Origin: Woeseia sp.
GTDB lineage: Bacteria > Pseudomonadota > Gammaproteobacteria > Steroidobacterales > Woeseiaceae
NCBI GenBank assembly: GCA_040904985.1
Contig: JBBDSK010000271.1
Span: 486-64,485 of the forward strand
Reading direction: 5' to 3'
Length of the DNA stretch: 64,000 bases
Numbering within the stretch: the stretch's first letter is position 1; each line of letters begins with the position of its first letter. Below, in pieces: positions 1-64,000 of the stretch. Position numbers and translations under genes: made by a program. The notes beneath the pieces are model-generated. The model saw nothing but the letters and a program-made list of their open reading frames with translations. It did not search any database and was not told where the DNA came from.

Positions 1-919
1 GCCATAGAATCTCGCCTGCCGTCTCGCCCGCCATGGCGGCTATACGCGCATCGTTCTCCCGGCGCAGGTCGCGGTTGATGCGCAGGTAAGAAGCCAGCAG
101 GTCGGTCGGGTCCTCGACCTCGAGCTCGGGCGTGTTGTAGAGGATCTCCGGTACGACCTTCTGCAGGAACCGCTCGTTTACTGAAATACGGCTGTTGCGA
201 AAGTTCTTTTGGAAAACCCGGTAGTCGAAATTTGCGCGGCCCTCGTTGCCCACTTCGTCGCGAGCGTAAAGGCTGATCGGCGTCTTGACGTCCTGGTCCC
301 ACATGAGCGCAAAAAAAGCCACGCGCAAACCGGGGTCCGCGTTTGCAATGCCCGCACCGCTCGCCGGATAGCCGGGATACTCGTAGTCGCCTACCCGCAC
401 ACCGGAATCGACGTCCTCCGGCCGAACCCGATAGACGACCATCTCGGAACCGCCGTGGTTGATGTAGTGAAACTGCGAAGCGACGCTGACGTGGGGCGGC
501 GTCAGTCGCACCTCGACTTCACGGCTCGCGATCGATCCGATTTTGCGCAAACCGAACAGTACCGGGCGAACGGCGGTGACCTGCACCGTCAGTGGCCCTG
601 CTGAGAGTTCAGGCACCTCACGCTTGCCGATCGACCGGACGAGGCGCAGCTTGTGCTCCCCTTCCCGCACAAGATGTGCAGCATCGGAACCGGCAAGGCT
701 GAACACCGGCAGGGTTGCGCCGCCCTGATGCAGCGTGACCTCGAGGCCGGTCAGTTCCCCGCCGGGCGTGGTGACGGTAACGTCGAGTTCCCCGGACGGG
801 CCCACAAGCCGCGCAGGCTGAGCGATGTCGATGGCCGGCGGGTCCGAGCGGCCGGCGAAGTGCCACGCGGCGCCGGCCGCCGCGATAAAAAGGATCAGGA
901 CAGTAAGCAGTTTCCCCAT
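1..919 (-). CDS. Secreted or membrane-anchored protein, N-terminal ~306 aa only (gene runs off the left edge). Resembles the non-catalytic N-terminal region of M23-family metallopeptidases.
   Basis: Absent from the ORF track because there is no stop inside the window. Manual minus-strand translation from ATG at 919-917 is open to base 1: MGKLLTVLILFIAAAGAAWHF...DYRVFQKNFRNSRISVNERFLQKVVPEIL...YLRINRDLRRENDARIA. It has a hydrophobic N-terminal anchor. The family call rests on a recalled motif pattern; the catalytic domain is not visible. Confidence 0.55.
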   Translation of the reverse strand, partial: MGKLLTVLILFIAAAGAAWHFAGRSDPPAIDIAQPARLVGPSGELDVTVTTPGGELTGLEVTLHQGGATLPVFSLAGSDAAHLVREGEHKLRLVRSIGKREVPELSAGPLTVQVTAVRPVLFGLRKIGSIASREVEVRLTPPHVSVASQFHYINHGGSEMVVYRVRPEDVDSGVRVGDYEYPGYPASGAGIANADPGLRVAFFALMWDQDVKTPISLYARDEVGNEGRANFDYRVFQKNFRNSRISVNERFLQKVVPEILYNTPELEVEDPTDLLASYLRINRDLRRENDARIAAMAGETAGEILW

Positions 920-988
920 GCGCCGATTGTAGCGGGTTCAGGTGGGAGCCTGTCTACCTTCTCCTGCAGAGGGCAACGTGCTTCTTCG

Positions 989-1309
989 CTAGTGGTTTTT
1001 TTGCTTCCCGAAAGCGTGGCCGAGCGCGCGCTTGAACTTGGCCAGGGCACCATCCACCGCCAGGTTGAGCGATTCGGCCTGATGACTGACAGCGATGGGC
1101 TGGAGTCCCGCGGGACGCGCTTCGAGCAGACATCGCTTATCGGCGCCGCCCCCTTTTTTGCTGCTGTTTTCGTCTCCGAGATGCACCTCGACGCGGGTGA
1201 GTCTTTCTCCAAAGCGGGCATTCAAAGCAGCCTGGATCTTTTCCTCGACATGGCGAGACAGTTGTTCGCGGCCCTCGATGTTATGGTCCGTATTGATCTG
1301 AACCAGCAT
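989..1309 (-). CDS. HPF/RaiA (S30AE) family ribosome-associated protein, short form
   Basis: 106 aa: MLVQINTDHNIEGREQLSRHVEEKIQAALNARFGERLTRVEVHLGDEN...KRCLLEARPAGLQPIAVSHQAESLNLAVDGALAKFKRAL. This is the typical short HPF/RaiA-like pattern. It lies 36 nt downstream of the eRF1-like gene on the same strand. Confidence 0.85.
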   Translation of the reverse strand: MLVQINTDHNIEGREQLSRHVEEKIQAALNARFGERLTRVEVHLGDENSSKKGGGADKRCLLEARPAGLQPIAVSHQAESLNLAVDGALAKFKRALGHAFGKQKNH

Positions 1310-1345
1310 TGTTACTCCTCATACATACGTGTAGCGCTTTCCGAC

Positions 1346-2491
1346 TCAATATCGGAAGACAGCGGCAAGCCCCGTTTTTGTTGGCATCCGGTCCCTTGGC
1401 ACGACCACCACTTCACCGCCCTGTCTTGCCACCAGCGTCGCCAGGTCGTCAAGAACGTCGTCAACATCCGCTTTTTCCAGGTCATCGAATTCGACTTCGC
1501 CGGTCGTGGCATCGATCCTGCCGGGCAGTTCGCAGTCTGCGTCGACAAGCAGTTTCGCGACACGTCCTGCAATGGCTGCGGCGGCGGCATCGCCCGCTTC
1601 CTCCGTGCCGAGTCCCTGGCCGCGGGACTCCTGGTACTCCTCGACTATTGCGCCAAGCCGCTCGAGGTAATGCGGCTGTACGAGTTGCCAGGCCGCATCC
1701 CGCAAGTCGTTGAGGGACAGACCCTCAGGATCCGCGTCGATACCCTGTTCCGCCAGGTACGGGTTATGGCTGACCCGTCGGAACACACTCTGGTTTTCCG
1801 GCAACGCCGCGAGAATGAGGGGAAGTTTCGCACGCGACGAATGTTTCGCCTTGGTCTCCCGGTCGACGGCACGGAAAAAGCGCTCGGCGTCGTGTTCGAC
1901 CTGGTCCTTGCGGCCACCGTGACCGTGGCGCATCGCCGGACCCTGGGCGCCGCCGTAGGACGATACCGTAAGGCGCGCATCGGTCACTTCCTCACCCAAC
2001 GCCTCAGTGAGAGTCCGCGGCACGCCCGGCGCGAGCTCGACTTCGTCCAGGACATCGCGATTGCCTTCGAACAGCCTGACGCGGTCGCGCGTGACGCCGA
2101 GTATCTGGTAGCGATCCGCCGACTGCAGGATTCGCAGCAGCGGCTTGATGTGGAAGCTGTCGGCCACAACTGCAAGCTCCGGAACCCCGCGCTGAAGCCT
2201 GAAGACGCGAAAAAAATCGGGTGCGGCAAGCACGGCCAGGCCATCCAGCGTGCAATTCCAGAACTCCTCGTTCCGGGCAACCTCCTTGAGCGGCTCGAGG
2301 AGCGAGCCGATCTCGCCCGACTCGTATTCGTGCGAAAGCGATTTCTCCACTTCTTCCAGGAGGTTCCTGAAGCGAATCGAATCCTGCTGATTCTGCGGGA
2401 AATGGCGATGTGTCGGCTGGTACAGGGAAATGCGCGGCGGCGCGCCGCTGTCGATCAGATCTTTCAGGTTGTCGATTTCGGTAGGGTCCAT
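1346..2491 (-). CDS. eRF1-like protein (bacterial archaeo-eukaryotic release factor, baeRF3-like family)
   Basis: The track ORF is 1346..2611. I trim it to ATG 2491 (MDPTEIDNLKDL), which has GGAG 8 nt upstream. Recalled family signatures: ISLYQPTHRH, LDGLAVLAAPDFFRVFRL, VVADSFHIKPLL, RYQILGVTRDRVRLFEG, and an acidic C-terminal domain. The family name comes from memory, not a search. Confidence 0.55.
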   Translation of the reverse strand: MDPTEIDNLKDLIDSGAPPRISLYQPTHRHFPQNQQDSIRFRNLLEEVEKSLSHEYESGEIGSLLEPLKEVARNEEFWNCTLDGLAVLAAPDFFRVFRLQRGVPELAVVADSFHIKPLLRILQSADRYQILGVTRDRVRLFEGNRDVLDEVELAPGVPRTLTEALGEEVTDARLTVSSYGGAQGPAMRHGHGGRKDQVEHDAERFFRAVDRETKAKHSSRAKLPLILAALPENQSVFRRVSHNPYLAEQGIDADPEGLSLNDLRDAAWQLVQPHYLERLGAIVEEYQESRGQGLGTEEAGDAAAAAIAGRVAKLLVDADCELPGRIDATTGEVEFDDLEKADVDDVLDDLATLVARQGGEVVVVPRDRMPTKTGLAAVFRY

Positions 2492-2609
2492 AACTCCAAT
2501 GTCTTCCGGTTTTGTGGCTGGCGAACTGGTACTGTTGGTGAAGCAATATGTGTGCCAGAGTGGCCGCGCCTGGAAAACATAAACAGCGGCCAAAGCCGTG
2601 CGGGGTTCC

Positions 2610-4151
2610 ATGACAACTGAAGGTCCGGCCTATCTCTCGAAATCGAAGCTGGTAAGCGCCTGGCAGTGCCTGAAGAAGCTTCATCTGATCGTCAACAGGC
2701 CGGAGCTGGCGGTAAAGCTGACAAAGACGGAGTCCTCCTTCAGAACGGGCAATGATGTCGGTGAAATTGCGAAGCGGATATATGGCACGCCCGAGGCTGT
2801 TGACATGCCGTATGCGAAAGACGCGGCCGCAATGCTGCGCGAGACAGAAGCGGTTCTCGGAAACGGCTTTGCTTTTCCCGTTTTCGAGGCGACGTTCCGG
2901 CACCAGGGAGTACTCGTGCGCGTGGACATGCTTCTCCCCGACGGTGACGGCTGGCATGCCATCGAGGTGAAGGCATCCACGTCGGTCAAGAGAGTGCACC
3001 TGCTGGACTGCGCTGTGCAGCTGTGGGTGATGGAGGGGGCGGGACTGCCGATCAAGTCGATCTCGGTCGGCTATGTCAATAACCGGTTCGTTTACCGTGG
3101 AGACGGCAATTACGCCGGACTCATTGCAGAGCAGGACGTGACTGCGGAGGCGGTTCGGCTGCGCGACAGCGTCATCGATCTTGTTCACCGGGCGCGGAAA
3201 ACACTGGCCGGGGATTTGCCTGATATCCCCGTCGGAGCTCACTGCAACAAACCCTACGAGTGCGAGTTTCGTGCCTTTTGCTGGCCGCTGAACACGGAGT
3301 ATCCGGTTCCCGGCCTTGGCGGCAGCAAGGCGAAGCATGCGGAGTGGGTGAACCGCGGCTTCACGGACATACGTGACCTGCCGGCGTCGGAAATTACCGC
3401 TGAACGGCAGCTACGGATTTATCGGGTCACCTGCGCCGGAACCCCAGAGATTTTACCCGGCGCAAGAGAGGCGCTGGCGGCACTGGGCTATCCGCGCTAC
3501 TTCCTGGATTTCGAAACCGTGGGGCCTGCAATCCCGATCTGGGAGGGCACGCGGCCGTACCAGGCTATCCCGGTTCAGTGGTCGATCCACGTCGATGACG
3601 GTCATGGTGACGGTTCGCTGGGCCGGATGAAGCACGCCGAGTTTCTGGACCTCTCCGGCGAGCCGCCCATGAGGCTGCTGGCGGAGAAGATGATAGACGC
3701 GCTGGGGAACGCCGGTCCGGTGTTTATGTACACGAACTATGAACTGGGAGTGATAAAAAACCTGATCGATTGGTGCCCGGACCTGAAAGAAAGGCTTCAA
3801 GCCATTATTGACCGCCTGTTCGATCTTGCGAATCTGCTCCAGGCCTTTTACTACCATCCCCGCATGGCCGGCTCGTGGTCTATCAAAGCCGCCGCGCCCG
3901 CCATCGCACCGCAGATGGATTACGCAATGCTGGACGGCATCAACGAGGGAACCGGTGCCTCCGAAGGTTTCCTCGAAGCGATCAGGGCGGATACAAAGCC
4001 GGACCGAAAGGCGCTTCTGGAACAGCAGTTGCTGCGGTACTGCCGCTTCGATACCGAGGCGATGGTGGAGATCGTTCACTTTCTCGAGAGGCAGCCGCAG
4101 GAAGCCGCGAACTCTGCGCTCGGAGCGCATGCCGGCCAGGCCTCGCGGTGA
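2610..4151 (+). CDS. DUF2779 domain protein (Cas4/AddB-like PD-(D/E)XK nuclease fold with Cys cluster)
   Basis: The N-terminus YLSKSKLVSAWQCLKKLHL is typical of DUF2779. Cys cluster: HCNKPYECEFRAFCW. The start is uncertain (GTG 2598 or ATG 2610). It is divergent from the baeRF/HPF pair. Confidence 0.7.
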   Translation: MTTEGPAYLSKSKLVSAWQCLKKLHLIVNRPELAVKLTKTESSFRTGNDVGEIAKRIYGTPEAVDMPYAKDAAAMLRETEAVLGNGFAFPVFEATFRHQGVLVRVDMLLPDGDGWHAIEVKASTSVKRVHLLDCAVQLWVMEGAGLPIKSISVGYVNNRFVYRGDGNYAGLIAEQDVTAEAVRLRDSVIDLVHRARKTLAGDLPDIPVGAHCNKPYECEFRAFCWPLNTEYPVPGLGGSKAKHAEWVNRGFTDIRDLPASEITAERQLRIYRVTCAGTPEILPGAREALAALGYPRYFLDFETVGPAIPIWEGTRPYQAIPVQWSIHVDDGHGDGSLGRMKHAEFLDLSGEPPMRLLAEKMIDALGNAGPVFMYTNYELGVIKNLIDWCPDLKERLQAIIDRLFDLANLLQAFYYHPRMAGSWSIKAAAPAIAPQMDYAMLDGINEGTGASEGFLEAIRADTKPDRKALLEQQLLRYCRFDTEAMVEIVHFLERQPQEAANSALGAHAGQASR

Positions 4152-4187
4152 GATACTGGCCGTCATCAAGCTGATGACAATTCAGGT

Positions 4188-5717
4188 ATGCAGCTCTCGG
4201 ATCTTGTCGACGTATCGCGCCGCGTAGGCGCCACTCGCAGCCGCCTGCAGAAACGTGCGGCCTTGAGCGGCTGCCTGCGGCAAGCCGCACCCGCAGAGGT
4301 CGGCCTCGTCGTCAACTATCTGACGGGCAGGCTTCCTCAGGGGCGCATCGGTCTGGGCCCGGCGATTCTTCGACGGCTCGCGGGCGGCGAGGCCGCGAGC
4401 ACCCCGACGCTTTCGTTGATCGATGTCGATGCCGCGTTCGAGCGCATTACCGCCACGCTCGGTAAGGGCTCGCAGAGTGCCCGGCGCGAGCAGCTCGCGG
4501 GGTTGTTCGATCGTGCGGCCGCGGCGGAGCGCGATTTTCTTGTGCGGTTGATTCTTGGCGAGCTGCGACAGGGGGCTCTCGAAGGAGTGCTGACCGACGC
4601 GATTGCGGACGCGGCTTCCCTGGATGCCGTCGAAGTTCGCCGGGCGGTCATGCTCGCCGGCGACCCGGCCGTGGTCGCAACGGCTGCGATGCGCGAAGGT
4701 CGCGCTGGTCTCGCGCACTTCAGACTGACGCCGCTGTCGCCGATCCAGCCTATGCTGGCCCAGCCGGCGACCGACATCCATGAAGCGATGGATACACTCG
4801 GCGAAGCGGCGCTCGAGTACAAGCTCGATGGCGCGCGCGTGCAAATACATAAGGTGCAATCCGAAGTAAGGATCTTCTCGCGTCGCCTGAACGACGTTAC
4901 CGCAAGTCTCCCCGAGATCGTACGTGCGGTGCAGGCCTGCCCTGGCCAACAGGTCATTCTCGACGGTGAAGCGATAGCAATGCGCGCCGATGGCAGGCCG
5001 CATCCATTCCAGATCACAATGTCGCGCTTCGGCCGCAGGGACGGGATCGCCGCAAGCGGAAGACTGCCTCTTCACGTTTTTCTGTTCGATTGCCTGCATC
5101 ACGATGGCGACGACCTGATAGACCGGCCGGGCGTCGAGCGCTTCCAGCGTTTAGCGGCCGCGGTAACGGCCGAGCTGCAGGTACCGCGCATCGTCACCGC
5201 CGACAAGCGCAAAGCCGCGGAGTTTCTTGACACCGCTCTCGCAAAAGGCCACGAAGGCGTCATGGCGAAATCGCTGCTCGCAACCTACCAGGCCGGCAAC
5301 CGCGGTGCCGACTGGCTAAAGGTGAAGCCGACGCACACGCTCGACCTCGCCGTGCTCGCCGTGGAATGGGGCAGCGGGCGGCGGCGTGGCTGGCTCAGCA
5401 ACCTGCACCTCGGCGCGCGCGACCCCGAATCGGGCGGCTTCGTCATGCTCGGCAAAACGTTCAAAGGGCTCACGGACGAGATGCTCGCGTGGCAGACGCA
5501 GCGCTTGCTGGAACTGGAGATTGGACGCGAAGACAGCGTCGTGCACGTGAAACCGGAGCTTGTCGTCGAGATCGCCGTGAACCAGATACAGACAAGCCCG
5601 CAGTACCCGGCCGGCATGGCCCTGCGGTTCGCGCGCGTCAAACGGTACCGTGAGGACAAGCCGGCGAGTGAGGCGGACACGGTTCAGACCGTGCGGGATA
5701 TTTTTGAACGCCAGTAG
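4188..5717 (+). CDS. ATP-dependent DNA ligase (Lig1/LigB-like, three-domain)
   Basis: 509 aa with the adenylation motif I EYKLDGARVQIHK (KxDG). There is an N-terminal DNA-binding-domain-like region MQLSDLVDVSRRVGATRSRLQK and a C-terminal OB region (LRFARVKRYREDK). It lies 36 nt after the DUF2779 gene. Confidence 0.9.
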   Translation: MQLSDLVDVSRRVGATRSRLQKRAALSGCLRQAAPAEVGLVVNYLTGRLPQGRIGLGPAILRRLAGGEAASTPTLSLIDVDAAFERITATLGKGSQSARREQLAGLFDRAAAAERDFLVRLILGELRQGALEGVLTDAIADAASLDAVEVRRAVMLAGDPAVVATAAMREGRAGLAHFRLTPLSPIQPMLAQPATDIHEAMDTLGEAALEYKLDGARVQIHKVQSEVRIFSRRLNDVTASLPEIVRAVQACPGQQVILDGEAIAMRADGRPHPFQITMSRFGRRDGIAASGRLPLHVFLFDCLHHDGDDLIDRPGVERFQRLAAAVTAELQVPRIVTADKRKAAEFLDTALAKGHEGVMAKSLLATYQAGNRGADWLKVKPTHTLDLAVLAVEWGSGRRRGWLSNLHLGARDPESGGFVMLGKTFKGLTDEMLAWQTQRLLELEIGREDSVVHVKPELVVEIAVNQIQTSPQYPAGMALRFARVKRYREDKPASEADTVQTVRDIFERQ

Positions 5718-5817
5718 CGGCGCAGGCTCTCGCTGTCCGCCTCCTGTCGAGCGCCGGACAGCGGAGATTCACCGAAGGCTCAGGAGCAGAACCGTTAGCT
5801 GACGGCGATTGGCACCC

Positions 5818-7299
5818 TCAGGCCAGCCCGGGGCTTATCTGTAATTCGCCGCTTCCTTGCCGTTGCAGGCCGCGATTGAGCTTTGATACGAGCGCTCCCG
5901 GTATCAGGTGCTGGTCGTTTACCGTACGGAGAACTCTCTCTCGGAGATCATTTAGGTCAGCGCCCGCGATGGCGCGCGTGAAATCGTTCCGATTCGGGCG
6001 ATCCGGAAAATCCAGCCCTGGCTGGGCTTGTAGCAAAAGCCCCAGTGCAAGAACGCATTCCTCGCGAGTTCCGACGCAGTCCCACGGTTTCAATTTGCCG
6101 GAGACAAGCTGCAGTACGTGCTGCCGTATGGCCGGACGTCGAATGACGTCCTCGCAAAAGATGGCTTCGATTCCGGTTACACCTATAAACGGATACAGGG
6201 CAAGTGCCGTAAAGGCGCATTTTGCGCAGCGTTTGCACCATTCCCTGCCTTCTCGCCCACTTTTGTTACAGCTGATGAAATCGTTGAAGTAAGCTGAATG
6301 CCGCGAGAACATCTGCGCCAGCTGCAGATCCGAGTACGGCCTGAGGACACTGAATACTTCGACGTCCTGAACGATTCGCCGCTGTACAAAGTCAGACAGC
6401 CCTTTTTCGAATTCCAGCGATTTAGCGTACTGGTGGTTTATTTCAAAACCCTTGTAAACGACGTTTCCGACATTCGCCGAGCTCTCGTTTCCTGCGGCCA
6501 CGAATTTCGACTTGGTAATGATCGCAGCCACCAGGCCAATTGCCAGGAATATTGAGGCATGCGGTGTGTGTCCCCATTTGTACCTGCGCCTGGCAAGCAT
6601 CTTCGGGTCGATTTCATACGAAATTTCCATGGATTCCGTATTTCCGGAAATCTCGATCACGCGCCGTCTTGTGCGATTGGGGCCGATTGATACCCAGGAG
6701 AAAGGCAGGCCGGCTGCCCTCAGTAGTTCAGCAGCTACAATGGTGTCCTTGCCTCCTCCGTTAAGCATTAACGTTCTGGAAACTGAGCCGATTCTGACGG
6801 ACGTGCGGTCACTGTCGGGCTCGGCAAGAACGTCAATCAGTTTTGTCGGATCCAGCCCGTGCCGATAGCGGAATTCTGCCAAGCCGCCGAGAAGGAATTT
6901 TTCAAAGAAATCGATCGATTCAGCGTCCAGCGTGGCCGTGCGAATTTGGACGGTACGGAAATCCGCCAGCTTGAAGAAAAATGGAGCGAAGCAAAGACCA
7001 AGTAAGGTGAGCAATTGCTGGCGAGGCGCGGCCGGAAACTCCTCAAGTGCGGACTGGAAGGGCTCTGGAAATTCCACGGTGATTTCAAAACTGTCTCCGC
7101 AGGCGTGGTAGCGAAGGCTAAGCGTATTCGCCGATAAGTTTGCAGCCATCAACTCGAGTGCCTTTCGCCGCGGTGGAAACTCCAAAACGAGATTCCTTAC
7201 CGCTTTCAGCATTCTCTTCGCCACGGTCACTTCATAGCTGATGGCTTTCAACCTTCCTTCCTCAATGAATTTACGGCTGTCCACCACATGCGGAAGCAC
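5818..7299 (-). CDS. Hypothetical protein with a PP-loop-like nucleotide-binding motif and a C-terminal CxxCxKC motif (adenine-nucleotide alpha-hydrolase-like; possibly MurL-related)
   Basis: 493-aa ORF with a GTG start. Motifs: LMLNGGGKDTIVAAELL, AAGNESSAN, and WCKRCAKCAFTALALYPF. It is clearly more AT-rich than its neighbours (sampled lines ~45-55% GC). It has no operon partners and is convergent with the ligase. Confidence 0.5.
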   Translation of the reverse strand: MLPHVVDSRKFIEEGRLKAISYEVTVAKRMLKAVRNLVLEFPPRRKALELMAANLSANTLSLRYHACGDSFEITVEFPEPFQSALEEFPAAPRQQLLTLLGLCFAPFFFKLADFRTVQIRTATLDAESIDFFEKFLLGGLAEFRYRHGLDPTKLIDVLAEPDSDRTSVRIGSVSRTLMLNGGGKDTIVAAELLRAAGLPFSWVSIGPNRTRRRVIEISGNTESMEISYEIDPKMLARRRYKWGHTPHASIFLAIGLVAAIITKSKFVAAGNESSANVGNVVYKGFEINHQYAKSLEFEKGLSDFVQRRIVQDVEVFSVLRPYSDLQLAQMFSRHSAYFNDFISCNKSGREGREWCKRCAKCAFTALALYPFIGVTGIEAIFCEDVIRRPAIRQHVLQLVSGKLKPWDCVGTREECVLALGLLLQAQPGLDFPDRPNRNDFTRAIAGADLNDLRERVLRTVNDQHLIPGALVSKLNRGLQRQGSGELQISPGLA

Positions 7300-7555
7300 A
7301 TTGGTACAGCTAAGGACCCAGCTTCACTAATGCTAGCAAAAACCGCATGAAAACCCGCCAGGTTTGAATATCCCGCTCCCGCGTAACGAAGACGGGCGCA
7401 AGCACGTCTGCTCCTGCGGCAGAACCCGACAAGGCTACGAGGTGTTAGTGGAAGTGGGTGAGACAGCCCTGCAGGTCGGTGTTTACGGCGAAATACCCTG
7501 GGTTGCTGAGAAGAATTGGCTCTAGCGCGCCATCAGCAGCATCACCTGCAGGCGC

Positions 7556-7948
7556 TTAGTGGGAACCCCCGCCGGCCGCACGCTTTTTGCGCAGCCGGGT
7601 AGCGCCCAGGGCCAGCACGATCAGGAGGATGGGCAGGTACAGCCATAGCCGGCGCGCGGTCTTGCCGCCCCCCGTAGCTGCGTCATCCTGCGCGTCATCG
7701 GGCGACGGGCCGTGACCTTGCTGCGGATTCGTCTGCGGTTCGACCGGGATCATGTACCCCGTCTCGGGATCGAATATCTGGTAGGCGCTCGGACTGATAT
7801 CTTCGTCGCCGGCAAACGAAACCTGCGCGACCGACAGCACCGCCATACACAGGAACGCGACAGCGGGGCCCGCGACCGGTTTGCCGGTATGACCGCTCCC
7901 AGCAGGACCGTTACGGTTCGTCCAGCAGTGGTATTGTGGCGCCGTCAC
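7556..7948 (-). CDS. Small hypothetical protein with signal-like N-terminus and a C-terminal TM plus basic tail
   Basis: GTG start overlapping the TGA stop of the upstream amidohydrolase (GTGA). Sequence: FLCMAVLSVAQVSFAG ... LWLYLPILLIVLALGATRLRKKR. No family recognised, and the start is uncertain. Confidence 0.45.
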   Translation of the reverse strand: MTAPQYHCWTNRNGPAGSGHTGKPVAGPAVAFLCMAVLSVAQVSFAGDEDISPSAYQIFDPETGYMIPVEPQTNPQQGHGPSPDDAQDDAATGGGKTARRLWLYLPILLIVLALGATRLRKKRAAGGGSH

Positions 7949-9843
7949 CGGACCCAGGGCTTCATGTACTCCGGCAACGGCGGCGGTCCCTTGAAGACAA
8001 AGCGATTTTCGAGCGGCTTGCTCGGCCAGGTCGTCGGCCCCGCCGCCGGCACGCCGACTTCGGCCGCCAGGCTCGGCAAGAGATGCGCCGTCCTGCCTCC
8101 GATTACCGTCATCAAAACCTTCACCTGGGGAATCTCGTCGACGGGGACCGTCAGGAGATCACGGTCCAGCACGACGAAATCCGCGAGCTTTCCGCGCTCC
8201 AGCGAGCCGAGCCGGTCCTCGCGCAGCACGTAATAGCTGCCCCAGGTCGTCAACGCCTTGAGCTGGGTCATCAGATCGGTTCCCTCCTCGGGCGCCAGCG
8301 TACGGTCGATGGCGGAGTTGTAGCGCGTCATACCAACCATAAGGTTGTAGAACAGGTAATGCGGCAGCGCGCGGTCGACTTCCTGGCTGTTCATGATTCC
8401 GGCATCGGTCACGCTCTTGCGCGGGACGGTGAGATGCAGGTTTTCCTCACCGTAATTGCGCAGGCGGTACGACGCGTCGTAACCCGTACGGTTCTCCCAC
8501 AAAACGGTATTGATCATACTGACCATCATCCCCAAGCGCTTGATGCGCGGGATCTGGTCCGGCCGCGGCGCGCCGGAGGCGTGATCGAAGCCGTGCCGGC
8601 GCTCCCGAATGTCATCCAGCGACAGACCTGCTTCGACGCTGCGAGTCTCAATGACGTCGAGCAAATGATCGATGTCGAGGTCGCCGCCGGAATGCATGGC
8701 AGCGACCCGACCGCCGCTGCGGACAATGTCTTCCTTCACCCGACGACCGTCATCGCCCGGCTCCAGCCGACAGTTTTCCTGCGCCTTGACCCGTTCTGAC
8801 GCGGGCAATGTAGTGCAGGTACCGCCCGAACGCTCGCCGTGCGCGCCAATATTCCAGAGGTAGTCGGAGCCGTTCCCCAGCAGCGCCGAGATCAGGCGAA
8901 TGGTGTGGTAGTGCAGATCCGGACCGGTATAGCTCCAGGCAAAACGCCCCGGCATGCTTTCTTCCTCGTCGAGCAGCCGCAGCGCGTTGAGGTTGCCGAT
9001 CGTGTACGGCGACGAGCCGTAAACTGTCACGCCGTGAGCCGCCCATAGCTCCATTTCCGACTTGAGGAGTTCGGCGTTGAGCTCGACCTTGTTGTGCAAC
9101 ATGACATCGGGTTCGAGCTGTCGACCGGTGGGGCCCCGGTTGCCGCGCCCCTCGACCTCCTGATCGGGAAATACCCTCGCCACTTCCTCCAGCGCCCGCG
9201 TATTCACCAGACCGTCCACCCAGCTGTTCTTGATTCGCACCGGATTGTCCGGCGCCAGGTCGTCGAGCCGTTCGCGACTAATCTGCGGCAGGAACTTCGG
9301 AAAGAGCTCCGGCATATTCTCGAAGTTCGAACCCCAGTCGGAACTGAGCAGGATCCATTGACCCGGCCTGGCTTCCCGCACAGCGTCCTGCAGCGCCGCT
9401 TCCCAGCCCGCCAGCTGAGTCGCCGCATCGCCTTCGAGAAAGCGCACCACGATATGCTCGTTGCCCTCGGGAAAGACGTGCGCCAGCGCGCTGGGTTCCG
9501 TCCACGCCCAGTCGGTCGGGTGCTCGTGCGTCAGAATGAAGCCGGGCAACACGGTGCGGCCTGCGAGATCGAGCTGCCGAGTTTCGGGGCCGGCGAGGGC
9601 GCGCACCTGCACATCGGATCCGACGAGCAGAATCTTGTCGCCGCGTATAGCCATGGCTTCCGCCACGGTACCGGGACTTGATGAGAATGACGGGTCGTCC
9701 ATGGTCACGATCTTGGCGTTGTGCACGATCATGTCCGGATAACCGAGGATCGCCGCCACCGAATTGTCCTGCGCCAGACAGACGGCAGAGCTTGATAGCA
9801 GTCCAATCGCCAGCGTAATTTTTCTGAAATTCATCCGTTCCAT
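7945..9843 (-). CDS. Amidohydrolase-3 (YtcJ-like) family metal-dependent hydrolase, secreted
   Basis: 632 aa. Signal peptide: MNFRKITLAIGLLSSSAVCLAQ. Motifs: IVTMDD...AMAIRGDKILLVGS, VLPGFILTHEHP, and C-terminal GSLERGKLADFVVLD. Confidence 0.85.
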   Translation of the reverse strand: MERMNFRKITLAIGLLSSSAVCLAQDNSVAAILGYPDMIVHNAKIVTMDDPSFSSSPGTVAEAMAIRGDKILLVGSDVQVRALAGPETRQLDLAGRTVLPGFILTHEHPTDWAWTEPSALAHVFPEGNEHIVVRFLEGDAATQLAGWEAALQDAVREARPGQWILLSSDWGSNFENMPELFPKFLPQISRERLDDLAPDNPVRIKNSWVDGLVNTRALEEVARVFPDQEVEGRGNRGPTGRQLEPDVMLHNKVELNAELLKSEMELWAAHGVTVYGSSPYTIGNLNALRLLDEEESMPGRFAWSYTGPDLHYHTIRLISALLGNGSDYLWNIGAHGERSGGTCTTLPASERVKAQENCRLEPGDDGRRVKEDIVRSGGRVAAMHSGGDLDIDHLLDVIETRSVEAGLSLDDIRERRHGFDHASGAPRPDQIPRIKRLGMMVSMINTVLWENRTGYDASYRLRNYGEENLHLTVPRKSVTDAGIMNSQEVDRALPHYLFYNLMVGMTRYNSAIDRTLAPEEGTDLMTQLKALTTWGSYYVLREDRLGSLERGKLADFVVLDRDLLTVPVDEIPQVKVLMTVIGGRTAHLLPSLAAEVGVPAAGPTTWPSKPLENRFVFKGPPPLPEYMKPWVR

Positions 9844-10272
9844 TCCCGTACGTCAATGCCAGTCAGTCCGCTTCTACCAGAGGCATTGCTGCCGCTACAA
9901 GAATTCTTTGGTTGCAAATGAAATGAAGATCAGCGCAGCGGCCTCAGACGCAAATGTTTTTCAATGAGATCAGACATACTCATCAACTGATCGCGCACGG
10001 TCAGCCGGTTCGTAATTCATGCCTCCGAAGCCCCACTCGAGGCCAACGGCGGATATACGAACGATGTCTTCGGAAATTGCCGGGCCCAGATCCGGCCTCG
10101 ACAGAACGGCGCGTGATGTCTCGACGATCTGGTCATGAGAAACGGTTGAGGAGGCGTCCGGTCCTGAGAATGGGTCAGGGGAGACCAGAAAAAACCACGA
10201 TAGCCACGGACGTATCGGCAACGCCCGTATTCCTTATCCCTGGTCAGGAGACACTCCTGCTCCTTCGCTCCC

Positions 10273-11652
10273 TCAGTGAATCGGCATTCCGGATGGCTCA
10301 TCGAGGGCCAGTACCGTATGCAGCAGCACCGTAGCGCCCCTCGCCATGTCCCCGGCGCTCGTGAATTCCCGCGGCGAGTGGCTGACGCCGCCCACGCTGG
10401 GGACGAAAATCATTCCTGTCGGTGCGATGTGCGTCATGTCCTGCGCATCGTGGCCCGCGCCGCTTGGCATGCGGACCGAAGTCAGGCCAAGTGCCGTCGC
10501 AACATCGGCAATCAGGTCTCTCATGCGTTCGTCAGTCGGCGCCGGCGGCGATGCGACATCGATTTCCCGGAAATCCACACGGCTGCCTCGCTGGTCGGCT
10601 ATCGCGTTTATCTCATCCGCAATAGCATCGAACACGCGCTCGATCTTGTCGGATGAGAGATCGCGTATTTCGAGGCTCATGATCACGCGTCCCGGAATTA
10701 CATTGGGAGCGCCGGGCTCGGCACGGATGCGCCCAACCGTCGCAACCTGTCGGCCTTCCATCGTGTTGGCCACGTTATTGACGGCCAGAACCATCTCTGC
10801 GGCGGTGACCATGGCATCGTTGCGCCGGTTCATAGGCGTCGTGCCGGCGTGATTGGCGACACCATCGACCACCACGTCCCACCAGCGGATGCCCACTATG
10901 CCTTCGACGACGCCGATGTCGACGTCGTTTTCATGGAGAAACGCGCCCTGCTCGATGTGCAATTCGACAAAAGCATACAGTTCACCCGGCTGCAGCAGGG
11001 GCTCGCCCAGTCGGTCAGGATCACCACCCACCCGGCGCATGCCCTCGCGGACTGTGAGGCCGCTGTGTGTTACCACATCGAGCGCTGCCTCACTTAGCCC
11101 GACCGTCATCGCGCGGCTGCCGGTAAGGCCGCCTTCTTCATCGGTGAAACTCACGACCTCCAGCGGGTGGCGGGTGGTCACACCGTTTTCCTTCAGCACC
11201 TCGATGACTTCAAGGGCGCCTATTACCCCTACGTTACCGTCATAGTTGCCGCCTCCCGGCACGGAATCGATATGAGAACCGAACATGATCGGCACGCGGC
11301 CCGGATCCGCACCTTCGCGCCGCCCGATGATGTTTCCGGCCGCATCCACGCGCACTTTCAGGCCCGCATCGCGCATCAGATCCTGGACGTAATTTCGCGC
11401 CTCGATGTCCGCATCGCTAAAAGCCACGCGGCTGACGCCGCCTTCGGGATCGGCGCCGTAGCGGGACAGCTCGACAATGCGAGATTCCATTCGTTCTCCA
11501 CTGGCCCGCAACGCAGCGCGCTCGACGTCCGCGGCATCGGCGATACTGAACAGGAGGAATGCTGTGAGAAGCAGGAAGTGTGACCTGCCGTGGTAGCGAC
11601 GGACGGTAATGCACTCCGCGCGGGAACCGGGAAACCGCCAGGTTGTATCCAT
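10273..11652 (-). CDS. M20-family amidase (allantoate amidohydrolase / N-carbamoyl-L-amino-acid hydrolase type)
   Basis: Motifs: MFGSHIDSVPGGGNYDGNVGVIGALEVIEVL, SFTDEEG, PSGAGHDAQ. The ATG overlaps the upstream TAA stop (TAATG). There is a signal-like segment HFLLLTAFLLFSIADA. Confidence 0.85.
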   Translation of the reverse strand: MDTTWRFPGSRAECITVRRYHGRSHFLLLTAFLLFSIADAADVERAALRASGERMESRIVELSRYGADPEGGVSRVAFSDADIEARNYVQDLMRDAGLKVRVDAAGNIIGRREGADPGRVPIMFGSHIDSVPGGGNYDGNVGVIGALEVIEVLKENGVTTRHPLEVVSFTDEEGGLTGSRAMTVGLSEAALDVVTHSGLTVREGMRRVGGDPDRLGEPLLQPGELYAFVELHIEQGAFLHENDVDIGVVEGIVGIRWWDVVVDGVANHAGTTPMNRRNDAMVTAAEMVLAVNNVANTMEGRQVATVGRIRAEPGAPNVIPGRVIMSLEIRDLSSDKIERVFDAIADEINAIADQRGSRVDFREIDVASPPAPTDERMRDLIADVATALGLTSVRMPSGAGHDAQDMTHIAPTGMIFVPSVGGVSHSPREFTSAGDMARGATVLLHTVLALDEPSGMPIH

Positions 11653-13268
11653 TACTGATCGTCCGCCGCCAGCGCATAGAGAAAATCGACGTAGGATTTT
11701 TCGATCTCGGCCAGTCCGGCAACCGCCGATCCCTCGCGCGGGTAAATCAGCATGATCTCGTTCGGCGCATGTGCGCCGGTACCGAAGCCGATGCCATACG
11801 GCACCATGGGAATGCCGAGCCGTTCGGTGAACTGGTAGAACGGCGCACTGCCGGCGATGCGCGGCATGAGAGTAACCTCTGCGGCATATTTGTTGCCGAC
11901 GCTGATGGCGGCCCGCACCATGTCGGTGTCGACGGAAGTCTGCGCCGCCGGATACGAACTTAGCACGCGCATGTCGATGTCCTCGAAACCGTTTGCATCA
12001 AGATGCGCGCGAATCTTTGCCAGCGCCTCCTCCGGATTTATTCCCGGCGGAAGCCGTGAGTCGACCTTTGCGGTCGCTTTGTGCGGCAGGATGGTCTTGA
12101 CACCCTCGCCCGTATAACCTGCCCAGATGCCGTCGATGTTGAGCGTCGGCATCAACAGCAATTCCATTTGCGCCTCTTCGCCGCTCATGCCGTCGATCCA
12201 CCGTTCCACGCCCAGCGACTGCTTAAGCTGCTCCTCGTTAAGGTTCTCGAGAACATTCTGCATCAGGCGCTGCTCTTCCTCGTTCATGGGACGGAGGTCG
12301 TCGTAGTAGTCCTCTATGAGTATCGTGTTGCCATCTGCAGTCGTCATTGAGGCAAGCGCCTGTATCAGGCGCCACACCGGAGAGTCGACGCCCGCTTTGT
12401 ACGATCCGTGAATTTCCGCTTCAGTGGGGCCGCCCTGCGGCCCGCCGCGCGCCTCGAGCTCGAAGTAAATGATCCCCTTGACGCCCAGGATCATTGACAG
12501 CACGCCGTCAGGCCGCTGCGAGTTGAACGGAAAAATGGCGCCGACCGCCTCCTGCAGCCTGTGCTCATACTTATCGATGATCTGCGGGTAATGAGGCGAA
12601 CCGAGCTCCTCTTCGCCTTCCGCCGCAACCATCAGGTTGACCGGCAATTTACCGTCAACTGCAAGGATCGACTGCACGGCGTTGAGAAAGGCACGTTGCG
12701 GCCCTTTCTGGTTGGTAGCACCCCTGCCCATCAGCACCGTACCCAGTTCGTGGTCGACGAGCGCAGCCTCGAAGGGCGGGCTTTTCCAGTCGGCCGGGTC
12801 GACTGGCTGAACGTCGTACATCATGTACAACATCAGCGTCTTTTCGGCACCGGCATCGTAGTAACCCCACACACCCGGGTGCCCGTCCGTCGGTACCAGT
12901 TCCGCCTCCGCGAAGCCCAGCGTCTTCAGGTCATCGCGCAGCAGTCGGGCCATTTCCACGATGCCCTCGTTTTGTGCACTGATCGATGGCTGGCGAACCC
13001 AGCGCTGGATGTTGGCAATATGCTCGTCGAGGTTGGCATCGATATGTGCATAGACGGAGGTGTGGGCGCCGGGATACCGAGCGACGCTATCCGCAGAAAA
13101 GCTGCCACTGACGTCCAGCCGAAACTCCGGCCGCCGGGTATCGGCACTGGACATCGGGTCAGCGGCGGCCGGCTCCGCCCGCTCGATTGTGGTAGCAGGA
13201 TCGCCGGCCGGCTGGCATCCACTGCAAATTACCAGCGCCGTCATCATGAGTAACCATTGTCTGGACAT
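11652..13268 (-). CDS. M20/M25/M40 family dipeptidase-like lipoprotein
   Basis: Track ORF trimmed to ATG 13268 (MSRQWLLMMTALVICSGC, a lipobox), with GGGAGA upstream. Motifs: MMYDVQPVD, MGRGATNQKG, AAEGEEELGS. Confidence 0.85.
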   Translation of the reverse strand: MSRQWLLMMTALVICSGCQPAGDPATTIERAEPAAADPMSSADTRRPEFRLDVSGSFSADSVARYPGAHTSVYAHIDANLDEHIANIQRWVRQPSISAQNEGIVEMARLLRDDLKTLGFAEAELVPTDGHPGVWGYYDAGAEKTLMLYMMYDVQPVDPADWKSPPFEAALVDHELGTVLMGRGATNQKGPQRAFLNAVQSILAVDGKLPVNLMVAAEGEEELGSPHYPQIIDKYEHRLQEAVGAIFPFNSQRPDGVLSMILGVKGIIYFELEARGGPQGGPTEAEIHGSYKAGVDSPVWRLIQALASMTTADGNTILIEDYYDDLRPMNEEEQRLMQNVLENLNEEQLKQSLGVERWIDGMSGEEAQMELLLMPTLNIDGIWAGYTGEGVKTILPHKATAKVDSRLPPGINPEEALAKIRAHLDANGFEDIDMRVLSSYPAAQTSVDTDMVRAAISVGNKYAAEVTLMPRIAGSAPFYQFTERLGIPMVPYGIGFGTGAHAPNEIMLIYPREGSAVAGLAEIEKSYVDFLYALAADDQ

Positions 13269-13478
13269 CTCGCTGTCTCCCTCGCTCGCCGCCCCCTTCG
13301 ATTTTGAGGCGCTTCGTTGTTGTTTTTCCAGGCAGAAGGGTAACTTACCAAGGGGCGAAGAGCCTATTGCCGGAAGCGCGAAGGGGCCGGGGACGCGGCT
13401 TGCCGGAAGCCGGAATGGCCTGAAACACGAAATAATGGAATGATAAGCGTCCGAGCCGACAATCATCGGATACAAAAC

Positions 13479-15122
13479 ATGGGCGCGCTGAGCAAACTTC
13501 TTCTGCTGGTTATTCTTTCATCGTTACTTGCGGCAGCCCCGCAGGCGCTGGCCGCGCAATCGCCCGGGAAGGCTCCGTTGATCCTCGGCGTTCTGGACTT
13601 TCCGACGTCCGGCGCGCCGGGGGCGCAGGATGCTTTCGCGCGCGGCGTCATGCTGCTGCACAGCTTCGAGTACGAAGATGCGCGCAGCGCCTTTCTCGAA
13701 GCCCAGGCGATCGATCCCGGGTTCGCGATGGCGATCTGGGGTGAGGCGATGACGCTCAACCACCCGCTGTGGAACCGGCAGAACCGGACGGAAGCGCTCG
13801 AGGTGCTCGCCAAGCTGCCGCCGCCCGATGTGCGCAAAACAACAGCGCTCGAGGAGCGTTTTATCGACGCCGTGGAGAGGCTCTACGGGCCTGGCAGCAA
13901 GATCGACCGCGATCTCGCCTACCGCGAGGCGATGGCCGAAATGCACGCGGATTACCCGAACGACCTGGAAGTCGCGGCGTTTCATGCGTTGTCGATTCTC
14001 GGCTCTGTCTACGAGCGGGATTACCGGACCTACATGCAGGCCGCAGCCATTGCCGAGCAGGTTTTTGCGAAGGAACCGCAGCACCCCGGCGCGGCGCATT
14101 ACCTGATTCACAGCTACGACGATCAGATACACGCTCCGCTGGGCCTGCGCGCTGCGCGTGCCTATAGCGACATCGCGCCGTCGGCAGCGCACGCGCAGCA
14201 CATGGTGTCGCACATTTACACGTCGCTCGGGCGCTGGGACCAGGTTGTGGAGGCCAACCGAACGGCGGTCCGTGTTTCCGAGGAAAGCATGCTTCGGGCG
14301 GGACGACCCAAGCACATGCGCAACAAGCACTCGCTGCACTGGCTCGAATACGCCCTGCTGCAGCAGGGCCGGTACGAGGATGCAAGGGAGACACTGCAGA
14401 TCATGCGCGAGGACGTCGAGGCATTGCCCGACGCGTCGAATGCGCGGCACAGCGCAATGATGCGGGCGAGTTTCGTGGTTGAGGATTCGCTAGTGGACAG
14501 CGTGCTGGCGCCGCTCGGCGAGATTGACGCCCCACTCTATTACAAGGTGATGGACGACTTCGCATCGGCCTGGATCATGTTTGCCAAAGGCTCGCACGCA
14601 GACGCGCGACAGGTGCATGCACGCATGCAGCGCCGGCTGGCCGAAGCCAAAGTGCTGACCGTCGAGGAAGGCTTGCACGAGACTGAAAGCGCCACATCCG
14701 CGGACGACTTCCTGATGGCGGGCATCGTCGCCCGCGAGGTCGAAGCGTTGTTGGCTTTCGCTGCAGGCCACCCCGCGCGGGCACTCGAGCTGCTCGGCGA
14801 GGCAGTTGAAGACGAAACCGGTCGGCCGCCCTACTACGGCCCGCCGCACATACCAAAGCCCTCGGATGAACTCATGGGCGAAATGCTGCTGGCACTGGAC
14901 CGCCCGGCAGAGGCGGCTGCGATGTTCGAGCAATCGCTCGCCCGCAATACGAACAGGACCTTATCCCTGGTTGGGCTTGCGCGGGCGCGGGACGCCGCGG
15001 AGGATCCACGGGCCGGCGAAACCTGGGCGCGGATCGAGGCGCAGTGGCGCAACGATCCGGAGGCAATTCGCGCGATCAGCTACCCCTGGCTGCCGCAGGT
15101 TCGCCCTAATCCGGCACCCTGA
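13479..15122 (+). CDS. Secreted TPR-like repeat protein
   Basis: Trimmed to MGALSKLLLLVILSSLLAAAPQALA (signal peptide). TPR-like helices, for example YEDARSAFLEAQAIDPGFAMAIWGEA and GRYEDARETLQIM. Confidence 0.65.
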   Translation: MGALSKLLLLVILSSLLAAAPQALAAQSPGKAPLILGVLDFPTSGAPGAQDAFARGVMLLHSFEYEDARSAFLEAQAIDPGFAMAIWGEAMTLNHPLWNRQNRTEALEVLAKLPPPDVRKTTALEERFIDAVERLYGPGSKIDRDLAYREAMAEMHADYPNDLEVAAFHALSILGSVYERDYRTYMQAAAIAEQVFAKEPQHPGAAHYLIHSYDDQIHAPLGLRAARAYSDIAPSAAHAQHMVSHIYTSLGRWDQVVEANRTAVRVSEESMLRAGRPKHMRNKHSLHWLEYALLQQGRYEDARETLQIMREDVEALPDASNARHSAMMRASFVVEDSLVDSVLAPLGEIDAPLYYKVMDDFASAWIMFAKGSHADARQVHARMQRRLAEAKVLTVEEGLHETESATSADDFLMAGIVAREVEALLAFAAGHPARALELLGEAVEDETGRPPYYGPPHIPKPSDELMGEMLLALDRPAEAAAMFEQSLARNTNRTLSLVGLARARDAAEDPRAGETWARIEAQWRNDPEAIRAISYPWLPQVRPNPAP

Positions 15123-15212
15123 ATGTCCTGCCAGCACACCATCTCGACGAAATACCTGGATCTCCAAGGCTGATCTTCCCGGTAAAGAATCGCCAGCACA
15201 CCAGCCTGCCCT

Positions 15213-16700
15213 TCAGGGCGCGATATTCTGGTTCACGTTGAAGAAATTGTCGGGGTCGTATTTTCGTTTCACTTCGCGCAACCGCTCCAGGTTAGCCTGG
15301 TAGGTGGCGCGTACCCGCTCGGCGCTTTCGTCGTCCATCATGTAGTTGACATAGCCCGCGCCCGTCGCATACGCCTTCAGTTGATCGCCGAAGCTGCGTG
15401 TCCAACCGATGTTTGCCGCATCGTCCGCCGCATCGCTCCAGCCGTTCATTACCGACACGTTGTACTTCGCAGCACGGTTCGAAAATGCCGTCTCATGGTC
15501 GCCCACCCGGGCGACGGCGCCGCCCATGTGCTCGATCAGGATCAGCGACTGCATGTTGGGCAGTCCATCGACCGTTCGCGCATGAATAATGTCGATCACG
15601 TCGTCATGCAGGTCCGTCATGAAATTCGACCGCCAGTAATTTCGATTGCCGGCCGGCGAGCCCGCATCGAACATCGTCTGCAGCGAGGAATAAGGCAGGG
15701 GCGCGATGGATCCGAGGGCAGGTGTGGCGAAAGAATCGATCGGACTGAGCGCCCGCTTGCCCTCATTGACCGGTCCGCTGTGGCAGACGCCGATCCAGCC
15801 GGCGCTCTGGCCTTCGACCGGGCTGCCGGGCGGCCCGTACAGCACGCCGGCCATGGTCGTCACTGAGTCGGGTGCGTTCGCCGTGAACTCCTTGAAGAAA
15901 TGGAGCATGTCCTCGAGTTTGTCTTGCGGGTAGATTGCCAGTCCGCCGATGACAGGTTCCAGTTCATGCAGCCCGAACTCGAACGAGGTCACGACGCCGA
16001 AATTGCCGCCGCCGCCGCGTAATGCCCAGAACAGGTCGGGATTTTCCGTCGCGCTGGCCGTGAGAAACCGCGCGTCCGCAGTCACGACGTCCGCCGAGAC
16101 GAGATCGTCGCAGGCGAGCCCATGCTTCCGCATCAGCCAGCCGAGGCCGCCGCCGAGCGTGAGCCCGCCAATGCCGGTCGACGATACGGTGCCACCGGTG
16201 CAGGTTAGATCGAACGCCAGCGTCTCGTGATCGAAATCGGCCCAGGTCGCACCGCCCTCGGCACGAGCGGACTTCTTTACGGGGTCGACCCGCACGGCGC
16301 GCATCTGCGACAAATCCATCATGATGGCACCGTCGCGCGCAGCTTTGCCGGAGACACTGTGACCGCCACCGCGTACAGAAATGGGGTGATTGTTCTCGCG
16401 CGCATACTCGACGAGATTGACGACGTCCGCAACGCCGCCGCAACGTGCAATGGCGGCCGGGCGTTTGTCGATCATGCCGTTCCACAGTTGCCGCGCTGAA
16501 TCGTAACCACCGTCTGCCGGCATCAGGGTCTCGCCCCGCAGAACAGCGCCAAGACCTTCCAGCGTCTTGCCGCCGGTGGCTGCCGCCTGCGAAGCCGCCT
16601 GGGCCAGTAAAGCGGAAGGCGAGCCGATCATCGCCAGCCCGCCCAGCGCCGCACCGCGGGCGAGCAAGGCTCTTCTTGTCAGGTACCGGTGATCCCGCAT
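15213..16700 (-). CDS. Tat-exported FAD-linked oxidase (PCMH-type FAD binding plus BBE domain)
   Basis: Trimmed to MRDHRYLTRRALLARGAALGG (twin-arginine signal), with AGGAGA upstream. Motifs: ISVRGGGHS, and the C-terminal BBE-like YVNYMMDDE...KRKYDPDNFFNVNQNI. Confidence 0.85.
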   Translation of the reverse strand: MRDHRYLTRRALLARGAALGGLAMIGSPSALLAQAASQAAATGGKTLEGLGAVLRGETLMPADGGYDSARQLWNGMIDKRPAAIARCGGVADVVNLVEYARENNHPISVRGGGHSVSGKAARDGAIMMDLSQMRAVRVDPVKKSARAEGGATWADFDHETLAFDLTCTGGTVSSTGIGGLTLGGGLGWLMRKHGLACDDLVSADVVTADARFLTASATENPDLFWALRGGGGNFGVVTSFEFGLHELEPVIGGLAIYPQDKLEDMLHFFKEFTANAPDSVTTMAGVLYGPPGSPVEGQSAGWIGVCHSGPVNEGKRALSPIDSFATPALGSIAPLPYSSLQTMFDAGSPAGNRNYWRSNFMTDLHDDVIDIIHARTVDGLPNMQSLILIEHMGGAVARVGDHETAFSNRAAKYNVSVMNGWSDAADDAANIGWTRSFGDQLKAYATGAGYVNYMMDDESAERVRATYQANLERLREVKRKYDPDNFFNVNQNIAP

Positions 16701-16886
16701 CGTCTTTCTCCTTTTTTGCATCAGCGGCTGCCTCTGCGCGGCCAAGCCGGGGCTAGCCATCGGGCGTTGGATCATAATTTCCGTCTCAGGATAGTCACAG
16801 CAGCGATCTCGGACAACACAACAAGTCTGCTGAGGACCCCATTGGTCCAGGGCGCGCGCCCGCGCCTCCTTATTGTTACCTGCCGA

Positions 16887-17759
16887 CTAGCCTCTTTTTC
16901 TCAGGAACGCTTCTACGCGGCCGCGGTCGGGCAGCGATGGCTGGGCGCCGCGCACGGTCGTCGCCAGCGCCGCGGCGGCACAGGCAAAGGCCAGCGCGTC
17001 CTCCAGTGCCTGGTGCTCCACCATCGCCACCGCGAGCGCAGCGGTGAAGCAATCGCCGGCGCCGGTGGTATCGATGGCCTGTACACGCGGCGCGGCGGCG
17101 GCGGCCAGTTCTTCGCCGCCGCGATAGAGCCGCGCGCCGGCCGCACCAAATGTCACGGCTACCAGGCCCGGCCCGTCGTGCAAGGCGTCACCGAAAAAGG
17201 CGGCCTCGGTTTCGTTCACTACGATGAGGTGAGCGCGATGAAGGAGCGGTCGAGACACGCGCATTGCAGGCGCCAGGTTCAGGCATATGAGGCCGGGAAA
17301 GTTCGCGGCTGCGGTCTCCAAGGTGCGGATCGGTATTTCCAGCTGGGCCAGGAGCGCGTCGGCGGGCGGCAACGTGAGCGCGTCCGGAGCGAGTGCCCTG
17401 TTGGCGCCCGGCGCCACAACGATCTGATTTTCGCCGGCGGCGGAGACAGCGATGAGCGCGATACCGGTCGGGAACCCATGAGCCGCGCGGCATGCGGACA
17501 GATCTACGCCGGCAGCGCGCAGCAGCGCCAGCGCTTCGCCGGCCTCCGCGTCCTCGCCGACGGAGCCAATCAGCGCAGTGCGTGCTCCCAGACGGCAGGC
17601 CGCCAGCGCCTGGTTCGCTCCCTTGCCGCCGGGATAGCGGCGGATGTCTGCACCCGTCACTGTTTCCCCAGGCACGGGCAACCGCGGCACGCTTGCCACA
17701 ATGTCGAGATTCACCGAACCGAGCACAGCGATCGAAACGGAGTGGTTCGAATCGCTCAC
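16887..17759 (-). CDS. rbsK: Ribokinase
   Basis: Motifs: VLGSVNLDIV, PGGKGANQALA, NETE, DTTGAGDCF. The GTG start comes immediately after the TAG stop of the upstream fragment. Confidence 0.85.
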   Translation of the reverse strand: MSDSNHSVSIAVLGSVNLDIVASVPRLPVPGETVTGADIRRYPGGKGANQALAACRLGARTALIGSVGEDAEAGEALALLRAAGVDLSACRAAHGFPTGIALIAVSAAGENQIVVAPGANRALAPDALTLPPADALLAQLEIPIRTLETAAANFPGLICLNLAPAMRVSRPLLHRAHLIVVNETEAAFFGDALHDGPGLVAVTFGAAGARLYRGGEELAAAAAPRVQAIDTTGAGDCFTAALAVAMVEHQALEDALAFACAAAALATTVRGAQPSLPDRGRVEAFLRKRG

Positions 17760-17960
17760 CTAATAACGCCCGAGATAATCGGTAAGCAAATCGAAAAAGG
17801 CCTGTGCATCGACCCGGTCGATCAGCGCGAGCGGCACATTGCCGGCTACTGCCGTCACCCCCTGTATCGCCAGCGCTTCCGGCGCGGCCATGGCGAGGAG
17901 CAGATTGATGGCATCGTCCTGGCCGGGATTGCAATCGATGATTACCCGCTCGGCGCTCAC
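17760..17960 (-). pseudogene. Remnant of a nucleoside hydrolase (IUNH family): only ~45 homologous N-terminal residues remain
   Basis: 66-aa ORF MSAERVIIDCNPGQDDAINLLLAMAAPEALAIQGVTAVAGNVPLA..., then unrelated sequence and a stop. Full-length IUNH proteins are ~300 aa. The canonical DxDPGxDD motif reads DCNPGQDD here. Confidence 0.65.
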
Positions 17961-18006
17961 CGCGCAAAATTCCTGTCCATGCAGTCAACTTCTGTTGCTA
18001 GACGCC

Positions 18007-18019
18007 AATAATGATTATA
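18007..18019. promoter_or_regulatory. Fur-box-like inverted repeat upstream of the TonB-dependent receptor
   Basis: AATAATGATTATA has the ATAAT-N-ATTAT core of the Fur consensus (two NATWAT hexamers). It lies ~50 nt upstream of the receptor ATG at 18068. Only the core matches; the flanks do not. Confidence 0.35.
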
Positions 18020-18067
18020 CGCTCGGCCGGTCTCGCCAAAAAAAAGCGTAACCGAGGCTAAACGACC

Positions 18068-20239
18068 ATGCGCACAGCATCGACCGGCGTATTGCAAACG
18101 GCCCTTTCCGCGACGCTCCTGGCTTTCACAACCACGCTCCATGCCCAGGCTCCTGCTGCCGACAGTATGTTCGAGGAGATCACTGTCACAGCCAAGAAGC
18201 GCGAACAAAGCATCTACGAGGTGCCAACCGCGATCAGCGCCTTCTCCGGTGCCGCCATCGAGAAGCAGGGAATCTCCGATCTTGTGGATGTGGGCAAATT
18301 CGTGCCCAACCTGAACGTAACCGGCTTTTCGGCCGGCCACACATCGTCAGCCAATCCTTTCATCCGGGGCATCGGTCTTCAGGATCACCTTATCACCACA
18401 GATCCGGGCGTCAGCGTCTACGTGGATGGCGTGTATCTCGGCCGCCAAGTAGGACAAAACTGGGATCTCAGCAACATCGAGCGGGTAGAAGTGCTCCGCG
18501 GCCCCCAGGGTACGCTGTACGGGCGTAACTCGATCGGCGGCGCTATCAATATCATTACCCTGAAGCCTGGCGTCGGCGATGAGGCCAGGGTGAGCCTGGA
18601 AGCGGGCAGCCGCGGGCGCGTCAACACCGACTTCTATGCCAACCGGGTTCTCACCGACACGCTGGCGGTCTCGGTGTCCGGCGCTTTCAAGCGGCGCGAC
18701 GGCATCGGCGAATTCCCGAACGTGGCCCGTCCCGCAGCCGACGTGGGTCAGCTGCGGGACATTGCCGCAAGGCTGGCCGTACAGTGGGAGCCGAGTGCGG
18801 ACTTCTCGCTGCTGTTCACCGCCGACGCCAACGATGGCGAGAACGGGCTGCGTCCCTATACGACACTGATCGATGAAGTGCCGAACGGCGGCCTGTTTCA
18901 GGCGGGCTTCCGAAACTCGGATCTCGCGGCGGATCCCTTCGACAACAACACCGGCCAGGCCAATCAGACCGAGGTGACGAATCAGGCCTACGGGCTGTCG
19001 CTCACGGCCGAATACGCTTTCAACAACAGCCTGCGTGCGAAGCTGATCGTGAGCGACCGCCATTCGGAGTACGAGAGCGGGCTGGATGACGACAGTCTGG
19101 AGGAAGATTTTCTGTCCTTTCCCGAGACCGGTTTCGCAGACCAGACTTCCGTCGAGCTGCAGGTCAATGGCGAGTACGGAGATTTCGACTTCGTCTCGGG
19201 TCTGTACTTTTTCGAGGAGGAAGGTTTCAACGATCAGCGTCCGACGGTGTTCCTTGGCTTTCCCGGCACCTTCCGCCTGGGGCAGGAGGTGGAGAGCGTC
19301 GCCGTCTATGCGAACGTAGGTTATTCGTTCTCCGACAGCCTGCGACTCGCTGGCGGTTTGCGCTATACGGAAGACGAGAAAGACGCCACCGTCAATATCA
19401 ACGATGGCTTGATCGATACGGCAGCTTCGCGGGACTGGGACGAGGTAAGCTGGGACGTCTCGCTGTCCTATGACCTCAACCGCCGACTCACCGGCTACGG
19501 CTCTGTCGCCAGTGGTTACCAGTCCGGACAATTTCCGCCGCGGCCGTTCTGCCTGTTCGGCTCGCTCGACTTCACCCGGCCGGGTAACGTGAGCCAGCCC
19601 AATTGCTTCGTGGCAAACGACAACATTACCGCCACCAACTACGAGTTGGGCCTCAAGGGGACTCCTTTCGAGTGGTTGCAGCTCGCCGTTGCCGCCTTCT
19701 ACACCGAGTACTCCGACCTGCCCTACCAGGTCAGCACCACCACCGGCGCCGGCTTCGACACCCGCAACATCATTGTCGAACAGGATTCCGTGGGGCTCGA
19801 GATCGAGGGCAGCCTCGCGCTGGCCCACGGCCTCTTCGTCCACGTCACCTTCGGCACCATCGACGTGGATGTCGACGACCCGGATGCCGTAGCGCCGCTG
19901 ACACCGGAAATCACGGCATCGGTCAGTCCGGAATACACTTTCGCCACCAGGAACGGCGGCAACATCACGCTACGTGCTGACTGGTCCTATCGGGACGAGA
20001 TGTTCGGCGAGCCGAGCGACGATCCCGGCCGCTTTACGCTGATCGGCAGCCGCGACCTGGTCAACTTCGACTTCAGCTACCAGTCGCCGGACGAGCGCTG
20101 GACCGTCGGATTGTACGGTCGCAATGTTACGGACGAACGTTACGATCAAGCGCGGCTGAACACGGGAGATTACGTGCTGGTGATGCTCGCAAACGACGCC
20201 AGCGAATTTGGCCTGCGTTTCGTCAGCCGCTTTTTCTGA
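18068..20239 (+). CDS. TonB-dependent receptor
   Basis: Signal peptide, then the plug motif EEITVTAKKREQSIYEVPTAISAF, VEVLRGPQGTLYGRNSIGGAINI, and a terminal ...RFVSRFF. Confidence 0.9.
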   Translation: MRTASTGVLQTALSATLLAFTTTLHAQAPAADSMFEEITVTAKKREQSIYEVPTAISAFSGAAIEKQGISDLVDVGKFVPNLNVTGFSAGHTSSANPFIRGIGLQDHLITTDPGVSVYVDGVYLGRQVGQNWDLSNIERVEVLRGPQGTLYGRNSIGGAINIITLKPGVGDEARVSLEAGSRGRVNTDFYANRVLTDTLAVSVSGAFKRRDGIGEFPNVARPAADVGQLRDIAARLAVQWEPSADFSLLFTADANDGENGLRPYTTLIDEVPNGGLFQAGFRNSDLAADPFDNNTGQANQTEVTNQAYGLSLTAEYAFNNSLRAKLIVSDRHSEYESGLDDDSLEEDFLSFPETGFADQTSVELQVNGEYGDFDFVSGLYFFEEEGFNDQRPTVFLGFPGTFRLGQEVESVAVYANVGYSFSDSLRLAGGLRYTEDEKDATVNINDGLIDTAASRDWDEVSWDVSLSYDLNRRLTGYGSVASGYQSGQFPPRPFCLFGSLDFTRPGNVSQPNCFVANDNITATNYELGLKGTPFEWLQLAVAAFYTEYSDLPYQVSTTTGAGFDTRNIIVEQDSVGLEIEGSLALAHGLFVHVTFGTIDVDVDDPDAVAPLTPEITASVSPEYTFATRNGGNITLRADWSYRDEMFGEPSDDPGRFTLIGSRDLVNFDFSYQSPDERWTVGLYGRNVTDERYDQARLNTGDYVLVMLANDASEFGLRFVSRFF

Positions 20240-20258
20240 GCAGCCCACAGCAGCCTGT

Positions 20259-22103
20259 TCAGCTACCCAGCGCCTCTCTCACCGCGCGGTAGGCATGTGT
20301 TATCGCGGAATCCGTGTTGGTGGCGGCGCCGGCATCTGAATTCGCGATCGTGATGCGGCCGAACGGCTGGCGCCCCTTGACCCACGGCTTGTCGGCTTCC
20401 GATGCGTATTCCGGCTCCCAGGTTCTGCCGGGAGCGTAGGAGTAGCCGTGCGCCCAGCGGTTGACCGTGATGGCGTGAATATCGCGCCCGGCATCGAATC
20501 CTGCGCCTGACAACGCCTGGTCGAGCTGGTCGCGCACGTGCTCCTCGAATACCGGGAATGGTGTCGTCAGCAGCTTCCGCCGTCCGGCACGCCACTGCTC
20601 CGGTCCCTGAATATCGTCGAAGTAAGGCACATAGCACATGTGCAGAACCATCGGTTTGTCTGGCGACTTGTTGAAGCGGTAATCGCCCAGTGACACCGGG
20701 TAGTCGAGTTCCACCTGCTTGTAGAAATCGTTGGTGTAGTAAACGTAGCGGATGCCAAGCTCCGCGAACGCGCGCCAGTTGGGGACAAGCACTTTCGTGT
20801 AGGTGAGCGGCACCTTGACGTTGTGCGCCAGGCCGCGTTTCTGCTCTTCCGGCAGCTCCGTGCAAATGTACGGGATGACACTGTTATAGCAGGCGAGTAT
20901 GCATTTCTTTCCGCGCACGGTATGGGCATCGCCACCGTGCACGTAGGTAATGTCGACCGCGCGGGCGTCGCCCGTATGCGCGGTATTCACCACCGTGCTG
21001 TTCAGGCGGAGGCGAACCTGTTCGCCGGGGCGATCGAGTTCCTCGTAAGCGAGGCGTGCCGTGACGCTGTCTTCCATCGTCTCGCCGGGAATGGCAGCGG
21101 GAATGAGGCTCCTGACGAGAAGCCGGGCTACGGAGGCATTACCGTCCGGAAAGTGGAATATGTAGGGCTCGTCGCCGCGATCGCCGATGCGCGGAATCGT
21201 GTGCTCCAGACCGGGAATGCCGCCGCCGTCGGTATAGCCCTGCACCGAAATCGCCGGGACTTCGTCCATGCCAACGCACCAGTAGCTCATGCCCCAGCGC
21301 TGGTACATCTCCAGAAGCTGGTCGTCGACCCTGACGTAGTCGCGTAAGTACTCGCGGTAGCTGATTTTCGACAGCAGTGCCTGCTTTTCGCCGCGGCTCA
21401 TGCCAGGCAGGTAGTCCCGTTCGTCCGTGAATACGCGCACGAGGTCGGCCCGCGCGCGCTCGTTCATCGGCGTGGCGGCGGCGAACTCCTTCCAGGGGAT
21501 GCGGCCGTAGCCGGGTACCAGTTTCCGTTGCCCGTAGGTCGCGCTGTCGTAGGCAATCGCATACGACAAGTCCATGGATGAATAAAGGTCCTGGTCGAAA
21601 TAGTCGTAGAAGCGCTGGACATCGACGCCGATCTCGGACAGCAGCGCTTTCGAGACACCGTTGTATCCCGACGGTGTATCAATCGCCTCGGTGCCGCCAT
21701 AGCCGATCCGGGTTTGGCCGCCAATGCTGAATTCGTTGCGCCTGGCATGCCCGCCGAAATCGTCGTGGTTGTCGAGGATCAGGATCCTGGCGTCAGGTTT
21801 CTCTTTCTTATACATATGCGCCGCCGAAAGGCCGCTGATGCCGGCACCCACCACCACGAGGTCGACTTCCTCCTCGTGCACGCCCTGCGGCCACGCTCTG
21901 CCGGCGACCCGCGCGTGCATGGTCTCCCAGGAACCATCATGGCTGCCGCGCAGCCCGGTTTTGCCCGGCGGGTAGTAGTCACGGCCCAGCGCAAACTTGT
22001 GTTCGGCGCGGCCGAAGACATCTGTCCACGGCGACAGCAGCGAAGCACCGATCGCAACCTGCGTTCCGTTCAGGAAGTCGCGACGAGTGACCTTGTCTTT
22101 CAT
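20259..22103 (-). CDS. Tat-exported FAD-dependent amine oxidoreductase (spermidine dehydrogenase SpdH-like)
   Basis: Twin-arginine signal MKDKVTRRDFLNGTQVAIGASLL. Rossmann motif DLVVVGAGISGLSAA. 614 aa. The SpdH-like assignment is from recall. Confidence 0.7.
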   Translation of the reverse strand: MKDKVTRRDFLNGTQVAIGASLLSPWTDVFGRAEHKFALGRDYYPPGKTGLRGSHDGSWETMHARVAGRAWPQGVHEEEVDLVVVGAGISGLSAAHMYKKEKPDARILILDNHDDFGGHARRNEFSIGGQTRIGYGGTEAIDTPSGYNGVSKALLSEIGVDVQRFYDYFDQDLYSSMDLSYAIAYDSATYGQRKLVPGYGRIPWKEFAAATPMNERARADLVRVFTDERDYLPGMSRGEKQALLSKISYREYLRDYVRVDDQLLEMYQRWGMSYWCVGMDEVPAISVQGYTDGGGIPGLEHTIPRIGDRGDEPYIFHFPDGNASVARLLVRSLIPAAIPGETMEDSVTARLAYEELDRPGEQVRLRLNSTVVNTAHTGDARAVDITYVHGGDAHTVRGKKCILACYNSVIPYICTELPEEQKRGLAHNVKVPLTYTKVLVPNWRAFAELGIRYVYYTNDFYKQVELDYPVSLGDYRFNKSPDKPMVLHMCYVPYFDDIQGPEQWRAGRRKLLTTPFPVFEEHVRDQLDQALSGAGFDAGRDIHAITVNRWAHGYSYAPGRTWEPEYASEADKPWVKGRQPFGRITIANSDAGAATNTDSAITHAYRAVREALGS

Positions 22104-22296
22104 ATTCTCCCCCCGGTCCGGGTGCGCCTCGAGGGCAAATCCAGACGACTCATATCGATCGTTAGCTGGAAGTGAAATCGACAGTACGTCGATGGATGTG
22201 CGAACGCAAGAATCTGCAAGGAACAGCCCGGGCGGGGCTCAGCCGCGAACGACGGGGCCGGGGCAGAGATTATTGAAATATCGTTATCATTGCCGC

Positions 22297-22839
22297 ATGC
22301 GGCGACCGACGAAAAACGAACTGAAGGCAGCCAGCGGAAAAAAGGTGCCTGACGTGATCGCTCGCGATCTCGATGTACTGTTCTGTGGCATTAATCCCGG
22401 CCTCTACTCCGGCGCGACCGGACATCATTTCGCCCGCCCTGGCAACCGCTTCTGGCCTGCGCTGCACAGTGCAGGATTCACCGACCGCCTGCTCGATCCT
22501 TCAGAAGAGCATCGGCTGCTCGATTTCGGATGTGGGATCACCAACCTGGTGCCGCGCACGACCGGGGCCGCCGCCGAACTCGCGAATGCCGAACTCGCCA
22601 GGGGACGGCGTGAGCTGGAGCGCAAGGTGCAACAGTTTGAGCCGCGCTGGCTCGCCGTGCTGGGTATCGGCGCCTACCGAACCGCCTTCGGGCAGCGCGG
22701 CGCAAGCATTGGTGAGCAGTCGGCCCGGCTGAACTCAACCGGCCTGTGGGTTCTTCCGAATCCGAGCGGGCTTAACGCGCACTACCAGCTCCCCCACTTG
22801 ATCCGGCTTTTCAGTGAGCTGCGCGCGGTTGTTTCTTAG
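22297..22839 (+). CDS. mug: G/U mismatch-specific DNA glycosylase
   Basis: Track ORF trimmed to ATG 22297 (MRRPTKNEL). Motifs: FCGINPGLYS and VLPNPSGLNA. Confidence 0.85.
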   Translation: MRRPTKNELKAASGKKVPDVIARDLDVLFCGINPGLYSGATGHHFARPGNRFWPALHSAGFTDRLLDPSEEHRLLDFGCGITNLVPRTTGAAAELANAELARGRRELERKVQQFEPRWLAVLGIGAYRTAFGQRGASIGEQSARLNSTGLWVLPNPSGLNAHYQLPHLIRLFSELRAVVS

Positions 22840-23950
22840 CCGGCACGAAGCTGTCGTGAATATCCTGCTGCACCGCCTGATAATGGTCGGCGACCATCCT
22901 GTCGTAGGCCTCGAGCAGATCGCGCTCCATCTCGCCGCGCAACGCGGACAGACTGATCTCTAGTGCGCGCAGCATTTCGTCCCGGTTGACGTGTTCGTCA
23001 ATGCGCAGTAACACCCAGTCGGCCGCCAGCCACGTGGCCGCACCCGCGAGCAGCGCGCATCCCAGGGCGACCGGACCGCTCGGCGCGCAGACCGCCGCGC
23101 CGCCGGCAGCCGCCGAACCGGCGCGTGCCGCACCACGGCCGAGCCCGCGGCTTATCGCGCGGCCGGTGGTGGTCGCGCTGCGCCGACTGGCGGCGCGCCA
23201 TAAGCCAGGACCGACCATCGCCCCGCCCGCGGCCAGCGTGCTGATCGACACTCTTGTTTCGAGCGCCGCGCGTTCCTGAGCCATCACCTCACCGACCAGC
23301 GCATCGAGCCGGATCTGACCCGACCGCGCTGCCGGTTCGGCGCCGGGCATCGTGAGCGGCGTGGGGACGCGATGCGCCGATAGACGGCGAGTCAGCTCGC
23401 TCAGCCAGTCCTCGCGAACCTGCTCGTGATGGCCCTGCACGCGCGCCGCCGTCTCGCTTTCCATCCGTGCCAGGTCGCTGTCCCAGTCACTATCGCGGAA
23501 CAACATGTCGGCGGCTCGATTTGCCACGTAGTCGCCATCCGCGAGATTGACCCAAGCCATCGCCATCATCGCGAGGCGCGTGTACTCGCCGCCCAGCGAG
23601 TAGTACCAGTCAGCGAAAGCCGGCAAGCGCTGCTGCACACCCGCAAATACGCGGTCCAGCCGGCCGCCGACCTCGCCCGCGATCAGCTCACGCGCCGCAA
23701 CCTCGCCTTCGCTGAAGTGCAGCGCCGAAAAACCCTCGAGCCACGCCAGTTGCTGCGGGGTGACGCGATAATGCTCGCCGGCGAGCGTCAGGGCTACCTC
23801 GTCGCCGCCATTCCAGGCGCGTTGCGACTGATGCGTGACCAGCCACAGGAGCGCGCCGGCCGTGACCAGGAGCAGGACGAGCATGAGCCACGGGCGGGCC
23901 GGGCGCTTGTACGCTCCGTTCATTTCAACCGCGAGCACGGTCATCCGCAC
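22811..23950 (-). CDS. Hypothetical membrane-anchored protein (N-terminal TM, helical middle, Gly/Ala-rich hydrophobic C-terminal segment)
   Basis: 379 aa. Segments: PWLMLVLLLVTAGALLWLV and GAAVCAPSGPVALGCALLAGAATWLAADWVLL. It overlaps the upstream gene by 26 nt. No family recognised. Confidence 0.6.
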   Translation of the reverse strand: MRMTVLAVEMNGAYKRPARPWLMLVLLLVTAGALLWLVTHQSQRAWNGGDEVALTLAGEHYRVTPQQLAWLEGFSALHFSEGEVAARELIAGEVGGRLDRVFAGVQQRLPAFADWYYSLGGEYTRLAMMAMAWVNLADGDYVANRAADMLFRDSDWDSDLARMESETAARVQGHHEQVREDWLSELTRRLSAHRVPTPLTMPGAEPAARSGQIRLDALVGEVMAQERAALETRVSISTLAAGGAMVGPGLWRAASRRSATTTGRAISRGLGRGAARAGSAAAGGAAVCAPSGPVALGCALLAGAATWLAADWVLLRIDEHVNRDEMLRALEISLSALRGEMERDLLEAYDRMVADHYQAVQQDIHDSFVPAKKQPRAAH

Positions 23951-24725
23951 TTACTCCGATCAGCACAGCGTTACAAACCAACAGATAAGACCACACAAAC
24001 AATGCTTCCTCCGCCAAAACCAGAAGCCAACCGAGCAACTGCAGCAAGGATGCACCCGGCTGAGGCATCAGTTGCTGCGCAAGCCACAGGCGCAGCCCTT
24101 CCGTGGCGGCGGCCATTTGCAGCAATGTATAGCCTGCGGGGCTGCGGGCCTGCTCCTGATCCACCAGGTGCCATACCGCGCGCTCCAGATTCACGCCGCT
24201 AAAGTCGGGATGGGCCTGGTGAAAGGCGAGCACCACAAGCAGCACGACCACCACGACACCCACCATCAGCAAAGACAACCGCCAGGTCAGCTCCGGCAGG
24301 TAGCTGCGGCTGACGTGCATTGCCAGGGACCGGCGCAGCAGCCTCTCCACCAGCACCAGCGCCGGCGCAAGGCCGATCAGGACGATCCATATCCCAATGC
24401 TGTCCAGCCGGACCAGGGCCACGGCCAGGACCAGCGCCAGGACCGAGCCGAGCAACACCTGACGCAGGCCCAGCAACCAGCCGCCGCGCAGCCAGCGCTG
24501 CAGCGGGCTCGCGGGCGCAATATACGCGGCAAGAAAGGCACGCCGCCGAATACGACTGCGCCAGAACAACGCGGCGGCAATGGCCGCCGTCAGAGCCGCC
24601 CACACGGCTACGAGGGCCGCCGTCGGCAGTGTTCGGCCATACATATGGAACAGCCACAATGCCGCGGTCAGCACAAGAAGGCACAGCATGTTGCGGGCCA
24701 TATTCCCAAGGGTATAAAGCGACAT
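23925..24725 (-). CDS. Hypothetical polytopic membrane protein
   Basis: 266 aa with about 6 hydrophobic spans (for example LCLLVLTAALWLF, ALVAVWAALTAAIAAALFW, LSLLMVGVVVVVLLVVLAF). It lies 73 nt downstream of the hybrid kinase on the same strand. Confidence 0.65.
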   Translation of the reverse strand: MSLYTLGNMARNMLCLLVLTAALWLFHMYGRTLPTAALVAVWAALTAAIAAALFWRSRIRRRAFLAAYIAPASPLQRWLRGGWLLGLRQVLLGSVLALVLAVALVRLDSIGIWIVLIGLAPALVLVERLLRRSLAMHVSRSYLPELTWRLSLLMVGVVVVVLLVVLAFHQAHPDFSGVNLERAVWHLVDQEQARSPAGYTLLQMAAATEGLRLWLAQQLMPQPGASLLQLLGWLLVLAEEALFVWSYLLVCNAVLIGVSADDRARG

Positions 24726-24798
24726 CGTCAGTCCGGCAGGTCGCTGCGGTCAAAGCGGCTCGTAGCATCGGCCGTCTCGGCGGTGTTGTGAATGCTTC

Positions 24799-27798
24799 TC
24801 ATTCGATAAGGCCCTCAGCAGAGGGATCGCATTGCTCCCCCTGCGTACTTTTCAGATCAGCCATCAAGGCTTCCAGCACTGCCGGCTGTAAAGGCTTCAC
24901 CAGATGGTAATCGAAGCCCGCCTCGGTTGTGCGGCGGCGATCTTCCTGCTGTCCCCATCCCGTTAGTGCCGCCAGAAGCGTGTTCTTCACTTCAGGAATT
25001 TCCCGGATCCGGCGGGCGACTTCATAGCCGTCCATCCCCGGCATTCCGAGGTCGAGAAGAATCAACGCCGGACGGTCCGCCTTCACCGCCCCGAGCGCCG
25101 AAACCCCGTCATGAGCCACCCGGACCTGATGCCCTTGCAACCGCAAAAGAGTGGCCAGGGTTGCGGCGGCATCCTCATTGTCGTCCACCACCAGAAGCCG
25201 ATAGCCTGACGAAACCGCTACCGGCCTCCGCTCATCTTTCTCCTCTTCCCCTGGTGCCAATTGCTCCCGGACCAGGAGCGGCAAGTGAACCGCGAACTCC
25301 GAGCCCTCGCCCAGCCCTTTGCTGTGAGCTTCCACCGTGCCGCCATGCATCTCGACCAGCTTTTTTACCAGTGTCAGACCTATACCGAGCCCGCCCTGCG
25401 ATCGGGTGGTGGCATGATCGACCTGCACGAACAATTCGAAAATGTGGGGCAAAACATCCGGGGCGATGCCGATCCCGTCGTCGGTCACCCGGAGCAGCGC
25501 CTCGTTGCCTTCTCGTCGAACGGACAATGAGATGCGCCCCCCGGGCTCGGTGTACTTGGCCGCATTCGTCAGCAGATTGGCGACGACTTGCGACAGACGC
25601 ACCGGGTCTGCGTTCATAAGCATGGACCCGGGCGGCAGCTCGATTCTGAGATCGTGCTCCTGAACTTCGATTAGCGGCTGCGCCGTCTCCACGGCGCGGG
25701 CAATGACAGTGGCGAGCTCCACCGACTCCTTGCGCAGCTCGATCTTGCCCCGCATTGCCCTCGAGACATCCAGCAGGTCGTCTACGAGCCGCACGAGATG
25801 ATGGACCTGACGCTCCATCACCTCCCGGGTCCGCTGGGCGGTTGTTGCGTCGACCATCGGCATCTTCAGGATTTGCAGCGAGTTGCGGATCGGCGCGAGC
25901 GGATTCCGAAGTTCATGGGCCAGAGTCGCCAGGAACTCATCCTTGCGCCGGTCGGCATCGGCCAGATCCTTCACCCGAGCGTGCAACTCCTCCTCCAGCC
26001 GCTTGCGAACCGTAATGTCCTCGTGGACCAGCACCACCTCGCGAACCTGGCCGCCAGAGTCCTTGAGCGGGTAGATTACGGCCGACAGCCAGCGGCGCGG
26101 ATCGGCGTAGCGGGTCGCGCCGGGAAGCGTATCGTTCGGGTTGTACTGAATGGCCGGGATGGCAGTGGCCTGCCCGGCAAAACCCCTGCGAACGTACTGA
26201 AGTACACCTTTGGCCTCCAGTTGCCGATCCTCGAGAATGTTGTACGCGAGGCCCTCCTCGAAGCTGATGCCCCACAGTTCCTGCCAGGCCCGGTTCACCT
26301 GAACGGTGCGGCCGTCCGGTGCAAACATCTGGATGCTGAACGGCGCCTGTTCCATCAGGCCACGAAATCGGACCTCGCTTTGCCGCAGTACCTCCTCGGC
26401 TTTCTTCCGCTCCATGAATTGCCCGACCTGTCCTGCGACGGTCGCCATCGTCTCCAGAAGGTCGGCATCCGGCTCACGAATGCGGTCACTGAAGAGTTCA
26501 ATTACGCCCATCGTTTCGCGGCCCGCCAGGAGGGGCCAGGAAAGCGCGGCGTGCAGTCCTTCCTCGGCGGCGGCGGTCGCGCGAAGGAAATTTTGCGCGT
26601 CATCCACATCCGGCAGCCAGACCGGCTCACCCCTCGCCCAGGCCTCACCGGGCAGTCCTTCGCCGCGTCGAAACGTCCGCTCGCGGCTGGCCGCGTCAAA
26701 TCGGGACAGCTCGAGACCGGGGGCATGCCAGCCGCCGAGACAATGCAGTGCGCCGGTATCGGCCTCGAGCTTCCACAAGAAGCCTGCCTCCCAGCCGAGT
26801 CCCTCGCAAATGGCTTGCAACACGTTACTCGCCGCCTCTGAGATGGCCGCCGCTTTCGCCAGAACCTGCGGCACAAGCAAGCGGACATTGCGGCGGCGCT
26901 CGCTGCGGACTCGCTCGCTGAGATCCCGCAGATGGGCCGAGAAGAGCGCCGGGCCGTCCCTGGATATCCGGGTGATGGCCAGTTCAACGGGGAATTCCGT
27001 TCCGTCCGCCCGCAATGCAGTAAGTTCTATACGCCTGCCCAGGATGTTGGTCTGCCCGGTGGCGAGGTGATTCGCCAGACTCCGGCGATGCCGCGCCCGC
27101 AGTGGCGCCGGAATGATGCATTCGGCAAGTTCTCGCCCGATCACTTCTGCACGGCGGTAGCCGAAGATTTTCTCCGCTGCCGGATTGAACTCCACCACCT
27201 TGCCGGAGTAATCCATCGCAATGACGCAGTCCAGAGCGGTTTCCAGTATGGCCCTTGTTTGCGCATCGCTTTCCCGCAGCTGCTCCTCGGAGCGGCGACG
27301 CTGCTCGACAATGGCGGTCTGATTGGCTCCTACCCCCAGCAGGACCCGGTCCTCCTCGGTGGGGAAGCCGCGCTTTCGGGAGCCGCTTATCACCAGGCCG
27401 TGACTATCGCCGCTGCCGAAGCGAGTGACGGCGATATGCAGCTTCCCCGCTCCGAAAGGATCGGGAATGGTGGCGGGAGCTTCCGCTCTATCCCTGTCGA
27501 TGAATGGGAGCAGCGACTCCCGTACTGCCTCGAGGCAAGCGCCGGCGCTACGATGCTTGCTGCGAAAGACTTCAACCGGGTCCTCGTCCGAATGTCCGTC
27601 CAAGCGAAAGTAAATCAGGTCGAGCGACAGCGCGCTCAGCAGCACATCAGCCAGGCTCCGGGCCATGCCTCTCCGATCGAGCCCGATCCAGACGGCAGGC
27701 AGGGCCGCCAGAGCCACCAGGTCTCTTATGGTGTGCCGGAGGCGGCGATTCTCTTCCCGAGCGACCTCTGATTCCGTCTGCGGCCGATGAGGATCCAT
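24799..27798 (-). CDS. Hybrid sensor histidine kinase / response regulator with PAS and GAF-like modules
   Basis: 999 aa. H-box: FLATLAHELRNPLAPI. N/G boxes: NLLTNAAKYT and DDGIGI...GGLGIGL. Receiver domain: LLVVDDNEDAA...DLGMPGMDGYEV. Confidence 0.9.
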   Translation of the reverse strand: MDPHRPQTESEVAREENRRLRHTIRDLVALAALPAVWIGLDRRGMARSLADVLLSALSLDLIYFRLDGHSDEDPVEVFRSKHRSAGACLEAVRESLLPFIDRDRAEAPATIPDPFGAGKLHIAVTRFGSGDSHGLVISGSRKRGFPTEEDRVLLGVGANQTAIVEQRRRSEEQLRESDAQTRAILETALDCVIAMDYSGKVVEFNPAAEKIFGYRRAEVIGRELAECIIPAPLRARHRRSLANHLATGQTNILGRRIELTALRADGTEFPVELAITRISRDGPALFSAHLRDLSERVRSERRRNVRLLVPQVLAKAAAISEAASNVLQAICEGLGWEAGFLWKLEADTGALHCLGGWHAPGLELSRFDAASRERTFRRGEGLPGEAWARGEPVWLPDVDDAQNFLRATAAAEEGLHAALSWPLLAGRETMGVIELFSDRIREPDADLLETMATVAGQVGQFMERKKAEEVLRQSEVRFRGLMEQAPFSIQMFAPDGRTVQVNRAWQELWGISFEEGLAYNILEDRQLEAKGVLQYVRRGFAGQATAIPAIQYNPNDTLPGATRYADPRRWLSAVIYPLKDSGGQVREVVLVHEDITVRKRLEEELHARVKDLADADRRKDEFLATLAHELRNPLAPIRNSLQILKMPMVDATTAQRTREVMERQVHHLVRLVDDLLDVSRAMRGKIELRKESVELATVIARAVETAQPLIEVQEHDLRIELPPGSMLMNADPVRLSQVVANLLTNAAKYTEPGGRISLSVRREGNEALLRVTDDGIGIAPDVLPHIFELFVQVDHATTRSQGGLGIGLTLVKKLVEMHGGTVEAHSKGLGEGSEFAVHLPLLVREQLAPGEEEKDERRPVAVSSGYRLLVVDDNEDAAATLATLLRLQGHQVRVAHDGVSALGAVKADRPALILLDLGMPGMDGYEVARRIREIPEVKNTLLAALTGWGQQEDRRRTTEAGFDYHLVKPLQPAVLEALMADLKSTQGEQCDPSAEGLIE

Positions 27799-27817
27799 TG
27801 AGGAATTTATGTCCGGC

Positions 27818-28456
27818 TCATGCGCTTTGGTCGGCCGTTCGTTCCTGCAGTTCCCTCAGCATCTCGTCGGGCGGAACGTAAAACGGATTCTCCTGCAGGA
27901 TACCGCCGACGATCACCATCGGATGCGTCCGCATGATGTCCATGACGACATGCGCGTCGAACCGGGTCAGATCGTAGGTGCAGATGACGGGATCGTGATA
28001 ATCCGGCAGCACATAGTTCAGGCGGCTTTCGTACTCCACGATGTCGTGTACGCCGGGTAAGTCTTCCAGCGCCCATCCCATGTTGGCGACCAGCCGGGTC
28101 AGTTTGCCGGGCGGCTTCCGTGCAGGATCCAGTGCCTCCTTGATGGTGGCGATCATCCGGTGCTGCTCGAAATAGTCGTCCTTGAGGTAGGCCTCCTGCC
28201 AGCGACGGACCTCGAGTTGGCCGCTGGCCTCGGCCTCGCCGACGTCTATACCCTCCCGCTCCAGGCGCTGCAGGTGGTAGTGCCGGCAATCCGGGTCGAC
28301 GATGTGGAAGGCCCGATCGCCCCGCTCGAAGCCGTCCTTGATGAACGGCATCAACACGCGATATTCCTCCTCCCTCGAGTGGAAGAAGGCGCAAATATGG
28401 CGGGAGCGGTTGAGGAGCGCGCCTGCCAGCCGCACAGGTTCTGTCGCTTCGGTCAT
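27818..28456 (-). CDS. MEDS-domain protein (DcmR-like sensory domain)
   Basis: 212 aa: HICAFFHSREEEYRVLMPFIKDGFERGDRAFHIV ... VICTYDLTRFDAHVVMDIMRTHP. It ends 19 nt upstream of the kinase start, with AGGAGAA before its ATG. Confidence 0.75.
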   Translation of the reverse strand: MTEATEPVRLAGALLNRSRHICAFFHSREEEYRVLMPFIKDGFERGDRAFHIVDPDCRHYHLQRLEREGIDVGEAEASGQLEVRRWQEAYLKDDYFEQHRMIATIKEALDPARKPPGKLTRLVANMGWALEDLPGVHDIVEYESRLNYVLPDYHDPVICTYDLTRFDAHVVMDIMRTHPMVIVGGILQENPFYVPPDEMLRELQERTADQSA

Positions 28457-28687
28457 AAAACGTTCTCCTGATCTGAGGATTTGTACTTTCTACCCCCCTT
28501 TCCGGCCGTGCCTGAACCAGATACGCTCATTGATGTCGGGTTATGCGATCCCCGACTGGTTGTAGTCTCGCATATTGCCATTGACGAGCGGTTCAGGCTC
28601 GCGGGGATTATAATTAGACGGGAAAAGAGCCTGTCACCATCGATCCTGACCGATCGGTGCAATTTTCAGTGAAAAGAGGGACTTGCC

Positions 28688-29125
28688 ATGACACATAAGT
28701 ATGCCGGGGGCTGCGAGCATGTCCATACCCATGCCGACAACGATCCGATAGACGTCCACACCTGCCACTGCTCCGTCTGCAAACGCGTAACCGGGCAGGA
28801 AGATACCCACGTCGTTTTCTTTAAACATGGCGATTTGAAGGTGGACGATCCCGGTAATCTGAACCGTCAGCCGTTTAACGATCAAAATCCGGACGGGCCG
28901 CTGGAGCTTTGCACATGCGCGACCTGCGGCACGCCCATCATGCTGGATGACAAACAAAGGCGCATCCGGGCCATCGTGCCCAACCTGATGGGACACGATG
29001 CGGAGAAGATGCCGGCGACGTACCACGCGTTTTTTGACGCGGCCGCCGGTGCTCCGGCCCCGAAGGACGGCCGGCCAGTCTATGAGGGCTTGCGTCCTGA
29101 TTTTGCCTGGCCGACTCCTGCCTAG
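28688..29125 (+). CDS. GFA (glutathione-dependent formaldehyde-activating / CENP-V) family protein
   Basis: Zinc-binding Cys pattern: GGCEHVH...CHCSVCKR...CTCATCGTP. Confidence 0.8.
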   Translation: MTHKYAGGCEHVHTHADNDPIDVHTCHCSVCKRVTGQEDTHVVFFKHGDLKVDDPGNLNRQPFNDQNPDGPLELCTCATCGTPIMLDDKQRRIRAIVPNLMGHDAEKMPATYHAFFDAAAGAPAPKDGRPVYEGLRPDFAWPTPA

Positions 29126-29205
29126 GCTCATCCGCCAGACACGGACCGGTCATCGGGCTCACCCGTACAGGGTGAGCCCTGGCGTCTGAACAACCGGCAT
29201 CTCCA

Positions 29206-29883
29206 ATGCGTATCAACGCCGATTTTTCCCAAAGAGTCGTCGTCTTGCCGGAAGACTACGGGTGGGTTGCCTCACCGATGCCGGGAGTCGAGCGCATGAT
29301 GCTCGATCGAATCGGCGACGAAGTCGCCCGTGCCACGTCGCTTGTGCGGTATGGCCCCAACAGCACATTTGCCCCGCATGTCCACGGCGGTGGCGAAGAG
29401 TTCCTCGTGCTGGAAGGCAAGTTCGGCGACGAACATAAAACCTATCCGGCCGGCACCTATGTCCGGAATCCGATCGGCAGCAGTCACTCCCCCCGTGTCG
29501 GAGATTCGGGCTCCACGATCTTCGTCAAGCTGCATCAGTTCGACCCGGAGGACGACGCCTCTGTGGTCGTCGACACGCGCAATGCAGAGTGGTTGCCCTG
29601 GTTGTCGCAGGGCAGCCCCGGTATCGAAATCGTGCCGCTGCATCAGTTTCGAAAGGAACGCGTGCTACTGATGCGCTGGGCACCCGACACGCCGTGGAGC
29701 GAACACAGCCACGACGGTGGCGAGGAAGTTTTTGTCATCGAAGGCAGCTTCAGCGACGAACATGGCCGTTATCCGGCCGGCACCTGGCTGCGCTATCCCG
29801 ACGGCAGCAATCACAACGCCTTTACCGGCAGCGAGGGAGCAGTCCTTTATCTAAAGGCCGGGCACTTGCCGTCTGCGATGTAG
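29206..29883 (+). CDS. ChrR-like double cupin protein
   Basis: Two cupin repeats: PHVHGGGEEFLVLEGKFGDEHKTYPAGTYVRNP and EHSHDGGEEVFVIEGSFSDEHGRYPAGTWLRYP. Confidence 0.75.
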   Translation: MRINADFSQRVVVLPEDYGWVASPMPGVERMMLDRIGDEVARATSLVRYGPNSTFAPHVHGGGEEFLVLEGKFGDEHKTYPAGTYVRNPIGSSHSPRVGDSGSTIFVKLHQFDPEDDASVVVDTRNAEWLPWLSQGSPGIEIVPLHQFRKERVLLMRWAPDTPWSEHSHDGGEEVFVIEGSFSDEHGRYPAGTWLRYPDGSNHNAFTGSEGAVLYLKAGHLPSAM

Positions 29884-29913
29884 GGCTCGAACTCGAGGAC
29901 GGGCTCGCACGCT

Positions 29914-32364
29914 TCAGCGTAGCCTGGCCGCAATTCCGCTTAAAGTCTCCGCCAGCCCCACTCGCCGCTTCGTCGTGACGGCGTCACCTTTGCCTTCATC
30001 GAGGCGTCCCGCCAGCGATTCCAGCGTGGCCGCCAGTTGTGCGTCGCGCCCGCCGTTCCCGAGCCGGGTTGCCGCACTTTCCAGCGCCGCGTTCAGCTCC
30101 GCTGCGGTCGACGCCGGCAGCGTACTGTTGCGCTCCAGCTGATCGAGGTACGCCCGGGCGACGACCGGCTCGGCCGGCCAGGTGACGGGGAATTGCTGCT
30201 GCGGATTGAACCGTGCGCCCTGGTCGGCCATGGCCGCCGCGGCGATTTCGTTTTCGCTCAGGTGGTCGCCGGGAGTGAGCGCCAGTACGTCAAGGCCGCG
30301 CATGGTCTCGGTGCCGTAAATCTTTCCCTTGTACCAATAGGTCGACCAGTAGCCGCCAAAGACCAGGTCCTCGGCGTCGATGGGACCGCGGTCGAAGTAA
30401 GCAATCTCGACCGGGTTCTCCGAGTCGGTGAAGTCGATCACCGAGATGCCGCCCTGGTACCAGGCCTGGACAAAAATGTCGCGGCCGGGAACCGGCACAA
30501 TGGAGCCATTGTGCGCCACGCAGTTTTCCTGCTCGACCTGCGGAGCCGGCAGCTTGAAGTGGCTGCGAAACTTTAGCTGGTTGTCGACAATGTCGTAGAT
30601 CGCGTTTGCGCCCCAGGTGAGGGGATCGTAGGCGCGGCAGCGGGGCCGGCTGCCGCCGCCCCACTCGTCGGTGAACAGGACCTTGCTGCCATCGTTGTTG
30701 AACGTCGCCGAGTGCCAGTAAGCAAAACCTTCGTCGACGACCACGTCGATGCGCTGCGGGTTCAGTGGATCGCCGATATCGAAAATGATGCCGTTGCCCG
30801 AGCACGCTCCGGCGGCTATGCCGCGCTCCGGAAACACGGTGATGTCATGGCATTGATCGGTCCGGCTCGTTTCCTGTGTATCGTCTCCGTGATCGCCGCC
30901 GCGCCACAGTCCGGCCATGGTGCCCTTTTTCGGATCAGCGAAGACGGCGGGGCTGTCGACGATGCGCGCGCTGCCGGGATCGTCGACAGGGACTTCGATG
31001 ACGTCGATGCGGAACAGCGCAGTTCGCTGGTCGCCGGGGACTTCGCCGATACAGCCTTCCATCTCTTCCTCGTCGCGAACGTTCGAGGTGCCGGAGTTGT
31101 AAACGATTATCTTGCCGTTTTCATCCGGGCCCGCGACAACCGAATGCGTGTGCGAGCCACGACAGGTCTGCACCGCGCCAACCTGTACCGGCCGTTTCAG
31201 GTCGCTGATGTTGAAGATACGAAGCCCGCGGAAGCGCTCGGGACTGACGTTCCCGGTTACGCCCTGCAGGCCGCAGTCGAGCCGTCCGCGCGTCTCCTGC
31301 GCCGACATAAACAGGAGATTCCCGACAATGGAAACATCGCCCTGGCCGCCCGGGCAGACCACGGAGCTCTGGAGCTCCGGCAGACCGTCTTCCTCCAGGC
31401 GGTAGAGATTGAAGCCGTGATAGCTGCCAACAGCCATGACGTCGCGGGAAAAGGCGATGTCGGTGTTCGAGAAGCTCAAGAGCGGTGCGCGCTCCTCCTC
31501 GTCTTCCGGCTTCTTCGGATCTGGTTCGTCCTCCGCCTGCCCAGCGGAGCCGTCCCCGCTCGCCTGCAAGAGACTCGGCGGCAGCTCTGCCGGGTTCTGT
31601 GGGTCGAAGAACCCCGCCGGCCTGGGTAACGACCCCAGCAGTTGCATGTTCCGGATCGCCTGGCCGGCGTCATGGAGTCCGGCTTTGAGACCCGCGCGCG
31701 GATCGGTCGACGAACCGACCAGAAGCGCATTCATCCGCTCGATCTCGGAGGTCTGGTCGTTGGTAACCTCCGTCGTGAACTCGAACAGCACCGTGTCGTA
31801 CGCCGAACCCGGTTGCTCGAGGAGATCCTCGACCATCCTCACCGCACCCTCGTGGTGGGCAATCATCAGTTCGAGGAACAGTTGGTCAAACTCCGCGCCG
31901 TTCGATCGGGCGAGTTCTGCCATCTGTTCCGCCGTCGCCATGCCGGCCATCACGTGACCGGTGTGCATGGCTTCGTGCGCGGACGGCTCCGGAACGCGCT
32001 CGCCACGCTCGCGCAACCAATTCTTCATGAAGGCGATCTCGTCCCCTTGCGAGGCGCTGATGCGGCCTGCCAGGTCGATCAACTCCGGCCGATTCGTGCG
32101 ATCCGGCACCAGAGCAGCCATCTGCATGGCCTGATGATGGTGCGGGATCATGTCCTGCATAAACCGTGCATCGGCCGGCGAGTAGCTCGTATTGGCAATC
32201 TTGACGGCTTCTTCGGAGCTGAGCGTCCTCGACGATTCGCCGGGGGCACCGGGCTGGACGATCGGGGCTTCTTCGGCCATCGCTATGCCCGCCTGACCCA
32301 TCAGAATCACGCCCGGGATCAGGCCGCGGAGAAGCCTAACGACGTAGGCAGGGATCGCGTTCAT
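29914..32364 (-). CDS. Secreted DUF305 (four-helix, His-rich) domain fused to a C-terminal LVIVD-type beta-propeller
   Basis: Trimmed to ATG 32364 (MNAIPAYVV..., AGGAG upstream). DUF305 halves: ARFMQDMIPHHHQAMQM and DQLFLELMIAHHEGAVRM. Acidic linker: AEDEPDPKKPEDEEE. Then ~520 aa of repeat-rich sequence (for example GNLLFMS, GLRIFNISD, GIIFDIGD, GISVIDFTD). Confidence 0.75.
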   Translation of the reverse strand: MNAIPAYVVRLLRGLIPGVILMGQAGIAMAEEAPIVQPGAPGESSRTLSSEEAVKIANTSYSPADARFMQDMIPHHHQAMQMAALVPDRTNRPELIDLAGRISASQGDEIAFMKNWLRERGERVPEPSAHEAMHTGHVMAGMATAEQMAELARSNGAEFDQLFLELMIAHHEGAVRMVEDLLEQPGSAYDTVLFEFTTEVTNDQTSEIERMNALLVGSSTDPRAGLKAGLHDAGQAIRNMQLLGSLPRPAGFFDPQNPAELPPSLLQASGDGSAGQAEDEPDPKKPEDEEERAPLLSFSNTDIAFSRDVMAVGSYHGFNLYRLEEDGLPELQSSVVCPGGQGDVSIVGNLLFMSAQETRGRLDCGLQGVTGNVSPERFRGLRIFNISDLKRPVQVGAVQTCRGSHTHSVVAGPDENGKIIVYNSGTSNVRDEEEMEGCIGEVPGDQRTALFRIDVIEVPVDDPGSARIVDSPAVFADPKKGTMAGLWRGGDHGDDTQETSRTDQCHDITVFPERGIAAGACSGNGIIFDIGDPLNPQRIDVVVDEGFAYWHSATFNNDGSKVLFTDEWGGGSRPRCRAYDPLTWGANAIYDIVDNQLKFRSHFKLPAPQVEQENCVAHNGSIVPVPGRDIFVQAWYQGGISVIDFTDSENPVEIAYFDRGPIDAEDLVFGGYWSTYWYKGKIYGTETMRGLDVLALTPGDHLSENEIAAAAMADQGARFNPQQQFPVTWPAEPVVARAYLDQLERNSTLPASTAAELNAALESAATRLGNGGRDAQLAATLESLAGRLDEGKGDAVTTKRRVGLAETLSGIAARLR

Positions 32365-32724
32365 GTTGTTGCTCCTGTGCAGAGAGTGTTCCTGACCGGT
32401 AGCCCGGTCGTTACCGTTCGTCCTTGCCCTCAACTCGGAGCTTCAGCATCGAGGATTGAATTAAGAGGATTTGTACAGATGAACCATTTCGATTTTATGA
32501 CATTCCAGGCATCAGCATGAAAGAACGCTGCACAATATGGAAGCTGTGGCGTGTCGCGCGGACGGGCGCGAAGCGGCCTTCTGGATTCGGGGGCTTCAGG
32601 GGGAAAAAGCGCCCGATAGACGCCTGCTTCTGATGGATCATCGTTTCATCTGTTACCATGAAACAGTTGGGCTGCAAATGGGTGGAGCAGAGGCAGGTGT
32701 TTTCTTGTTTTGCGCGACCCGGTT

Positions 32725-32847
32725 ATGAGCAGAACGTTCTCCTCCAGGCTTCAGGAACTCTGCAGCCGCGCCGAGACCGTCGCAGAGGATGTACTTGCGC
32801 CTAACGCGGCCGACGTAGATGCCACCTTCAGCTGGCCAACTCGGTGA
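32725..32847 (+). pseudogene. N-terminal 40-codon fragment resembling an acyl-CoA dehydrogenase-family protein
   Basis: Manual translation: MSRTFSSRLQELCSRAETVAEDVLAPNAADVDATFSWPTR*. This is the typical ACAD N-terminal helix pattern (...L.P.A..VD....WP). It ends where it collides with the opposing antiporter fragment. Confidence 0.4.
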
Positions 32848-33037
32848 TGATCTCCAGCAGTGCAGAATGTTCGAGCGGGTTGAAGTGAAACTGATTGGCG
32901 AACGAGGGACCAAGCACCGCCCCCACACAGAGGTAAATTATGGCCGTCGACAACGGCAGTCTTTTAATGCGAGCGGCCGTCAGTGCCATGAATAGCAGCA
33001 CTGCACCAATTATCACAAACCACGTTGCGTTCGACAT
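32828..33037 (-). pseudogene. N-terminal ~65-codon fragment of a cation:proton antiporter (CPA1-type)
   Basis: MSNATWFVIIGAVLLFMALTAARIKRLPLSTAIIYLCVGAVLGP...FNPLEHSALLEIITELAS*. This matches the recalled N-terminus of 400-600 aa Na+/H+ exchangers. Here it stops after TM2. Confidence 0.65.
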
Positions 33038-33155
33038 ATAAAACACAGCCCGCATGCACAAATTGCGCCAAAGGAGTCATTCGAACCGGCGGCGCTCGCA
33101 GCGGCGCCCTCGCGTTGGGAAAGAGTACAAGGCGACAGCAAGCTTTACAGAGGAT

Positions 33156-33198
33156 AAAGGGGACAGATCTATTTTCGAAAAATAGATCTGTCCCCTTT
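33156..33198. terminator. Perfect 19-bp-stem hairpin downstream of the GGDEF gene
   Basis: AAAGGGGACAGATCTATTT-tcgaa-AAATAGATCTGTCCCCTTT, located 10 nt after the stop at 33208. It is A/T-flanked on both sides, so it could terminate in either direction. Confidence 0.6.
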
Positions 33199-33207
33199 AC
33201 CCCGGAA

Positions 33208-34449
33208 TCAGGAGTTGGCCGCGGCACTGTTGCGCGAGCCGGGCAAGGAGTTTGTCGAGAACACGCCGGTGATTAGCAGATTGTAGTCCTCCTCCTCCTT
33301 CAGCTCGACGCGATCCCGGCCGCGAACCTTTGCCTCGTAAAGCGCTTGATCCGCAAGCTGTAGCGCGCCTCGAGGGCCGCGACCGGCGGTCGGAGCAAGC
33401 GCCGCGACGCCCACGCTGATGGTCACCCTCCGGGAAACTCCATCACGCTGCTCGATAGCCAGCTCGGCCACCGCGCGTCGCATGCGATCCCCAATCCGGG
33501 CGGCTTCCTGGCTTTCGATGTCGTTGAGCACCATGGCGAATTCCTCACCTCCGTAACGCGCCAGCACATCGAGAGGACGGCCGGCAAACCTCTGCAGCGT
33601 ATCTGCGACCCGACGCAGCGCGCGATCACCGGCCTGGTGCCCGTAGCGATCGTTGTATTCCTTGAAATGGTCGACGTCGATCAGCAGGACGGCGATGCTG
33701 CGGCCGTCTTCGATCGACCGCTGCCACAGGCTGGCGAGGTGCTCGTCAAACATGCGGCGGTTCTTGGTTCCCGTCAGCGCATCGTGCTCCGCGAACTCCT
33801 CGATAAGGCGGCCTTCGAGGAAGCTCTTGCGCGAACTTTCGTCGATGTGTCGTCTTGCGATAGCGCAGGAGACGGCGACCATCAGCAAAAGTGCGCAAGC
33901 GTAGGCGATCACAGGAAGTCCCAGCCCGAAGACTGCGGCAGAGACGACAAAGGACGCGATCGTGACCGCGACCGAGAGCAGTGCCACGCGCGCGGGTAGC
34001 CCGAGCAAGAAGAACGGCCCCACCACCATGAGCGGCAGGACCATGAGCGTTTCCAACTGCCCGTACGCAGCGATCCTGGCAATGAAGACCGCCGCGAGCG
34101 CGTTCCGCACGGGGACAACGATCTGAGCCAGCGGCAGATAAAGGCGCAGGAACAGGGGACTGCAGGCGACCGAGGCGAGCACGACAGAGGCCATGAACAC
34201 CACCACCATCTGAAGCAGATAGCCGTGACTCAGGTAGCCTTCGAGGAAATTTCTTAGGGCCGCAAAGAACGACAGCAACGCGCCAAGCACACAGGTCACC
34301 CTGATCAGTGCCAGGTTCTCCGAGAGACGCGAGCGAACGTACTCCTGCTCGAGGTGCCGGCCGAAGCTCCGGCCTGCAACGCCACGTCGCAGCTCCGCGG
34401 CATACGGCGAATCCGGGAAGGCGTTAAGGTTGGTTCGGTGCACGGACAT
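33208..34449 (-). CDS. Membrane-bound diguanylate cyclase (GGDEF)
   Basis: About 6 N-terminal TM spans. Motifs: DALTGTKNRRMFDE, DVDHFKEYNDRYGHQAGD, ARYGGEEFAMVL. Confidence 0.9.
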   Translation of the reverse strand: MSVHRTNLNAFPDSPYAAELRRGVAGRSFGRHLEQEYVRSRLSENLALIRVTCVLGALLSFFAALRNFLEGYLSHGYLLQMVVVFMASVVLASVACSPLFLRLYLPLAQIVVPVRNALAAVFIARIAAYGQLETLMVLPLMVVGPFFLLGLPARVALLSVAVTIASFVVSAAVFGLGLPVIAYACALLLMVAVSCAIARRHIDESSRKSFLEGRLIEEFAEHDALTGTKNRRMFDEHLASLWQRSIEDGRSIAVLLIDVDHFKEYNDRYGHQAGDRALRRVADTLQRFAGRPLDVLARYGGEEFAMVLNDIESQEAARIGDRMRRAVAELAIEQRDGVSRRVTISVGVAALAPTAGRGPRGALQLADQALYEAKVRGRDRVELKEEEDYNLLITGVFSTNSLPGSRNSAAANS

Positions 34450-34569
34450 AATCGCCGCCCAGCATAAGACCTGGCCCGGACAGGCGATGTGACCGACTAC
34501 GCGAAACCTGGGCAGCAGGCCCCGCTGAAGCTCGCCGCGGGCAAGGACCCAGACCCTCCTGAATTGGTT

Positions 34570-35889
34570 TTACGTCTCCGGAAGATCCAGATCGCGCAGT
34601 CGGTACATGAGAACCGCTGCGCGCCTGGTCTGGCTCCCCAACGTGGCCAGATCGGCGGTCTCCGCTTCGGTATGTCCTCCCTCGCCCATGAGCCCCAGCC
34701 CGTCCAGCGCCATGACGACCCGGCCGGCGGTGAAGGAAATGTCCGCAGCGCCCGCGGCGCCGGGGTCCACGGCAGTCACCGCGCCCAATCCCAAGTCGCG
34801 GCTGGCCTGATCGTACAGCGATAGCAGGCGCCGGTTGCCATCCGTCGGGGCGAGCGGCGGGTATCCGTCCGTGAACTCGATATCCGCCGACGTGCCGGGC
34901 AGATGTCGTGACACGATGTCTTCCATGCGGGATCTGGCGGAGGTGAGCTGATCCAGGGTGAGCGTGCGCAGATCGCCGGTCACCACACCATGCTCCGCAA
35001 TGACATTCGCCTTGCCAAAGGCATCGCCGGCGGAACGGGAATCGTCGTAATCCACCCGGGTACCGATCAGCCCGATGCCGGGATTGAAGGTCAGGTAGCG
35101 TTCTCCGGTCAGCTCGCGGCGGAACCCGTCCAGTATGCGAGCCGCCTCAAACGCCGCGCCGTCACCGATCTCGTCGCGGAATATCAGGGAGGAGTGAGCG
35201 GGTGTGCCGGATACCGTGAGCCGCCAATCGGTATATCCCCGCCGCGCGATGACGGCTGTCTCCGGGTTGCCGTCGCCGTCCTCAAAGCCGAGCGCTACGT
35301 CGGCGGCATCCGCCGCTTCCAGCAGTACCCGCCGCGCCTCGGACAGCGGGCTGCCGGACGATTCTTCGTCGCCTGTCATCACCACCGTGATCTGCAGGTC
35401 AGAGAGGGCGCCTACTGCCTTCAACGCCGCCAGGGCTTCGACAATGATCACGTTGCCACCTTTCATATCGATAATGCCAGGCCCTTTCGCCCGGTCCGCG
35501 CCGAGGCGCTCAAAATGCTGGAACGGGCTGTCGGGCTCGAATACCGTGTCCAGGTGGCCTATGAGCAGCAGGTGCGGCCCGCTTCCGGGATGCCGGGCGA
35601 CCAGGTGGCCCGCACGATCGAAATCCGCACCGTCCACCCAACTGACCTCGAACGCCAGTTCGGCGAGAGCCTTTCCGAACAGCTCCCCGACCTGTTTCAC
35701 TCCAGCGGGATTCATGGTGCCGCTGTTGATTTCTACGGCTTGCTGCAGCAGGGCCATGGCTTCCGACTGCCGGGTGTCGACCACCTCGGCCAGCTGCTGC
35801 TCCGTGTCCGACAGCGCTGCTCCGTCGGCGGCGCAGGCAAGGAAAACGGCCAATATGACGACAGCCGGCAGGCTTCGAGCTTCAGGCAT
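34570..35889 (-). CDS. M20-family carboxypeptidase (glutamate carboxypeptidase / CPG2-like), secreted
   Basis: Signal peptide, then LLLIGHLDTVF, GPGIIDMKGG, VVMTGDEESSG, GGHTE. Confidence 0.85.
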   Translation of the reverse strand: MPEARSLPAVVILAVFLACAADGAALSDTEQQLAEVVDTRQSEAMALLQQAVEINSGTMNPAGVKQVGELFGKALAELAFEVSWVDGADFDRAGHLVARHPGSGPHLLLIGHLDTVFEPDSPFQHFERLGADRAKGPGIIDMKGGNVIIVEALAALKAVGALSDLQITVVMTGDEESSGSPLSEARRVLLEAADAADVALGFEDGDGNPETAVIARRGYTDWRLTVSGTPAHSSLIFRDEIGDGAAFEAARILDGFRRELTGERYLTFNPGIGLIGTRVDYDDSRSAGDAFGKANVIAEHGVVTGDLRTLTLDQLTSARSRMEDIVSRHLPGTSADIEFTDGYPPLAPTDGNRRLLSLYDQASRDLGLGAVTAVDPGAAGAADISFTAGRVVMALDGLGLMGEGGHTEAETADLATLGSQTRRAAVLMYRLRDLDLPET

Positions 35890-35904
35890 GTTTATTTCTC
35901 CTCG

Positions 35905-37572
35905 TTAGTTGGCGTCCATGATCTCGCGGATATAGGAGTCGTCACCGGTCAGCTGCCACTGGATCAGCGACGTGGGCACGCTTCCTGCCTCGTTGAACTC
36001 CCTGAAGAACTCCTTGAGTTCAAACTCGATGCCTTCCTCCTCGAGCTGCCGCGAGCGATAGGCGACCAGCTTTTCCAGCAGGTATTTGCCGGTCACATAG
36101 CTGGTGCCGTAGCCGGGTTGCCGCAGGTATAGCTGCTGCTCGAACTTCATCAGTTCCGGCTCATTGCCCATCCAACCGCGCGGCGTCCACTTGACGTGCA
36201 CGGTGCCGGCCTCCGCCATTGTCATATCGTTTGAGTGAGCGTAGAGGGAGCCCAGCCCGCGTGCCGCCCGCTGCGCCAGCATGATCCACACGAGTTCACG
36301 CGAGCGCGGGGTATCGTCGTACAACCCTGCGTGCATGAACATCTCTTCCACCCCGGTGGCCGTACCTTCGTTACGACTGTCGAAGATGTTGTACAAACGG
36401 GGCGCGCTTCTGATCGAGCTTTCATGCGGCTCCTGTTCCATCTGCGCCAGGTCGAACCAGTGGTAGAAATGCGAGTACAGCGGCCGTGGATCATAGTGCG
36501 TAACGATCGAAAAGAAGTTGCGCATCTCTAGCGGAACGAACGTTGACAGGTGCTCGCGCAAGGCCGGTTCGTGATAGCTCTTGACCGGCATGATGTCGTT
36601 GTTCTCGAGCCAGCGCATGAAGCTCCTTGCGGTCTCGTCCGCGAGGCGGTTCATGCTCGCCTCGTCCTTCGCAGCCACCTGCTCTGGCAAGTTGCGATTG
36701 CGATGCTCCTCGAGCTTCAACGATGACCATGCGCGATCCAGCTCGCGGCGTAACAGGAGCACCTCGTCATCCCAGGTCATAGGGACGTAGTGCACCTGCT
36801 GCAGGTACCAGTTGTAATTTTCCTTGCCAATGCCCGACGGCCCGGTCTTCGACGGCGCCTCCTTCTGCAGCCAGCGTATCAGGTCGTCCGTGGCGGCCTG
36901 CGCCGCGCGGACCGCCCGGACCAAATCACGACTCGCCGATGAGCCTACTGTGGATTCGATCGTATCGAGGTGCTCGCGCTGGTCCTCTATGTTGTTGATG
37001 CCGGCGATCCAGAGATCGCGCGCATTTCCGGACAGATTTCGCTGCGCTTGCTTCATCAAAGGCGGGATGACCTGCAGATCATTGAGCATCCGCCGCTCTT
37101 CACTCCGGGACAGCGGAAAGCTGTACGTCCAGAGCTCAAGAACCGCGTGGTGCGTGGGGCCCTCGTGCGCAGGTACGTCGCTCCTGTGCGTCCATATGGA
37201 CTGGTAGAACGCGGGATCGCGAACCCATGGCTGCAACACCCGATGGTTGAAGTCGAAGCCGTTCATCTCGGCGCGCACGATGTGCCAGTCGACCTGCTCG
37301 CTGATCGGCCAGGCGCCAATATCGAACGACTCCAGGCGCTGCTTGAATTTGCCGAACTCCTTATACGCCGCCGCAAATCGCTCCCTGGTGTAGTCAGGAG
37401 CGCCGTCGCGCATGGGTGGGCTTTCGAATTCCCGCCAGTCCTCGAATAATTGCAGCAAGTCGTCGTAGGACTTCTCCGCGTCTTGCGCCTGCGCCGGCAT
37501 AATCAGGGTAAATGTGGCCAGCATTAACGCCGCCAGTGCGTTTGTGGAACCGCGCCGATCGTTCTCCAGCAT
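35905..37572 (-). CDS. DUF885 family protein, secreted
   Basis: Segments: [18 protein letters not shown]; [15 protein letters not shown]; [19 protein letters not shown]; and the C-terminal [15 protein letters not shown]. The start is ambiguous (ATG 37578 or 37572). I chose 37572 because GGAAGG lies 7 nt upstream. Confidence 0.8.
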
Positions 37573-37729
37573 ACCCATACCTTCCCCGGTTTCGAACCGC
37601 CAGCATATTTTGCACCTGCTGGAAGCCGCCGTCATCGTCATCTATATTGGCGCCCTGGCCGACGGCCATTGTCCGCCGTCGGTTCATCTGTTTGAATCCA
37701 CCGAAGCGCCTGCCCGGAAGTCCGATCCT

Positions 37730-38668
37730 ATGTCAATCAGGTTACCCCGGCTCATTGTGACGTCGGTCATTCGCGGAAGCCGGCAGGGCGAAAGTCACGG
37801 CGGCGTTTATACACTGGACTTCGAAACCCGCAGCGGCCGGCAGCGAGTGGACTGGAACACTGTCGCGATCGATTTCGAAGGTCGCGGCGCCGACCGGGGC
37901 CTGCGCGGCATCGCCTTTGACGGCGACGACATCTACATTGCGGCAAGTGACGAGCTGTTTTGCTTCGACCGCAAATTCTCGATCACGGGGTCTTTCAGGA
38001 ACCGTTACCTGAAGCACTGTCACGAAATCTTCCGAATCGACCGAAAGATATTCCTCACCTCGACAGGATACGACAGCATTCTGGCGTTCGACCTGGACAG
38101 CCGGCGTTTCGAGTGGGGCTTCCATCTGGAGCAGCGATACGGCGCATGGTCCGGTTTCTCTTTCGATCCGAGGTCGGACCTGGGGCCGGCGCCAGCCAAC
38201 GAGTTCCACATCAACATGGTGCACGTCGACCAATCGGGCATGTTCTTGAGCGGCCTGCGCACCAATGCGCTGCTGCACCTGAACGATGAATGGGCCGTAA
38301 GCGAGGTTTGCACCCTGCCGGCCGGCGTGCACAACGCACGGCCCTGGAGCGGCGGCGTGCTGTTCAACGATACGGTGGCCGACTGCGTACGTTATGTCCG
38401 GCGGGACGGCCGGCAGCAGGCATTCCCCGTCAAGCGCTATGACGAATCGGACATCCTCTTCGCCGGCGTCGACGATTCGAGGACCGCCCGGCAGGCCTTC
38501 GGCCGCGGGCTTTGCACTACGGGTAGCCGGCTGATCATCGGCGGCTCATCCCCTTCAACCGTCAGCGTCTACGACGCGGTAACCGGGACGACCGTCGGGA
38601 CCGTGAACCTTACGATGGACATTCGCAATGCCATTCACGGCCTGGAAATCTGGCCGTACGACGATTGA
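37730..38668 (+). CDS. Hypothetical protein (repeat-rich, possibly beta-propeller-like)
   Basis: Track ORF trimmed to ATG 37730 (MSIRLPRLIVTSV). Segments: GLRGIAFDGDDIYIAASDELFCFD, KIFLTSTGYDSILAFD, LIIGGSSPSTVSVYD. No family recognised with confidence. Confidence 0.55.
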   Translation: MSIRLPRLIVTSVIRGSRQGESHGGVYTLDFETRSGRQRVDWNTVAIDFEGRGADRGLRGIAFDGDDIYIAASDELFCFDRKFSITGSFRNRYLKHCHEIFRIDRKIFLTSTGYDSILAFDLDSRRFEWGFHLEQRYGAWSGFSFDPRSDLGPAPANEFHINMVHVDQSGMFLSGLRTNALLHLNDEWAVSEVCTLPAGVHNARPWSGGVLFNDTVADCVRYVRRDGRQQAFPVKRYDESDILFAGVDDSRTARQAFGRGLCTTGSRLIIGGSSPSTVSVYDAVTGTTVGTVNLTMDIRNAIHGLEIWPYDD

Positions 38669-38682
38669 AGTTAAGCTTTCGC

Positions 38683-41361
38683 TCAGTTCCCCCAGCGTTT
38701 CATGTAGCGCACGCCGAACTCGCGCGGCCGGTTGACGAACGCCGTCCGGTGATGCGGCCGGCCCTCGGCAGTCTGTGCCGCCGCCCACTCGAACAGATTC
38801 GCCTGCACGGTATAGGTCGCCCGCTCGTCGGCAAGGTTGTTGATAAAAACGTCCACCTGCCAGTCATTACCGACGATTCCGGCACGCAGGTCGCCGATCG
38901 TGTAGGCGTCGGACTTGAACTGCGGATTCGGATGCGTCAGGCCCCGCGGTTCCAGGATGTTCAGGCTGTCGCCGGTATGTGACCACTGGGTGCGGATAAA
39001 GAACTCGTTGTTACCGAACAGCTGCGTCGGCTGCCGGTACTCGATCCAGGCCGAGCCTTTTGACTGCGGTACGAGCGGCAGCCGCAGACCCTTGACCAGA
39101 TCGCTTACGCCGTCCCCGTCAAGATCGGCTTCGGTATCGGTCTCGGCTTCCATCCTCTCGTAATTCATGCCGATCAGCCAATTGTCGGCGAACGCGTAGT
39201 CGAACTCTATGTTCACACCGTTGATATGCGCATCGCCGGCATTGGCGATCAGCACCTGCCACGGCTGGCCACACACGCCGGGGGTGTTGAATTCACTTTC
39301 CGGCAGCAGCGGAAGGCCGTTGTCGTCCTCGCATGGCTTATCCGTCGGGTCGACGAGCTGGAGCTGGTAATCGCTCCAGTCCATCCGGTAGGCCGTGAGG
39401 TTGAGCCGCCCACTGCCGCCGGCAAACGTCGACTTATAGCCGATTTCATAATCGTCCATGATGTCCGAATCGTACTCGTTCGGGAAAAACGGCTCGCCGC
39501 GACTGCGATTGACGCCGCCCTGTCTCACGCCCCGCGTAAACAACGTATAAATCATTTTGTTGTCGTCGAGGTTGTAGCTCAGGCTGACCTTCGGCACGAA
39601 CTGGTTTTCGCTTCCCGAGCGCCCCGGCGGACGGCCGTTGTTGGCGATCCGGAATTCGCGGTCTCCGGCCGTAGCGTCGGGTTCGCCGGCGTAGTTCGGC
39701 CCGCCGGGATGATTCACGAAATAGAAGTTGGTGTTGGAACGTTCGAAATACCGCCCGCCCACGGTCAGATCCAGGTTATCCGTGACGTGCCACGTTGCTT
39801 CGCCGAATACGGCATCCTGCTCCCAGTCTGTATGGCTTTGGGAATACCACTGTGCTTCCGCGTTCGGATAGGTGGTCGGCGTGCCGTAATAATTCGACCA
39901 GTACCATTCCCAGTAATTGAGCGAGATCGAATCCTGGTAGGTCAGTGTCGATGCATCGCCGCCGAGAGTCGGCGTGGCGAACGGCGAAATCCAGGAGTCG
40001 GTGCTCTCCTCGTGGTAGAACCCCACGATCCAGTCGAGCGTGTCGCCCTGGCTCGACAGCCGGATTTCGGCTGTGACCTTGTCGTCCTTGGAGGATCCCC
40101 GGTAGCTGTTGAAAAAGTCCGAATCGACCTGCGGGCCGTGGCAGTAAACGGGCCACCAAACAATGTTGCCCGTCTCCGGATTCGTCCAGTAGTACGGAAA
40201 ATCGGCAGGACTGTAATAGGTCGGATCCGCGTCGTGGCAGTACTGCGCTGACCAGTAATGAGCGTAGGTCGTAATGTCCGACAAATACTCGGTCTTGCGC
40301 TCGTAATAGGACACGGCAGCGACGAGTTGCGCGAAACCGAGGTCGCCCTCGATCTTCAGCGATCCCATGTTGAACTCTTCTTCGCGCCACTCGTCGTGGA
40401 AGCGAACGACCTGCAGATCACCCACGAACGGGTCGTAGTAATTGTCTGCGCCGGAGTCCGTAGTCTGGTGGTGATAAGACAGTGTGGTCGACCAGCTGTC
40501 GTTCACTTGCCAGAGCAGGTGCAAGCGGCCGCCGTAAACGTCGGCGTCATTCCAGCGCTCTTCGACGGAGGCGGAGTTGTCGAGCGTGCCCCATGGCGCG
40601 GGCGCCCTGTTGGTGCCGTCGACACCGTACCAGTCGGCGGTATGCCCGAACACGTTGTCGACGAAGCCGCCGTCGTGATCGTTGTAGCCGGCGATGCGCA
40701 GCGCAAGCCGGTCGTCCACCAGCGGGAGATTGAATACGAGCGAGCCGCGATAGCTTGCGTCGCTGTCGCCGCCGCCACGCACCTCGCCGTCGAATACCGC
40801 CTCGAACTCGTTCAGCCGAGGCTGGTTAGTGATGATGCGCAGGGTACCGGCTTGGGCATCGGACCCGTAGAGCGTTCCTTGTGGCCCCGAAAGCGCTTCG
40901 ACCCGCGCGATGTCGACGGGCCTTATGTTCGGCTGCGTGCCGACCTGGGTCACCGAGATTTCATCGAGATAGACCGACGAGGTCGACTGGCCGAGATAGC
41001 CGGCCCCGGTTATGGCGCCGCGGAATACGACGGTACTGGAGCTGGGTCCGTAGTTGACGACATTGATCGACGGCACGAAACGGGCATAGTCCTCAAGGCC
41101 CTTGGCGCCCATGGCGGCAAGAGACTCCTGGGAGATGGCCTGAACGGCGGATGGAATGGTTTGCGCCGACTCGCTGCGTTTGCGCGCCGTGACGACGATC
41201 TCTTCGAGCGCTCTGGACTCGCCGGCCTCCCTGCCGACGTCCTGCGCAAGCGCGTAATGGCCCGGATAAAGTGCGGCCGTTACCGCGGCAGCGACGGGCG
41301 AAATTCCTCCATTCGGCATGCGGACCATCATTTTATCCCCCGCCATCAATCGATGGCTCAA
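38683..41361 (-). CDS. TonB-dependent receptor
   Basis: 892 aa. Plug: EEIVVTARKRSESAQTIPSAVQAIS and VEALSGPQGTLYGSDAQAGTLRIITN. The rest is a long beta-barrel region. Several candidate starts exist (M1, M11, M12, M15). Confidence 0.9.
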   Translation of the reverse strand: MSHRLMAGDKMMVRMPNGGISPVAAAVTAALYPGHYALAQDVGREAGESRALEEIVVTARKRSESAQTIPSAVQAISQESLAAMGAKGLEDYARFVPSINVVNYGPSSSTVVFRGAITGAGYLGQSTSSVYLDEISVTQVGTQPNIRPVDIARVEALSGPQGTLYGSDAQAGTLRIITNQPRLNEFEAVFDGEVRGGGDSDASYRGSLVFNLPLVDDRLALRIAGYNDHDGGFVDNVFGHTADWYGVDGTNRAPAPWGTLDNSASVEERWNDADVYGGRLHLLWQVNDSWSTTLSYHHQTTDSGADNYYDPFVGDLQVVRFHDEWREEEFNMGSLKIEGDLGFAQLVAAVSYYERKTEYLSDITTYAHYWSAQYCHDADPTYYSPADFPYYWTNPETGNIVWWPVYCHGPQVDSDFFNSYRGSSKDDKVTAEIRLSSQGDTLDWIVGFYHEESTDSWISPFATPTLGGDASTLTYQDSISLNYWEWYWSNYYGTPTTYPNAEAQWYSQSHTDWEQDAVFGEATWHVTDNLDLTVGGRYFERSNTNFYFVNHPGGPNYAGEPDATAGDREFRIANNGRPPGRSGSENQFVPKVSLSYNLDDNKMIYTLFTRGVRQGGVNRSRGEPFFPNEYDSDIMDDYEIGYKSTFAGGSGRLNLTAYRMDWSDYQLQLVDPTDKPCEDDNGLPLLPESEFNTPGVCGQPWQVLIANAGDAHINGVNIEFDYAFADNWLIGMNYERMEAETDTEADLDGDGVSDLVKGLRLPLVPQSKGSAWIEYRQPTQLFGNNEFFIRTQWSHTGDSLNILEPRGLTHPNPQFKSDAYTIGDLRAGIVGNDWQVDVFINNLADERATYTVQANLFEWAAAQTAEGRPHHRTAFVNRPREFGVRYMKRWGN

Positions 41362-41528
41362 CGTTATCGACGGCGTCTTCTACAATCTATTGCACCCGCG
41401 CCTCGATGGCAAGAATCGTATTGACATGTTGAGAGATTGTGTTGTAGGTGTATGGTAATTTCGGCGCGGCACTTTCGCCACGACCACGAGAAAAGCGCCT
41501 TAATTGCTTGTATATCCGAAGGTTACGA

Positions 41529-43541
41529 TTACATTTGCTCGCCGGGTTCGGGGTGATTTTCATCCGGCAGCTCCGCCAAAAGGGGTTTCAGGATGTGCAA
41601 CAACTCGCCGAGGTGGTTCTCGTAGTTGTGCCAGATATTGATGGAACTGGAGTAGATCGGCCGGCGGACCTGTTCCGAACTCGCCGTCTTCACGGCCCGC
41701 CGGGTCTCGTGAAAATTCAGGCACCCTTCCTCGAACGGCAGCCCGCAGAAATCCAGTATGCGGCGAACCTCGTTTTCGAGGTCCGCGACGACCTGCTCGT
41801 AATGGACGTCGAGTACGAAGCCGGGGACGACCCGTTGCCAGTGCTCCATCAGCCGCTGGTACTGCAGATAATATTCGCCGAGTTCGGTGAGGTCGTACGT
41901 GAAAGGCTGACCGCTGGCAAATAGCTGCTTGTAGCTTCCGAGACAGCTGTCCATCGGGTGCCGCCGGGCATTGATAATCTTTGCATTCGGGATGGCGAGC
42001 TTCAGCAGGCCGGTGAAGACGAAATTGTTGGGATTCTTGTCGATGAAAAACGGCGCGCCGCTGCGGTGTTTCCGCGTACTCTCCAGGTACTCCCGTCCGA
42101 GCCGTGCCCAGCCTTCGGGCTTGAGGCCGTCCAGTGTCTGCGGAAACTGCTCATTCCTGTGGCTGCGATACCTTCGCACGACCTTCGACAGGTCACTCAA
42201 CTCATGCGTGCCTTCGACCAGGGTGTGCGATGCGAGGATCTGCTCGATCAGGGTCGACCCGGAGCGCGGCAGGCCGACGATGAATACCGGCACCGGGTGG
42301 AGCTCGGCGCTGACGCACTGTCCCAGGCGTGTCTCGTCGAAAAAGCGAATTACGCGGTCGTGCGTGGCTTCGGTGTCGACCGGGTCGTAGGATTCCTGCC
42401 TTCTGCGAAGCGTGTTGCAGCTTTTGAAGTTCGCGAACGCGGCGTCGAAATCTCCTCGGGCCTCGTATTCCAGCCCCAGCGCGTTATGGAGCATGCTGAG
42501 CGCTTCATCCGGCAATCCTCCCTCCCGGATCAGCGTCTCCATCGCCGCCACTTCCGCTTCTTCGAAGCGAAACGTCTTGAGATTGGCGAGGCTCCAGTAA
42601 GCTTCCGCATGGTCCGCCTTCGCGGCGATGCAGGCGCGGTACTGCCTTATTGCTTCCTCCGGTTCACCAATCGTCTTCAGGTGGTGCGCCATGCCGCACA
42701 TGGCCGCTGCTTTTTGCGGCGCCAGTTCAATCGTTTTGCGATAGGAGGCGATGGCCTCCCGGTGACGGCCGGCGACTCCGAGGACGCCGGCATGCACCAT
42801 GTACGACTCCGGCTTGTTTGGCTCCAGCGCCAGCAGCCGTTCCGCGCTCTCTATCGCCTCGTCGTATTTCTCCTGTTCGCGCTGCGCGTCGACCAGGTCT
42901 ACCCAGGCGCGCGCGTAGTTCGGGGCGAGTGACGTGGCGCGCAGCAGAAAGACCTCCGCTTCGCGAAACCGCTTGTTGAGCGATGCAATGCCGGCGAGCA
43001 GGCGCGCCGCTTCGACGTGGTCAGGATCCTTTTTCAGAATGTTGCGATAGATGTCTTCGGCCTTGTTGACGTCGCCGGCCTGTTGCAGAGATTCGGCCTC
43101 GCTGATTTCCGCGGCGAACGCCATGCGGGTCTTCGGAGTCTTCCTGTCGTTGGACACGGCTCCGCCGGCCGCGACGGCCTGCCGGGCCCTGTCGATCTTG
43201 GCCAGCGTCGCCGGCCGGGCCGGGTCCAGCCTCACGGCCTGTTCATAGGCCGCAACCGCAGGCCTGGCGCGGCCGGTCGCCAGCATCAGGTCGCCGTGGA
43301 CGTCATGCGCCACGGCGAAATCAGGAAATCGGCGCAGCGCTTCCTTCACATAGCGTTCCGATTGCTCGAACTGCCGCAGGGCGAGATAGGCCTTCGCCGC
43401 CAGACACATCGTGTTGGCGTCGTCGGGAAAGGAAAGCAATGCGTCCTCGCAAAGGCTCGCCGCCCTCGCGTATTCGCCGGCGCGAAGCTTTGCCAGTGCG
43501 TGTTCGAACGACTGCCGTTGACGGGCGATGTCCGTTGTCAT
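41529..43541 (-). CDS. TPR-repeat sulfotransferase family protein (paralog 1)
   Basis: Track ORF (793 aa) trimmed to ATG 43541 (MTTDIARQRQSFEHALAKL). N-terminal TPRs. PAPS-binding 5'-PSB motif: IVGLPRSGSTLIEQILASH. Also INARRHPMDSCLGSYKQLF and C-terminal CLNFHETRRAVKTASSEQVRRPIY. Confidence 0.85.
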   Translation of the reverse strand: MTTDIARQRQSFEHALAKLRAGEYARAASLCEDALLSFPDDANTMCLAAKAYLALRQFEQSERYVKEALRRFPDFAVAHDVHGDLMLATGRARPAVAAYEQAVRLDPARPATLAKIDRARQAVAAGGAVSNDRKTPKTRMAFAAEISEAESLQQAGDVNKAEDIYRNILKKDPDHVEAARLLAGIASLNKRFREAEVFLLRATSLAPNYARAWVDLVDAQREQEKYDEAIESAERLLALEPNKPESYMVHAGVLGVAGRHREAIASYRKTIELAPQKAAAMCGMAHHLKTIGEPEEAIRQYRACIAAKADHAEAYWSLANLKTFRFEEAEVAAMETLIREGGLPDEALSMLHNALGLEYEARGDFDAAFANFKSCNTLRRRQESYDPVDTEATHDRVIRFFDETRLGQCVSAELHPVPVFIVGLPRSGSTLIEQILASHTLVEGTHELSDLSKVVRRYRSHRNEQFPQTLDGLKPEGWARLGREYLESTRKHRSGAPFFIDKNPNNFVFTGLLKLAIPNAKIINARRHPMDSCLGSYKQLFASGQPFTYDLTELGEYYLQYQRLMEHWQRVVPGFVLDVHYEQVVADLENEVRRILDFCGLPFEEGCLNFHETRRAVKTASSEQVRRPIYSSSINIWHNYENHLGELLHILKPLLAELPDENHPEPGEQM

Positions 43542-43661
43542 CTGCTGCCAATCGGTGTGAGTTCGGGAAATTGGACCATATCGCCGGTATGGCCGCCAGC
43601 CGGCGCCTGCTTGTGGCGGAAACCGGAACGCACTAACCTGTTGCGGCATCCGGAATCCGCC

Positions 43662-44573
43662 GTGAAGAGTCCAGCAGACTTCGACGTGAATACTTACCGA
43701 CAAGCGGCGCGCACCCGCGATTTCTGCGTTTCGGGCGAGCTTTTTCTCTCCCCGGAATCGAGCGCCACTACCATAGCCGAGCAGGCGAAGCTGTTGAAAG
43801 ATCACGTCGACGGCGTGCTGCTTACCGACAACCAGTTCGGGCAGCTCCACATGTCCACGCTCGCCGCGGCCGCGCTGTTGATCGCGAACGGCGTGGACCC
43901 GATCATGCAATTGAGCTGCCGGAACCGGAACCGGATCGCGCTGCTAAGCGACTTGCTGGGCGCCGGTGCGCTGGGCGTGACCAGCCTGATGCTCGTAAAA
44001 GGCAATCACGTACCGGAGGGTTTCAATCCGCGTCCCAAGGCGGTACTCGATCTCGATGCGAGGGAGCTGATCGCGACGGCGGCGCGGATCCGCGCGGACG
44101 AAGGTTTGCCCGCGCTGTCCGACTTCTACGTCGGCGGCGTCGTGACGGCGCACCGTCCGGAAGACGACTGGACGCCGCGCACACTCCTGCGCAAGATAGA
44201 GGCGGGAGCGCAGTTCATGATAACGAACGTTTGCATGGACGTGCCGACATTGAGGATCTGGTTCAGGCACCTGGTCGCGGCAAAAATCCTCCGGCGCGTC
44301 GACATGATCGTGTCGATTGCGATCCCCGAATCGGCAGACGATGCGCACTGGCTGTGCCGGAACCGCCCGAGTTTCCAGATTCCCGATGCGCTGATCCGGC
44401 GTCTCGAGCAAGCGCGGGATGCGGAACAGGAGGGTGTCGCCATCGCGGCGGAAATGCTCGCGGAAGTTGCGACGATCCCCGGTGTATCCGGCGTGCATCT
44501 GATAGCGACTCGCAACCTTGCCGCAATTCCGGCCGTTCTCGCCGCCGCCGGACAGCTCAGGCAAGCCGTATGA
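43662..44573 (+). CDS. Methylenetetrahydrofolate reductase (MTHFR/MetF)-like protein
   Basis: The homologous part of the 43017..44573 ORF begins near FCVSGELFLSPES. Segments: HVDGVLLTDNQFGQLHMS, QLSCRNRNRIALLSDLLGAGALGVTSLMLVKGN, AGAQFMITNV, VSGVHLI. There is no in-frame ATG nearby, so I propose GTG 43662 (TTG 43641 is an alternative). The stop overlaps the ATG of the next gene (ATGA). Confidence 0.65.
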   Translation: MKSPADFDVNTYRQAARTRDFCVSGELFLSPESSATTIAEQAKLLKDHVDGVLLTDNQFGQLHMSTLAAAALLIANGVDPIMQLSCRNRNRIALLSDLLGAGALGVTSLMLVKGNHVPEGFNPRPKAVLDLDARELIATAARIRADEGLPALSDFYVGGVVTAHRPEDDWTPRTLLRKIEAGAQFMITNVCMDVPTLRIWFRHLVAAKILRRVDMIVSIAIPESADDAHWLCRNRPSFQIPDALIRRLEQARDAEQEGVAIAAEMLAEVATIPGVSGVHLIATRNLAAIPAVLAAAGQLRQAV

Positions 44574-46603
44574 CGGAGAGCCGGCCGAAGTCCGCCAAGG
44601 ATGTTGTCGACTCCATATTCGCCCTGGCGCGGGCCGAGCGGCTCGACGACGCCGAGGCGCTATGCCGCGATCATCTTGCCGCGCTACCCGACGACGTCAA
44701 CCTGGTGGCAGCGCTGGGCGCGTTGCTGATGAGGAAGGGTGGATACGACGAGGCGCAGAAGCACCTCGAGCGGGCGATCGAACTGGAGCCCCGATTCGCG
44801 AAGCCGTACGAGGACCTCGGCGCACTGTACCTCGTGACGGAGCGGCCGAGGGACGCGATCGCTGCGTACGAAAGCGCAATCGGCCTCGATTCACGGCAGG
44901 CCTCTGCGTTTTACGGGTTGGCGACGGCGCTGGAGCGGAGCGGCCGCCGCGAAGACGCGGAAATCGCGAGGCTGCGGTTTCTGGCACTCTCGCCCGGTGG
45001 CAAGGCGCTGTCGGAGGCAGGGCAACTCTTTCTCGGCGGGCAGACCGATCGCGCCGAGCGCATCTGCGGCGAAATTCTGGCGAAGGAGCCGCGAAACCTT
45101 CACGCGATGCGGCTGCTCGCACGGATCTGCGCCGACAGCCGACGGGACGCCGCTGCGGAAGGTCTTTTGCGGCGCGTGATCTCCATCGCGCCGGACTTTT
45201 CGCTCGCGCTAAGAGACCTGGCGTGGTTTCTCCTGGAGCGCAGCAGGTTTCACGAAGCCATCGAGACGTTGAAGTCGGCCGTGAATATTCCGTCGGGCAC
45301 CGCGGATCTCCGCCAGGCGCTGGCGGATACCCTGTCAATCGTCGGACGGTCGACCGAAGCGCTGGCCGGGTACGATAGCGTGCTCGAGTTGCAGCCTGAC
45401 GATCCGCGCGCGCTGCTCGGTCGCGGTCACATGCTTCGCATCCACGGCCGGCGGGAGGAGTCGATTGCCGCCTACCGGAGGTGCGCGACTGTACGGCCGG
45501 ATCTCGGCGACGCATGGTGGGCACTGGCAAGCTTCCGTGGGCTGGCGTTCACGGAATTCGAACGGGAAACGATGCGCCGGCAGCTCGCCGGGGCGGCGCC
45601 CGGCTCGGATTCCGCTATTGCACTACAGTTCGCAACCGCTCGAGCCTCCGAGCAAGAGGGCGACTACGAGCGTGCGTGGGCGTACTACGAGACGGCGAAC
45701 GAGGCCAAGCGCCGCAGCGTAGCGTACGACCCCGTCGAGCTCGAAACGCAGCACGACCTGCGGCTTCGCGTGTTCGACGAGCGCCTCCTCGCGGGGATCA
45801 AATCGGCCGCCGGGGAGCGGGCGGTCAGACCGATATTCATCACTGGCCTGCCACGTTCAGGCTCGACGCTGATAGAGCAGATTCTCGCCTCTCACGGCGA
45901 CGTCGAAGGCTGCGGCGAGCTCCCCTATGTCATCATGCTGTCCGAGAATCTCGGCAAGGACCGGGAGGGTGGCGCGCAGTACCCCGATATCGCCGCTGAG
46001 CTATCGAGCGACGACCGGCTCGAGCTTGGCGAACAATACCTTCGGCACTCGCTCGCGCACCGCAGCGAGAAGACCTTCTGCTTTACCGACAAGATGCCGG
46101 CCAACTTCGGACACCTCGGATTCATTCGGCTGATGCTGCCGGAGGCCGTTTTCATCGACGCGCGGCGTAATCCCCTGGATGCCTGTGTTGCCAACTACCG
46201 CCAGCTCTTCGCGCAAGGCAAGAACCAGAGCTACGACCTCTCGGAACTGGGCGAATATTATCTGGAATACCTCCGCGTCATGCAGCACTGGGAGCGGGTA
46301 ATGCCGGGCCGGATTCTCACGGTGCACTACGAGGAAATCGTTCGCGATCTGGAGGGGCAGGTTCGCCGGCTGCTGGCGCACTGCGGGCTGAAGTTCGACG
46401 AGCGCTGCCTGCGCTTTCACGAGAGCCCGCGGCCGGTGAACACCGCCAGCGCGGAACAGGTGCGCGAGCCGATCTACGAAGACGCGGTCGGCTACTGGCA
46501 GCACTACGTATCGAAGTTGGGTCCGCTGAAGGAAATCCTTTCACCCGTCCTGTCTTCCGGCGCCGGGGCCGACAGTTCGGCCACCCGCTCGCGAGGCACG
46601 TAG
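44570..46603 (+). CDS. TPR-repeat sulfotransferase family protein (paralog 2)
   Basis: Track ORF (790 aa) trimmed to ATG 44570 (MTESRPKSAKDVVDSIF). TPRs, then ITGLPRSGSTLIEQILASH, IDARRNPLDACVANYRQLF, CLRFHESPRPVNTASAEQVREPIY. Confidence 0.85.
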   Translation: MTESRPKSAKDVVDSIFALARAERLDDAEALCRDHLAALPDDVNLVAALGALLMRKGGYDEAQKHLERAIELEPRFAKPYEDLGALYLVTERPRDAIAAYESAIGLDSRQASAFYGLATALERSGRREDAEIARLRFLALSPGGKALSEAGQLFLGGQTDRAERICGEILAKEPRNLHAMRLLARICADSRRDAAAEGLLRRVISIAPDFSLALRDLAWFLLERSRFHEAIETLKSAVNIPSGTADLRQALADTLSIVGRSTEALAGYDSVLELQPDDPRALLGRGHMLRIHGRREESIAAYRRCATVRPDLGDAWWALASFRGLAFTEFERETMRRQLAGAAPGSDSAIALQFATARASEQEGDYERAWAYYETANEAKRRSVAYDPVELETQHDLRLRVFDERLLAGIKSAAGERAVRPIFITGLPRSGSTLIEQILASHGDVEGCGELPYVIMLSENLGKDREGGAQYPDIAAELSSDDRLELGEQYLRHSLAHRSEKTFCFTDKMPANFGHLGFIRLMLPEAVFIDARRNPLDACVANYRQLFAQGKNQSYDLSELGEYYLEYLRVMQHWERVMPGRILTVHYEEIVRDLEGQVRRLLAHCGLKFDERCLRFHESPRPVNTASAEQVREPIYEDAVGYWQHYVSKLGPLKEILSPVLSSGAGADSSATRSRGT

Positions 46604-47130
46604 TCGAAGATGAACGTGATGCGGTCCTCGCTGCCCTTGTTCATTACGGAGTGGGTCAGCTGGTTGTTGATCTCGTAAGCCTCGCCGACCTCGAGCTGGT
46701 AGGGCTGGCCATCGATCATGAAGCGGACGCGGGGATTGGTCGAAATCGGCACGTGGATGCGATGGCCGGAATGGAACGACGGGTGCCGGTCGACGTGCGG
46801 CGTAATCTTGCCCCCGGCCAGGAGCTTCGCGGCCATCGCGCGTATGACGGTACCGCCCGGTTCATAGTGTCGGCTGATGATGTCGTTCATCAGGGGCAGG
46901 GCCATGTCCGCAAGACGCGGCCAGCCCGGCTCCTTTTTGACGACAATGTCGGGCCAGCGGCCGATGTCGACAAACAACAGGACGATTGACTGCGTCGCGT
47001 GGTGAACCTCGAAGGCTTCCTGCCGGTACTTGTCCTCATGCCAGGCCCTGTTTTCCTGGGCGAACACCGCTTCACAAAGCGCCGTGCAGTCCACGGCACC
47101 GAGTTTTCGTAGCGGAGTGTCGATGTTCAT
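46504..47130 (-). CDS. Aspartyl/asparaginyl beta-hydroxylase family (cupin-type Fe/2OG dioxygenase)
   Basis: 208 aa. Segments: GGKITPHVDRHPSFHSGHRIHVPI and GEAYEINNQLTHSVMNKGSEDRITFIFDY. Its 3' end overlaps the converging sulfotransferase by 100 nt. Confidence 0.8.
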   Translation of the reverse strand: MNIDTPLRKLGAVDCTALCEAVFAQENRAWHEDKYRQEAFEVHHATQSIVLLFVDIGRWPDIVVKKEPGWPRLADMALPLMNDIISRHYEPGGTVIRAMAAKLLAGGKITPHVDRHPSFHSGHRIHVPISTNPRVRFMIDGQPYQLEVGEAYEINNQLTHSVMNKGSEDRITFIFDYVPRERVAELSAPAPEDRTGERISFSGPNFDT

Positions 47131-47261
47131 GCGCTTCCCGAGGACGACCGAGGCCGGATTATACCGGGTTTCACCTTACCTCGACTGAGGTGCCGCTGCT
47201 ACTGTGCGACATGATGATGCGCCCATCCCTCTACGCCCTGTGGCCAGCAATCGTCTTTCCT

Positions 47262-47522
47262 TCACACACCCATCTTCCCAATAGCGTCGGCCAACTCCCT
47301 GGCGAGGCGCTCAAGTGCCGGATGCGTAGCAGCGAAGCGCGCTTCGAGTTCCTTGACACGGTTGCGAGTGAACGCAAGGTCCATGTTCTGCGGGTCTTCC
47401 AGTTCGTCCACGTAGCGGCGAATCTTCTCGGACTCCCGCTGCGTCTCGGGATCGCGATCCTTCACGTCCTCCAACTCGCGCCGCAGCCGCACCAGAATTT
47501 TCTTGAAGTTCTCTTCGTTCAT
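47262..47522 (-). CDS. DUF4404 family small protein
   Basis: Trimmed to ATG 47522: MNEENFKKILVRLRRELEDVKDRDPETQ...ELEARFAATHPALERLARELADAIGKMGV. Confidence 0.7.
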   Translation of the reverse strand: MNEENFKKILVRLRRELEDVKDRDPETQRESEKIRRYVDELEDPQNMDLAFTRNRVKELEARFAATHPALERLARELADAIGKMGV

Positions 47523-47720
47523 CGCGCACCCTCGAGCACGGCGCTGCCGACACCGTCCACAGTCGATCGCTTCCTGCATCGATTTTACCTGCCACAGCCA
47601 GTAACCCGCCACCAGTTCCTTCGTTTCCGCAAACGGACCGTCGGTGACGGTGCGGTAGCGCTGCCGCCGGCAGCGCGTACTGTTGGCCGAGGGGCGCTGC
47701 AGCGGATCGAATTCCGCCAC
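47523..47720 (-). pseudogene. Internal fragment of a YCII/DGPF-domain protein, read through into DUF4404
   Basis: The upstream in-frame extension of the DUF4404 ORF reads ...YRTVTDGPFAETKELVAGYWLWQVKSMQEAID.... This is the hallmark DGPFAETKE core of YCII-related proteins. The N-terminal ~50 aa and the C-terminus are missing. Confidence 0.4.
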
Positions 47721-47769
47721 GCTCGGCGTTCATTCGCAGGTTAAGGGCGCCTCTCATGAGGACTGCTCT

Positions 47770-48501
47770 ATGGATCGCTCTCCGAATGGCAGGCAGGTCG
47801 GCCGCGTCGCGGGATTGTGGCGTTACCCGGTCAAATCGATGGGGGGCGAGGCGGTGGCTGAGGTCGACGTGTCCTGGCATGGCTTCGCTGGCGATCGCCG
47901 CTGGGCCTTCATCCGAAACGGCGTGACGCGGAGCGGGTTCCCCTGGCTAACGCTTCGTGAGCGCGAGGACATGAGTCACTACCGCCCGTCGTTTGCCGAC
48001 CCGAATCGCCCCGACAAATCGCCGATGGCCGTGCGGACTCCGTCGGGTGACATCTTCGACGTTGCAGACTCGGCCCTGGCGGCAGAGCTCTGGCCGAGTG
48101 GCGTGCGAGTAATTCGGCAGGATCGCGGCGTCTTCGACACCTTTCCGTTGTCCCTCATAACGACACAGACGATTGCCCGGCTCGGTGAAACACTCGGCGC
48201 CCCGCTCGTCGTGCAGCGATTTCGACCGAACATTTTGGTGGAGGCAGCCGATGAAGTGCCTTTTGCCGAGGACGGCTGGGTGGGCTGCGTCATTCGCATC
48301 GGCGGCATGCGCATGCGCGTCGACAAACGCGACGGCCGCTGCGTCGTCATCACGATCGACCCCGTGACGACGGAGCGCAATCCCGCGATCCTGCGCACGG
48401 TAGCCCGCGATCGCCAGGGCTGCCTCGGCGTATACGGCTCAACCGTGGAACCGGGGCGCGTCGGACTGAACGATCCTGTGCTTATCGAGTCTCCTGCGTG
48501 A
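47770..48501 (+). CDS. MOSC domain-containing protein
   Basis: Trimmed to ATG 47770. Segments: VAGLWRYPVKSMGGEAV (N-terminal beta-barrel), QRFRPNILVE, DGRCVVITIDPVTTERNPAILRTV. Confidence 0.85.
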   Translation: MDRSPNGRQVGRVAGLWRYPVKSMGGEAVAEVDVSWHGFAGDRRWAFIRNGVTRSGFPWLTLREREDMSHYRPSFADPNRPDKSPMAVRTPSGDIFDVADSALAAELWPSGVRVIRQDRGVFDTFPLSLITTQTIARLGETLGAPLVVQRFRPNILVEAADEVPFAEDGWVGCVIRIGGMRMRVDKRDGRCVVITIDPVTTERNPAILRTVARDRQGCLGVYGSTVEPGRVGLNDPVLIESPA

Positions 48502-48593
48502 GCTCTGCTGCTGCTCGAGTCATGGCGACCGGCGCGTTTATTGATGTCTAACGCTTGCGATCATCGTCTGCATTGCGTTTCCAGGCGATCTCT

Positions 48594-49274
48594 TCATTTG
48601 CCGCCAGTCACGTCGATGAAGCTTCCGGTTGTGTAGGATGCATCATCGGAAAGCAGCCAGAGTACCGCGCGCGCCACCTCATCCGGTTGGCCACCGCGTT
48701 TCATGGGCACGTTTATTTTAACGCGGTCCACGCGATTCGGTTCACCGCCACTCGCGTGCATGTCAGTGTAGATATATCCGGGCCGGACACCGTTTACCCG
48801 AATCCCGTCAGCTGCTACCTCCTTGGATAGCCCCATAGTGAAAGTGTCGAGCGCCCCTTTGGAGGCGGCATAATCGACATATTCGTCCGGCGCGCCCAGA
48901 CGCGCAGCAGCTGAAGATACGTTCACTATGGCTCCACCGTTGCCGCCAAACTTCGGCGACATGCGGCGCACCGCCTCTCGCGAACATATAAACGCGCCAA
49001 CAACATTGGTCGCAAGCACGCGGTGTAGCCGTTCAGCGTCAATGTTCTCTACACGGCTCTGCTTTTCTAGGACGCCGGCGTTGTTAACGAGGGCTGTCAA
49101 TCTACCCAGACGCTTGTCGCAGGCTTCAAATAGAGTCATCACTTCCGCTTCTACCGAAATATCGGCAGGGACGGCGATTGCGCAGCCACCAGCGGCTTCG
49201 ATCTCCGAAACTATCTGCTCCGCCGCATCCTGATTGCGGCGATAGTTGACGCATACGGCGTAACCGCGTGTACT
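48594..49274 (-). pseudogene. 5'-truncated short-chain dehydrogenase/reductase (Rossmann glycine motif missing)
   Basis: The frame is open from an upstream TGA (49275-49277): STRGYAVCVNYRRNQDAAEQIVSEIEAAGGCAIAVPADIS...LVNNAG...SSAAARLG..YAASK...GGQPDEVA...TGSFIDVTGGK. The ~28 aa TGxxxGIG N-terminus is absent. The first possible in-frame starts are the GTG-ATG pair at 49145/49142. Confidence 0.7.
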
Positions 49275-49389
49275 TCATATCGATCATTTTAGCCCAGCCT
49301 AACGGCGCAGTCCCGACGAGATTGGTTCTTCACGACATCGGGTGGGGCCATGTCGTCCTCCTACGGCGCGCGAGGCCGCGACGGGGACG

Positions 49390-49680
49390 TCAGGCGATCA
49401 GCGCGTCCTGCTGCGCAAGTCCACCGCACTTCCCGCCCATGCGGGCGAACATGCATTGCATTTCCATCTTCTCGGCCGTGAAGTCGACGAAGGCGCGAAT
49501 TTTCGGTGACAGCACCCGGCCTCCCTGGAACAGCGCGTTCAGTTCCACGTCCGGGCCTTTCCAGGCGGCAAGAACGCGACGGACGTTGGTGACCTTCCTG
49601 CAGTAATTCACCATGACGTCGCTCGCCAGCATCAGTCCCTCGCCCGCTCCCAGCATCGAAAGGCCGCCAGCCGGCGAGCG
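49390..49680 (-). pseudogene. C-terminal fragment of a LysR-family regulator (no HTH)
   Basis: ...LSMLGAGEGLMLASDVMVNYCRKVTNVRRVLAAWKGPDVELNALFQGGRVLSPKIRAFVDFTAEKM. This matches the last ~90 aa of LysR substrate-binding domains. Upstream sequence in the same frame is unrelated. Confidence 0.6.
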
Positions 49681-49732
49681 GCCAGGGTGGTATCGGCCAG
49701 CGGTCCCACCCTTAGCGCCACATCGATGCCGT

Positions 49733-50302
49733 TTTTTAGCAGACCTTTTTCCGCGGTTCACCCTGGCGGGACTGATCGGCACTCAGACTGTGGATACCGA
49801 CATGCTGTTCGAGGGCGGCAGCGAAACCCGGGCGATCGCCCTAGGCATCGACTGGACGTTCCTCGACGTCGGGCGCGTGCGGGCTCGCATTGCCGCCGCA
49901 GATGCCGATGCCGCCGCGAATCTCGCAAATTACGAACAGACCGTCTTGCTGGCCCTCGAGGAAACGGAAAACGCATTGGTGCGCTACTCGCGCCTGCAAC
50001 GAGAGCGCCGCCATCTCCAGGCCGCGGCTGCAGCAGGCAACGAAGCCGCCCGGCTCGCCCGGCTGCGCTTCGACGGCGGGGTCGCCGATTTCCTGCAGGT
50101 ACTGGACGCGGAACGCTCGCAACTGGCGACGGAAGACCGCCTGGTCGAGACCGAGACGCGCTCGGCCGTGGCCCTCGTCGGCCTGTATCGGGCGATGGCG
50201 GGTGGCTGGGCCGTCATTCCGCCGGGAGGCCGATACGGCGCACCGGCGTTCGGCCGACGCGGCGGCTTGCCGCTAATGCAGTATCATTTGCGGCATGAAT
50301 AA
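49733..50302 (+). pseudogene. C-terminal ~170-aa fragment of a NodT/OprM-type efflux outer-membrane factor
   Basis: ADLFPRFTLAGLIG...LGIDWTFLDVGRVRARIAAADADAAANLANYEQTVLLALEETENAL...RLRFDGGVADFLQVLDAERS...VALVGLYRAMAGGW. There is no lipobox and no N-terminal half. Confidence 0.7.
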
Positions 50303-51173
50303 GAGCAGGACGACGCCTGCGTCTCTCGCCCCGGTCTTGTGCCGCCATTTTCGGTGGTGCTGTCTTTTGGCTGGCGCCATGGTACTCGTTGCCTGTGACG
50401 CACTGCGGCCGGTTGAAATTCCGATCCCGACCCGGTTCCACGACGGCGGGATTGGCCAGACCAAAGAACTGGTCATCTTCCTGCCAGGTCTGGGGGACGG
50501 CATAGAAGCATTCGAACGCGCAGGCTTCATCGACCAGCTTCGACGATCCAGACGGCCGCTTGACTCCGTTTCCGTCGATGCCCACTTCGGATACTACATT
50601 AACGGCTCGATCAGCAGGCGTGTCTATGAAGACGTCCTGCTGCCCTACGGCGACTGTGGCTACTCGCGTTTCATCCTCGTCGGCACCTCGCTAGGTGGCT
50701 TGGGAGCAATCGGCCTGAACCACGACTATAGTGACCGGATTGCCGGCATGGTGCTGCTCGCACCCTTTCTCGGCGACGGTTCACTAATCCAGGAAATCGA
50801 GCAGGCGGGCGGCGTGCGGAACTGGAAGCAACAGCTCGACTACGACCCCGAAAGGGAGGGGAAAGCCTGGCTCTGGCTCGAAGACATGGTCGACGCCGAT
50901 ACCGGTACTATTCCCGCCGCCATAATAGCCTATGGGGCAAAAGACAAGTTCGAGCCAGCCGGTGCCCTGCTCGCCCGGTCAATTCCGCCAAACATGGTTT
51001 TCCTTAACAATGGCAGCCACGACTGGAAGACTTGGGCCGCGCTGTGGACGAGCATTCTCGAAAGCGACGGCTGGGAACGGTTCGGCGAGACCGTTAGAGA
51101 TGAGATAGGATCGTCGTCAATAGAGCCCAATCCCGACACACTTACACCACTAACAAAGAGGTGCAAAAGATGA
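50295..51173 (+). CDS. Alpha/beta-hydrolase-fold lipoprotein
   Basis: Lipobox-like CCLLAGAMVLVAC. Segments: VIFLPGLGDG, the nucleophile elbow ILVGTSLGGLGA, LLAPFLGD, NNGSHDW. Confidence 0.65.
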   Translation: MNKSRTTPASLAPVLCRHFRWCCLLAGAMVLVACDALRPVEIPIPTRFHDGGIGQTKELVIFLPGLGDGIEAFERAGFIDQLRRSRRPLDSVSVDAHFGYYINGSISRRVYEDVLLPYGDCGYSRFILVGTSLGGLGAIGLNHDYSDRIAGMVLLAPFLGDGSLIQEIEQAGGVRNWKQQLDYDPEREGKAWLWLEDMVDADTGTIPAAIIAYGAKDKFEPAGALLARSIPPNMVFLNNGSHDWKTWAALWTSILESDGWERFGETVRDEIGSSSIEPNPDTLTPLTKRCKR

Positions 51174-51607
51174 ACCGAAACCTCGTCCTTATTTGTTTAC
51201 TTTTCTTGACGCTGATTGCCGCCGATGCATCGGCACGCGACACTGTCAAGCAGTGGCGCATCGCGGATGTCCTGACGAATCAAGCGTACGCCGAGCGCCT
51301 GCAAGGAGTGTCCTTTTTCTTCGGTGAGCAAGTGTACCCGGCCGTTGTCGAAAGCCTCGGCGAGTATCGCACCAACAAGAAAACCAATGGCTTCAACAAG
51401 ACCGACGAGGAGGCTTGTCAGTGGGTGATGCTATCAGCGCTCCTGGCGCTGCACGAGCGAGCGCAAGCCGTCGGCGCCAATGCTGTGGTGAACATACGTT
51501 CGAACTACAAGAACAACGAAGTCAGCAGCGAGACAGAATACACCTGCGGCTCTGGTGCACTAATGTCGGGCGTGGCACTTATCGGCACCTTCGTGAGGGT
51601 TGAATAG
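51170..51607 (+). CDS. Small secreted protein with YbjQ/UPF0145-like C-terminal region
   Basis: ATG 51170 overlaps the upstream TGA (ATGA), with AAGAGG upstream. Signal peptide: MNRNLVLICLLFLTLIAADASA. Also VGANAVVNIRSNY...GVALIGTFVRV. The family call is tentative. Confidence 0.5.
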   Translation: MNRNLVLICLLFLTLIAADASARDTVKQWRIADVLTNQAYAERLQGVSFFFGEQVYPAVVESLGEYRTNKKTNGFNKTDEEACQWVMLSALLALHERAQAVGANAVVNIRSNYKNNEVSSETEYTCGSGALMSGVALIGTFVRVE

Positions 51608-51667
51608 CGACAAGTGCAGGCATGGGGCAGGGTCGCCTGTCGTCAGATTCCTTTAGAAATCGATGCG

Positions 51668-52894
51668 TCAAATGTGGCGGCGAAAAATCAGTGAAGTATT
51701 GATGCCGCCGAAGGCAAAGTTGTTGTTCATCACGTGTTCGACGTCGAGATCGCGGCCACTGCCGACGATGTAATCCATCGGCGCGCATGCTGGGTCCACG
51801 TTTTCCAGGTTAATCGTCGGCGCAAACCAGCCATTGTTCATCATCTGGATAGCAAGCCACGATTCAAGCGCACCACAGGCGCCCAGCGTGTGCCCGGTGT
51901 AGCTCTTGATCGAACTGATAGGCACATTGTTACCGAAGACATTGAAGGTGGCCGCCGTCTCCGCGATATCACCGCGATCAGTCGCCGTACCGTGCGCACT
52001 CACGTAGCCTATCGCCTGCGGGGCGAGACCCGCGCTTTCGAGCGCCAGCTCTATCACGCGCTGCATCGTTTCGGACGACGGCTGCGTGACATGCGCACCG
52101 TCCGAGTTGGAATCGAAGCCTACGATCTCGGCATAGATTGTTGCGCCCCGCGCGATAGCGTGGTCGCGGCGTTCAACAATCATAGTGCAGGCTCCTTCGC
52201 CAATTACTAGACCGTCCCGATCCCGGTCGAACGGACGCGGCGTCGCTTCCGGATTGTTGTTCCGCGTGCTGGTGGCGTACAGCGTATCAAATACCGCAGC
52301 CTGCGTAGGGCACAGTTCCTCCCCGCCCCCGGCAAGCATGATGTCCTGCAATCCACTACGGATTGCCTCATAGGCGTAGCCGATTCCCTGGCTGCCCGAC
52401 GTGCATGCGCTGGACGTGGTGATAACGCGGCCCTTCAGGCCGAAAAAGACGCCAACGTTCACGGGCGCCGTGTGCCCCATCATCCTTATGTAGGTCGTCG
52501 CGGTAATGCCGTCGAGGCTCCTGCTTAACAGCATGTTCGCAAAGTCCCTAGTGGCATCGGTGCTGCCCGATGATGAACCGTAGGCAACTCCCACGCGCCC
52601 TGACTGCAGAACTGGGTCGTTCAACAATCCCGAGTCGCGGAGTGCCATTTCGCTGGCCGCGGTCGCCATCAGAGCCACGCGCCCCATGCTCCGCGTTTTC
52701 TTGCGTGTAAAGCTTTGCGGCGGGGTAAAGTCCGGCACCGGCGCCCCAAGACGCGTGTTCAGCCCCTCGTATACCCCCCAGGACTCCATGTGACGGATGC
52801 CGTTCTTCAGGCTGCGCAGGCGGCCTTCTGCCTCCTCCCAGCTGCTGCCGATGGGCGAGAACGCGCCGACGCCCGTGATCACCACGCGGTGCAT
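51668..52894 (-). CDS. Beta-ketoacyl-ACP synthase (FabF/FabB-like; ApeR-like by position)
   Basis: MHRVVITGVG. Active-site Cys in TTSSACTSGS. His residues in SAHGTATDRGD and YTGHTLGACG. The ATG shares one base with the TGA stop of the upstream KR. Confidence 0.9.
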   Translation of the reverse strand: MHRVVITGVGAFSPIGSSWEEAEGRLRSLKNGIRHMESWGVYEGLNTRLGAPVPDFTPPQSFTRKKTRSMGRVALMATAASEMALRDSGLLNDPVLQSGRVGVAYGSSSGSTDATRDFANMLLSRSLDGITATTYIRMMGHTAPVNVGVFFGLKGRVITTSSACTSGSQGIGYAYEAIRSGLQDIMLAGGGEELCPTQAAVFDTLYATSTRNNNPEATPRPFDRDRDGLVIGEGACTMIVERRDHAIARGATIYAEIVGFDSNSDGAHVTQPSSETMQRVIELALESAGLAPQAIGYVSAHGTATDRGDIAETAATFNVFGNNVPISSIKSYTGHTLGACGALESWLAIQMMNNGWFAPTINLENVDPACAPMDYIVGSGRDLDVEHVMNNNFAFGGINTSLIFRRHI

Positions 52895-53628
52895 CAACAA
52901 AGCCCGCCGTTGATCGATATCACTTGGCGCGTGATGTAACCGGCTTCCGGCGAACAGAGGAAGGCAACCAGTGCCGCCACCTCCTCCGGACGTCCGATCC
53001 GATTAGTGGGAATAGATTCGAGCATCTTTTGTACAGGCAGTTTTTCCGTCATATCCGACTGGATCAGCCCGGGCGCAACACAGTTCACCGTAATCTGCCG
53101 CTTGCCCAGTTCGATTGCGAGAGCTTTAGTGGCACCGATAATCCCTGCCTTGGAGGCGCTGTAGTTAACCTGACCACGGTTGCCCATGATGCCGGAGACG
53201 GAGGAGATGGTAACAATGCGACCCGGCTTCCGCCGCCGCACCATCGGCATGACGATCGGCTGAAGCACATTATAGAGGCCGTTGAGATTCACATCGATGA
53301 CGCGTTGCCAGTCTTCACGCCCGAGCATTGGGAACGAGCCGTCACGCGTAATGCCGGCGTTGCAGACGACACCGTAGTAGGTACCGTGTCGCGCGATGTC
53401 CGTTTCGATCGCTGCCAGCGTCTCATCCGGCATTGTTACGTCGAATCGCAGTAGGCGACAGCTGCCTGAAGCAGAGCGGATTGCGTCTGCAGTGCGGTCG
53501 GCACCGTTACGGTTGCCGGAATAGTGCACGACAGCCTCGTAGCCGTCGCCTGCCAATTTCACAGCAATGGCCCGGCCGATACCGCCACTTGCACCAGTCA
53601 CAAGAATGCTCTCTTGCGGTTCACCCAC
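52894..53628 (-). CDS. 3-oxoacyl-ACP reductase (FabG-like SDR; ApeQ-like)
   Basis: Trimmed to GTG 53628 (VGEPQESILVTGASGGIGRAIA). Motifs: NAG and SSVSG...YSASK. 244 aa. It overlaps the upstream dehydratase by 8 nt. Confidence 0.9.
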   Translation of the reverse strand: MGEPQESILVTGASGGIGRAIAVKLAGDGYEAVVHYSGNRNGADRTADAIRSASGSCRLLRFDVTMPDETLAAIETDIARHGTYYGVVCNAGITRDGSFPMLGREDWQRVIDVNLNGLYNVLQPIVMPMVRRRKPGRIVTISSVSGIMGNRGQVNYSASKAGIIGATKALAIELGKRQITVNCVAPGLIQSDMTEKLPVQKMLESIPTNRIGRPEEVAALVAFLCSPEAGYITRQVISINGGLC

Positions 53629-54103
53629 TTCCTGCCTGCCCCTTTTCTTTTTGCAGTACAGCCAGTCGACCTTCGGCAACAATCTCGTCGCCGAGCAGGA
53701 TGCTGCACTCGTAGGACCCCATGCCGTTGTCGTCGCTGACAAGTTCGCGGCAGGTCACACGATGCGTGAGACCAAGCTCGAAGTATTCAACAGCCGCCCG
53801 GTAATGACGGGTGCCGAGCAGAAATCCGAGGGGCGGGCCGAAGTTCCGCGCACGGGCGCGCACACCTGCGTGAACTGCCACGCATTGTGCCATGTATTCG
53901 ACACCGATGTAGGCGGGCACGCCGCGCCCCGGCGAGAGGAATGCGTCGGTCTCGCCAACGCGCCACTCACACACCGTCACCTCCGAGCCCGACTCCACCA
54001 ATCGCCCCAGCAGGAGCATTGGCGCGCGGTGCAGCACGAAAAACGAGGCGTGCATTCCGGCGTACGCCCGCAGCTCTTCTGGCAGGGCTTGGTCCGCCAT
54101 CAT
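53621..54103 (-). CDS. Hotdog-fold 3-hydroxyacyl-ACP dehydratase (ApeP-like)
   Basis: 160 aa: PAYIGVEYMAQCVAVHAG...LGFLLGTRHY. ATGA overlap with the upstream thioesterase. Confidence 0.7.
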   Translation of the reverse strand: MMADQALPEELRAYAGMHASFFVLHRAPMLLLGRLVESGSEVTVCEWRVGETDAFLSPGRGVPAYIGVEYMAQCVAVHAGVRARARNFGPPLGFLLGTRHYRAAVEYFELGLTHRVTCRELVSDDNGMGSYECSILLGDEIVAEGRLAVLQKEKGQAGSG

Positions 54104-54555
54104 GTGTCTCGCCGCCTGAGCAAATCGAGGCGCTTCTGGACGTTGTCGATCAGTACCTGCGGCGAGCCGATCGAGAGAACCTTTGTTACTGCGTCGACGG
54201 GTACCTGCACGGTACGCGCCTTGGTGTACAGCAAACCAACCTCATCCTCGATTTTGTAGTTCACGACCAGACGCATCTCCCATTCTCGTAGGCAGGCCGT
54301 GACAGTGAACGTTTGTTCCAACAACAACGGGCGCAGGTAGCGCACTGACGTATCCACGACCGGCCACAGGTAGCCGGATGCGGTCATGGCCCTGTAGCTG
54401 TAATCGATGTCGTTCAGCAAGGTACAGCGCGCGGCTTCGAAGTACTTGAAATAGCGGCCGTGCCAGGCGACGCCTGCCGGGTCGATATCGTGAAACGGAA
54501 CCTGAAACATCTCTGCGGCCGTGAGGCGGTCCGCAAAGTCACTTTCTATTTTCAA
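54100..54555 (-). CDS. 4HBT/YbgC-type acyl thioesterase (ApeK-like)
   Basis: FQVPFHDIDPAGVAWHGRYFKYFEAARCTLL. The TTG start overlaps the upstream TGA (TTGA). An internal ATG 45 nt downstream is an alternative start. Confidence 0.75.
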   Translation of the reverse strand: MKIESDFADRLTAAEMFQVPFHDIDPAGVAWHGRYFKYFEAARCTLLNDIDYSYRAMTASGYLWPVVDTSVRYLRPLLLEQTFTVTACLREWEMRLVVNYKIEDEVGLLYTKARTVQVPVDAVTKVLSIGSPQVLIDNVQKRLDLLRRRDT

Positions 54556-55511
54556 CTTCCGGCCTCGACGGTTGCTCGCCCCGAACGTTCCTCAACATGC
54601 CAGAAATCGAAAAAATTGAACCACTGCAGCGGCGCACGAGCAACCTGCCGTTCCAGAGCAGTAGCAAATTTTTGTGCATTCTTTTCTAGGGCCAGTTGTC
54701 GGTTTTCCCGCGGCAGTTCGACTTCTTCGTTGAAAAACTCCATCACGAGACGATAGCGACCCGTGTCGCGAAAGCAGTGTAGCAGGTACACCGGGCACTG
54801 CAGAAGGCTTGCCAGCACATATGGCCCGACGGGGAATTTTGCTATTTCGCCAAAGAACTCAGCATGGCAGACGCGTTCGCCCCGACTGACCGGTACACGA
54901 TCGCCGGCGATCACTACCCACTCCCCGTCACGCACTTTCTCCTTCAAGCGTAACGCCAGAGCGAAATCAACTTCCGTCACCTGTATCAAATTCACACGCG
55001 ATTCGGGCGCCGAGCGCTCAAGCAATGCTGCGAACTTTTGCGCGTGCTCATCGTACATCAGCACGTTGATGATGAGCGTGGGATGACGATGGGCAATGCC
55101 GCGCGAATATTCGAGGTTTCCAAAGTGCGAGCCGATCAGAAGGCAGCCCCTGCCTGAGGCTACGGCGTCAAACAGCATTTTCTCCTGGTCAGGATCCATC
55201 GCTATGCCGGATGGCGCCTGCACCCAGGCGAGATACTTGTCCAACAGCGACTGACCGAAAGTGACGAACTGGCGAAAGGACATCCACATGGTCGGGCGCC
55301 TGCCAAGCGCCTCAGGGTAGCATCGCCGCACCCGCACGAGGTATTCCCTCGATGCCCGCCGCGCCTCGCCGCGTCGAACGAAGAAGTACGCCATCACCGG
55401 CAGCAGGGCCAGGCTGAACGCGGCGCGCCCGACGTGATTGTGGATCCAGACAAGAATGCGCATGCCGAATAACTGCCCTGCTTCCCGGTGTTGTGCCCAG
55501 TGTCGGCTCAT
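54552..55511 (-). CDS. LpxL/HtrB-family lipid acyltransferase
   Basis: 319 aa with an N-terminal TM. Segments: LLIGSHFGNLEYS (HX4E-type motif) and VIAGDRVP. ATGA overlap with the upstream glycosyltransferase. Confidence 0.7.
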   Translation of the reverse strand: MSRHWAQHREAGQLFGMRILVWIHNHVGRAAFSLALLPVMAYFFVRRGEARRASREYLVRVRRCYPEALGRRPTMWMSFRQFVTFGQSLLDKYLAWVQAPSGIAMDPDQEKMLFDAVASGRGCLLIGSHFGNLEYSRGIAHRHPTLIINVLMYDEHAQKFAALLERSAPESRVNLIQVTEVDFALALRLKEKVRDGEWVVIAGDRVPVSRGERVCHAEFFGEIAKFPVGPYVLASLLQCPVYLLHCFRDTGRYRLVMEFFNEEVELPRENRQLALEKNAQKFATALERQVARAPLQWFNFFDFWHVEERSGRATVEAGS

Positions 55512-56266
55512 GGCTTCGCGCGTCTGCCGTGCCGCCCGTCAGAGGAAGCGAGCAAATGCGGAATGCGCGCAATCATGCCGACCAGCAGCCGCGTATGCAT
55601 CCAGGCGATTTCCAGGTTGTCCCCGAGGTAGCGAAAGTGCGATCTAGCCCCCTCCGGGTACCGCACGTGAACCGTGACGAACTCGAGGGGGACGCCGCCC
55701 CACACCGCCCGAACCAGAATCTCGGGGTCAAACGCCATTCGCGTCGGCAGACGGTTCCGCGCCAGCAACGCCATCACCGGACGCAGCGGATAGACGCGCA
55801 GGCCACACATCGCGTCGCGGATCGTACGGCTAAGGGTTTCAAGCCAGATCAGGTACAGGGTGATGTAACGGCCATAATAGCGAAGCGTGGAAATGTCCTT
55901 GCCGAACGCGGGCTCGCCGCAGATCAGGCTGCCCGGGCTGGCTGCCGCTGCCGCGCAGAGCTCCGGGATGTCCCGAGGATCGTGCTGCCCGTCCGCGTCG
56001 ATCTGCACCGCGTGCGAAAAACCGGCTTCGTGCGCGGCGCGAAGGCCGCTCGCCACCGCGCCGCCTTTTCCCAGGTTTTCAGGGTGCCGGATCAGTGTTG
56101 CATCGTGGCCGCCCTCATCGAGGAGGCGCTCGAGGGCTAGGAAGGCGGCGGTCGGGCTAGCATCATCGACTACGACAAGATGATGTCCAAGCGCGGCAAG
56201 CTTCGGCAAAAGGCTTCGAAACTCTTCGAGATGATCGAAATGAGGAACGATCACGCAGGTCTTCAC
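55508..56266 (-). CDS. Family 2 glycosyltransferase
   Basis: Trimmed to GTG 56266 (GTGA overlap with the upstream stop). Segments: CVIVPHFDH, VVVDDAS, QIDADGQHD. Confidence 0.8.
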   Translation of the reverse strand: MKTCVIVPHFDHLEEFRSLLPKLAALGHHLVVVDDASPTAAFLALERLLDEGGHDATLIRHPENLGKGGAVASGLRAAHEAGFSHAVQIDADGQHDPRDIPELCAAAAASPGSLICGEPAFGKDISTLRYYGRYITLYLIWLETLSRTIRDAMCGLRVYPLRPVMALLARNRLPTRMAFDPEILVRAVWGGVPLEFVTVHVRYPEGARSHFRYLGDNLEIAWMHTRLLVGMIARIPHLLASSDGRHGRRAKP

Positions 56267-56640
56267 GGCAGCATTCCGGGGAAGATCAGCCGTCCTTCGG
56301 AGCACGTCCCACCCGCGCCGATGTATGTAAACGTAACGTCAATCTCCGTCACGCGCACGAGTGACAGTTCGAGGATCGCAGGCGGCACAACCACGTTTTT
56401 AAATTTCAGCCGTTTGATCTGCACCGGTACTCGCTTGAGCCCGAAGCAGGTTCCTGAGAAAACAACGGCCCAGTGCACCTGCACGATACCGGCCAGCACC
56501 GGCCTGCCCGGGAAATGACCGACAAAACATTCAAGATCGGGGTCGATCGCCAGCTGATACGTACTTTGCGATGCACCGCTGCCGAACGAAAGAATACGGG
56601 GCAGGCCCGCTGGTACGTCCGTCTCGGCATAGCCCTTCAC
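56263..56640 (-). CDS. Hotdog-fold dehydratase (FabA/FabZ-like; ApeI-like)
   Basis: 125 aa: CFVGHFPGRPVLAGIVQVHW. Confidence 0.7.
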   Translation of the reverse strand: MKGYAETDVPAGLPRILSFGSGASQSTYQLAIDPDLECFVGHFPGRPVLAGIVQVHWAVVFSGTCFGLKRVPVQIKRLKFKNVVVPPAILELSLVRVTEIDVTFTYIGAGGTCSEGRLIFPGMLP

Positions 56641-56646
56641 GATCGG

Positions 56647-57207
56647 TCAGACACCCATGCGCCGCTTGTAGTAACCACGGAACACGTACTCTCCTCCCAC
56701 CAGTGCCGCAATGAGCGCATACGAAATCAGCCCGTTGTACAGAGTCCAGACTTCAATTGACAGAGCAACGGTCCACATCGAAACTAAGCCGTTCACGGCG
56801 AAGAAGCCAGCCCATACCATGGTCAGGCGGTATAGATAGGCAGGGCCATATCTGCTGATGGTCACGCCGCGCGCGCGCACTATGCGCAGCAGTAGCGGTT
56901 CGCCCCGGCGCAGGGAGGCGGCGAAAATCACCAGCAGGGAGAAATTCACGAGCGCGGGGTAGTACAGAAGCATCTCGGTGCTTCGCACGAGGGTCGCGGC
57001 GATGGCATAAACGAAGAACAACAGCAGTAGCGGCAGCAGCATTTGACGTTCCTTCGGCAGCAGCACGCCATAACGCATTGTTAGTAGCATCAAAAGCATT
57101 AGTCCGAGAAAACTCGGAGGCAGGACCTGAATGCCAAAGAAGATGATGAACGGATACGTGGCGACGGCCAGGATAAAAACAATCCGAATTGCCCTGGAAA
57201 GCTTCAC
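56647..57207 (-). CDS. Polytopic membrane protein of the aryl-polyene-type cluster (ApeG-like by position)
   Basis: 186 aa with about 5 TM spans. The GTG start overlaps the ACP stop (GTGA). Confidence 0.7.
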   Translation of the reverse strand: MKLSRAIRIVFILAVATYPFIIFFGIQVLPPSFLGLMLLMLLTMRYGVLLPKERQMLLPLLLLFFVYAIAATLVRSTEMLLYYPALVNFSLLVIFAASLRRGEPLLLRIVRARGVTISRYGPAYLYRLTMVWAGFFAVNGLVSMWTVALSIEVWTLYNGLISYALIAALVGGEYVFRGYYKRRMGV

Positions 57208-57440
57208 AGAGGAATCAAAGCATTCAGTACATCTCCGATCGTTCGCACTTCTCTGAACTTTTCAGGCGCAATCTTTTCGCCGGTCATTTCCTTCAGTTGT
57301 ACAAGCAGGTCCACTGCGTCAATGCTGTCTATCTGCAGTTCTTCGTACAGGTTGGCGTCCATCGAAATATCCGACGCTTCGACATCAAACTGTTCAACCA
57401 GGATTTCACGGATCTTCAGGAATAGTTCTTCTTTGTCCAT
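57204..57440 (-). CDS. Acyl carrier protein
   Basis: 78 aa: LYEELQIDSIDAVDLLVQLKE (DSxD phosphopantetheine site). Confidence 0.9.
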   Translation of the reverse strand: MDKEELFLKIREILVEQFDVEASDISMDANLYEELQIDSIDAVDLLVQLKEMTGEKIAPEKFREVRTIGDVLNALIPL

Positions 57441-57473
57441 ACAGGTATTCTAAATTGCGCTGCGCAAAAAAGT

Positions 57474-58292
57474 CTAAGAAAACCGGGATTGCACGGCCGC
57501 AGGCGCATCCTCATTCGCTGCCTGCACACGCGGCAGTGCGCTGGTAATCAGGATACGCAATGCCTCATTCATGGCATATCGCGCGTGTCGCTGATTGCGA
57601 AAGTCCTGAACCAGGTCGTACAGCGAAACTGGCAGCATGATTCGAATGGAAAAATGAGGCCGGGTCGGCGGCACGTAGTACCAGGGCTTTTCCTTCATCA
57701 GGAACGGGGGCGTACATTCAATCGCGATCGGCAATACACACGCGTCGGCGCGCACCGCCACAGCCGCCGCGCCTGGCTTGAACTCGATCGGCCGGCCAGG
57801 CACGGAACGGGTTCCCTCGGGAAACAGCAGTAAGCTGCTCCCCTTCTTTACCCGTTCCACGCAGCATTTCAGGAGATCCTCAAAGGCATCGTTCGCAATG
57901 TAGTTGGCGGCCCGAACGGTGCCGCGCATGAACGGATTTCGAATAACCGCCTCTTTGATCACGCAGTCGGCATGCGGAAACAGCGAGACCAGGAAGACGA
58001 CATCAATGAGCGTGGGATGGTTGGCAACAATCAGGTGGTTGCGCCCCTCCTCGATGTTCTCCTGGCCGCTGATTTCATAGGTGAGCACGCCAAGGCATTT
58101 CATCATCCATACGAAGGCACCGAAGGCACGCCCGATCAACCGCCGAGCGACAACCTGGCGGGCGACATCGTCGTGGATAAATACGAACAGGAAAGGAAAC
58201 AGCACAAGCCCCATGACGAGCCCGGCAACGCCGAAGACAGCGAAGCTGAGTGCGGTGGCAAACAACCGCCGAAAATAGTCGAGATACTTCAT
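57474..58292 (-). CDS. Lysophospholipid acyltransferase (PlsC/LPLAT family; ApeD-like)
   Basis: N-terminal TM. Motifs: VANHPTLIDV (HX4D) and LLLFPEGTRS. Confidence 0.85.
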   Translation of the reverse strand: MKYLDYFRRLFATALSFAVFGVAGLVMGLVLFPFLFVFIHDDVARQVVARRLIGRAFGAFVWMMKCLGVLTYEISGQENIEEGRNHLIVANHPTLIDVVFLVSLFPHADCVIKEAVIRNPFMRGTVRAANYIANDAFEDLLKCCVERVKKGSSLLLFPEGTRSVPGRPIEFKPGAAAVAVRADACVLPIAIECTPPFLMKEKPWYYVPPTRPHFSIRIMLPVSLYDLVQDFRNQRHARYAMNEALRILITSALPRVQAANEDAPAAVQSRFS

Positions 58293-58391
58293 CGCGCTGG
58301 CGAATTCAGTGAGTATCTTCTTGTAAAGGCCAATCTAAAGTTCTTTGTATCACAGTTGCAGCAGCCAGATACAGCACTGGCTTCACTGATT

Positions 58392-58403
58392 GGATAATTA
58401 TCC
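58392..58403. promoter_or_regulatory. Perfect 12-bp palindrome in the divergent promoter region of the PKS island (candidate operator)
   Basis: GGATAATTATCC lies in the 258-bp AT-rich gap between the LPLAT operon (start 58292, minus strand) and the KS-CLF-halogenase operon (start 58551, plus strand). Confidence 0.3.
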
Positions 58404-58550
58404 CGTAGAATGCAGGATGCCCGAATCAGTCGAGAGAACTGAACATTGCCCACGAACGAGGCTCTGCCCCCCGCTGAACGCCAACTGCACTAGCGATAGC
58501 ACGACCTGCCGCAAATCTCTGGCGGACCGTCGGAAAACCCGGCTGACGAA

Positions 58551-59738
58551 ATGGGGATAGCCATTAGTGCTTTTACCGCGACATCGGCCGCGGGCGTAGG
58601 ATTGGGCGAGCTGGAAGCGGCGATTGTCGAGCGCAAGTCCGGACTCCGGTACAACGATCTCGCAAGCTGCGAGCTCGACACCTGGGTGGGCCGCGTCCAG
58701 GCTCTCGATGCCGGCGCCTTACCGTCGCACCTGAAGCACCTAAACAGCCGAAACAACTTGCTGGCGTGGCTGGGACTGCAGCAGGATGGAATTCTGCCGG
58801 CACTAATGACGCTAACGGAGCGGATCGGCCCAGCGCGCGTCGGCGTAGTGATGGGCACGAGCACAGCCTGCATTGGCAGAACCGAGGAAGCGTACGGGAG
58901 ACTCGAGTCGTCCGGCCGGATGTCCGCGAACTACCGCCAGCCCGAGGTGCATAACTTGCATTCTCCCGGCATTTTCGTGACAGCGGCCACCGGTCTTCAA
59001 GGTCCAGCGCTAACCATCAGCACCGCCTGTTCGTCCAGCGCTAAGGTCTTCGCCACCGCCGCGCGCTGGATCGCGCATGGACTCGTTGACGCAGTTCTCG
59101 TCGGTGGCGTCGATAGCCTCTGTTTCAGCGTCTTGTATGGCTTCAATTCCCTTCAACTGGTGTCTGCGAAGCAATGCCGGCCGTTCGATCTGGGCCGGGA
59201 CGGAATCAACATAGGCGAAGCCGCCGGCTATGCGCTCCTGACTCGCGAGGAGTTGGCACCAGAGGCGGAATTTACACTGCTCGGCTACGGCGAAAGCTCC
59301 GATGCATGGCACATGTCCAGCCCACATCCCCAGGGCAGGGGTGCGATATTGGCAATGAAGCGCGCCTTGCAGTGCGCACAACTCGCACCTGAAACCATCG
59401 ATTACATCAACCTGCACGGCACCGCGAGTTCCGCGAATGACCTCGTTGAGACCTTGGCTCTGGCAGAAACATTCGTAGATCGCACACGCGCGAGTTCGAC
59501 TAAAGGCTGGACCGGCCACGCCCTGGGCGCCGCCGGCATTCTGGAGGCCGTCATTACGCTGAACGCCATGCGGCACGGGTTAATGCCCGGCACCCTCAAC
59601 TGCGAACACCCGGACCCTGAGCTACGCTTTCCGATACTTCAGGAGAACGTCAGTGAATCCATCCGCTACGCAATGACCAACTCGTTTGGCTTCGGCGGCA
59701 ACAACGCCGCGTTGGTCTTTGGCCACCGTGGTGGGTAA
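58551..59738 (+). CDS. Beta-ketoacyl synthase (type II PKS/FAS KS-alpha; ApeO-like)
   Basis: Active-site motifs: TISTACSSSAKVF (Cys), INLHGTASSAND (His), TKGWTGHALGAAG (His). Confidence 0.9.
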   Translation: MGIAISAFTATSAAGVGLGELEAAIVERKSGLRYNDLASCELDTWVGRVQALDAGALPSHLKHLNSRNNLLAWLGLQQDGILPALMTLTERIGPARVGVVMGTSTACIGRTEEAYGRLESSGRMSANYRQPEVHNLHSPGIFVTAATGLQGPALTISTACSSSAKVFATAARWIAHGLVDAVLVGGVDSLCFSVLYGFNSLQLVSAKQCRPFDLGRDGINIGEAAGYALLTREELAPEAEFTLLGYGESSDAWHMSSPHPQGRGAILAMKRALQCAQLAPETIDYINLHGTASSANDLVETLALAETFVDRTRASSTKGWTGHALGAAGILEAVITLNAMRHGLMPGTLNCEHPDPELRFPILQENVSESIRYAMTNSFGFGGNNAALVFGHRGG

Positions 59739-60543
59739 TGTCGCTATCATCGGTTTAGGCGCATGGAGTGAGCGCTTCGCCGACTGGAGCGCTCTGGCCC
59801 GGGGGCTTCGCACGGGCGCTTGGGACAGAAACGCCGTACTACAGCCCGCGCGGATTGCGTCCCGCGAACGCCGGCGGGCGCCGAAACAGGTCAAGATGGC
59901 GATCGAAGTTATGAGCCAAGCCTGCGAAATGGCCGATCTCGAGCCGGCGTCCGTCGCCACCGTGTTCTCCTCCGCGATGGGGGACATGGATATTACCAAC
60001 TACATGTGCAGCGCGCTCGCCATGTCGCCGCGCGAAATTTCGCCGACTCGCTTTCACAATTCGGTGCACAACGCACCGGCCGGCTACTGGTCGATCGCTA
60101 CCGGCTCGCACACCCCCGCCTCTGCCATTTCCGCCTACCGCTACACGGCACCGATGTCCTTTCTCGAAGCGGCCATCCAGGCCATTGAAGAAAACGTGCC
60201 CGTGCTTGTGGTGACGCAAGAAACAGCCGCGCCCGTCGCCCTAAAGGATACCTGTCCGACTGACACTGATTTCTCCGCGGCGATTCTGCTAGCGCCGTCC
60301 GACCGCAGCACAACTCCCGTGGCGACCGTGCGGTTCACCCTTCGCAGCGAGGCCGCAAGCTGGCCGCACACGCCTCACGATCTCGCGAACGCATATTCCG
60401 ACCATCCCGGGGCCGGCTTGCTACCCCTGCTCGCAGCCATTGCCATGCCTGGTGCCGAGCGCGTACCCGTACGCTTGACCTTTCCCGTATCGGCCGGCTC
60501 GAGCATTGAAGTGGTACTCAGCACGGGAGCCGCCGATGGCTGA
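59728..60543 (+). CDS. KS-like chain-length-factor protein (no active-site Cys; ApeC-like)
   Basis: Trimmed to GTG 59728/59731, overlapping the KS stop by 8-11 nt. Sequence: VAIIGLGAWS...RRAPKQVKMAIEV...FHNSVHNAPAGYWSIATG...ASAISAY. There is no Cys where a KS carries its nucleophile. Confidence 0.75.
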   Translation: MVGNVAIIGLGAWSERFADWSALARGLRTGAWDRNAVLQPARIASRERRRAPKQVKMAIEVMSQACEMADLEPASVATVFSSAMGDMDITNYMCSALAMSPREISPTRFHNSVHNAPAGYWSIATGSHTPASAISAYRYTAPMSFLEAAIQAIEENVPVLVVTQETAAPVALKDTCPTDTDFSAAILLAPSDRSTTPVATVRFTLRSEAASWPHTPHDLANAYSDHPGAGLLPLLAAIAMPGAERVPVRLTFPVSAGSSIEVVLSTGAADG

Positions 60544-62110
60544 CCTTTCCTCTCGGTTCGACGTTGCGATTATCGGCGGCGGCCTTTCGGGCCTGACGCT
60601 GGCGCTGCAGCTGAACCAATCGTCGCCGGAGCTGGCGATCATAGTGCTCGAACGAAGTCGCTTACCGCCGCCCGCGGCGGCGCACAAGGTCGGGGAAGCG
60701 ACCGTCGAAATCGGCGCGCACTACCTGGCCCACACGCTTGGGCTGAAACCGTTTCTCGATCGTTCGCAATTGCGCAAGTTCGGCCTCCGCATGTTCTTTG
60801 GCAGCGGCTATCACGACGATCTCGCGAGAGCCGACGAACTGGGCTCGAGCAGATTTTTGCCTGCCACCAGCTATCAGCTCGACCGCGGCACGCTTGAGAA
60901 GAAGCTGATCGAGCTTCTGACCGAACGCGGCGTGGACGTGCAGGGGGACAGTCGGGTAAGGCGCGCCAGCGTGTCCGCAAACAGCGGTGCGCACGAGCTC
61001 GTGGTCGTGCAGGACGGCAATGAACGGCGGATTCAGAGCCATTGGCTCATTGATGCCGCATCGCGCGCCCGCTTACTGAAGCGCGCGCTGAAGCTCGACA
61101 GGCAGCCCTCGCATCGAATGTGCTCGAGCTGGCTCAGGGTGGACAAGGTCATCGACGTCGACGAGTGGTCTGAGTGCCCTGACTGGAAGTCACTATGCCA
61201 CGGCGGGCCGCGGCGCCTGTCTACGAATCATCTGATGGGCCCAGGCTATTGGGCCTGGCTCATTCCGCTGGCGGGGGACCGAACCAGCATCGGCCTGGTT
61301 GCCGATCCCGCGCTGCATCCACAGTCAACTTACGACACGCTCGACAAACTCGAATTTTGGCTGGCCCGCCATCAGCCGATTCTTGCCGAGGCGGTCGCTG
61401 GCGCCAGAAACACGGTCATGGACTTTCGCACACTGAAGAACCTTTCGCAGGACAGCGGGCGGGTCTGGGGCGCACGCTGGGCTCTGACCGGTGAGGCTGG
61501 CGTTTTTGCCGATCCATTCTATTCTCCCGGATCGGATTTCATCGGCATTAGTAACACATTCATCAGCGATCTAATCATTACACATCGCTCAGACGGCGAG
61601 CACGCCCTGTACGCAGAAGCGTACGAGAGGATGTACAAGTCATTTTTCTCCAGCACAATGAGCCTGTACGAGGGGCAGTATCCGGGCTTCGGCGACACAC
61701 GCCTGATGGTGCTCAAGCTTACGTGGGATTATGCCTATTACTGGTCGGTATTGGCTTGGCTGTTCTTCCGCGAAGTCATGACGGATATTTCGTTCCTGCG
61801 CAGCCTTCAGCCGGCGCTGATACGAACGAGCTTGCTAAACCAAAGCTTGCAGAAGGAATTCAGGAAACGTGCAGCGGAGCAGCACCAGGACCGGGGGTGC
61901 GGGCGCTTCTTCGATCAAAGTGCGATACCGGTACTGGCGGGGCTGAACGCGGCGCTTCTCGACAACAGCAGCAATTTACGAGCGGAATTCAGTGGCAATT
62001 GCGAACGTCTCGAGGCGCTGGCGCCACTTCTGTTGTCGCTGCTCGACGGCCATTCTCCTGCGAACCGCGGGAGCTGCAGCCTCCTCGGCGACCTCGCCGA
62101 CCGCTTTTAG
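60536..62110 (+). CDS. Flavin-dependent halogenase-like FAD monooxygenase
   Basis: ATG 60536 overlaps the CLF stop by 8 nt. FAD motif: DVAIIGGGLSGLTLA. The candidate catalytic Lys context is AAHKVGEATVE. The halogenase signature WxWxIP appears as GYWAWLIPL. Also SPGSDFIG. Confidence 0.75.
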   Translation: MADLSSRFDVAIIGGGLSGLTLALQLNQSSPELAIIVLERSRLPPPAAAHKVGEATVEIGAHYLAHTLGLKPFLDRSQLRKFGLRMFFGSGYHDDLARADELGSSRFLPATSYQLDRGTLEKKLIELLTERGVDVQGDSRVRRASVSANSGAHELVVVQDGNERRIQSHWLIDAASRARLLKRALKLDRQPSHRMCSSWLRVDKVIDVDEWSECPDWKSLCHGGPRRLSTNHLMGPGYWAWLIPLAGDRTSIGLVADPALHPQSTYDTLDKLEFWLARHQPILAEAVAGARNTVMDFRTLKNLSQDSGRVWGARWALTGEAGVFADPFYSPGSDFIGISNTFISDLIITHRSDGEHALYAEAYERMYKSFFSSTMSLYEGQYPGFGDTRLMVLKLTWDYAYYWSVLAWLFFREVMTDISFLRSLQPALIRTSLLNQSLQKEFRKRAAEQHQDRGCGRFFDQSAIPVLAGLNAALLDNSSNLRAEFSGNCERLEALAPLLLSLLDGHSPANRGSCSLLGDLADRF

Positions 62111-62379
62111 GTGGGATAGCTGCGCACCCATTGCCGGCCACCCAGTGGTGCAATGACCGCCGGTTCTTGAGCTTGCCGGTGCTGATACTCTACTCGCGCC
62201 ATTGGGTAATCGTGATCGCAGCTGGTAATCATTCTCCACTCGCGACCTATACCTTCGTCGTACTTTTTCTCAGGAAGCACCGGCGGCCACAGGTTTACGC
62301 CACTCCGTCATGCTGGTATTAATGGAAGAAAAGAACGACCCGGCAACAGGGAAATTGGATGGCGACCGGAAGGATAAAC

Positions 62380-64000
62380 ATGCTTTTGATGTCCCACCAT
62401 GCCTGCCGCCGTACCCTGCCTGCCGCGCTCTTGCTTGCCTGCCTACCGTACGGTGCCGCTGCGGACGGCGACGCGCCGCCGGCGGAGGAGGCGATTGACG
62501 AAGTTACAGTGTTCGGCGAACGTCTGCCGGAAAAGTCGCCATTCGGGTTCACGCTGGAAGCGGAAGAGCTGACCAACATGCCGGGCACACAGAACGACCC
62601 CATCAAGGCGGTGGTCGCGCTGCCCGGCGTGCTGACGAACGACGACTTTGATACCGGTGTTGCACTGCGCGGTACGCGGCCCAACGAGAACCGCTATTAC
62701 ATGGACTTCCTGCCGACAGGCTACTTATTCCACTTGACTGGCCTGAGCGTGGTCGATGGCGACATGGTCGCGCAGTTGCGCCTATTGTCGGCCGGTTTCG
62801 GCGTGACATACCAAGGCGTCGTCGGCGGCATTATTTCGGCCAACACCCGAGATCCGCAGGCGGACGAGTGGGGGGGGCTGGCTGACATCAGCCTGCTCGA
62901 CGCCGGGCTGATGGTCGAAGGGCCGGTGAGTCAACGGCAACGGGTGGCGGTATCTGCGCGGGTCAGCTATTACGACCTCGTCATCGGCAATCTCGTCGAA
63001 GACCGCCAGGAGGAGGAGGAAGCGGGCCTCGACATCGTGCAGCTGCCACGTTACACCGATTACAGAGCTCGCTATCAGCTCGACATCGGCGGCGACGGCA
63101 AGCTAGATTTTTTGGTCGACGGCGCCACTGACGACGTACGCTTCAATCTTGATGAGACTTCCGACGAGGCCACGTTGGATCCGGCGCGGGCCGGCCGGTA
63201 CTTGTTCGATATTGCCTACAGCCGCCAAGGCATCGTGTACTCGCAGCCGTGGCGAGCCGGGATGCTGCGCGTCGGGCTCGGCCACATACGCTCCGACCTC
63301 ACCGGCGAATTCGGCGACACCGGCCATATGCAACAGACGAACAGCGAGACCGTATTCCGGTTGGTGAATCGAACGAACATCGCGCGTCACTCGCTGAAGC
63401 TCGGCATGTCCCTCTCAGCCATCGATCTCGAGCAGGATCTCGTTGTTCGTGATAATGGCTGCACCGAATTTGATGTCGAGTGCCTGTACACCGACAAGGA
63501 CTTCGAGACCAGTCGCATCGGGCTGAACTACGCTGGCGGCAATCTCTTTGTCGAGGACGAGATCGCCTTGGCGGAATCCTGGGACCTGACTTTCGGCTTG
63601 GGCTATACGGCCGACGACTACCTCAACGGCTCGGAAGTCGAACCGCGCCTGCGGCTCGACTGGCGAGCGGCGCCGTTCCTGACCCTCTCCGCCGGCGCGG
63701 GGCGCTACTCGCAGATGCCGGATTTTGAATACACCGATCCAAACTTAGGCAACCCCGAGTTGAGCTACGTGCACGCTGACCACTACGTTCTCGGCGCGGA
63801 CGGCGCCCTCGGGCGCGGATATCTCGCGAGCGTCAACGTGTTTTACAAGAACCTAGGCGACATCGTCACCAGCGACCCCCTGACGCGTTACGACAGCCGC
63901 GGCGCGGGCCGCGCCTGGGGAGCCGAGTTTTTACTGCGCAAGGGACTCGGAAAACTCACCGGCTGGACATCGCTGACCTGGTCACGGTCGTTCCGTACCG
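62380..64000 (+). CDS. TonB-dependent-receptor-like outer-membrane protein (3' end beyond the window)
   Basis: Absent from the ORF track because it has no stop in the window. Manual translation from ATG 62380 (GGAAGGA upstream): MLLMSHHACRRTLPAALLLACLPYGAAADG...IDEVTVFGERL...GTQNDPIKAVVALPGVLTNDD..GVALRGTRPNENRYYMDFLP.... The frame is open to base 64000. Confidence 0.8.
   Translation, partial: MLLMSHHACRRTLPAALLLACLPYGAAADGDAPPAEEAIDEVTVFGERLPEKSPFGFTLEAEELTNMPGTQNDPIKAVVALPGVLTNDDFDTGVALRGTRPNENRYYMDFLPTGYLFHLTGLSVVDGDMVAQLRLLSAGFGVTYQGVVGGIISANTRDPQADEWGGLADISLLDAGLMVEGPVSQRQRVAVSARVSYYDLVIGNLVEDRQEEEEAGLDIVQLPRYTDYRARYQLDIGGDGKLDFLVDGATDDVRFNLDETSDEATLDPARAGRYLFDIAYSRQGIVYSQPWRAGMLRVGLGHIRSDLTGEFGDTGHMQQTNSETVFRLVNRTNIARHSLKLGMSLSAIDLEQDLVVRDNGCTEFDVECLYTDKDFETSRIGLNYAGGNLFVEDEIALAESWDLTFGLGYTADDYLNGSEVEPRLRLDWRAAPFLTLSAGAGRYSQMPDFEYTDPNLGNPELSYVHADHYVLGADGALGRGYLASVNVFYKNLGDIVTSDPLTRYDSRGAGRAWGAEFLLRKGLGKLTGWTSLTWSRSFRT

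Follow-up and report, generated by a model that had tools for sequence, protein, structure and literature searches.

A probable Balon–RaiA ribosome hibernation operon with a candidate sigma-54 promoter in an uncultured sediment bacterium

The gene pair at positions 989–2491 of the 64-kb stretch of DNA analyzed here (the window) very probably forms a ribosome hibernation operon in which a Balon-type gene is joined by one of the RaiA/YfiA type. Both genes lie on the minus strand. The first is a 381-aa ORF (1346–2491), recognized by Pfam, NCBIfam, phmmer and Foldseek as a homolog of the Balon-family (aeRF1-like, Pfam baeRF_family3) ribosome hibernation factors; it is followed, after a 36-nt spacer read directly from the sequence (1310–1345), by a 106-aa ORF (989–1309) for a short RaiA/YfiA-type S30AE protein with a long β2–β3 loop (Pfam PF02482 and PDB 7m4z_v). 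The coordinates, gap and strand given in the initial annotation are confirmed. Its remark that such modules had been predicted but not characterized is outdated: Burroughs and Aravind predicted an operon link between baeRF and S30AE genes in 2019 (PMC6514570), and in 2024 Balon was solved on the ribosome with RaiA and EF-Tu (Helena-Bueno et al., PMC10901736), in a study that also found Balon genes to adjoin raiA "most frequently." The locus is an ordinary new example of Balon–RaiA hibernation, a system already known, and with it an uncultured sediment bacterium joins the carriers of this pair.

The 381-aa protein matches Pfam baeRF_family3 (PF18845) with an E-value of 5.2e-45 and 154 bits (cut-off 31.5), and Balon of Psychrobacter urativorans (AOC03_06830; PDB 8RD8, 8RDV and 8RDW, chain B) matches the same family with 106 bits. 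The motifs from which the protein had first been called baeRF3-type and eRF1-like (LYQPTH, FHIKPLL and RLFEG) are present in the translation, and the family match, which like that of the smaller protein lies far above chance, bears that call out. NCBIfam holds one equivalog for each of the two characterized Balon subfamilies, NF052287 and NF052288. With NF052287 ("AOC03_06830 family ribosome hibernation factor") the protein scores 182.5 bits over residues 10–381, which does not reach the equivalog cut-off of 330, and with NF052288 it scores 22 bits, under the cut-off of 480. A phmmer search of the PDB aligns it over its full length with Balon chain 8rd8_B (residues 9–381 onto 5–369, E 2e-22). 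By the definition of the Balon family in the 2024 study, iterated HMMER seeded with Balon at an inclusion E-value of 0.01, the protein would fall within the family; it marks out a third, uncharacterized Balon subfamily, which has more than 5,500 database relatives and spans more than 15 phyla at 55–60% identity.

The structural comparison agrees with this placement. When an AF2 model of the protein was used as the Foldseek query, the top three PDB matches were the Balon chains 8rd8_B, 8rdw_B and 8rdv_B (about 383 aligned columns at only 22–23% identity, with E-values from 4e-17 to 8e-16), followed by Msmeg1130, aRF1, Rv2629 and Pelota, so that the suspected eRF1-type fold is recovered as well. 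The model thus predicts a three-domain aeRF1-like fold with Balon as the nearest structure. The TM-score to Balon reaches only 0.45, a consequence of a poorly modeled N-domain and of a different domain arrangement. The model was built on a 35-sequence alignment and leaves the N-domain unresolved (pLDDT below 50 at residues 1–36 and 79–115), but this domain is covered by the sequence alignment with Balon. The mycobacterial Balon homologs Msmeg1130 and Rv2629 (PDB 8V9J, 8V9K and 8V9L) share the fold (Foldseek E 2e-10 to 4e-8) and, like the 381-aa protein, lack NIKS and GGQ; they are A-site hibernation factors whose sequence similarity to it is very weak, as the NF052288 score indicates, and whose context is a hypoxia regulon, whereas here the context is a pair with RaiA.

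The 381-aa protein does not carry the class-I release-factor signature of aeRF1, a GGQ loop together with NIKS. The stop-codon motif NIKS is absent from it and from all 35 aligned relatives. GGQ is absent from it too, and no column of the middle-domain loop has a conserved glutamine among those 35; GGQ strings do occur in the C-domain (position 358) of 13 relatives and, sporadically, in the loop of one. Nor was a Pelota-type loop A signature found in the protein. Balon shares the lack of NIKS and GGQ, and it shares an N-domain motif, THRx(H/F)PxNxQD, which in our alignment takes the form THRx[HFYW]PxNxQD and lines up with THREHPANDQD of Balon. An HP motif in the N-domain of Balon contacts A1492 and A1913 (PMC10901736), and the His-Pro of THREHPANDQD is probably that motif, since the aligned sequence of Balon has no other His-Pro in its N-terminal domain. 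At this position the 381-aa protein has F31-P32, Phe-Pro against the His-Pro of Balon; among the 35 sequences the proline is invariant and the residue before it is H in 24, Y in six, F in two, R in two and W in one. In the C-terminal, EF-Tu-binding domain, a two-strand β-hairpin insert has been described for baeRF proteins and Balon (PMC6514570; PMC10901736), and the hairpin modeled at residues 323–335 (strands 323–326 and 333–335, pLDDT 72–86 by 10-residue block) fits that insert.

The initial annotation had proposed a two-component module for ribosome silencing or for rescue and quality control. Its silencing half stands, but its rescue half is unsupported, given the missing NIKS, the lack of a conserved GGQ glutamine and the closer resemblance to Balon. 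In its fullest form the rescue proposal would make the 381-aa protein a rescue or alternative termination factor, acting by non-catalytic splitting as Pelota/Dom34 does or by catalytic release, with the HPF-like protein handling the freed ribosomes. We judge this highly unlikely, although the fold is that of aeRF1 and Pelota, Burroughs and Aravind raised such a role as a possibility for baeRF families, and the middle-domain loop is unusually conserved, with a fixed length and invariant His and Gly residues, a pattern that they read as a sign of catalysis in other clades (PMC6514570). With aeRF1 and Pelota the protein shares the three-domain architecture and probably the mode of entry, as an A-site ligand brought in by an EF-Tu-type GTPase; identity is 11–18% (Foldseek), and it has neither NIKS and GGQ nor the Pelota loop A. 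In sequence and in fold Balon, a hibernation factor, is its nearer relative, ahead of aRF1 and Pelota. Balon and two mycobacterial homologs do not release peptides and instead keep the catalytic center inert (PMC10901736).

The larger protein also differs from Balon in the loop at the GGQ position (residues 172–192, pLDDT below 50 in the model). In Balon this "lasso" loop runs around A2602 and there is a bL27 trap (PMC10901736). The loop of the 381-aa protein is nine residues longer, different in sequence and fixed in length. It contains TxxxYGG...MxHG(H/Q)G, an invariant motif that Balon lacks, so its contacts with the peptidyl-transferase center may differ from those of Balon.

The 106-aa protein matches Pfam Ribosomal_S30AE (PF02482; 7.3e-9, 36.7 bits, cut-off 23.7), which upholds its assignment as HPF/RaiA-like. 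Its closest solved relative is ribosome-bound YfiA of Acinetobacter baumannii (PDB 7M4Z_v; E 7.7e-22 with the single sequence, 1.8e-32 with the family profile), deposited as "hpf" and located, in 70S monomers, at the decoding region of the 30S subunit. The two proteins belong to the same S30AE subfamily, are similar in length and share a long, ribosome-contacting β2–β3 loop (DENxxKxGxxD); the loop DENSSKKGGGADKR of the 106-aa protein lines up with DENGDKGGDKDIH in A. baumannii YfiA and with DNSGASDGGQKSHK in P. urativorans RaiA. The latter, which binds the ribosome together with Balon, has the long loop in common with the protein but is of another S30AE subfamily. Relative to E. coli HPF/YfiA (short HPF family, TIGR00741), the 106-aa protein has the same fold family and likewise no C-terminal dimerization domain, so it is a short form; it differs in scoring below the TIGR00741 equivalog cut-off (23.6 against 40.9) and in having a β2–β3 loop about eight residues longer than that of E. 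coli HPF. It is a second HPF-family paralog in its genome, unlike A. baumannii YfiA: a canonical HPF gene lies beside rpoN on another contig. A search of the genome, 78% complete, found no RMF match.

Conservation of the arrangement favors a hibernation operon. The 381-aa and S30AE genes are adjacent in all seven of the closest relatives, with gaps of 5–37 nt. Among distant loci, drawn from more than 15 phyla, 35 of the 72 that were informative also keep the pair, and the Balon gene of P. urativorans likewise adjoins a RaiA-type gene. Where present, the S30AE gene is directly downstream on the same strand in 33 of 37 loci, its match opening 13–131 nt past the end of the Balon match, and it is the only conserved neighbor; no third conserved gene or regulator emerged from the 80 loci compared, where all other clusters were overlapping-frame artifacts or covered seven loci at most. 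The expectation that the adjacency would hold in related genomes is borne out at these distances but not within the genus. There, one of 16 genomes has an ortholog, unpaired and with its S30AE gene unlinked, and six have a paralog of 29–31% identity with no S30AE gene within about 1.5 kb. In about half of the subfamily no S30AE gene adjoins, and eight of 11 tested genomes of this kind have no copy of this S30AE subfamily at all; the partnership is thus facultative. On the protein tree the pairing state changes at least 18 times and the phyla are strongly mixed; horizontal transfer seems to spread the two-gene cassette. A third Balon subfamily would in this way travel between phyla in company with the S30AE subfamily to which A. 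baumannii YfiA belongs.

These losses and gains could also be read to mean that the two proteins are independent stress proteins with no joint mechanism, their adjacency reflecting co-regulation or co-transfer only. The many changes of pairing state, the loci that lack the partner and the unlinked S30AE gene of the sole same-genus genome with an ortholog all fit that reading, as does A. baumannii, which has this S30AE subfamily and whose YfiA works without a Balon partner: according to a 2025 preprint, Acinetobacter did not take up Balon, which only the Moraxella/Psychrobacter lineage acquired. We nevertheless consider it very unlikely, given that the S30AE gene is the sole conserved neighbor, given its nearly constant downstream, same-strand placement, and given the observation of Balon and RaiA on the same ribosome particles (PMC10901736). 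The mixing of phyla in the tree might instead point to an anti-phage or anti-effector conflict system by which translation is halted upon attack: the baeRF clade is laterally spread and has been discussed in a conflict context (PMC6514570), and the divergent neighbor of our pair is a Cas4-like DUF2779 nuclease gene. This is extremely unlikely, since PADLOC has no match for either protein, a defense gene is never a conserved neighbor among the 80 loci, and the pair is flanked in relatives by ordinary metabolic or stress genes.

If the hibernation operon works as the Balon and RaiA system does, the S30AE protein would, under stress or non-growth, occupy the 30S site of the mRNA and of the anticodon stems of the A- and P-site tRNAs. 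By analogy with Balon, which binds the A site with EF-Tu independently of mRNA, the 381-aa aeRF1-like protein would sit in the A site of the same ribosome, probably delivered or bound by EF-Tu. The N-domain of this protein would contact the decoding center while staying out of the mRNA channel, and its middle-domain loop would reach toward the peptidyl-transferase center with no hydrolysis of peptidyl-tRNA. Together the two proteins would silence and protect 70S ribosomes.

The start of the larger gene is likely the ATG at 2491. The ORF could also be read from 2611 as 421 aa, but the same start Met is found in all 35 aligned homologs and the Balon alignment opens at residue 9 of the 381-aa protein against residue 5 of Balon. 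The small gene has a Shine-Dalgarno sequence, GAGGAG (1315–1320), 5 nt ahead of its ATG, and a terminator scan of the coding (minus) strand found no terminator-like site in the spacer; both features are consistent with a single transcript. The same scan gave nothing meaningful on the coding strand as a whole. Over 700–2900, a sigma-70 promoter scan found no promoter and an Rfam search at permissive E-values found no match, and RNA folding shows no terminator in the region 3′ of the small gene (z = -0.6). The sequencing runs that contain the locus are all DNA metagenomes; RNA sequencing runs were sought and none was found.

Ahead of the pair lies a candidate sigma-54 (-24/-12) promoter, TGGCAC-ACATA-TTGC (2543–2557, minus strand), an exact match to TGGCAC-N5-TTGC that precedes the ATG at 2491 by 51 nt and is the only one in the window, where 0.14 are expected. 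The motif is conserved at -56, -48 and -39 in relatives of 79%, 76% and 66% identity, respectively, and when the upstream DNA is aligned with that of the 79% and 76% relatives, the closest two, the motif stands out as the one conserved block in otherwise diverged sequence. The genome has rpoN and about six strong PF00158 enhancer-binding proteins. From the conserved -24/-12 element we infer that sigma-54 RNA polymerase transcribes the operon in this lineage, in which case the operon would answer to an enhancer-binding protein instead of a housekeeping promoter. The motif shows no excess over background upstream of 77 distant loci of the subfamily, so the promoter would be lineage-specific.

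A sigma-54 promoter before a Balon–RaiA pair is the one detail of this locus that may be unreported; our literature search for Balon with RpoN returned author-name matches only, and the literature searched describes no regulatory input of the sigma-54 kind for Balon-type hibernation. If real, the promoter would be a concrete regulatory input for such hibernation. A broader, speculative and on balance unlikely proposal joins it to the loop at the GGQ position: the subfamily may engage the peptidyl-transferase center unlike the three characterized Balons, through the fixed-length, His/Gly-rich loop TxxxYGG...MxHG(H/Q)G(R/K)K, a difference that could extend to chemistry or to ligand or metal binding there, and the pair may, in the clade of the window, be part of a dormancy regulon driven by sigma-54, which would take the role that RpoS has in E. 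coli. The promoter, again if real, would hint that in this lineage a regulon for general stress or dormancy is under sigma-54; the same promoter type lies ahead of otsA-like, Ku, CsbD, PfpI, Cu/Zn-SOD and CBS genes in this genome.

The two genes lie on the minus strand of the window, the 381-aa ORF at 1346–2491 and the 106-aa ORF at 989–1309, with a 36-nt spacer between them; this is the arrangement described in the initial annotation, and the motifs it quoted from the larger protein are found in the translation. Translation of the 381-aa protein likely starts at the ATG at 2491 rather than at an upstream ATG at 2611, because the equivalent Met starts 35 of 35 aligned homologs and the Balon alignment opens at residue 9 vs residue 5. 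The 106-aa gene has GAGGAG 5 nt ahead of its ATG, and no terminator-like site was found on the coding strand between the two genes. Downstream of the pair lies an M23-peptidase-like gene (2–919, minus strand).

The 381-aa protein matches Pfam baeRF_family3 (5.2e-45) and, more weakly, families 6, 7, 8, and 11. Its top NCBIfam model is NF052287, "AOC03_06830 family ribosome hibernation factor," at 182.5 bits, which does not reach the equivalog cut-off of 330; AOC03_06830 is Balon of Psychrobacter urativorans (PMC10901736). The only real match in a PDB sequence search is 8rd8_B, Balon bound to the P. urativorans 70S ribosome, aligned end to end with an E value of 2e-22, and the Balon sequence taken from this alignment also matches baeRF_family3. 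An AF2 model (mean pLDDT 68.6; middle and C-domains confident, N-domain poor) retrieved by fold, in order, three Balon chains, the mycobacterial homolog Msmeg1130, archaeal aRF1, the mycobacterial Rv2629, and Pelota. The family match, the Balon alignment, and the fold ranking together bear out the original eRF1-like, baeRF3-type identification. The genome has one baeRF3 gene.

The HPF/RaiA-like identification of the 106-aa protein is likewise upheld, as it scores above the Pfam S30AE threshold and has a single close solved relative, 7m4z_v (7.7e-22 with one sequence, 1.8e-32 with a family profile). The latter is the factor on the Acinetobacter baumannii 70S ribosome, deposited as "hpf" and later argued to be YfiA/RaiA, which makes many ribosome contacts through a long beta2-beta3 loop. 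The window protein and P. urativorans RaiA (8rd8_D), the factor observed together with Balon (PMC10901736), share this long loop, whereas E. coli HPF is without it. The genome, a MAG from a sediment metagenome (78% complete, 275 contigs), retains a canonical HPF gene directly downstream of rpoN, whose product matches E. coli HPF at 1.6e-28, and the 106-aa gene is therefore a second, dedicated S30AE paralog. RMF was not detected in this 78% complete MAG. We also note that the S30AE subfamily partnered with this Balon subfamily across many phyla includes A. baumannii YfiA (1.8e-32). P. urativorans RaiA instead falls among canonical HPFs, with E values of 4.8e-20 to the rpoN-linked HPF and only 6.5e-4 to the window-type subfamily. 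The Acinetobacter factor may be a horizontal acquisition and not an altered form of the ancestral HPF.

The locus is very probably a Balon-RaiA-type hibernation pair. By homology to 8RD8/8RDV/8RDW and 7M4Z, we infer that both proteins bind the ribosome; the small protein would block the 30S mRNA/tRNA path, and the large one would occupy the A site together with EF-Tu and leave the catalytic center inert. Its N-domain would lie clear of the mRNA channel and so permit co-binding with RaiA, by analogy with Balon, whose N-domain stays off that channel and allows RaiA to bind as well (PMC10901736). Burroughs and Aravind (2019; PMC6514570) reported a persistent baeRF-HPF operon link and proposed non-catalytic A-site blockers working with HPF. 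Helena-Bueno et al. (2024; PMC10901736) visualized Balon, RaiA, and EF-Tu bound to ribosomes and found Balon homologs in about 20% of bacteria, with raiA the most frequent adjoining gene; a 2025 preprint notes non-canonical hpf genes adjoining Balon. In light of this literature, the pair is a further example of an already known system. The initial proposal of a two-component module was therefore right in kind, but its novelty is outdated by the 2019 and 2024 papers and its "rescue" element is unsupported. The remaining interest of the locus lies in a distinct conserved loop and a candidate sigma-54 promoter.

Neither NIKS nor, in the middle-domain loop, GGQ was found in the 381-aa protein, and no loop column of the subfamily alignment has a conserved Gln. 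The loop at the GGQ/"lasso" position is 9 residues longer than that of Balon and is nearly invariant in the subfamily (T175, Y179-G180-G181, M187, H189-G190, G192); loops in most baeRF families were described in 2019 as poorly conserved and of unconstrained length (PMC6514570). This longer, conserved loop is a real departure from Balon. The N-domain motif THRx(H/F/Y/W)PxNxQD, Phe-Pro in the window protein, aligns with THREHPANDQD of Balon. No other His-Pro occurs in the N-terminal domain of the Balon sequence covered by the alignment, so this segment presumably corresponds to the "HP motif," which contacts A1492/A1913 (PMC10901736). A two-strand hairpin modeled at 323–335 in the C-domain fits the insert described for baeRF/Balon (PMC6514570, PMC10901736).

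The subfamily exceeds 5,500 proteins at E <1e-5, the top 120 all at least 57% identical. Among the seven closest metagenomic relatives (65–79% identity) the pair is kept in all seven, with gaps of 5–37 nt and different flanking genes each time; only one of 16 same-genus genomes has an ortholog (58% identity), its S30AE gene on a separate contig. We also compared 80 distant loci (50–60% identity, more than 15 phyla) on one-genome-per-species contigs. The small-protein homolog is immediately downstream on the same strand in 33 (match starting 13–131 nt past the Balon match), immediately upstream in two, more distant in two (1.5 and 2.5 kb), and missing despite adequate flanks in 35; eight are uninformative. 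No other conserved neighbor was found in these 80 loci, and 8 of 11 tested genomes with no adjacent partner have no member of this S30AE subfamily. Phyla are freely mixed on the protein tree, where pairing state changes at least 18 times against a shuffle mean of 24.5 (0.4% of shuffles are as low). We read the pair as a horizontally spreading two-gene cassette that is often broken up, its adjacency tracking gene history and not the species tree; the loss of adjacency that the initial annotation held to count against it is therefore seen among taxonomic, not sequence, relatives. An ATP synthase gamma-like ORF (named from sequence alone) directly follows the pair in 7 of the 80 loci, including L058 (5513–6424). 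The Balon-subfamily proteins of Thioalkalivibrio versutus AL2 and a Wenzhouxiangella MAG (L059 and L064) are near-identical (branch lengths about 0.003) and their S30AE proteins are one residue apart, which points to a very recent transfer or a binning/labeling error.

An exact sigma-54 promoter match, TGGCAC-ACATA-TTGC, lies upstream of the ATG at 2543–2557 (minus strand), separated from it by 51 nt. The match was noticed post hoc and is the only one in the 64-kb window, where 0.14 are expected. The window element TGGCACACATATTGC has counterparts in three relatives, TGGCACGCATGTTGC in L100 (79% protein identity, 56 nt to ATG), TGGCATGCATATTGC in L096 (76%, 48 nt), and CGGCACGAAACTTGC in L098 (66%, 39 nt), and in the window/L100/L096 alignment it is the one conserved stretch, the rest of the upstream DNA having diverged. 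The element is absent in three other close relatives and is not above background upstream of the distant loci. A second small block, G(A/G)CATTG, lies 6–7 nt before the ATG in the window (2498–2504, minus strand), L100, and L096; it is not a Shine-Dalgarno sequence. In a literature search, no paper was found that connects Balon with RpoN, and a sigma-54 promoter before a hibernation pair is possibly a new detail.

Besides rpoN, the genome encodes about six enhancer-binding proteins, all on contigs other than that of the window. It contains 49 TGGCA[CT]-N5-TTGC sites, where base composition predicts about 11.5. Six sigma-54-type sites on the 19-kb contig C243 precede genes for an otsA-like GT20, Ku, DJ-1/PfpI, MgtC, Cu/Zn-SOD, and a membrane protein. 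Further sites lie ahead of genes for CsbD, a CBS-pair protein, the N-terminus of a glycogen-branching enzyme, and BrkB/YihY; the sites noted outside the window are on contigs C243, C213, C66, C189, and C166. Their position before stress-type genes and the hibernation operon suggests a sigma-54-driven general-stress or dormancy regulon that would include this operon.

Divergent from the hibernation operon are two plus-strand genes (2598–5717), a DUF2779 gene (2598–4151) whose product has weak Cas4-like matches (PADLOC, E about 3e-4) and, 36 nt after it, a PRK03180-type ATP-dependent DNA ligase gene (4188–5717). The two may work as a pair in DNA repair during stationary phase; the Ku gene with its sigma-54-type promoter lies elsewhere in the same genome. 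Beyond them, a 493-aa ORF (5818–7299, minus strand) occupies a low-GC stretch (0.53–0.58 vs about 0.62 around it) and has a sub-threshold match to MurL, the UDP-MurNAc-L-Ala-L-Glu epimerase (200 bits, cut-off 700).

Follow-up and report, generated by a model that had tools for sequence, protein, structure and literature searches.

Genes at the locus

The DNA analysed, a stretch of 64,000 nucleotides referred to here as the window, carries two facing gene sets (Table 1). Ten minus-strand genes (51668-58292) form an operon in which neighbouring genes overlap by 4-8 nt or lie 6 or 33 nt apart, and a ketosynthase (KS), a chain-length-factor-like partner (CLF) and a halogenase are encoded divergently on the plus strand (58551-62110). 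Functions were assigned with Pfam and NCBIfam profiles, PDB matches and motifs read in the translations. An earlier note, made from the letters alone, had described the same ten packed genes and the divergent set; gene calling places them where it did, and Pfam and NCBIfam uphold its functions for all 13 genes save the membrane protein at 56647, for which neither Pfam nor NCBIfam searches gave a match.

Table 1. Genes of the cluster and its downstream neighbourhood; positions beyond 64000 are window-extended coordinates taken from Logan contig L086
Product	Position	Strand	Evidence	NCBI protein
Ketosynthase, ApeR-type (homodimeric/initiating KS)	51668..52900	-	Pfam ketoacyl-synt N and C; NCBIfam PRK09116, 703 bits (cutoff 470)	
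3-Ketoacyl-ACP reductase (KR; ApeQ/XanH/FabG3 type)	52894..53628	-	Pfam adh_short_C2, 1e-53	
ApeP-like dehydratase	53621..54103	-	Pfam PF22817 ApeP-like, 7e-16	
4HBT-fold thioesterase (ApeK-like)	54100..54555	-	Pfam 4HBT_2, 4e-12	
LpxL/HtrB-like acyltransferase	54552..55511	-	Pfam Lip_A_acyltrans, 3e-10	MEX2497157.1
Family-2 glycosyltransferase (GT2; ApeJ-like)	55508..56266	-	Pfam Glycos_transf_2, 2e-12	
ApeI-like dehydratase	56263..56640	-	Pfam PF22818 ApeI-like, 3e-9	
Polytopic membrane protein, ApeG position	56647..57207	-	Position in operon	
Acyl carrier protein (core ACP)	57204..57440	-	Pfam PP-binding, 2e-11; NCBIfam PRK05350, 106 bits (cutoff 65)	MEX2497161.1
Lysophospholipid acyltransferase (LPLAT; ApeD-like)	57474..58292	-	Pfam Acyltransferase, 8e-21	MEX2497162.1
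Ketosynthase, ApeO-type (elongating KS of KS:CLF pair)	58551..59738	+	NCBIfam PRK09185, 485 bits (cutoff 407)	MEX2497163.1
Chain-length-factor-like partner (CLF; ApeC-type)	59686..60543	+	Pfam Ketoacyl-synt_2, 1e-22	
Flavin-dependent halogenase (predicted)	60536..62110	+	Pfam Trp_halogenase	MEX2497165.1
TonB-dependent-receptor-type outer-membrane barrel	62359..64000 (window-cut; true end 64410)	+	Pfam TonB_dep_Rec_b-barrel	MEX2497166.1
Lipoprotein	64480-65127	+	L086	
Small ORF	65244-65459	-	L086	
MMPL exporter	65695-67989	-	L086	MEX2497168.1
LolA_3 (LolA-like)	67986 to ~68543	-	L086, 4e-13	
AMP-ligase	68582 to beyond 69697 (cut by contig end)	-	L086, partial ORF; AMP-binding, 2e-17	MEX2497170.1

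The translation of the ApeR-type KS contains readable Cys (TSSACTSG), His (HGT) and His (GHT) motifs, and in the syntenic loci having the gene (L002-L006, L008, L010, L012, L013 and L040) its orthologues share 71-80% identity with it. The ApeO-type KS had 7f28_B (2e-74) and 6qsp_A (5e-67) as top PDB matches; the sole matches of the CLF, 7f28_A and 6qsp_B, are the partner chains of the same entries. The CLF probably starts near 59735 rather than at 59686. The KR and the ApeP-like and ApeI-like hotdog dehydratases all scored above their family cutoffs, the KR reaching 349 bits with NCBIfam FabG2 (TIGR01831, cutoff 339). The only PDB match of the ApeP-like dehydratase was 6qsr_B (4e-10). The KS:CLF pair thus resembles both chains of PDB 6QSP, and the dehydratase resembles chain B of 6QSR; we take these entries to be the Xenorhabdus ApeO:ApeC and ApeI:ApeP complexes. 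Two starts were set at GTG codons, at 53628 for the KR (guided by orthologues of 241-244 aa) and at 56266 for the GT2 (orthologues of 251-252 aa).

The DSID serine motif of the core ACP is readable in the translation. By its position the membrane protein may be the counterpart of ApeG; a protein of 52-65% identity occupies the same place in the closest relatives (L002, L003, L007-L013 and L040). The last gene of the divergent set is predicted to encode a flavin-dependent halogenase of the Trp_halogenase family: GxGxxG, HKVGE (K-x-GE lysine) and WAWLIP (WxWxIP) motifs are readable, and its PDB matches are halogenases, including CmlS, tetracycline 7-halogenase and PltA. According to Pfam the lipid-attachment set (LPLAT, GT2 and LpxL-like acyltransferase) is complete in the window; the LpxL/HtrB-like acyltransferase is a xanthomonadin-type feature found in nearly all related loci. 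The family to which the earlier note had assigned the region, aryl-polyene/xanthomonadin-like type II PKS with lipid-attachment genes, was correct.

The TonB-type barrel gene that starts at 62359 had been overlooked.

The region had also been described as an island of lower GC content (~47-56% against ~63-80% in the flanks), which windowed GC does not bear out. GC content is 59.6% in the cluster and 61.9% elsewhere in the window, and sliding windows of cluster size (10.4 kb) range from 59.2 to 63.4% over the whole 64 kb without a shift. Between individual 60-nt lines GC varies with a standard deviation of 7 points, inside the cluster as well as outside, so the earlier figures reflect line noise.

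Ligase and export genes beyond base 64000

Pfam scans of every gene called in the window revealed no AMP-ligase, second ACP, LolA-like, MMPL, DUF3261, chorismatase, TAL or methyltransferase gene. Six-frame tblastn of the 64 kb with the MMPL, LolA-like, ligase, second ACP, XanB2-type chorismatase and PPTase sequences of relatives returned nothing at E values up to 10. In this respect the earlier statement, that ligase, second ACP and export genes are missing from the 64 kb, was accurate. The ligase and the exporter are absent because the window stops before the cluster does.

The window lies on a 70,218-bp NCBI contig from a marine-sediment Woeseia sp. MAG. Its genes match, in order, MEX2497157, MEX2497161, MEX2497162, MEX2497163, MEX2497165 and MEX2497166, and the TonB-type barrel fragment is 100% identical to P0001 (MEX2497166.1, 683 aa). 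The MMPL exporter P0193 (MEX2497168) and the AMP-binding ligase P0097 (MEX2497170.1), which is 69% identical to the cluster ligase of L085, are encoded on the same contig. Logan contig L086, in reverse complement, is identical to window positions 62514-64000 (100% over 1,487 bp) and continues past the window end; Logan contig L001 covers, also at 100% identity, the stretch from the CLF through the halogenase into the TonB receptor gene. The NCBI and Logan contigs are independent assemblies, possibly of the same reads, and so not necessarily independent samples.

On L086 the MMPL, LolA-like and AMP-ligase genes occupy 65,695-69,697, that is 1.7-5.7 kb past base 64000. The AMP-ligase is predicted to be a XanA2/ArcT/ApeH-type hydroxybenzoate:ACP ligase, with the substrate likewise predicted. 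Its reading frame is open up to the contig end, and both assemblies end inside the gene. A block of ~3.6 kb, comprising the TonB-type receptor, the lipoprotein and the small ORF, parts the halogenase from the MMPL gene.

Layout of related loci

The 13-gene layout, complete or truncated by contig ends, is present in L002-L013 and L040. The small membrane protein had no tblastn match in four of the layout loci (L004-L006 and L009), and in L054 the layout lacks a thioesterase match. Wherever a locus with this layout has sequence downstream of the halogenase, a convergent MMPL gene follows within 500 bp. In all loci with at least 7 kb of sequence downstream of the halogenase the MMPL gene is followed by LolA, ligase, ACP and XanB2-type chorismatase, and in all of these except L011 there is a second halogenase. 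In the relatives a separate XanC-type ACP adjoins the ligase, and the chorismatase comes directly after the ligase-ACP(-halogenase) block. Three relatives at genus level (L082, L083 and L085) have the MMPL-to-chorismatase block, a PPTase and the TonB/lipoprotein pair. Halogenase homologues of 44-47% identity occur in the same kind of cluster in Xanthomonadaceae/Lysobacterales.

In these xanthomonadin-type relatives the ligase and exporter genes lie downstream of the halogenase and never within the ten-gene operon. The argument that the operon is seamless where they would be expected had presumed an E. coli-type order.

The surroundings are more variable. Orthologues of the TonB-type barrel (71-100% identical) adjoin the cluster in six of seven genomic contexts, in four arrangements; in the window and five related loci the TonB pair takes four different positions relative to the cluster. 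Among all loci examined only this genome has a halogenase-TonB junction. The sole structural peculiarity here is a local rearrangement that put the TonB-receptor/lipoprotein/small-ORF block between the halogenase and the MMPL gene.

Comparison with characterised clusters

Xanthomonadin-type clusters include a glycosyltransferase, a LolA-like carrier with adjacent exporter and a halogenase (PMC3949708). The carrier and its adjacent MMPL/RND exporter are present here on the same contig, outside the window. Compared with the Xanthomonas campestris pig/xan cluster (xanthomonadin; XanA2 ligase, XanC ACP, XanB2 chorismatase, XanH/FabG3 KR), taken on the Xanthomonas side by description rather than by sequence, the Woeseia cluster shares a type II KS with CLF-like partner, a FabG-type KR, hotdog dehydratases, acyltransferases and an AMP-ligase (PMC6859482). 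The relatives also share the ACP and the XanB2-type chorismatase, which in their loci adjoin the ligase. Gene order differs: Woeseia has one ten-gene E. coli-like operon and a divergent KS-CLF-halogenase set, whereas the Lysobacterales loci read KS-CLF-GT2-halogenase with KR and LpxL-like genes downstream.

The arcuflavin (xanthomonadin-dialkylresorcinol) cluster of Azoarcus sp. BH72 likewise combines halogenase, AMP-ligase, LolA-like protein, exporter, glycosyltransferase and acyltransferases. It also has an ACP and a XanB2-type chorismatase, the latter being predicted in Woeseia from relatives. The Azoarcus cluster is divided, with azo3906-3921 at one locus and azo0253-0264 at another (PMC3949708), so a non-contiguous arrangement has a precedent. 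In contrast, the split in Woeseia is only ~3.6 kb on one contig, and Pfam scans of the window genes detected no dialkylresorcinol (Dar-type) genes.

The ten-gene order mirrors ApeD, ApeE, ApeG, ApeI, ApeJ, ApeK, ApeP, ApeQ and ApeR of E. coli CFT073 and Xenorhabdus doucetiae (PMC8253772). Compared with the E. coli/Vibrio-type cluster (ApeA-R), there is a single ACP instead of the tandem ApeE and ApeF, only 6 nt and no ApeH between the membrane-protein and ApeI-like genes, and no ApeL-ApeM-ApeN between ApeK and ApeO, the thioesterase being followed directly by the ApeP-like dehydratase. MMPL and LolA are encoded outside the operon, past the halogenase gene; no DUF3261/ApeN was found in the window, nor an ApeB SAM-methyltransferase in Pfam scans of all its called genes. 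The LpxL-like acyltransferase and the halogenase are extra. With its single ACP and without ApeL-M-N in the operon or ApeB in the window, the locus departs from the E. coli/Vibrio type.

Flexirubin clusters (Bacteroidota) share glycosyltransferase, LolA, acyltransferase and exporter genes (PMC3949708). The Woeseia KR matches NCBIfam FlxB at 278 bits, but this is below the cutoff of 340 and FabG2 scores higher; no DarA/DarB or other Dar-type gene was found among the window genes, and the host is a gammaproteobacterium. In these respects the locus differs from flexirubin clusters.

Interpretation and alternatives

We consider it very probable that the region contains most of a complete-type, xanthomonadin-like gene cluster for the biosynthesis of a halogenated aryl-polyene lipid, and that the window end cuts this cluster short. 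The ligase gene is cut in both assemblies, ahead of the place where a second ACP, second halogenase, XanB2 and PPTase would lie, so the completeness of the cluster in this genome is predicted from its relatives.

The same contig ends could be read as decay: insertion of the TonB/lipoprotein block with loss of the second ACP, second halogenase, XanB2 and PPTase would leave the pathway broken or dependent on housekeeping 4-HBA and the core ACP. The rearrangement-prone neighbourhood, with its shifting TonB pair, fits such a course. On the other hand, the 13 core ORFs and the MMPL and LolA-like genes are all unbroken and as long as their orthologues, the ligase frame runs open to the very end, and contig ends are common in MAGs and no evidence of deletion. 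We consider decay improbable.

The earlier reading was of a genuinely reduced, minimal aryl-polyene-like cluster, with priming and export supplied in trans or a different, non-aryl product. It drew on the ligase and export genes not found within the 64 kb, and it is refuted, on terms that the note itself had set, by their presence in cis a few kilobases on, the second ACP being predicted only, and by the full complement found beside the halogenase in all relatives of the 13-gene layout with enough downstream sequence. Its probability is now very low. A chimeric halogenase-TonB junction, hiding a true genome in which MMPL directly follows the halogenase as in the relatives, is hardly credible either: the junction is unique to this genome, but two assemblers agree on the joins with 100% identity (the NCBI contig; L001 for CLF-halogenase-TonB and L086 for TonB-lipoprotein-MMPL-LolA-ligase), and ~70 bp upstream of the TonB gene are recognisably conserved with L082.

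Proposed pathway

For the complete-type cluster we propose a pathway modelled on the characterised Xanthomonas, Azoarcus, E. coli and Xenorhabdus systems (PMC6859482, PMC3949708, PMC8253772). Judging by all relatives, genes for a dedicated ACP, another flavin halogenase or hydroxylase and a XanB2-type chorismatase would come after the ligase gene, together with a PPTase as in the nearest relatives. The chorismatase would supply 3- or 4-hydroxybenzoate, which the ligase would load onto the ACP. Malonyl units would be added by the ApeR-type KS and by the KS:CLF pair of ApeO:ApeC type, the action of the FabG2-type KR and of the ApeI/ApeP dehydratases would yield the conjugated polyene, and the halogenase(s) would halogenate the aryl head. 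Thioesterase, LPLAT, LpxL-like acyltransferase and GT2 may then transfer the acid to a lipid anchor, for transport to the outer membrane by the membrane protein, MMPL and the LolA-like protein. Halogen, starter and lipid anchor of the predicted product are all assigned by analogy.

Rather than passengers, the TonB-type barrel and the lipoprotein might in Woeseia be a recruited outer-membrane module of pigment-lipid export, perhaps replacing the LolB-like DUF3261/ApeN, which clusters of this type lack. The recurrence of the barrel beside the cluster in varying arrangements is the pattern expected if linkage is selected and gene order is not; still, we regard the idea as unlikely.

Implications

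The cluster is an ordinary addition to the known xanthomonadin/aryl-polyene family and no reduced variant. A false lead, a minimal aryl-polyene cluster without priming or export, is thereby removed, and little is left to follow up. Where a gene seems absent near a window edge, the parent contig should be checked before a biological reading is made. For the organisms, the comparison means that a conserved xanthomonadin-type cluster of 19-20 genes is shared by the Woeseiaceae, Gammaproteobacteria that abound in marine sediment, and by uncultured lineages related to them. Its core operon is E. coli-like in gene order, and in the Woeseia lineage its surroundings are prone to rearrangement.

Starter ligase and export genes downstream of the window

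The earlier note had overlooked a TonB-dependent-receptor-type barrel gene, which begins at 62359 and is cut by the window end. The encoded fragment matched, at 100% identity, an NCBI protein of 683 aa from a Woeseia sp. MAG, whose gene is on a 70,218-bp contig. Exact look-up gave accessions for the LpxL-like acyltransferase (MEX2497157), the ACP (MEX2497161), the LPLAT (MEX2497162), a KS (MEX2497163), the halogenase (MEX2497165) and the TonB-type protein (MEX2497166), and the accessions of the window genes follow a consecutive series along the contig. With a relative's MMPL and ligase as queries, an MMPL transporter (MEX2497168, 764 aa) and an AMP-binding protein (MEX2497170, 357 aa, N-terminus missing) were found on the same 70,218-bp contig, at +2 and +4 relative to the TonB gene.

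The extension was taken from L086, a 7,186-bp Logan contig, which encodes the identical MMPL protein. Its reverse complement equals window positions 62514-64000 (100% over 1,487 bp), and, in window-extended coordinates, it carries the sequence on to 69,699. Independent cover at 100% identity of the chain-length factor (CLF), the halogenase and the beginning of the TonB gene comes from another Logan contig, L001; a 26-mer of the window end had no exact match in metagenome_contigs. The cluster is thus no reduced variant: 3.6 kb past the halogenase, export pair and starter ligase follow in cis (Table). The earlier note had proposed a reduced cluster lacking these genes; as they lie on the same contig past base 64000 (MEX2497168, MEX2497170, L086), that proposal fails on its own terms.

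Both assemblies stop inside the ligase gene. In relatives with enough sequence a second ACP, a second halogenase, a XanB2 chorismatase and a PPTase come after the ligase, and, judging from these relatives, all four are very probably present here too. That the cluster is instead in decay is unlikely.

Within the window, genes were called over the whole length and everything outside the cluster was scanned against Pfam, which detected no AMP-binding, PP-binding, LolA, MMPL, DUF3261, chorismatase, aromatic-lyase or methyltransferase family. The GC3-based gene caller is crude, overlooking the ApeP-like dehydratase and putting the ACP on the wrong strand, so the absence claims rest also on six-frame tblastn of the window with the relatives' MMPL, LolA-like, ligase, second-ACP, XanB2 and PPTase sequences, none of which had a match at E up to 10. 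Two ORFs of the same caller (653-2620 and 16689-18011) lack Pfam matches and translate into unusual, low-complexity sequence. They are probably wrong-strand calls and not genes, so the gene inventory of these two stretches needs a proper gene finder.

Core genes and base composition

The ORF map and translations placed ten genes on the minus strand (51668-58292), with overlaps of 4-8 nt or gaps of 6 or 33 nt, and a divergent trio opposite them on the plus strand (58551-62110). Functions were assigned with Pfam and NCBIfam profiles. In PDB entries 7F28 and 6QSP, one chain was matched by the plus-strand KS and the other by the CLF, and the PDB matches of the flavoprotein are solved halogenases, e.g. 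CmlS, tetracycline 7-halogenase and PltA. Cys/His/His active-site motifs are legible in both KSs, a DSID motif in the ACP, and GxGxxG, K-x-GE and WxWxIP motifs in the halogenase. ORF map, profiles, PDB matches and motifs agree with the gene inventory of the earlier note, which was correct. Translated from the ATG at 60536, the halogenase matched only a 2.5-kb Logan contig in an exact look-up; translated from a TTG start at 60506 it gave no match. Promoter and terminator scans over 51000-62600 were uninformative because the counts equalled those of shuffled controls.

Genes of the cluster and its downstream extension, with positions of associated features in related loci
Feature	Position	Strand	Evidence
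KS	first in minus-strand listing	-	PRK09116, 703 bits
FabG2-type KR	second in minus-strand listing	-	TIGR01831, above cutoff
ApeP-like dehydratase	third in minus-strand listing	-	Pfam/NCBIfam; PDB match 6QSR chain B
4HBT thioesterase	fourth in minus-strand listing	-	Pfam/NCBIfam
LpxL-like acyltransferase	fifth in minus-strand listing	-	Lip_A_acyltrans
GT2	sixth in minus-strand listing	-	Pfam/NCBIfam
ApeI-like dehydratase	seventh in minus-strand listing	-	Pfam/NCBIfam
Membrane protein	eighth in minus-strand listing	-	no family match (Pfam, NCBIfam)
ACP	ninth in minus-strand listing	-	PRK05350
LPLAT	tenth in minus-strand listing	-	Pfam/NCBIfam
KS	plus-strand trio, first	+	PRK09185
Chain-length-factor-like protein	plus-strand trio, second	+	Ketoacyl-synt_2
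Trp_halogenase-family flavoprotein	plus-strand trio, third	+	Pfam family
TonB barrel gene	ends 64410	+	L086
Lipoprotein, 215 aa	64480-65127	+	L086
71-aa ORF	65244-65459	-	L086
MMPL	65695-67989	-	L086
LolA_3	67986 to about 68543	-	open frame; signal-peptide-like N-terminus from TTG start
AMP-ligase	68582 to beyond 69697	-	frame open to contig end
TonB block, L082 and L083	after PPTase		
TonB block, L085	inverted		
TonB block, L084 and L088	on KS_R side		
Deiodinase-family gene	L003 28-669; L006 1139-1774; L013 690-1331; L054 18650-19327		

The GC content of the cluster was 59.6% vs 61.9% in the rest of the window, and cluster-length (10.4 kb) windows elsewhere in the 64 kb ranged from 59.2 to 63.4%. 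GC3 of the cluster genes was 0.65-0.74, except for the ACP (0.53); that of most other window genes was 0.70-0.80. The GC and GC3 island test thus revealed no meaningful shift, and the lower-GC island claimed from sampled lines (47-56% against 63-80%) is not real: these values reflect the scatter of 60-nt lines, whose standard deviation is 7 points both inside and outside the cluster.

Layout in related loci

With the halogenase as query, one genome per species was scanned and 541 relatives were returned. MAGs of Woeseiaceae and uncultured Gammaproteobacteria supply the best, at about 60% identity, followed at about 45% by Lysobacterales/Xanthomonadaceae and Rubrivivax. The 13-gene layout is also found in L002-L013 and L040, complete or truncated by the contig. 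Among these, tblastn with the small membrane protein found no match in L004-L006 and L009; in L054, where the cluster layout is kept, the thioesterase had none. In every locus of this layout (including L054) with downstream sequence, a convergent MMPL gene lies less than 500 bp past the halogenase. In loci with 7 kb or more of downstream sequence, LolA_3, AMP-ligase, ACP and then a XanB2-type (FkbO/Hyg5) chorismatase follow the MMPL, and a second flavin halogenase or hydroxylase is present in all but L011. Some relatives additionally carry a PPTase. The earlier note had taken the positions of an E. coli-type order as normal for the ligase and export genes; this cluster type keeps them elsewhere, past the halogenase, and its ten-gene operon is normally unbroken.

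TonB/lipoprotein block

In the genus-level loci L082 and L083 the order is halogenase, MMPL-LolA-ligase-ACP, halogenase 2-XanB2, PPTase, TonB. These seven genes between halogenase and TonB gene suggested an 8.4-kb, seven-gene deletion in the window, which was ruled out by the ligase and MMPL genes on the same contig. The accession order and L086 show a local rearrangement rather than a deletion: here the block of barrel, lipoprotein and small ORF is placed between halogenase and MMPL.

Of seven contexts examined, six have the barrel beside the pigment cluster, with four different placements or orientations among them; in most loci (window, L082, L083, L084, L085, L088) a 201-224-aa lipoprotein follows it. 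In L087, a 68%-identical homologue has no cluster within 10 kb downstream, the upstream side being cut by the contig start. The more distant loci L002-L081 do not have the block in their flanks, and the Pfam Plug domain was undetected in the barrel even at E up to 1. DNA identity was 83-85% for the barrel vs about 74-76% for the cluster. The barrel and lipoprotein genes show a persistent, positionally variable linkage to the cluster in the Woeseia lineage, which is mildly intriguing.

Other neighbouring genes

In several Woeseiaceae and uncultured gammaproteobacterial MAGs an iodothyronine-deiodinase-family (T4_deiodinase/AhpC-like) gene directly adjoins the halogenated aryl-polyene cluster (Table). 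It might encode a dehalogenase or redox partner. By six-frame tblastn, the window has no homologue of it.

On the side of KS_R, the ApeR-type KS, the conserved neighbour is a YbjQ-like small lipoprotein gene, often with an alpha/beta-hydrolase gene (window 51161-51607 and 50295-51173). The YbjQ-like gene is also present in L004, L008, L012, L014, L040 and L054, and in L088 by position and size; it may mark the cluster boundary or serve the cluster as an accessory gene. In two relatives (L008 18368-19087, L040 18372-18977) the XanB2 gene is directly followed by a gene for a PagL-like lipid A 3-O-deacylase, in keeping with a possible relation of the pigment anchor to lipid A.

Farther from the cluster, two paralogous divergent genes (41529-43910 and 44231-46603) code for TPR-repeat/Sulfotransfer_3 fusion proteins and adjoin a TonB-dependent receptor gene (38683-41361). 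A large hybrid sensor kinase (PAS-GAF-HisKA-HATPase-receiver, 24799-27798) is followed by a MEDS-domain protein (27818-28456).

Cluster type and proposed pathway

Judged by its predicted gene content, the cluster is xanthomonadin-type. Features of this kind are the halogenase and the LpxL-like acyltransferase, the ligase module standing apart, the side-by-side KS and CLF genes, and the pairing of MMPL with a LolA-like gene. The gene order of the core operon resembles that of the E. coli APE operon, but it lacks the ApeB methyltransferase, tandem ACPs with ApeH inside the operon, and an ApeL-M-N block with DUF3261 within it. These three features define the E. coli type, so the cluster should not be classed as that subtype. 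There is precedent for split arrangements: the Azoarcus cluster occupies two loci (PMC3949708). A full-text literature search for Woeseia and 'aryl polyene' found nothing related, so the occurrence of a xanthomonadin-type cluster in Woeseiaceae may be undescribed, although the kind of cluster is already known.

A pathway can be proposed by analogy with characterised systems of Xanthomonas (XanB2, XanA2, XanC, FabG3; PMC6859482), Azoarcus (ArcB, ArcT; PMC3949708) and E. coli (ApeA-R; PMC8253772). The chorismatase would produce 3- or 4-hydroxybenzoate, which the AMP-ligase would put on an ACP. The ApeR-type KS and the KS:CLF pair would extend this starter, and the KR and two dehydratases, acting without enoyl reduction, would yield a polyene whose ring may be modified by the halogenase(s). 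The thioesterase and three transferases would then join the acid to a membrane lipid, and MMPL and the LolA-like protein, perhaps also the membrane protein in the ApeG position, would carry the pigment to the outer membrane, where pigments of this type protect against photo-oxidative damage.
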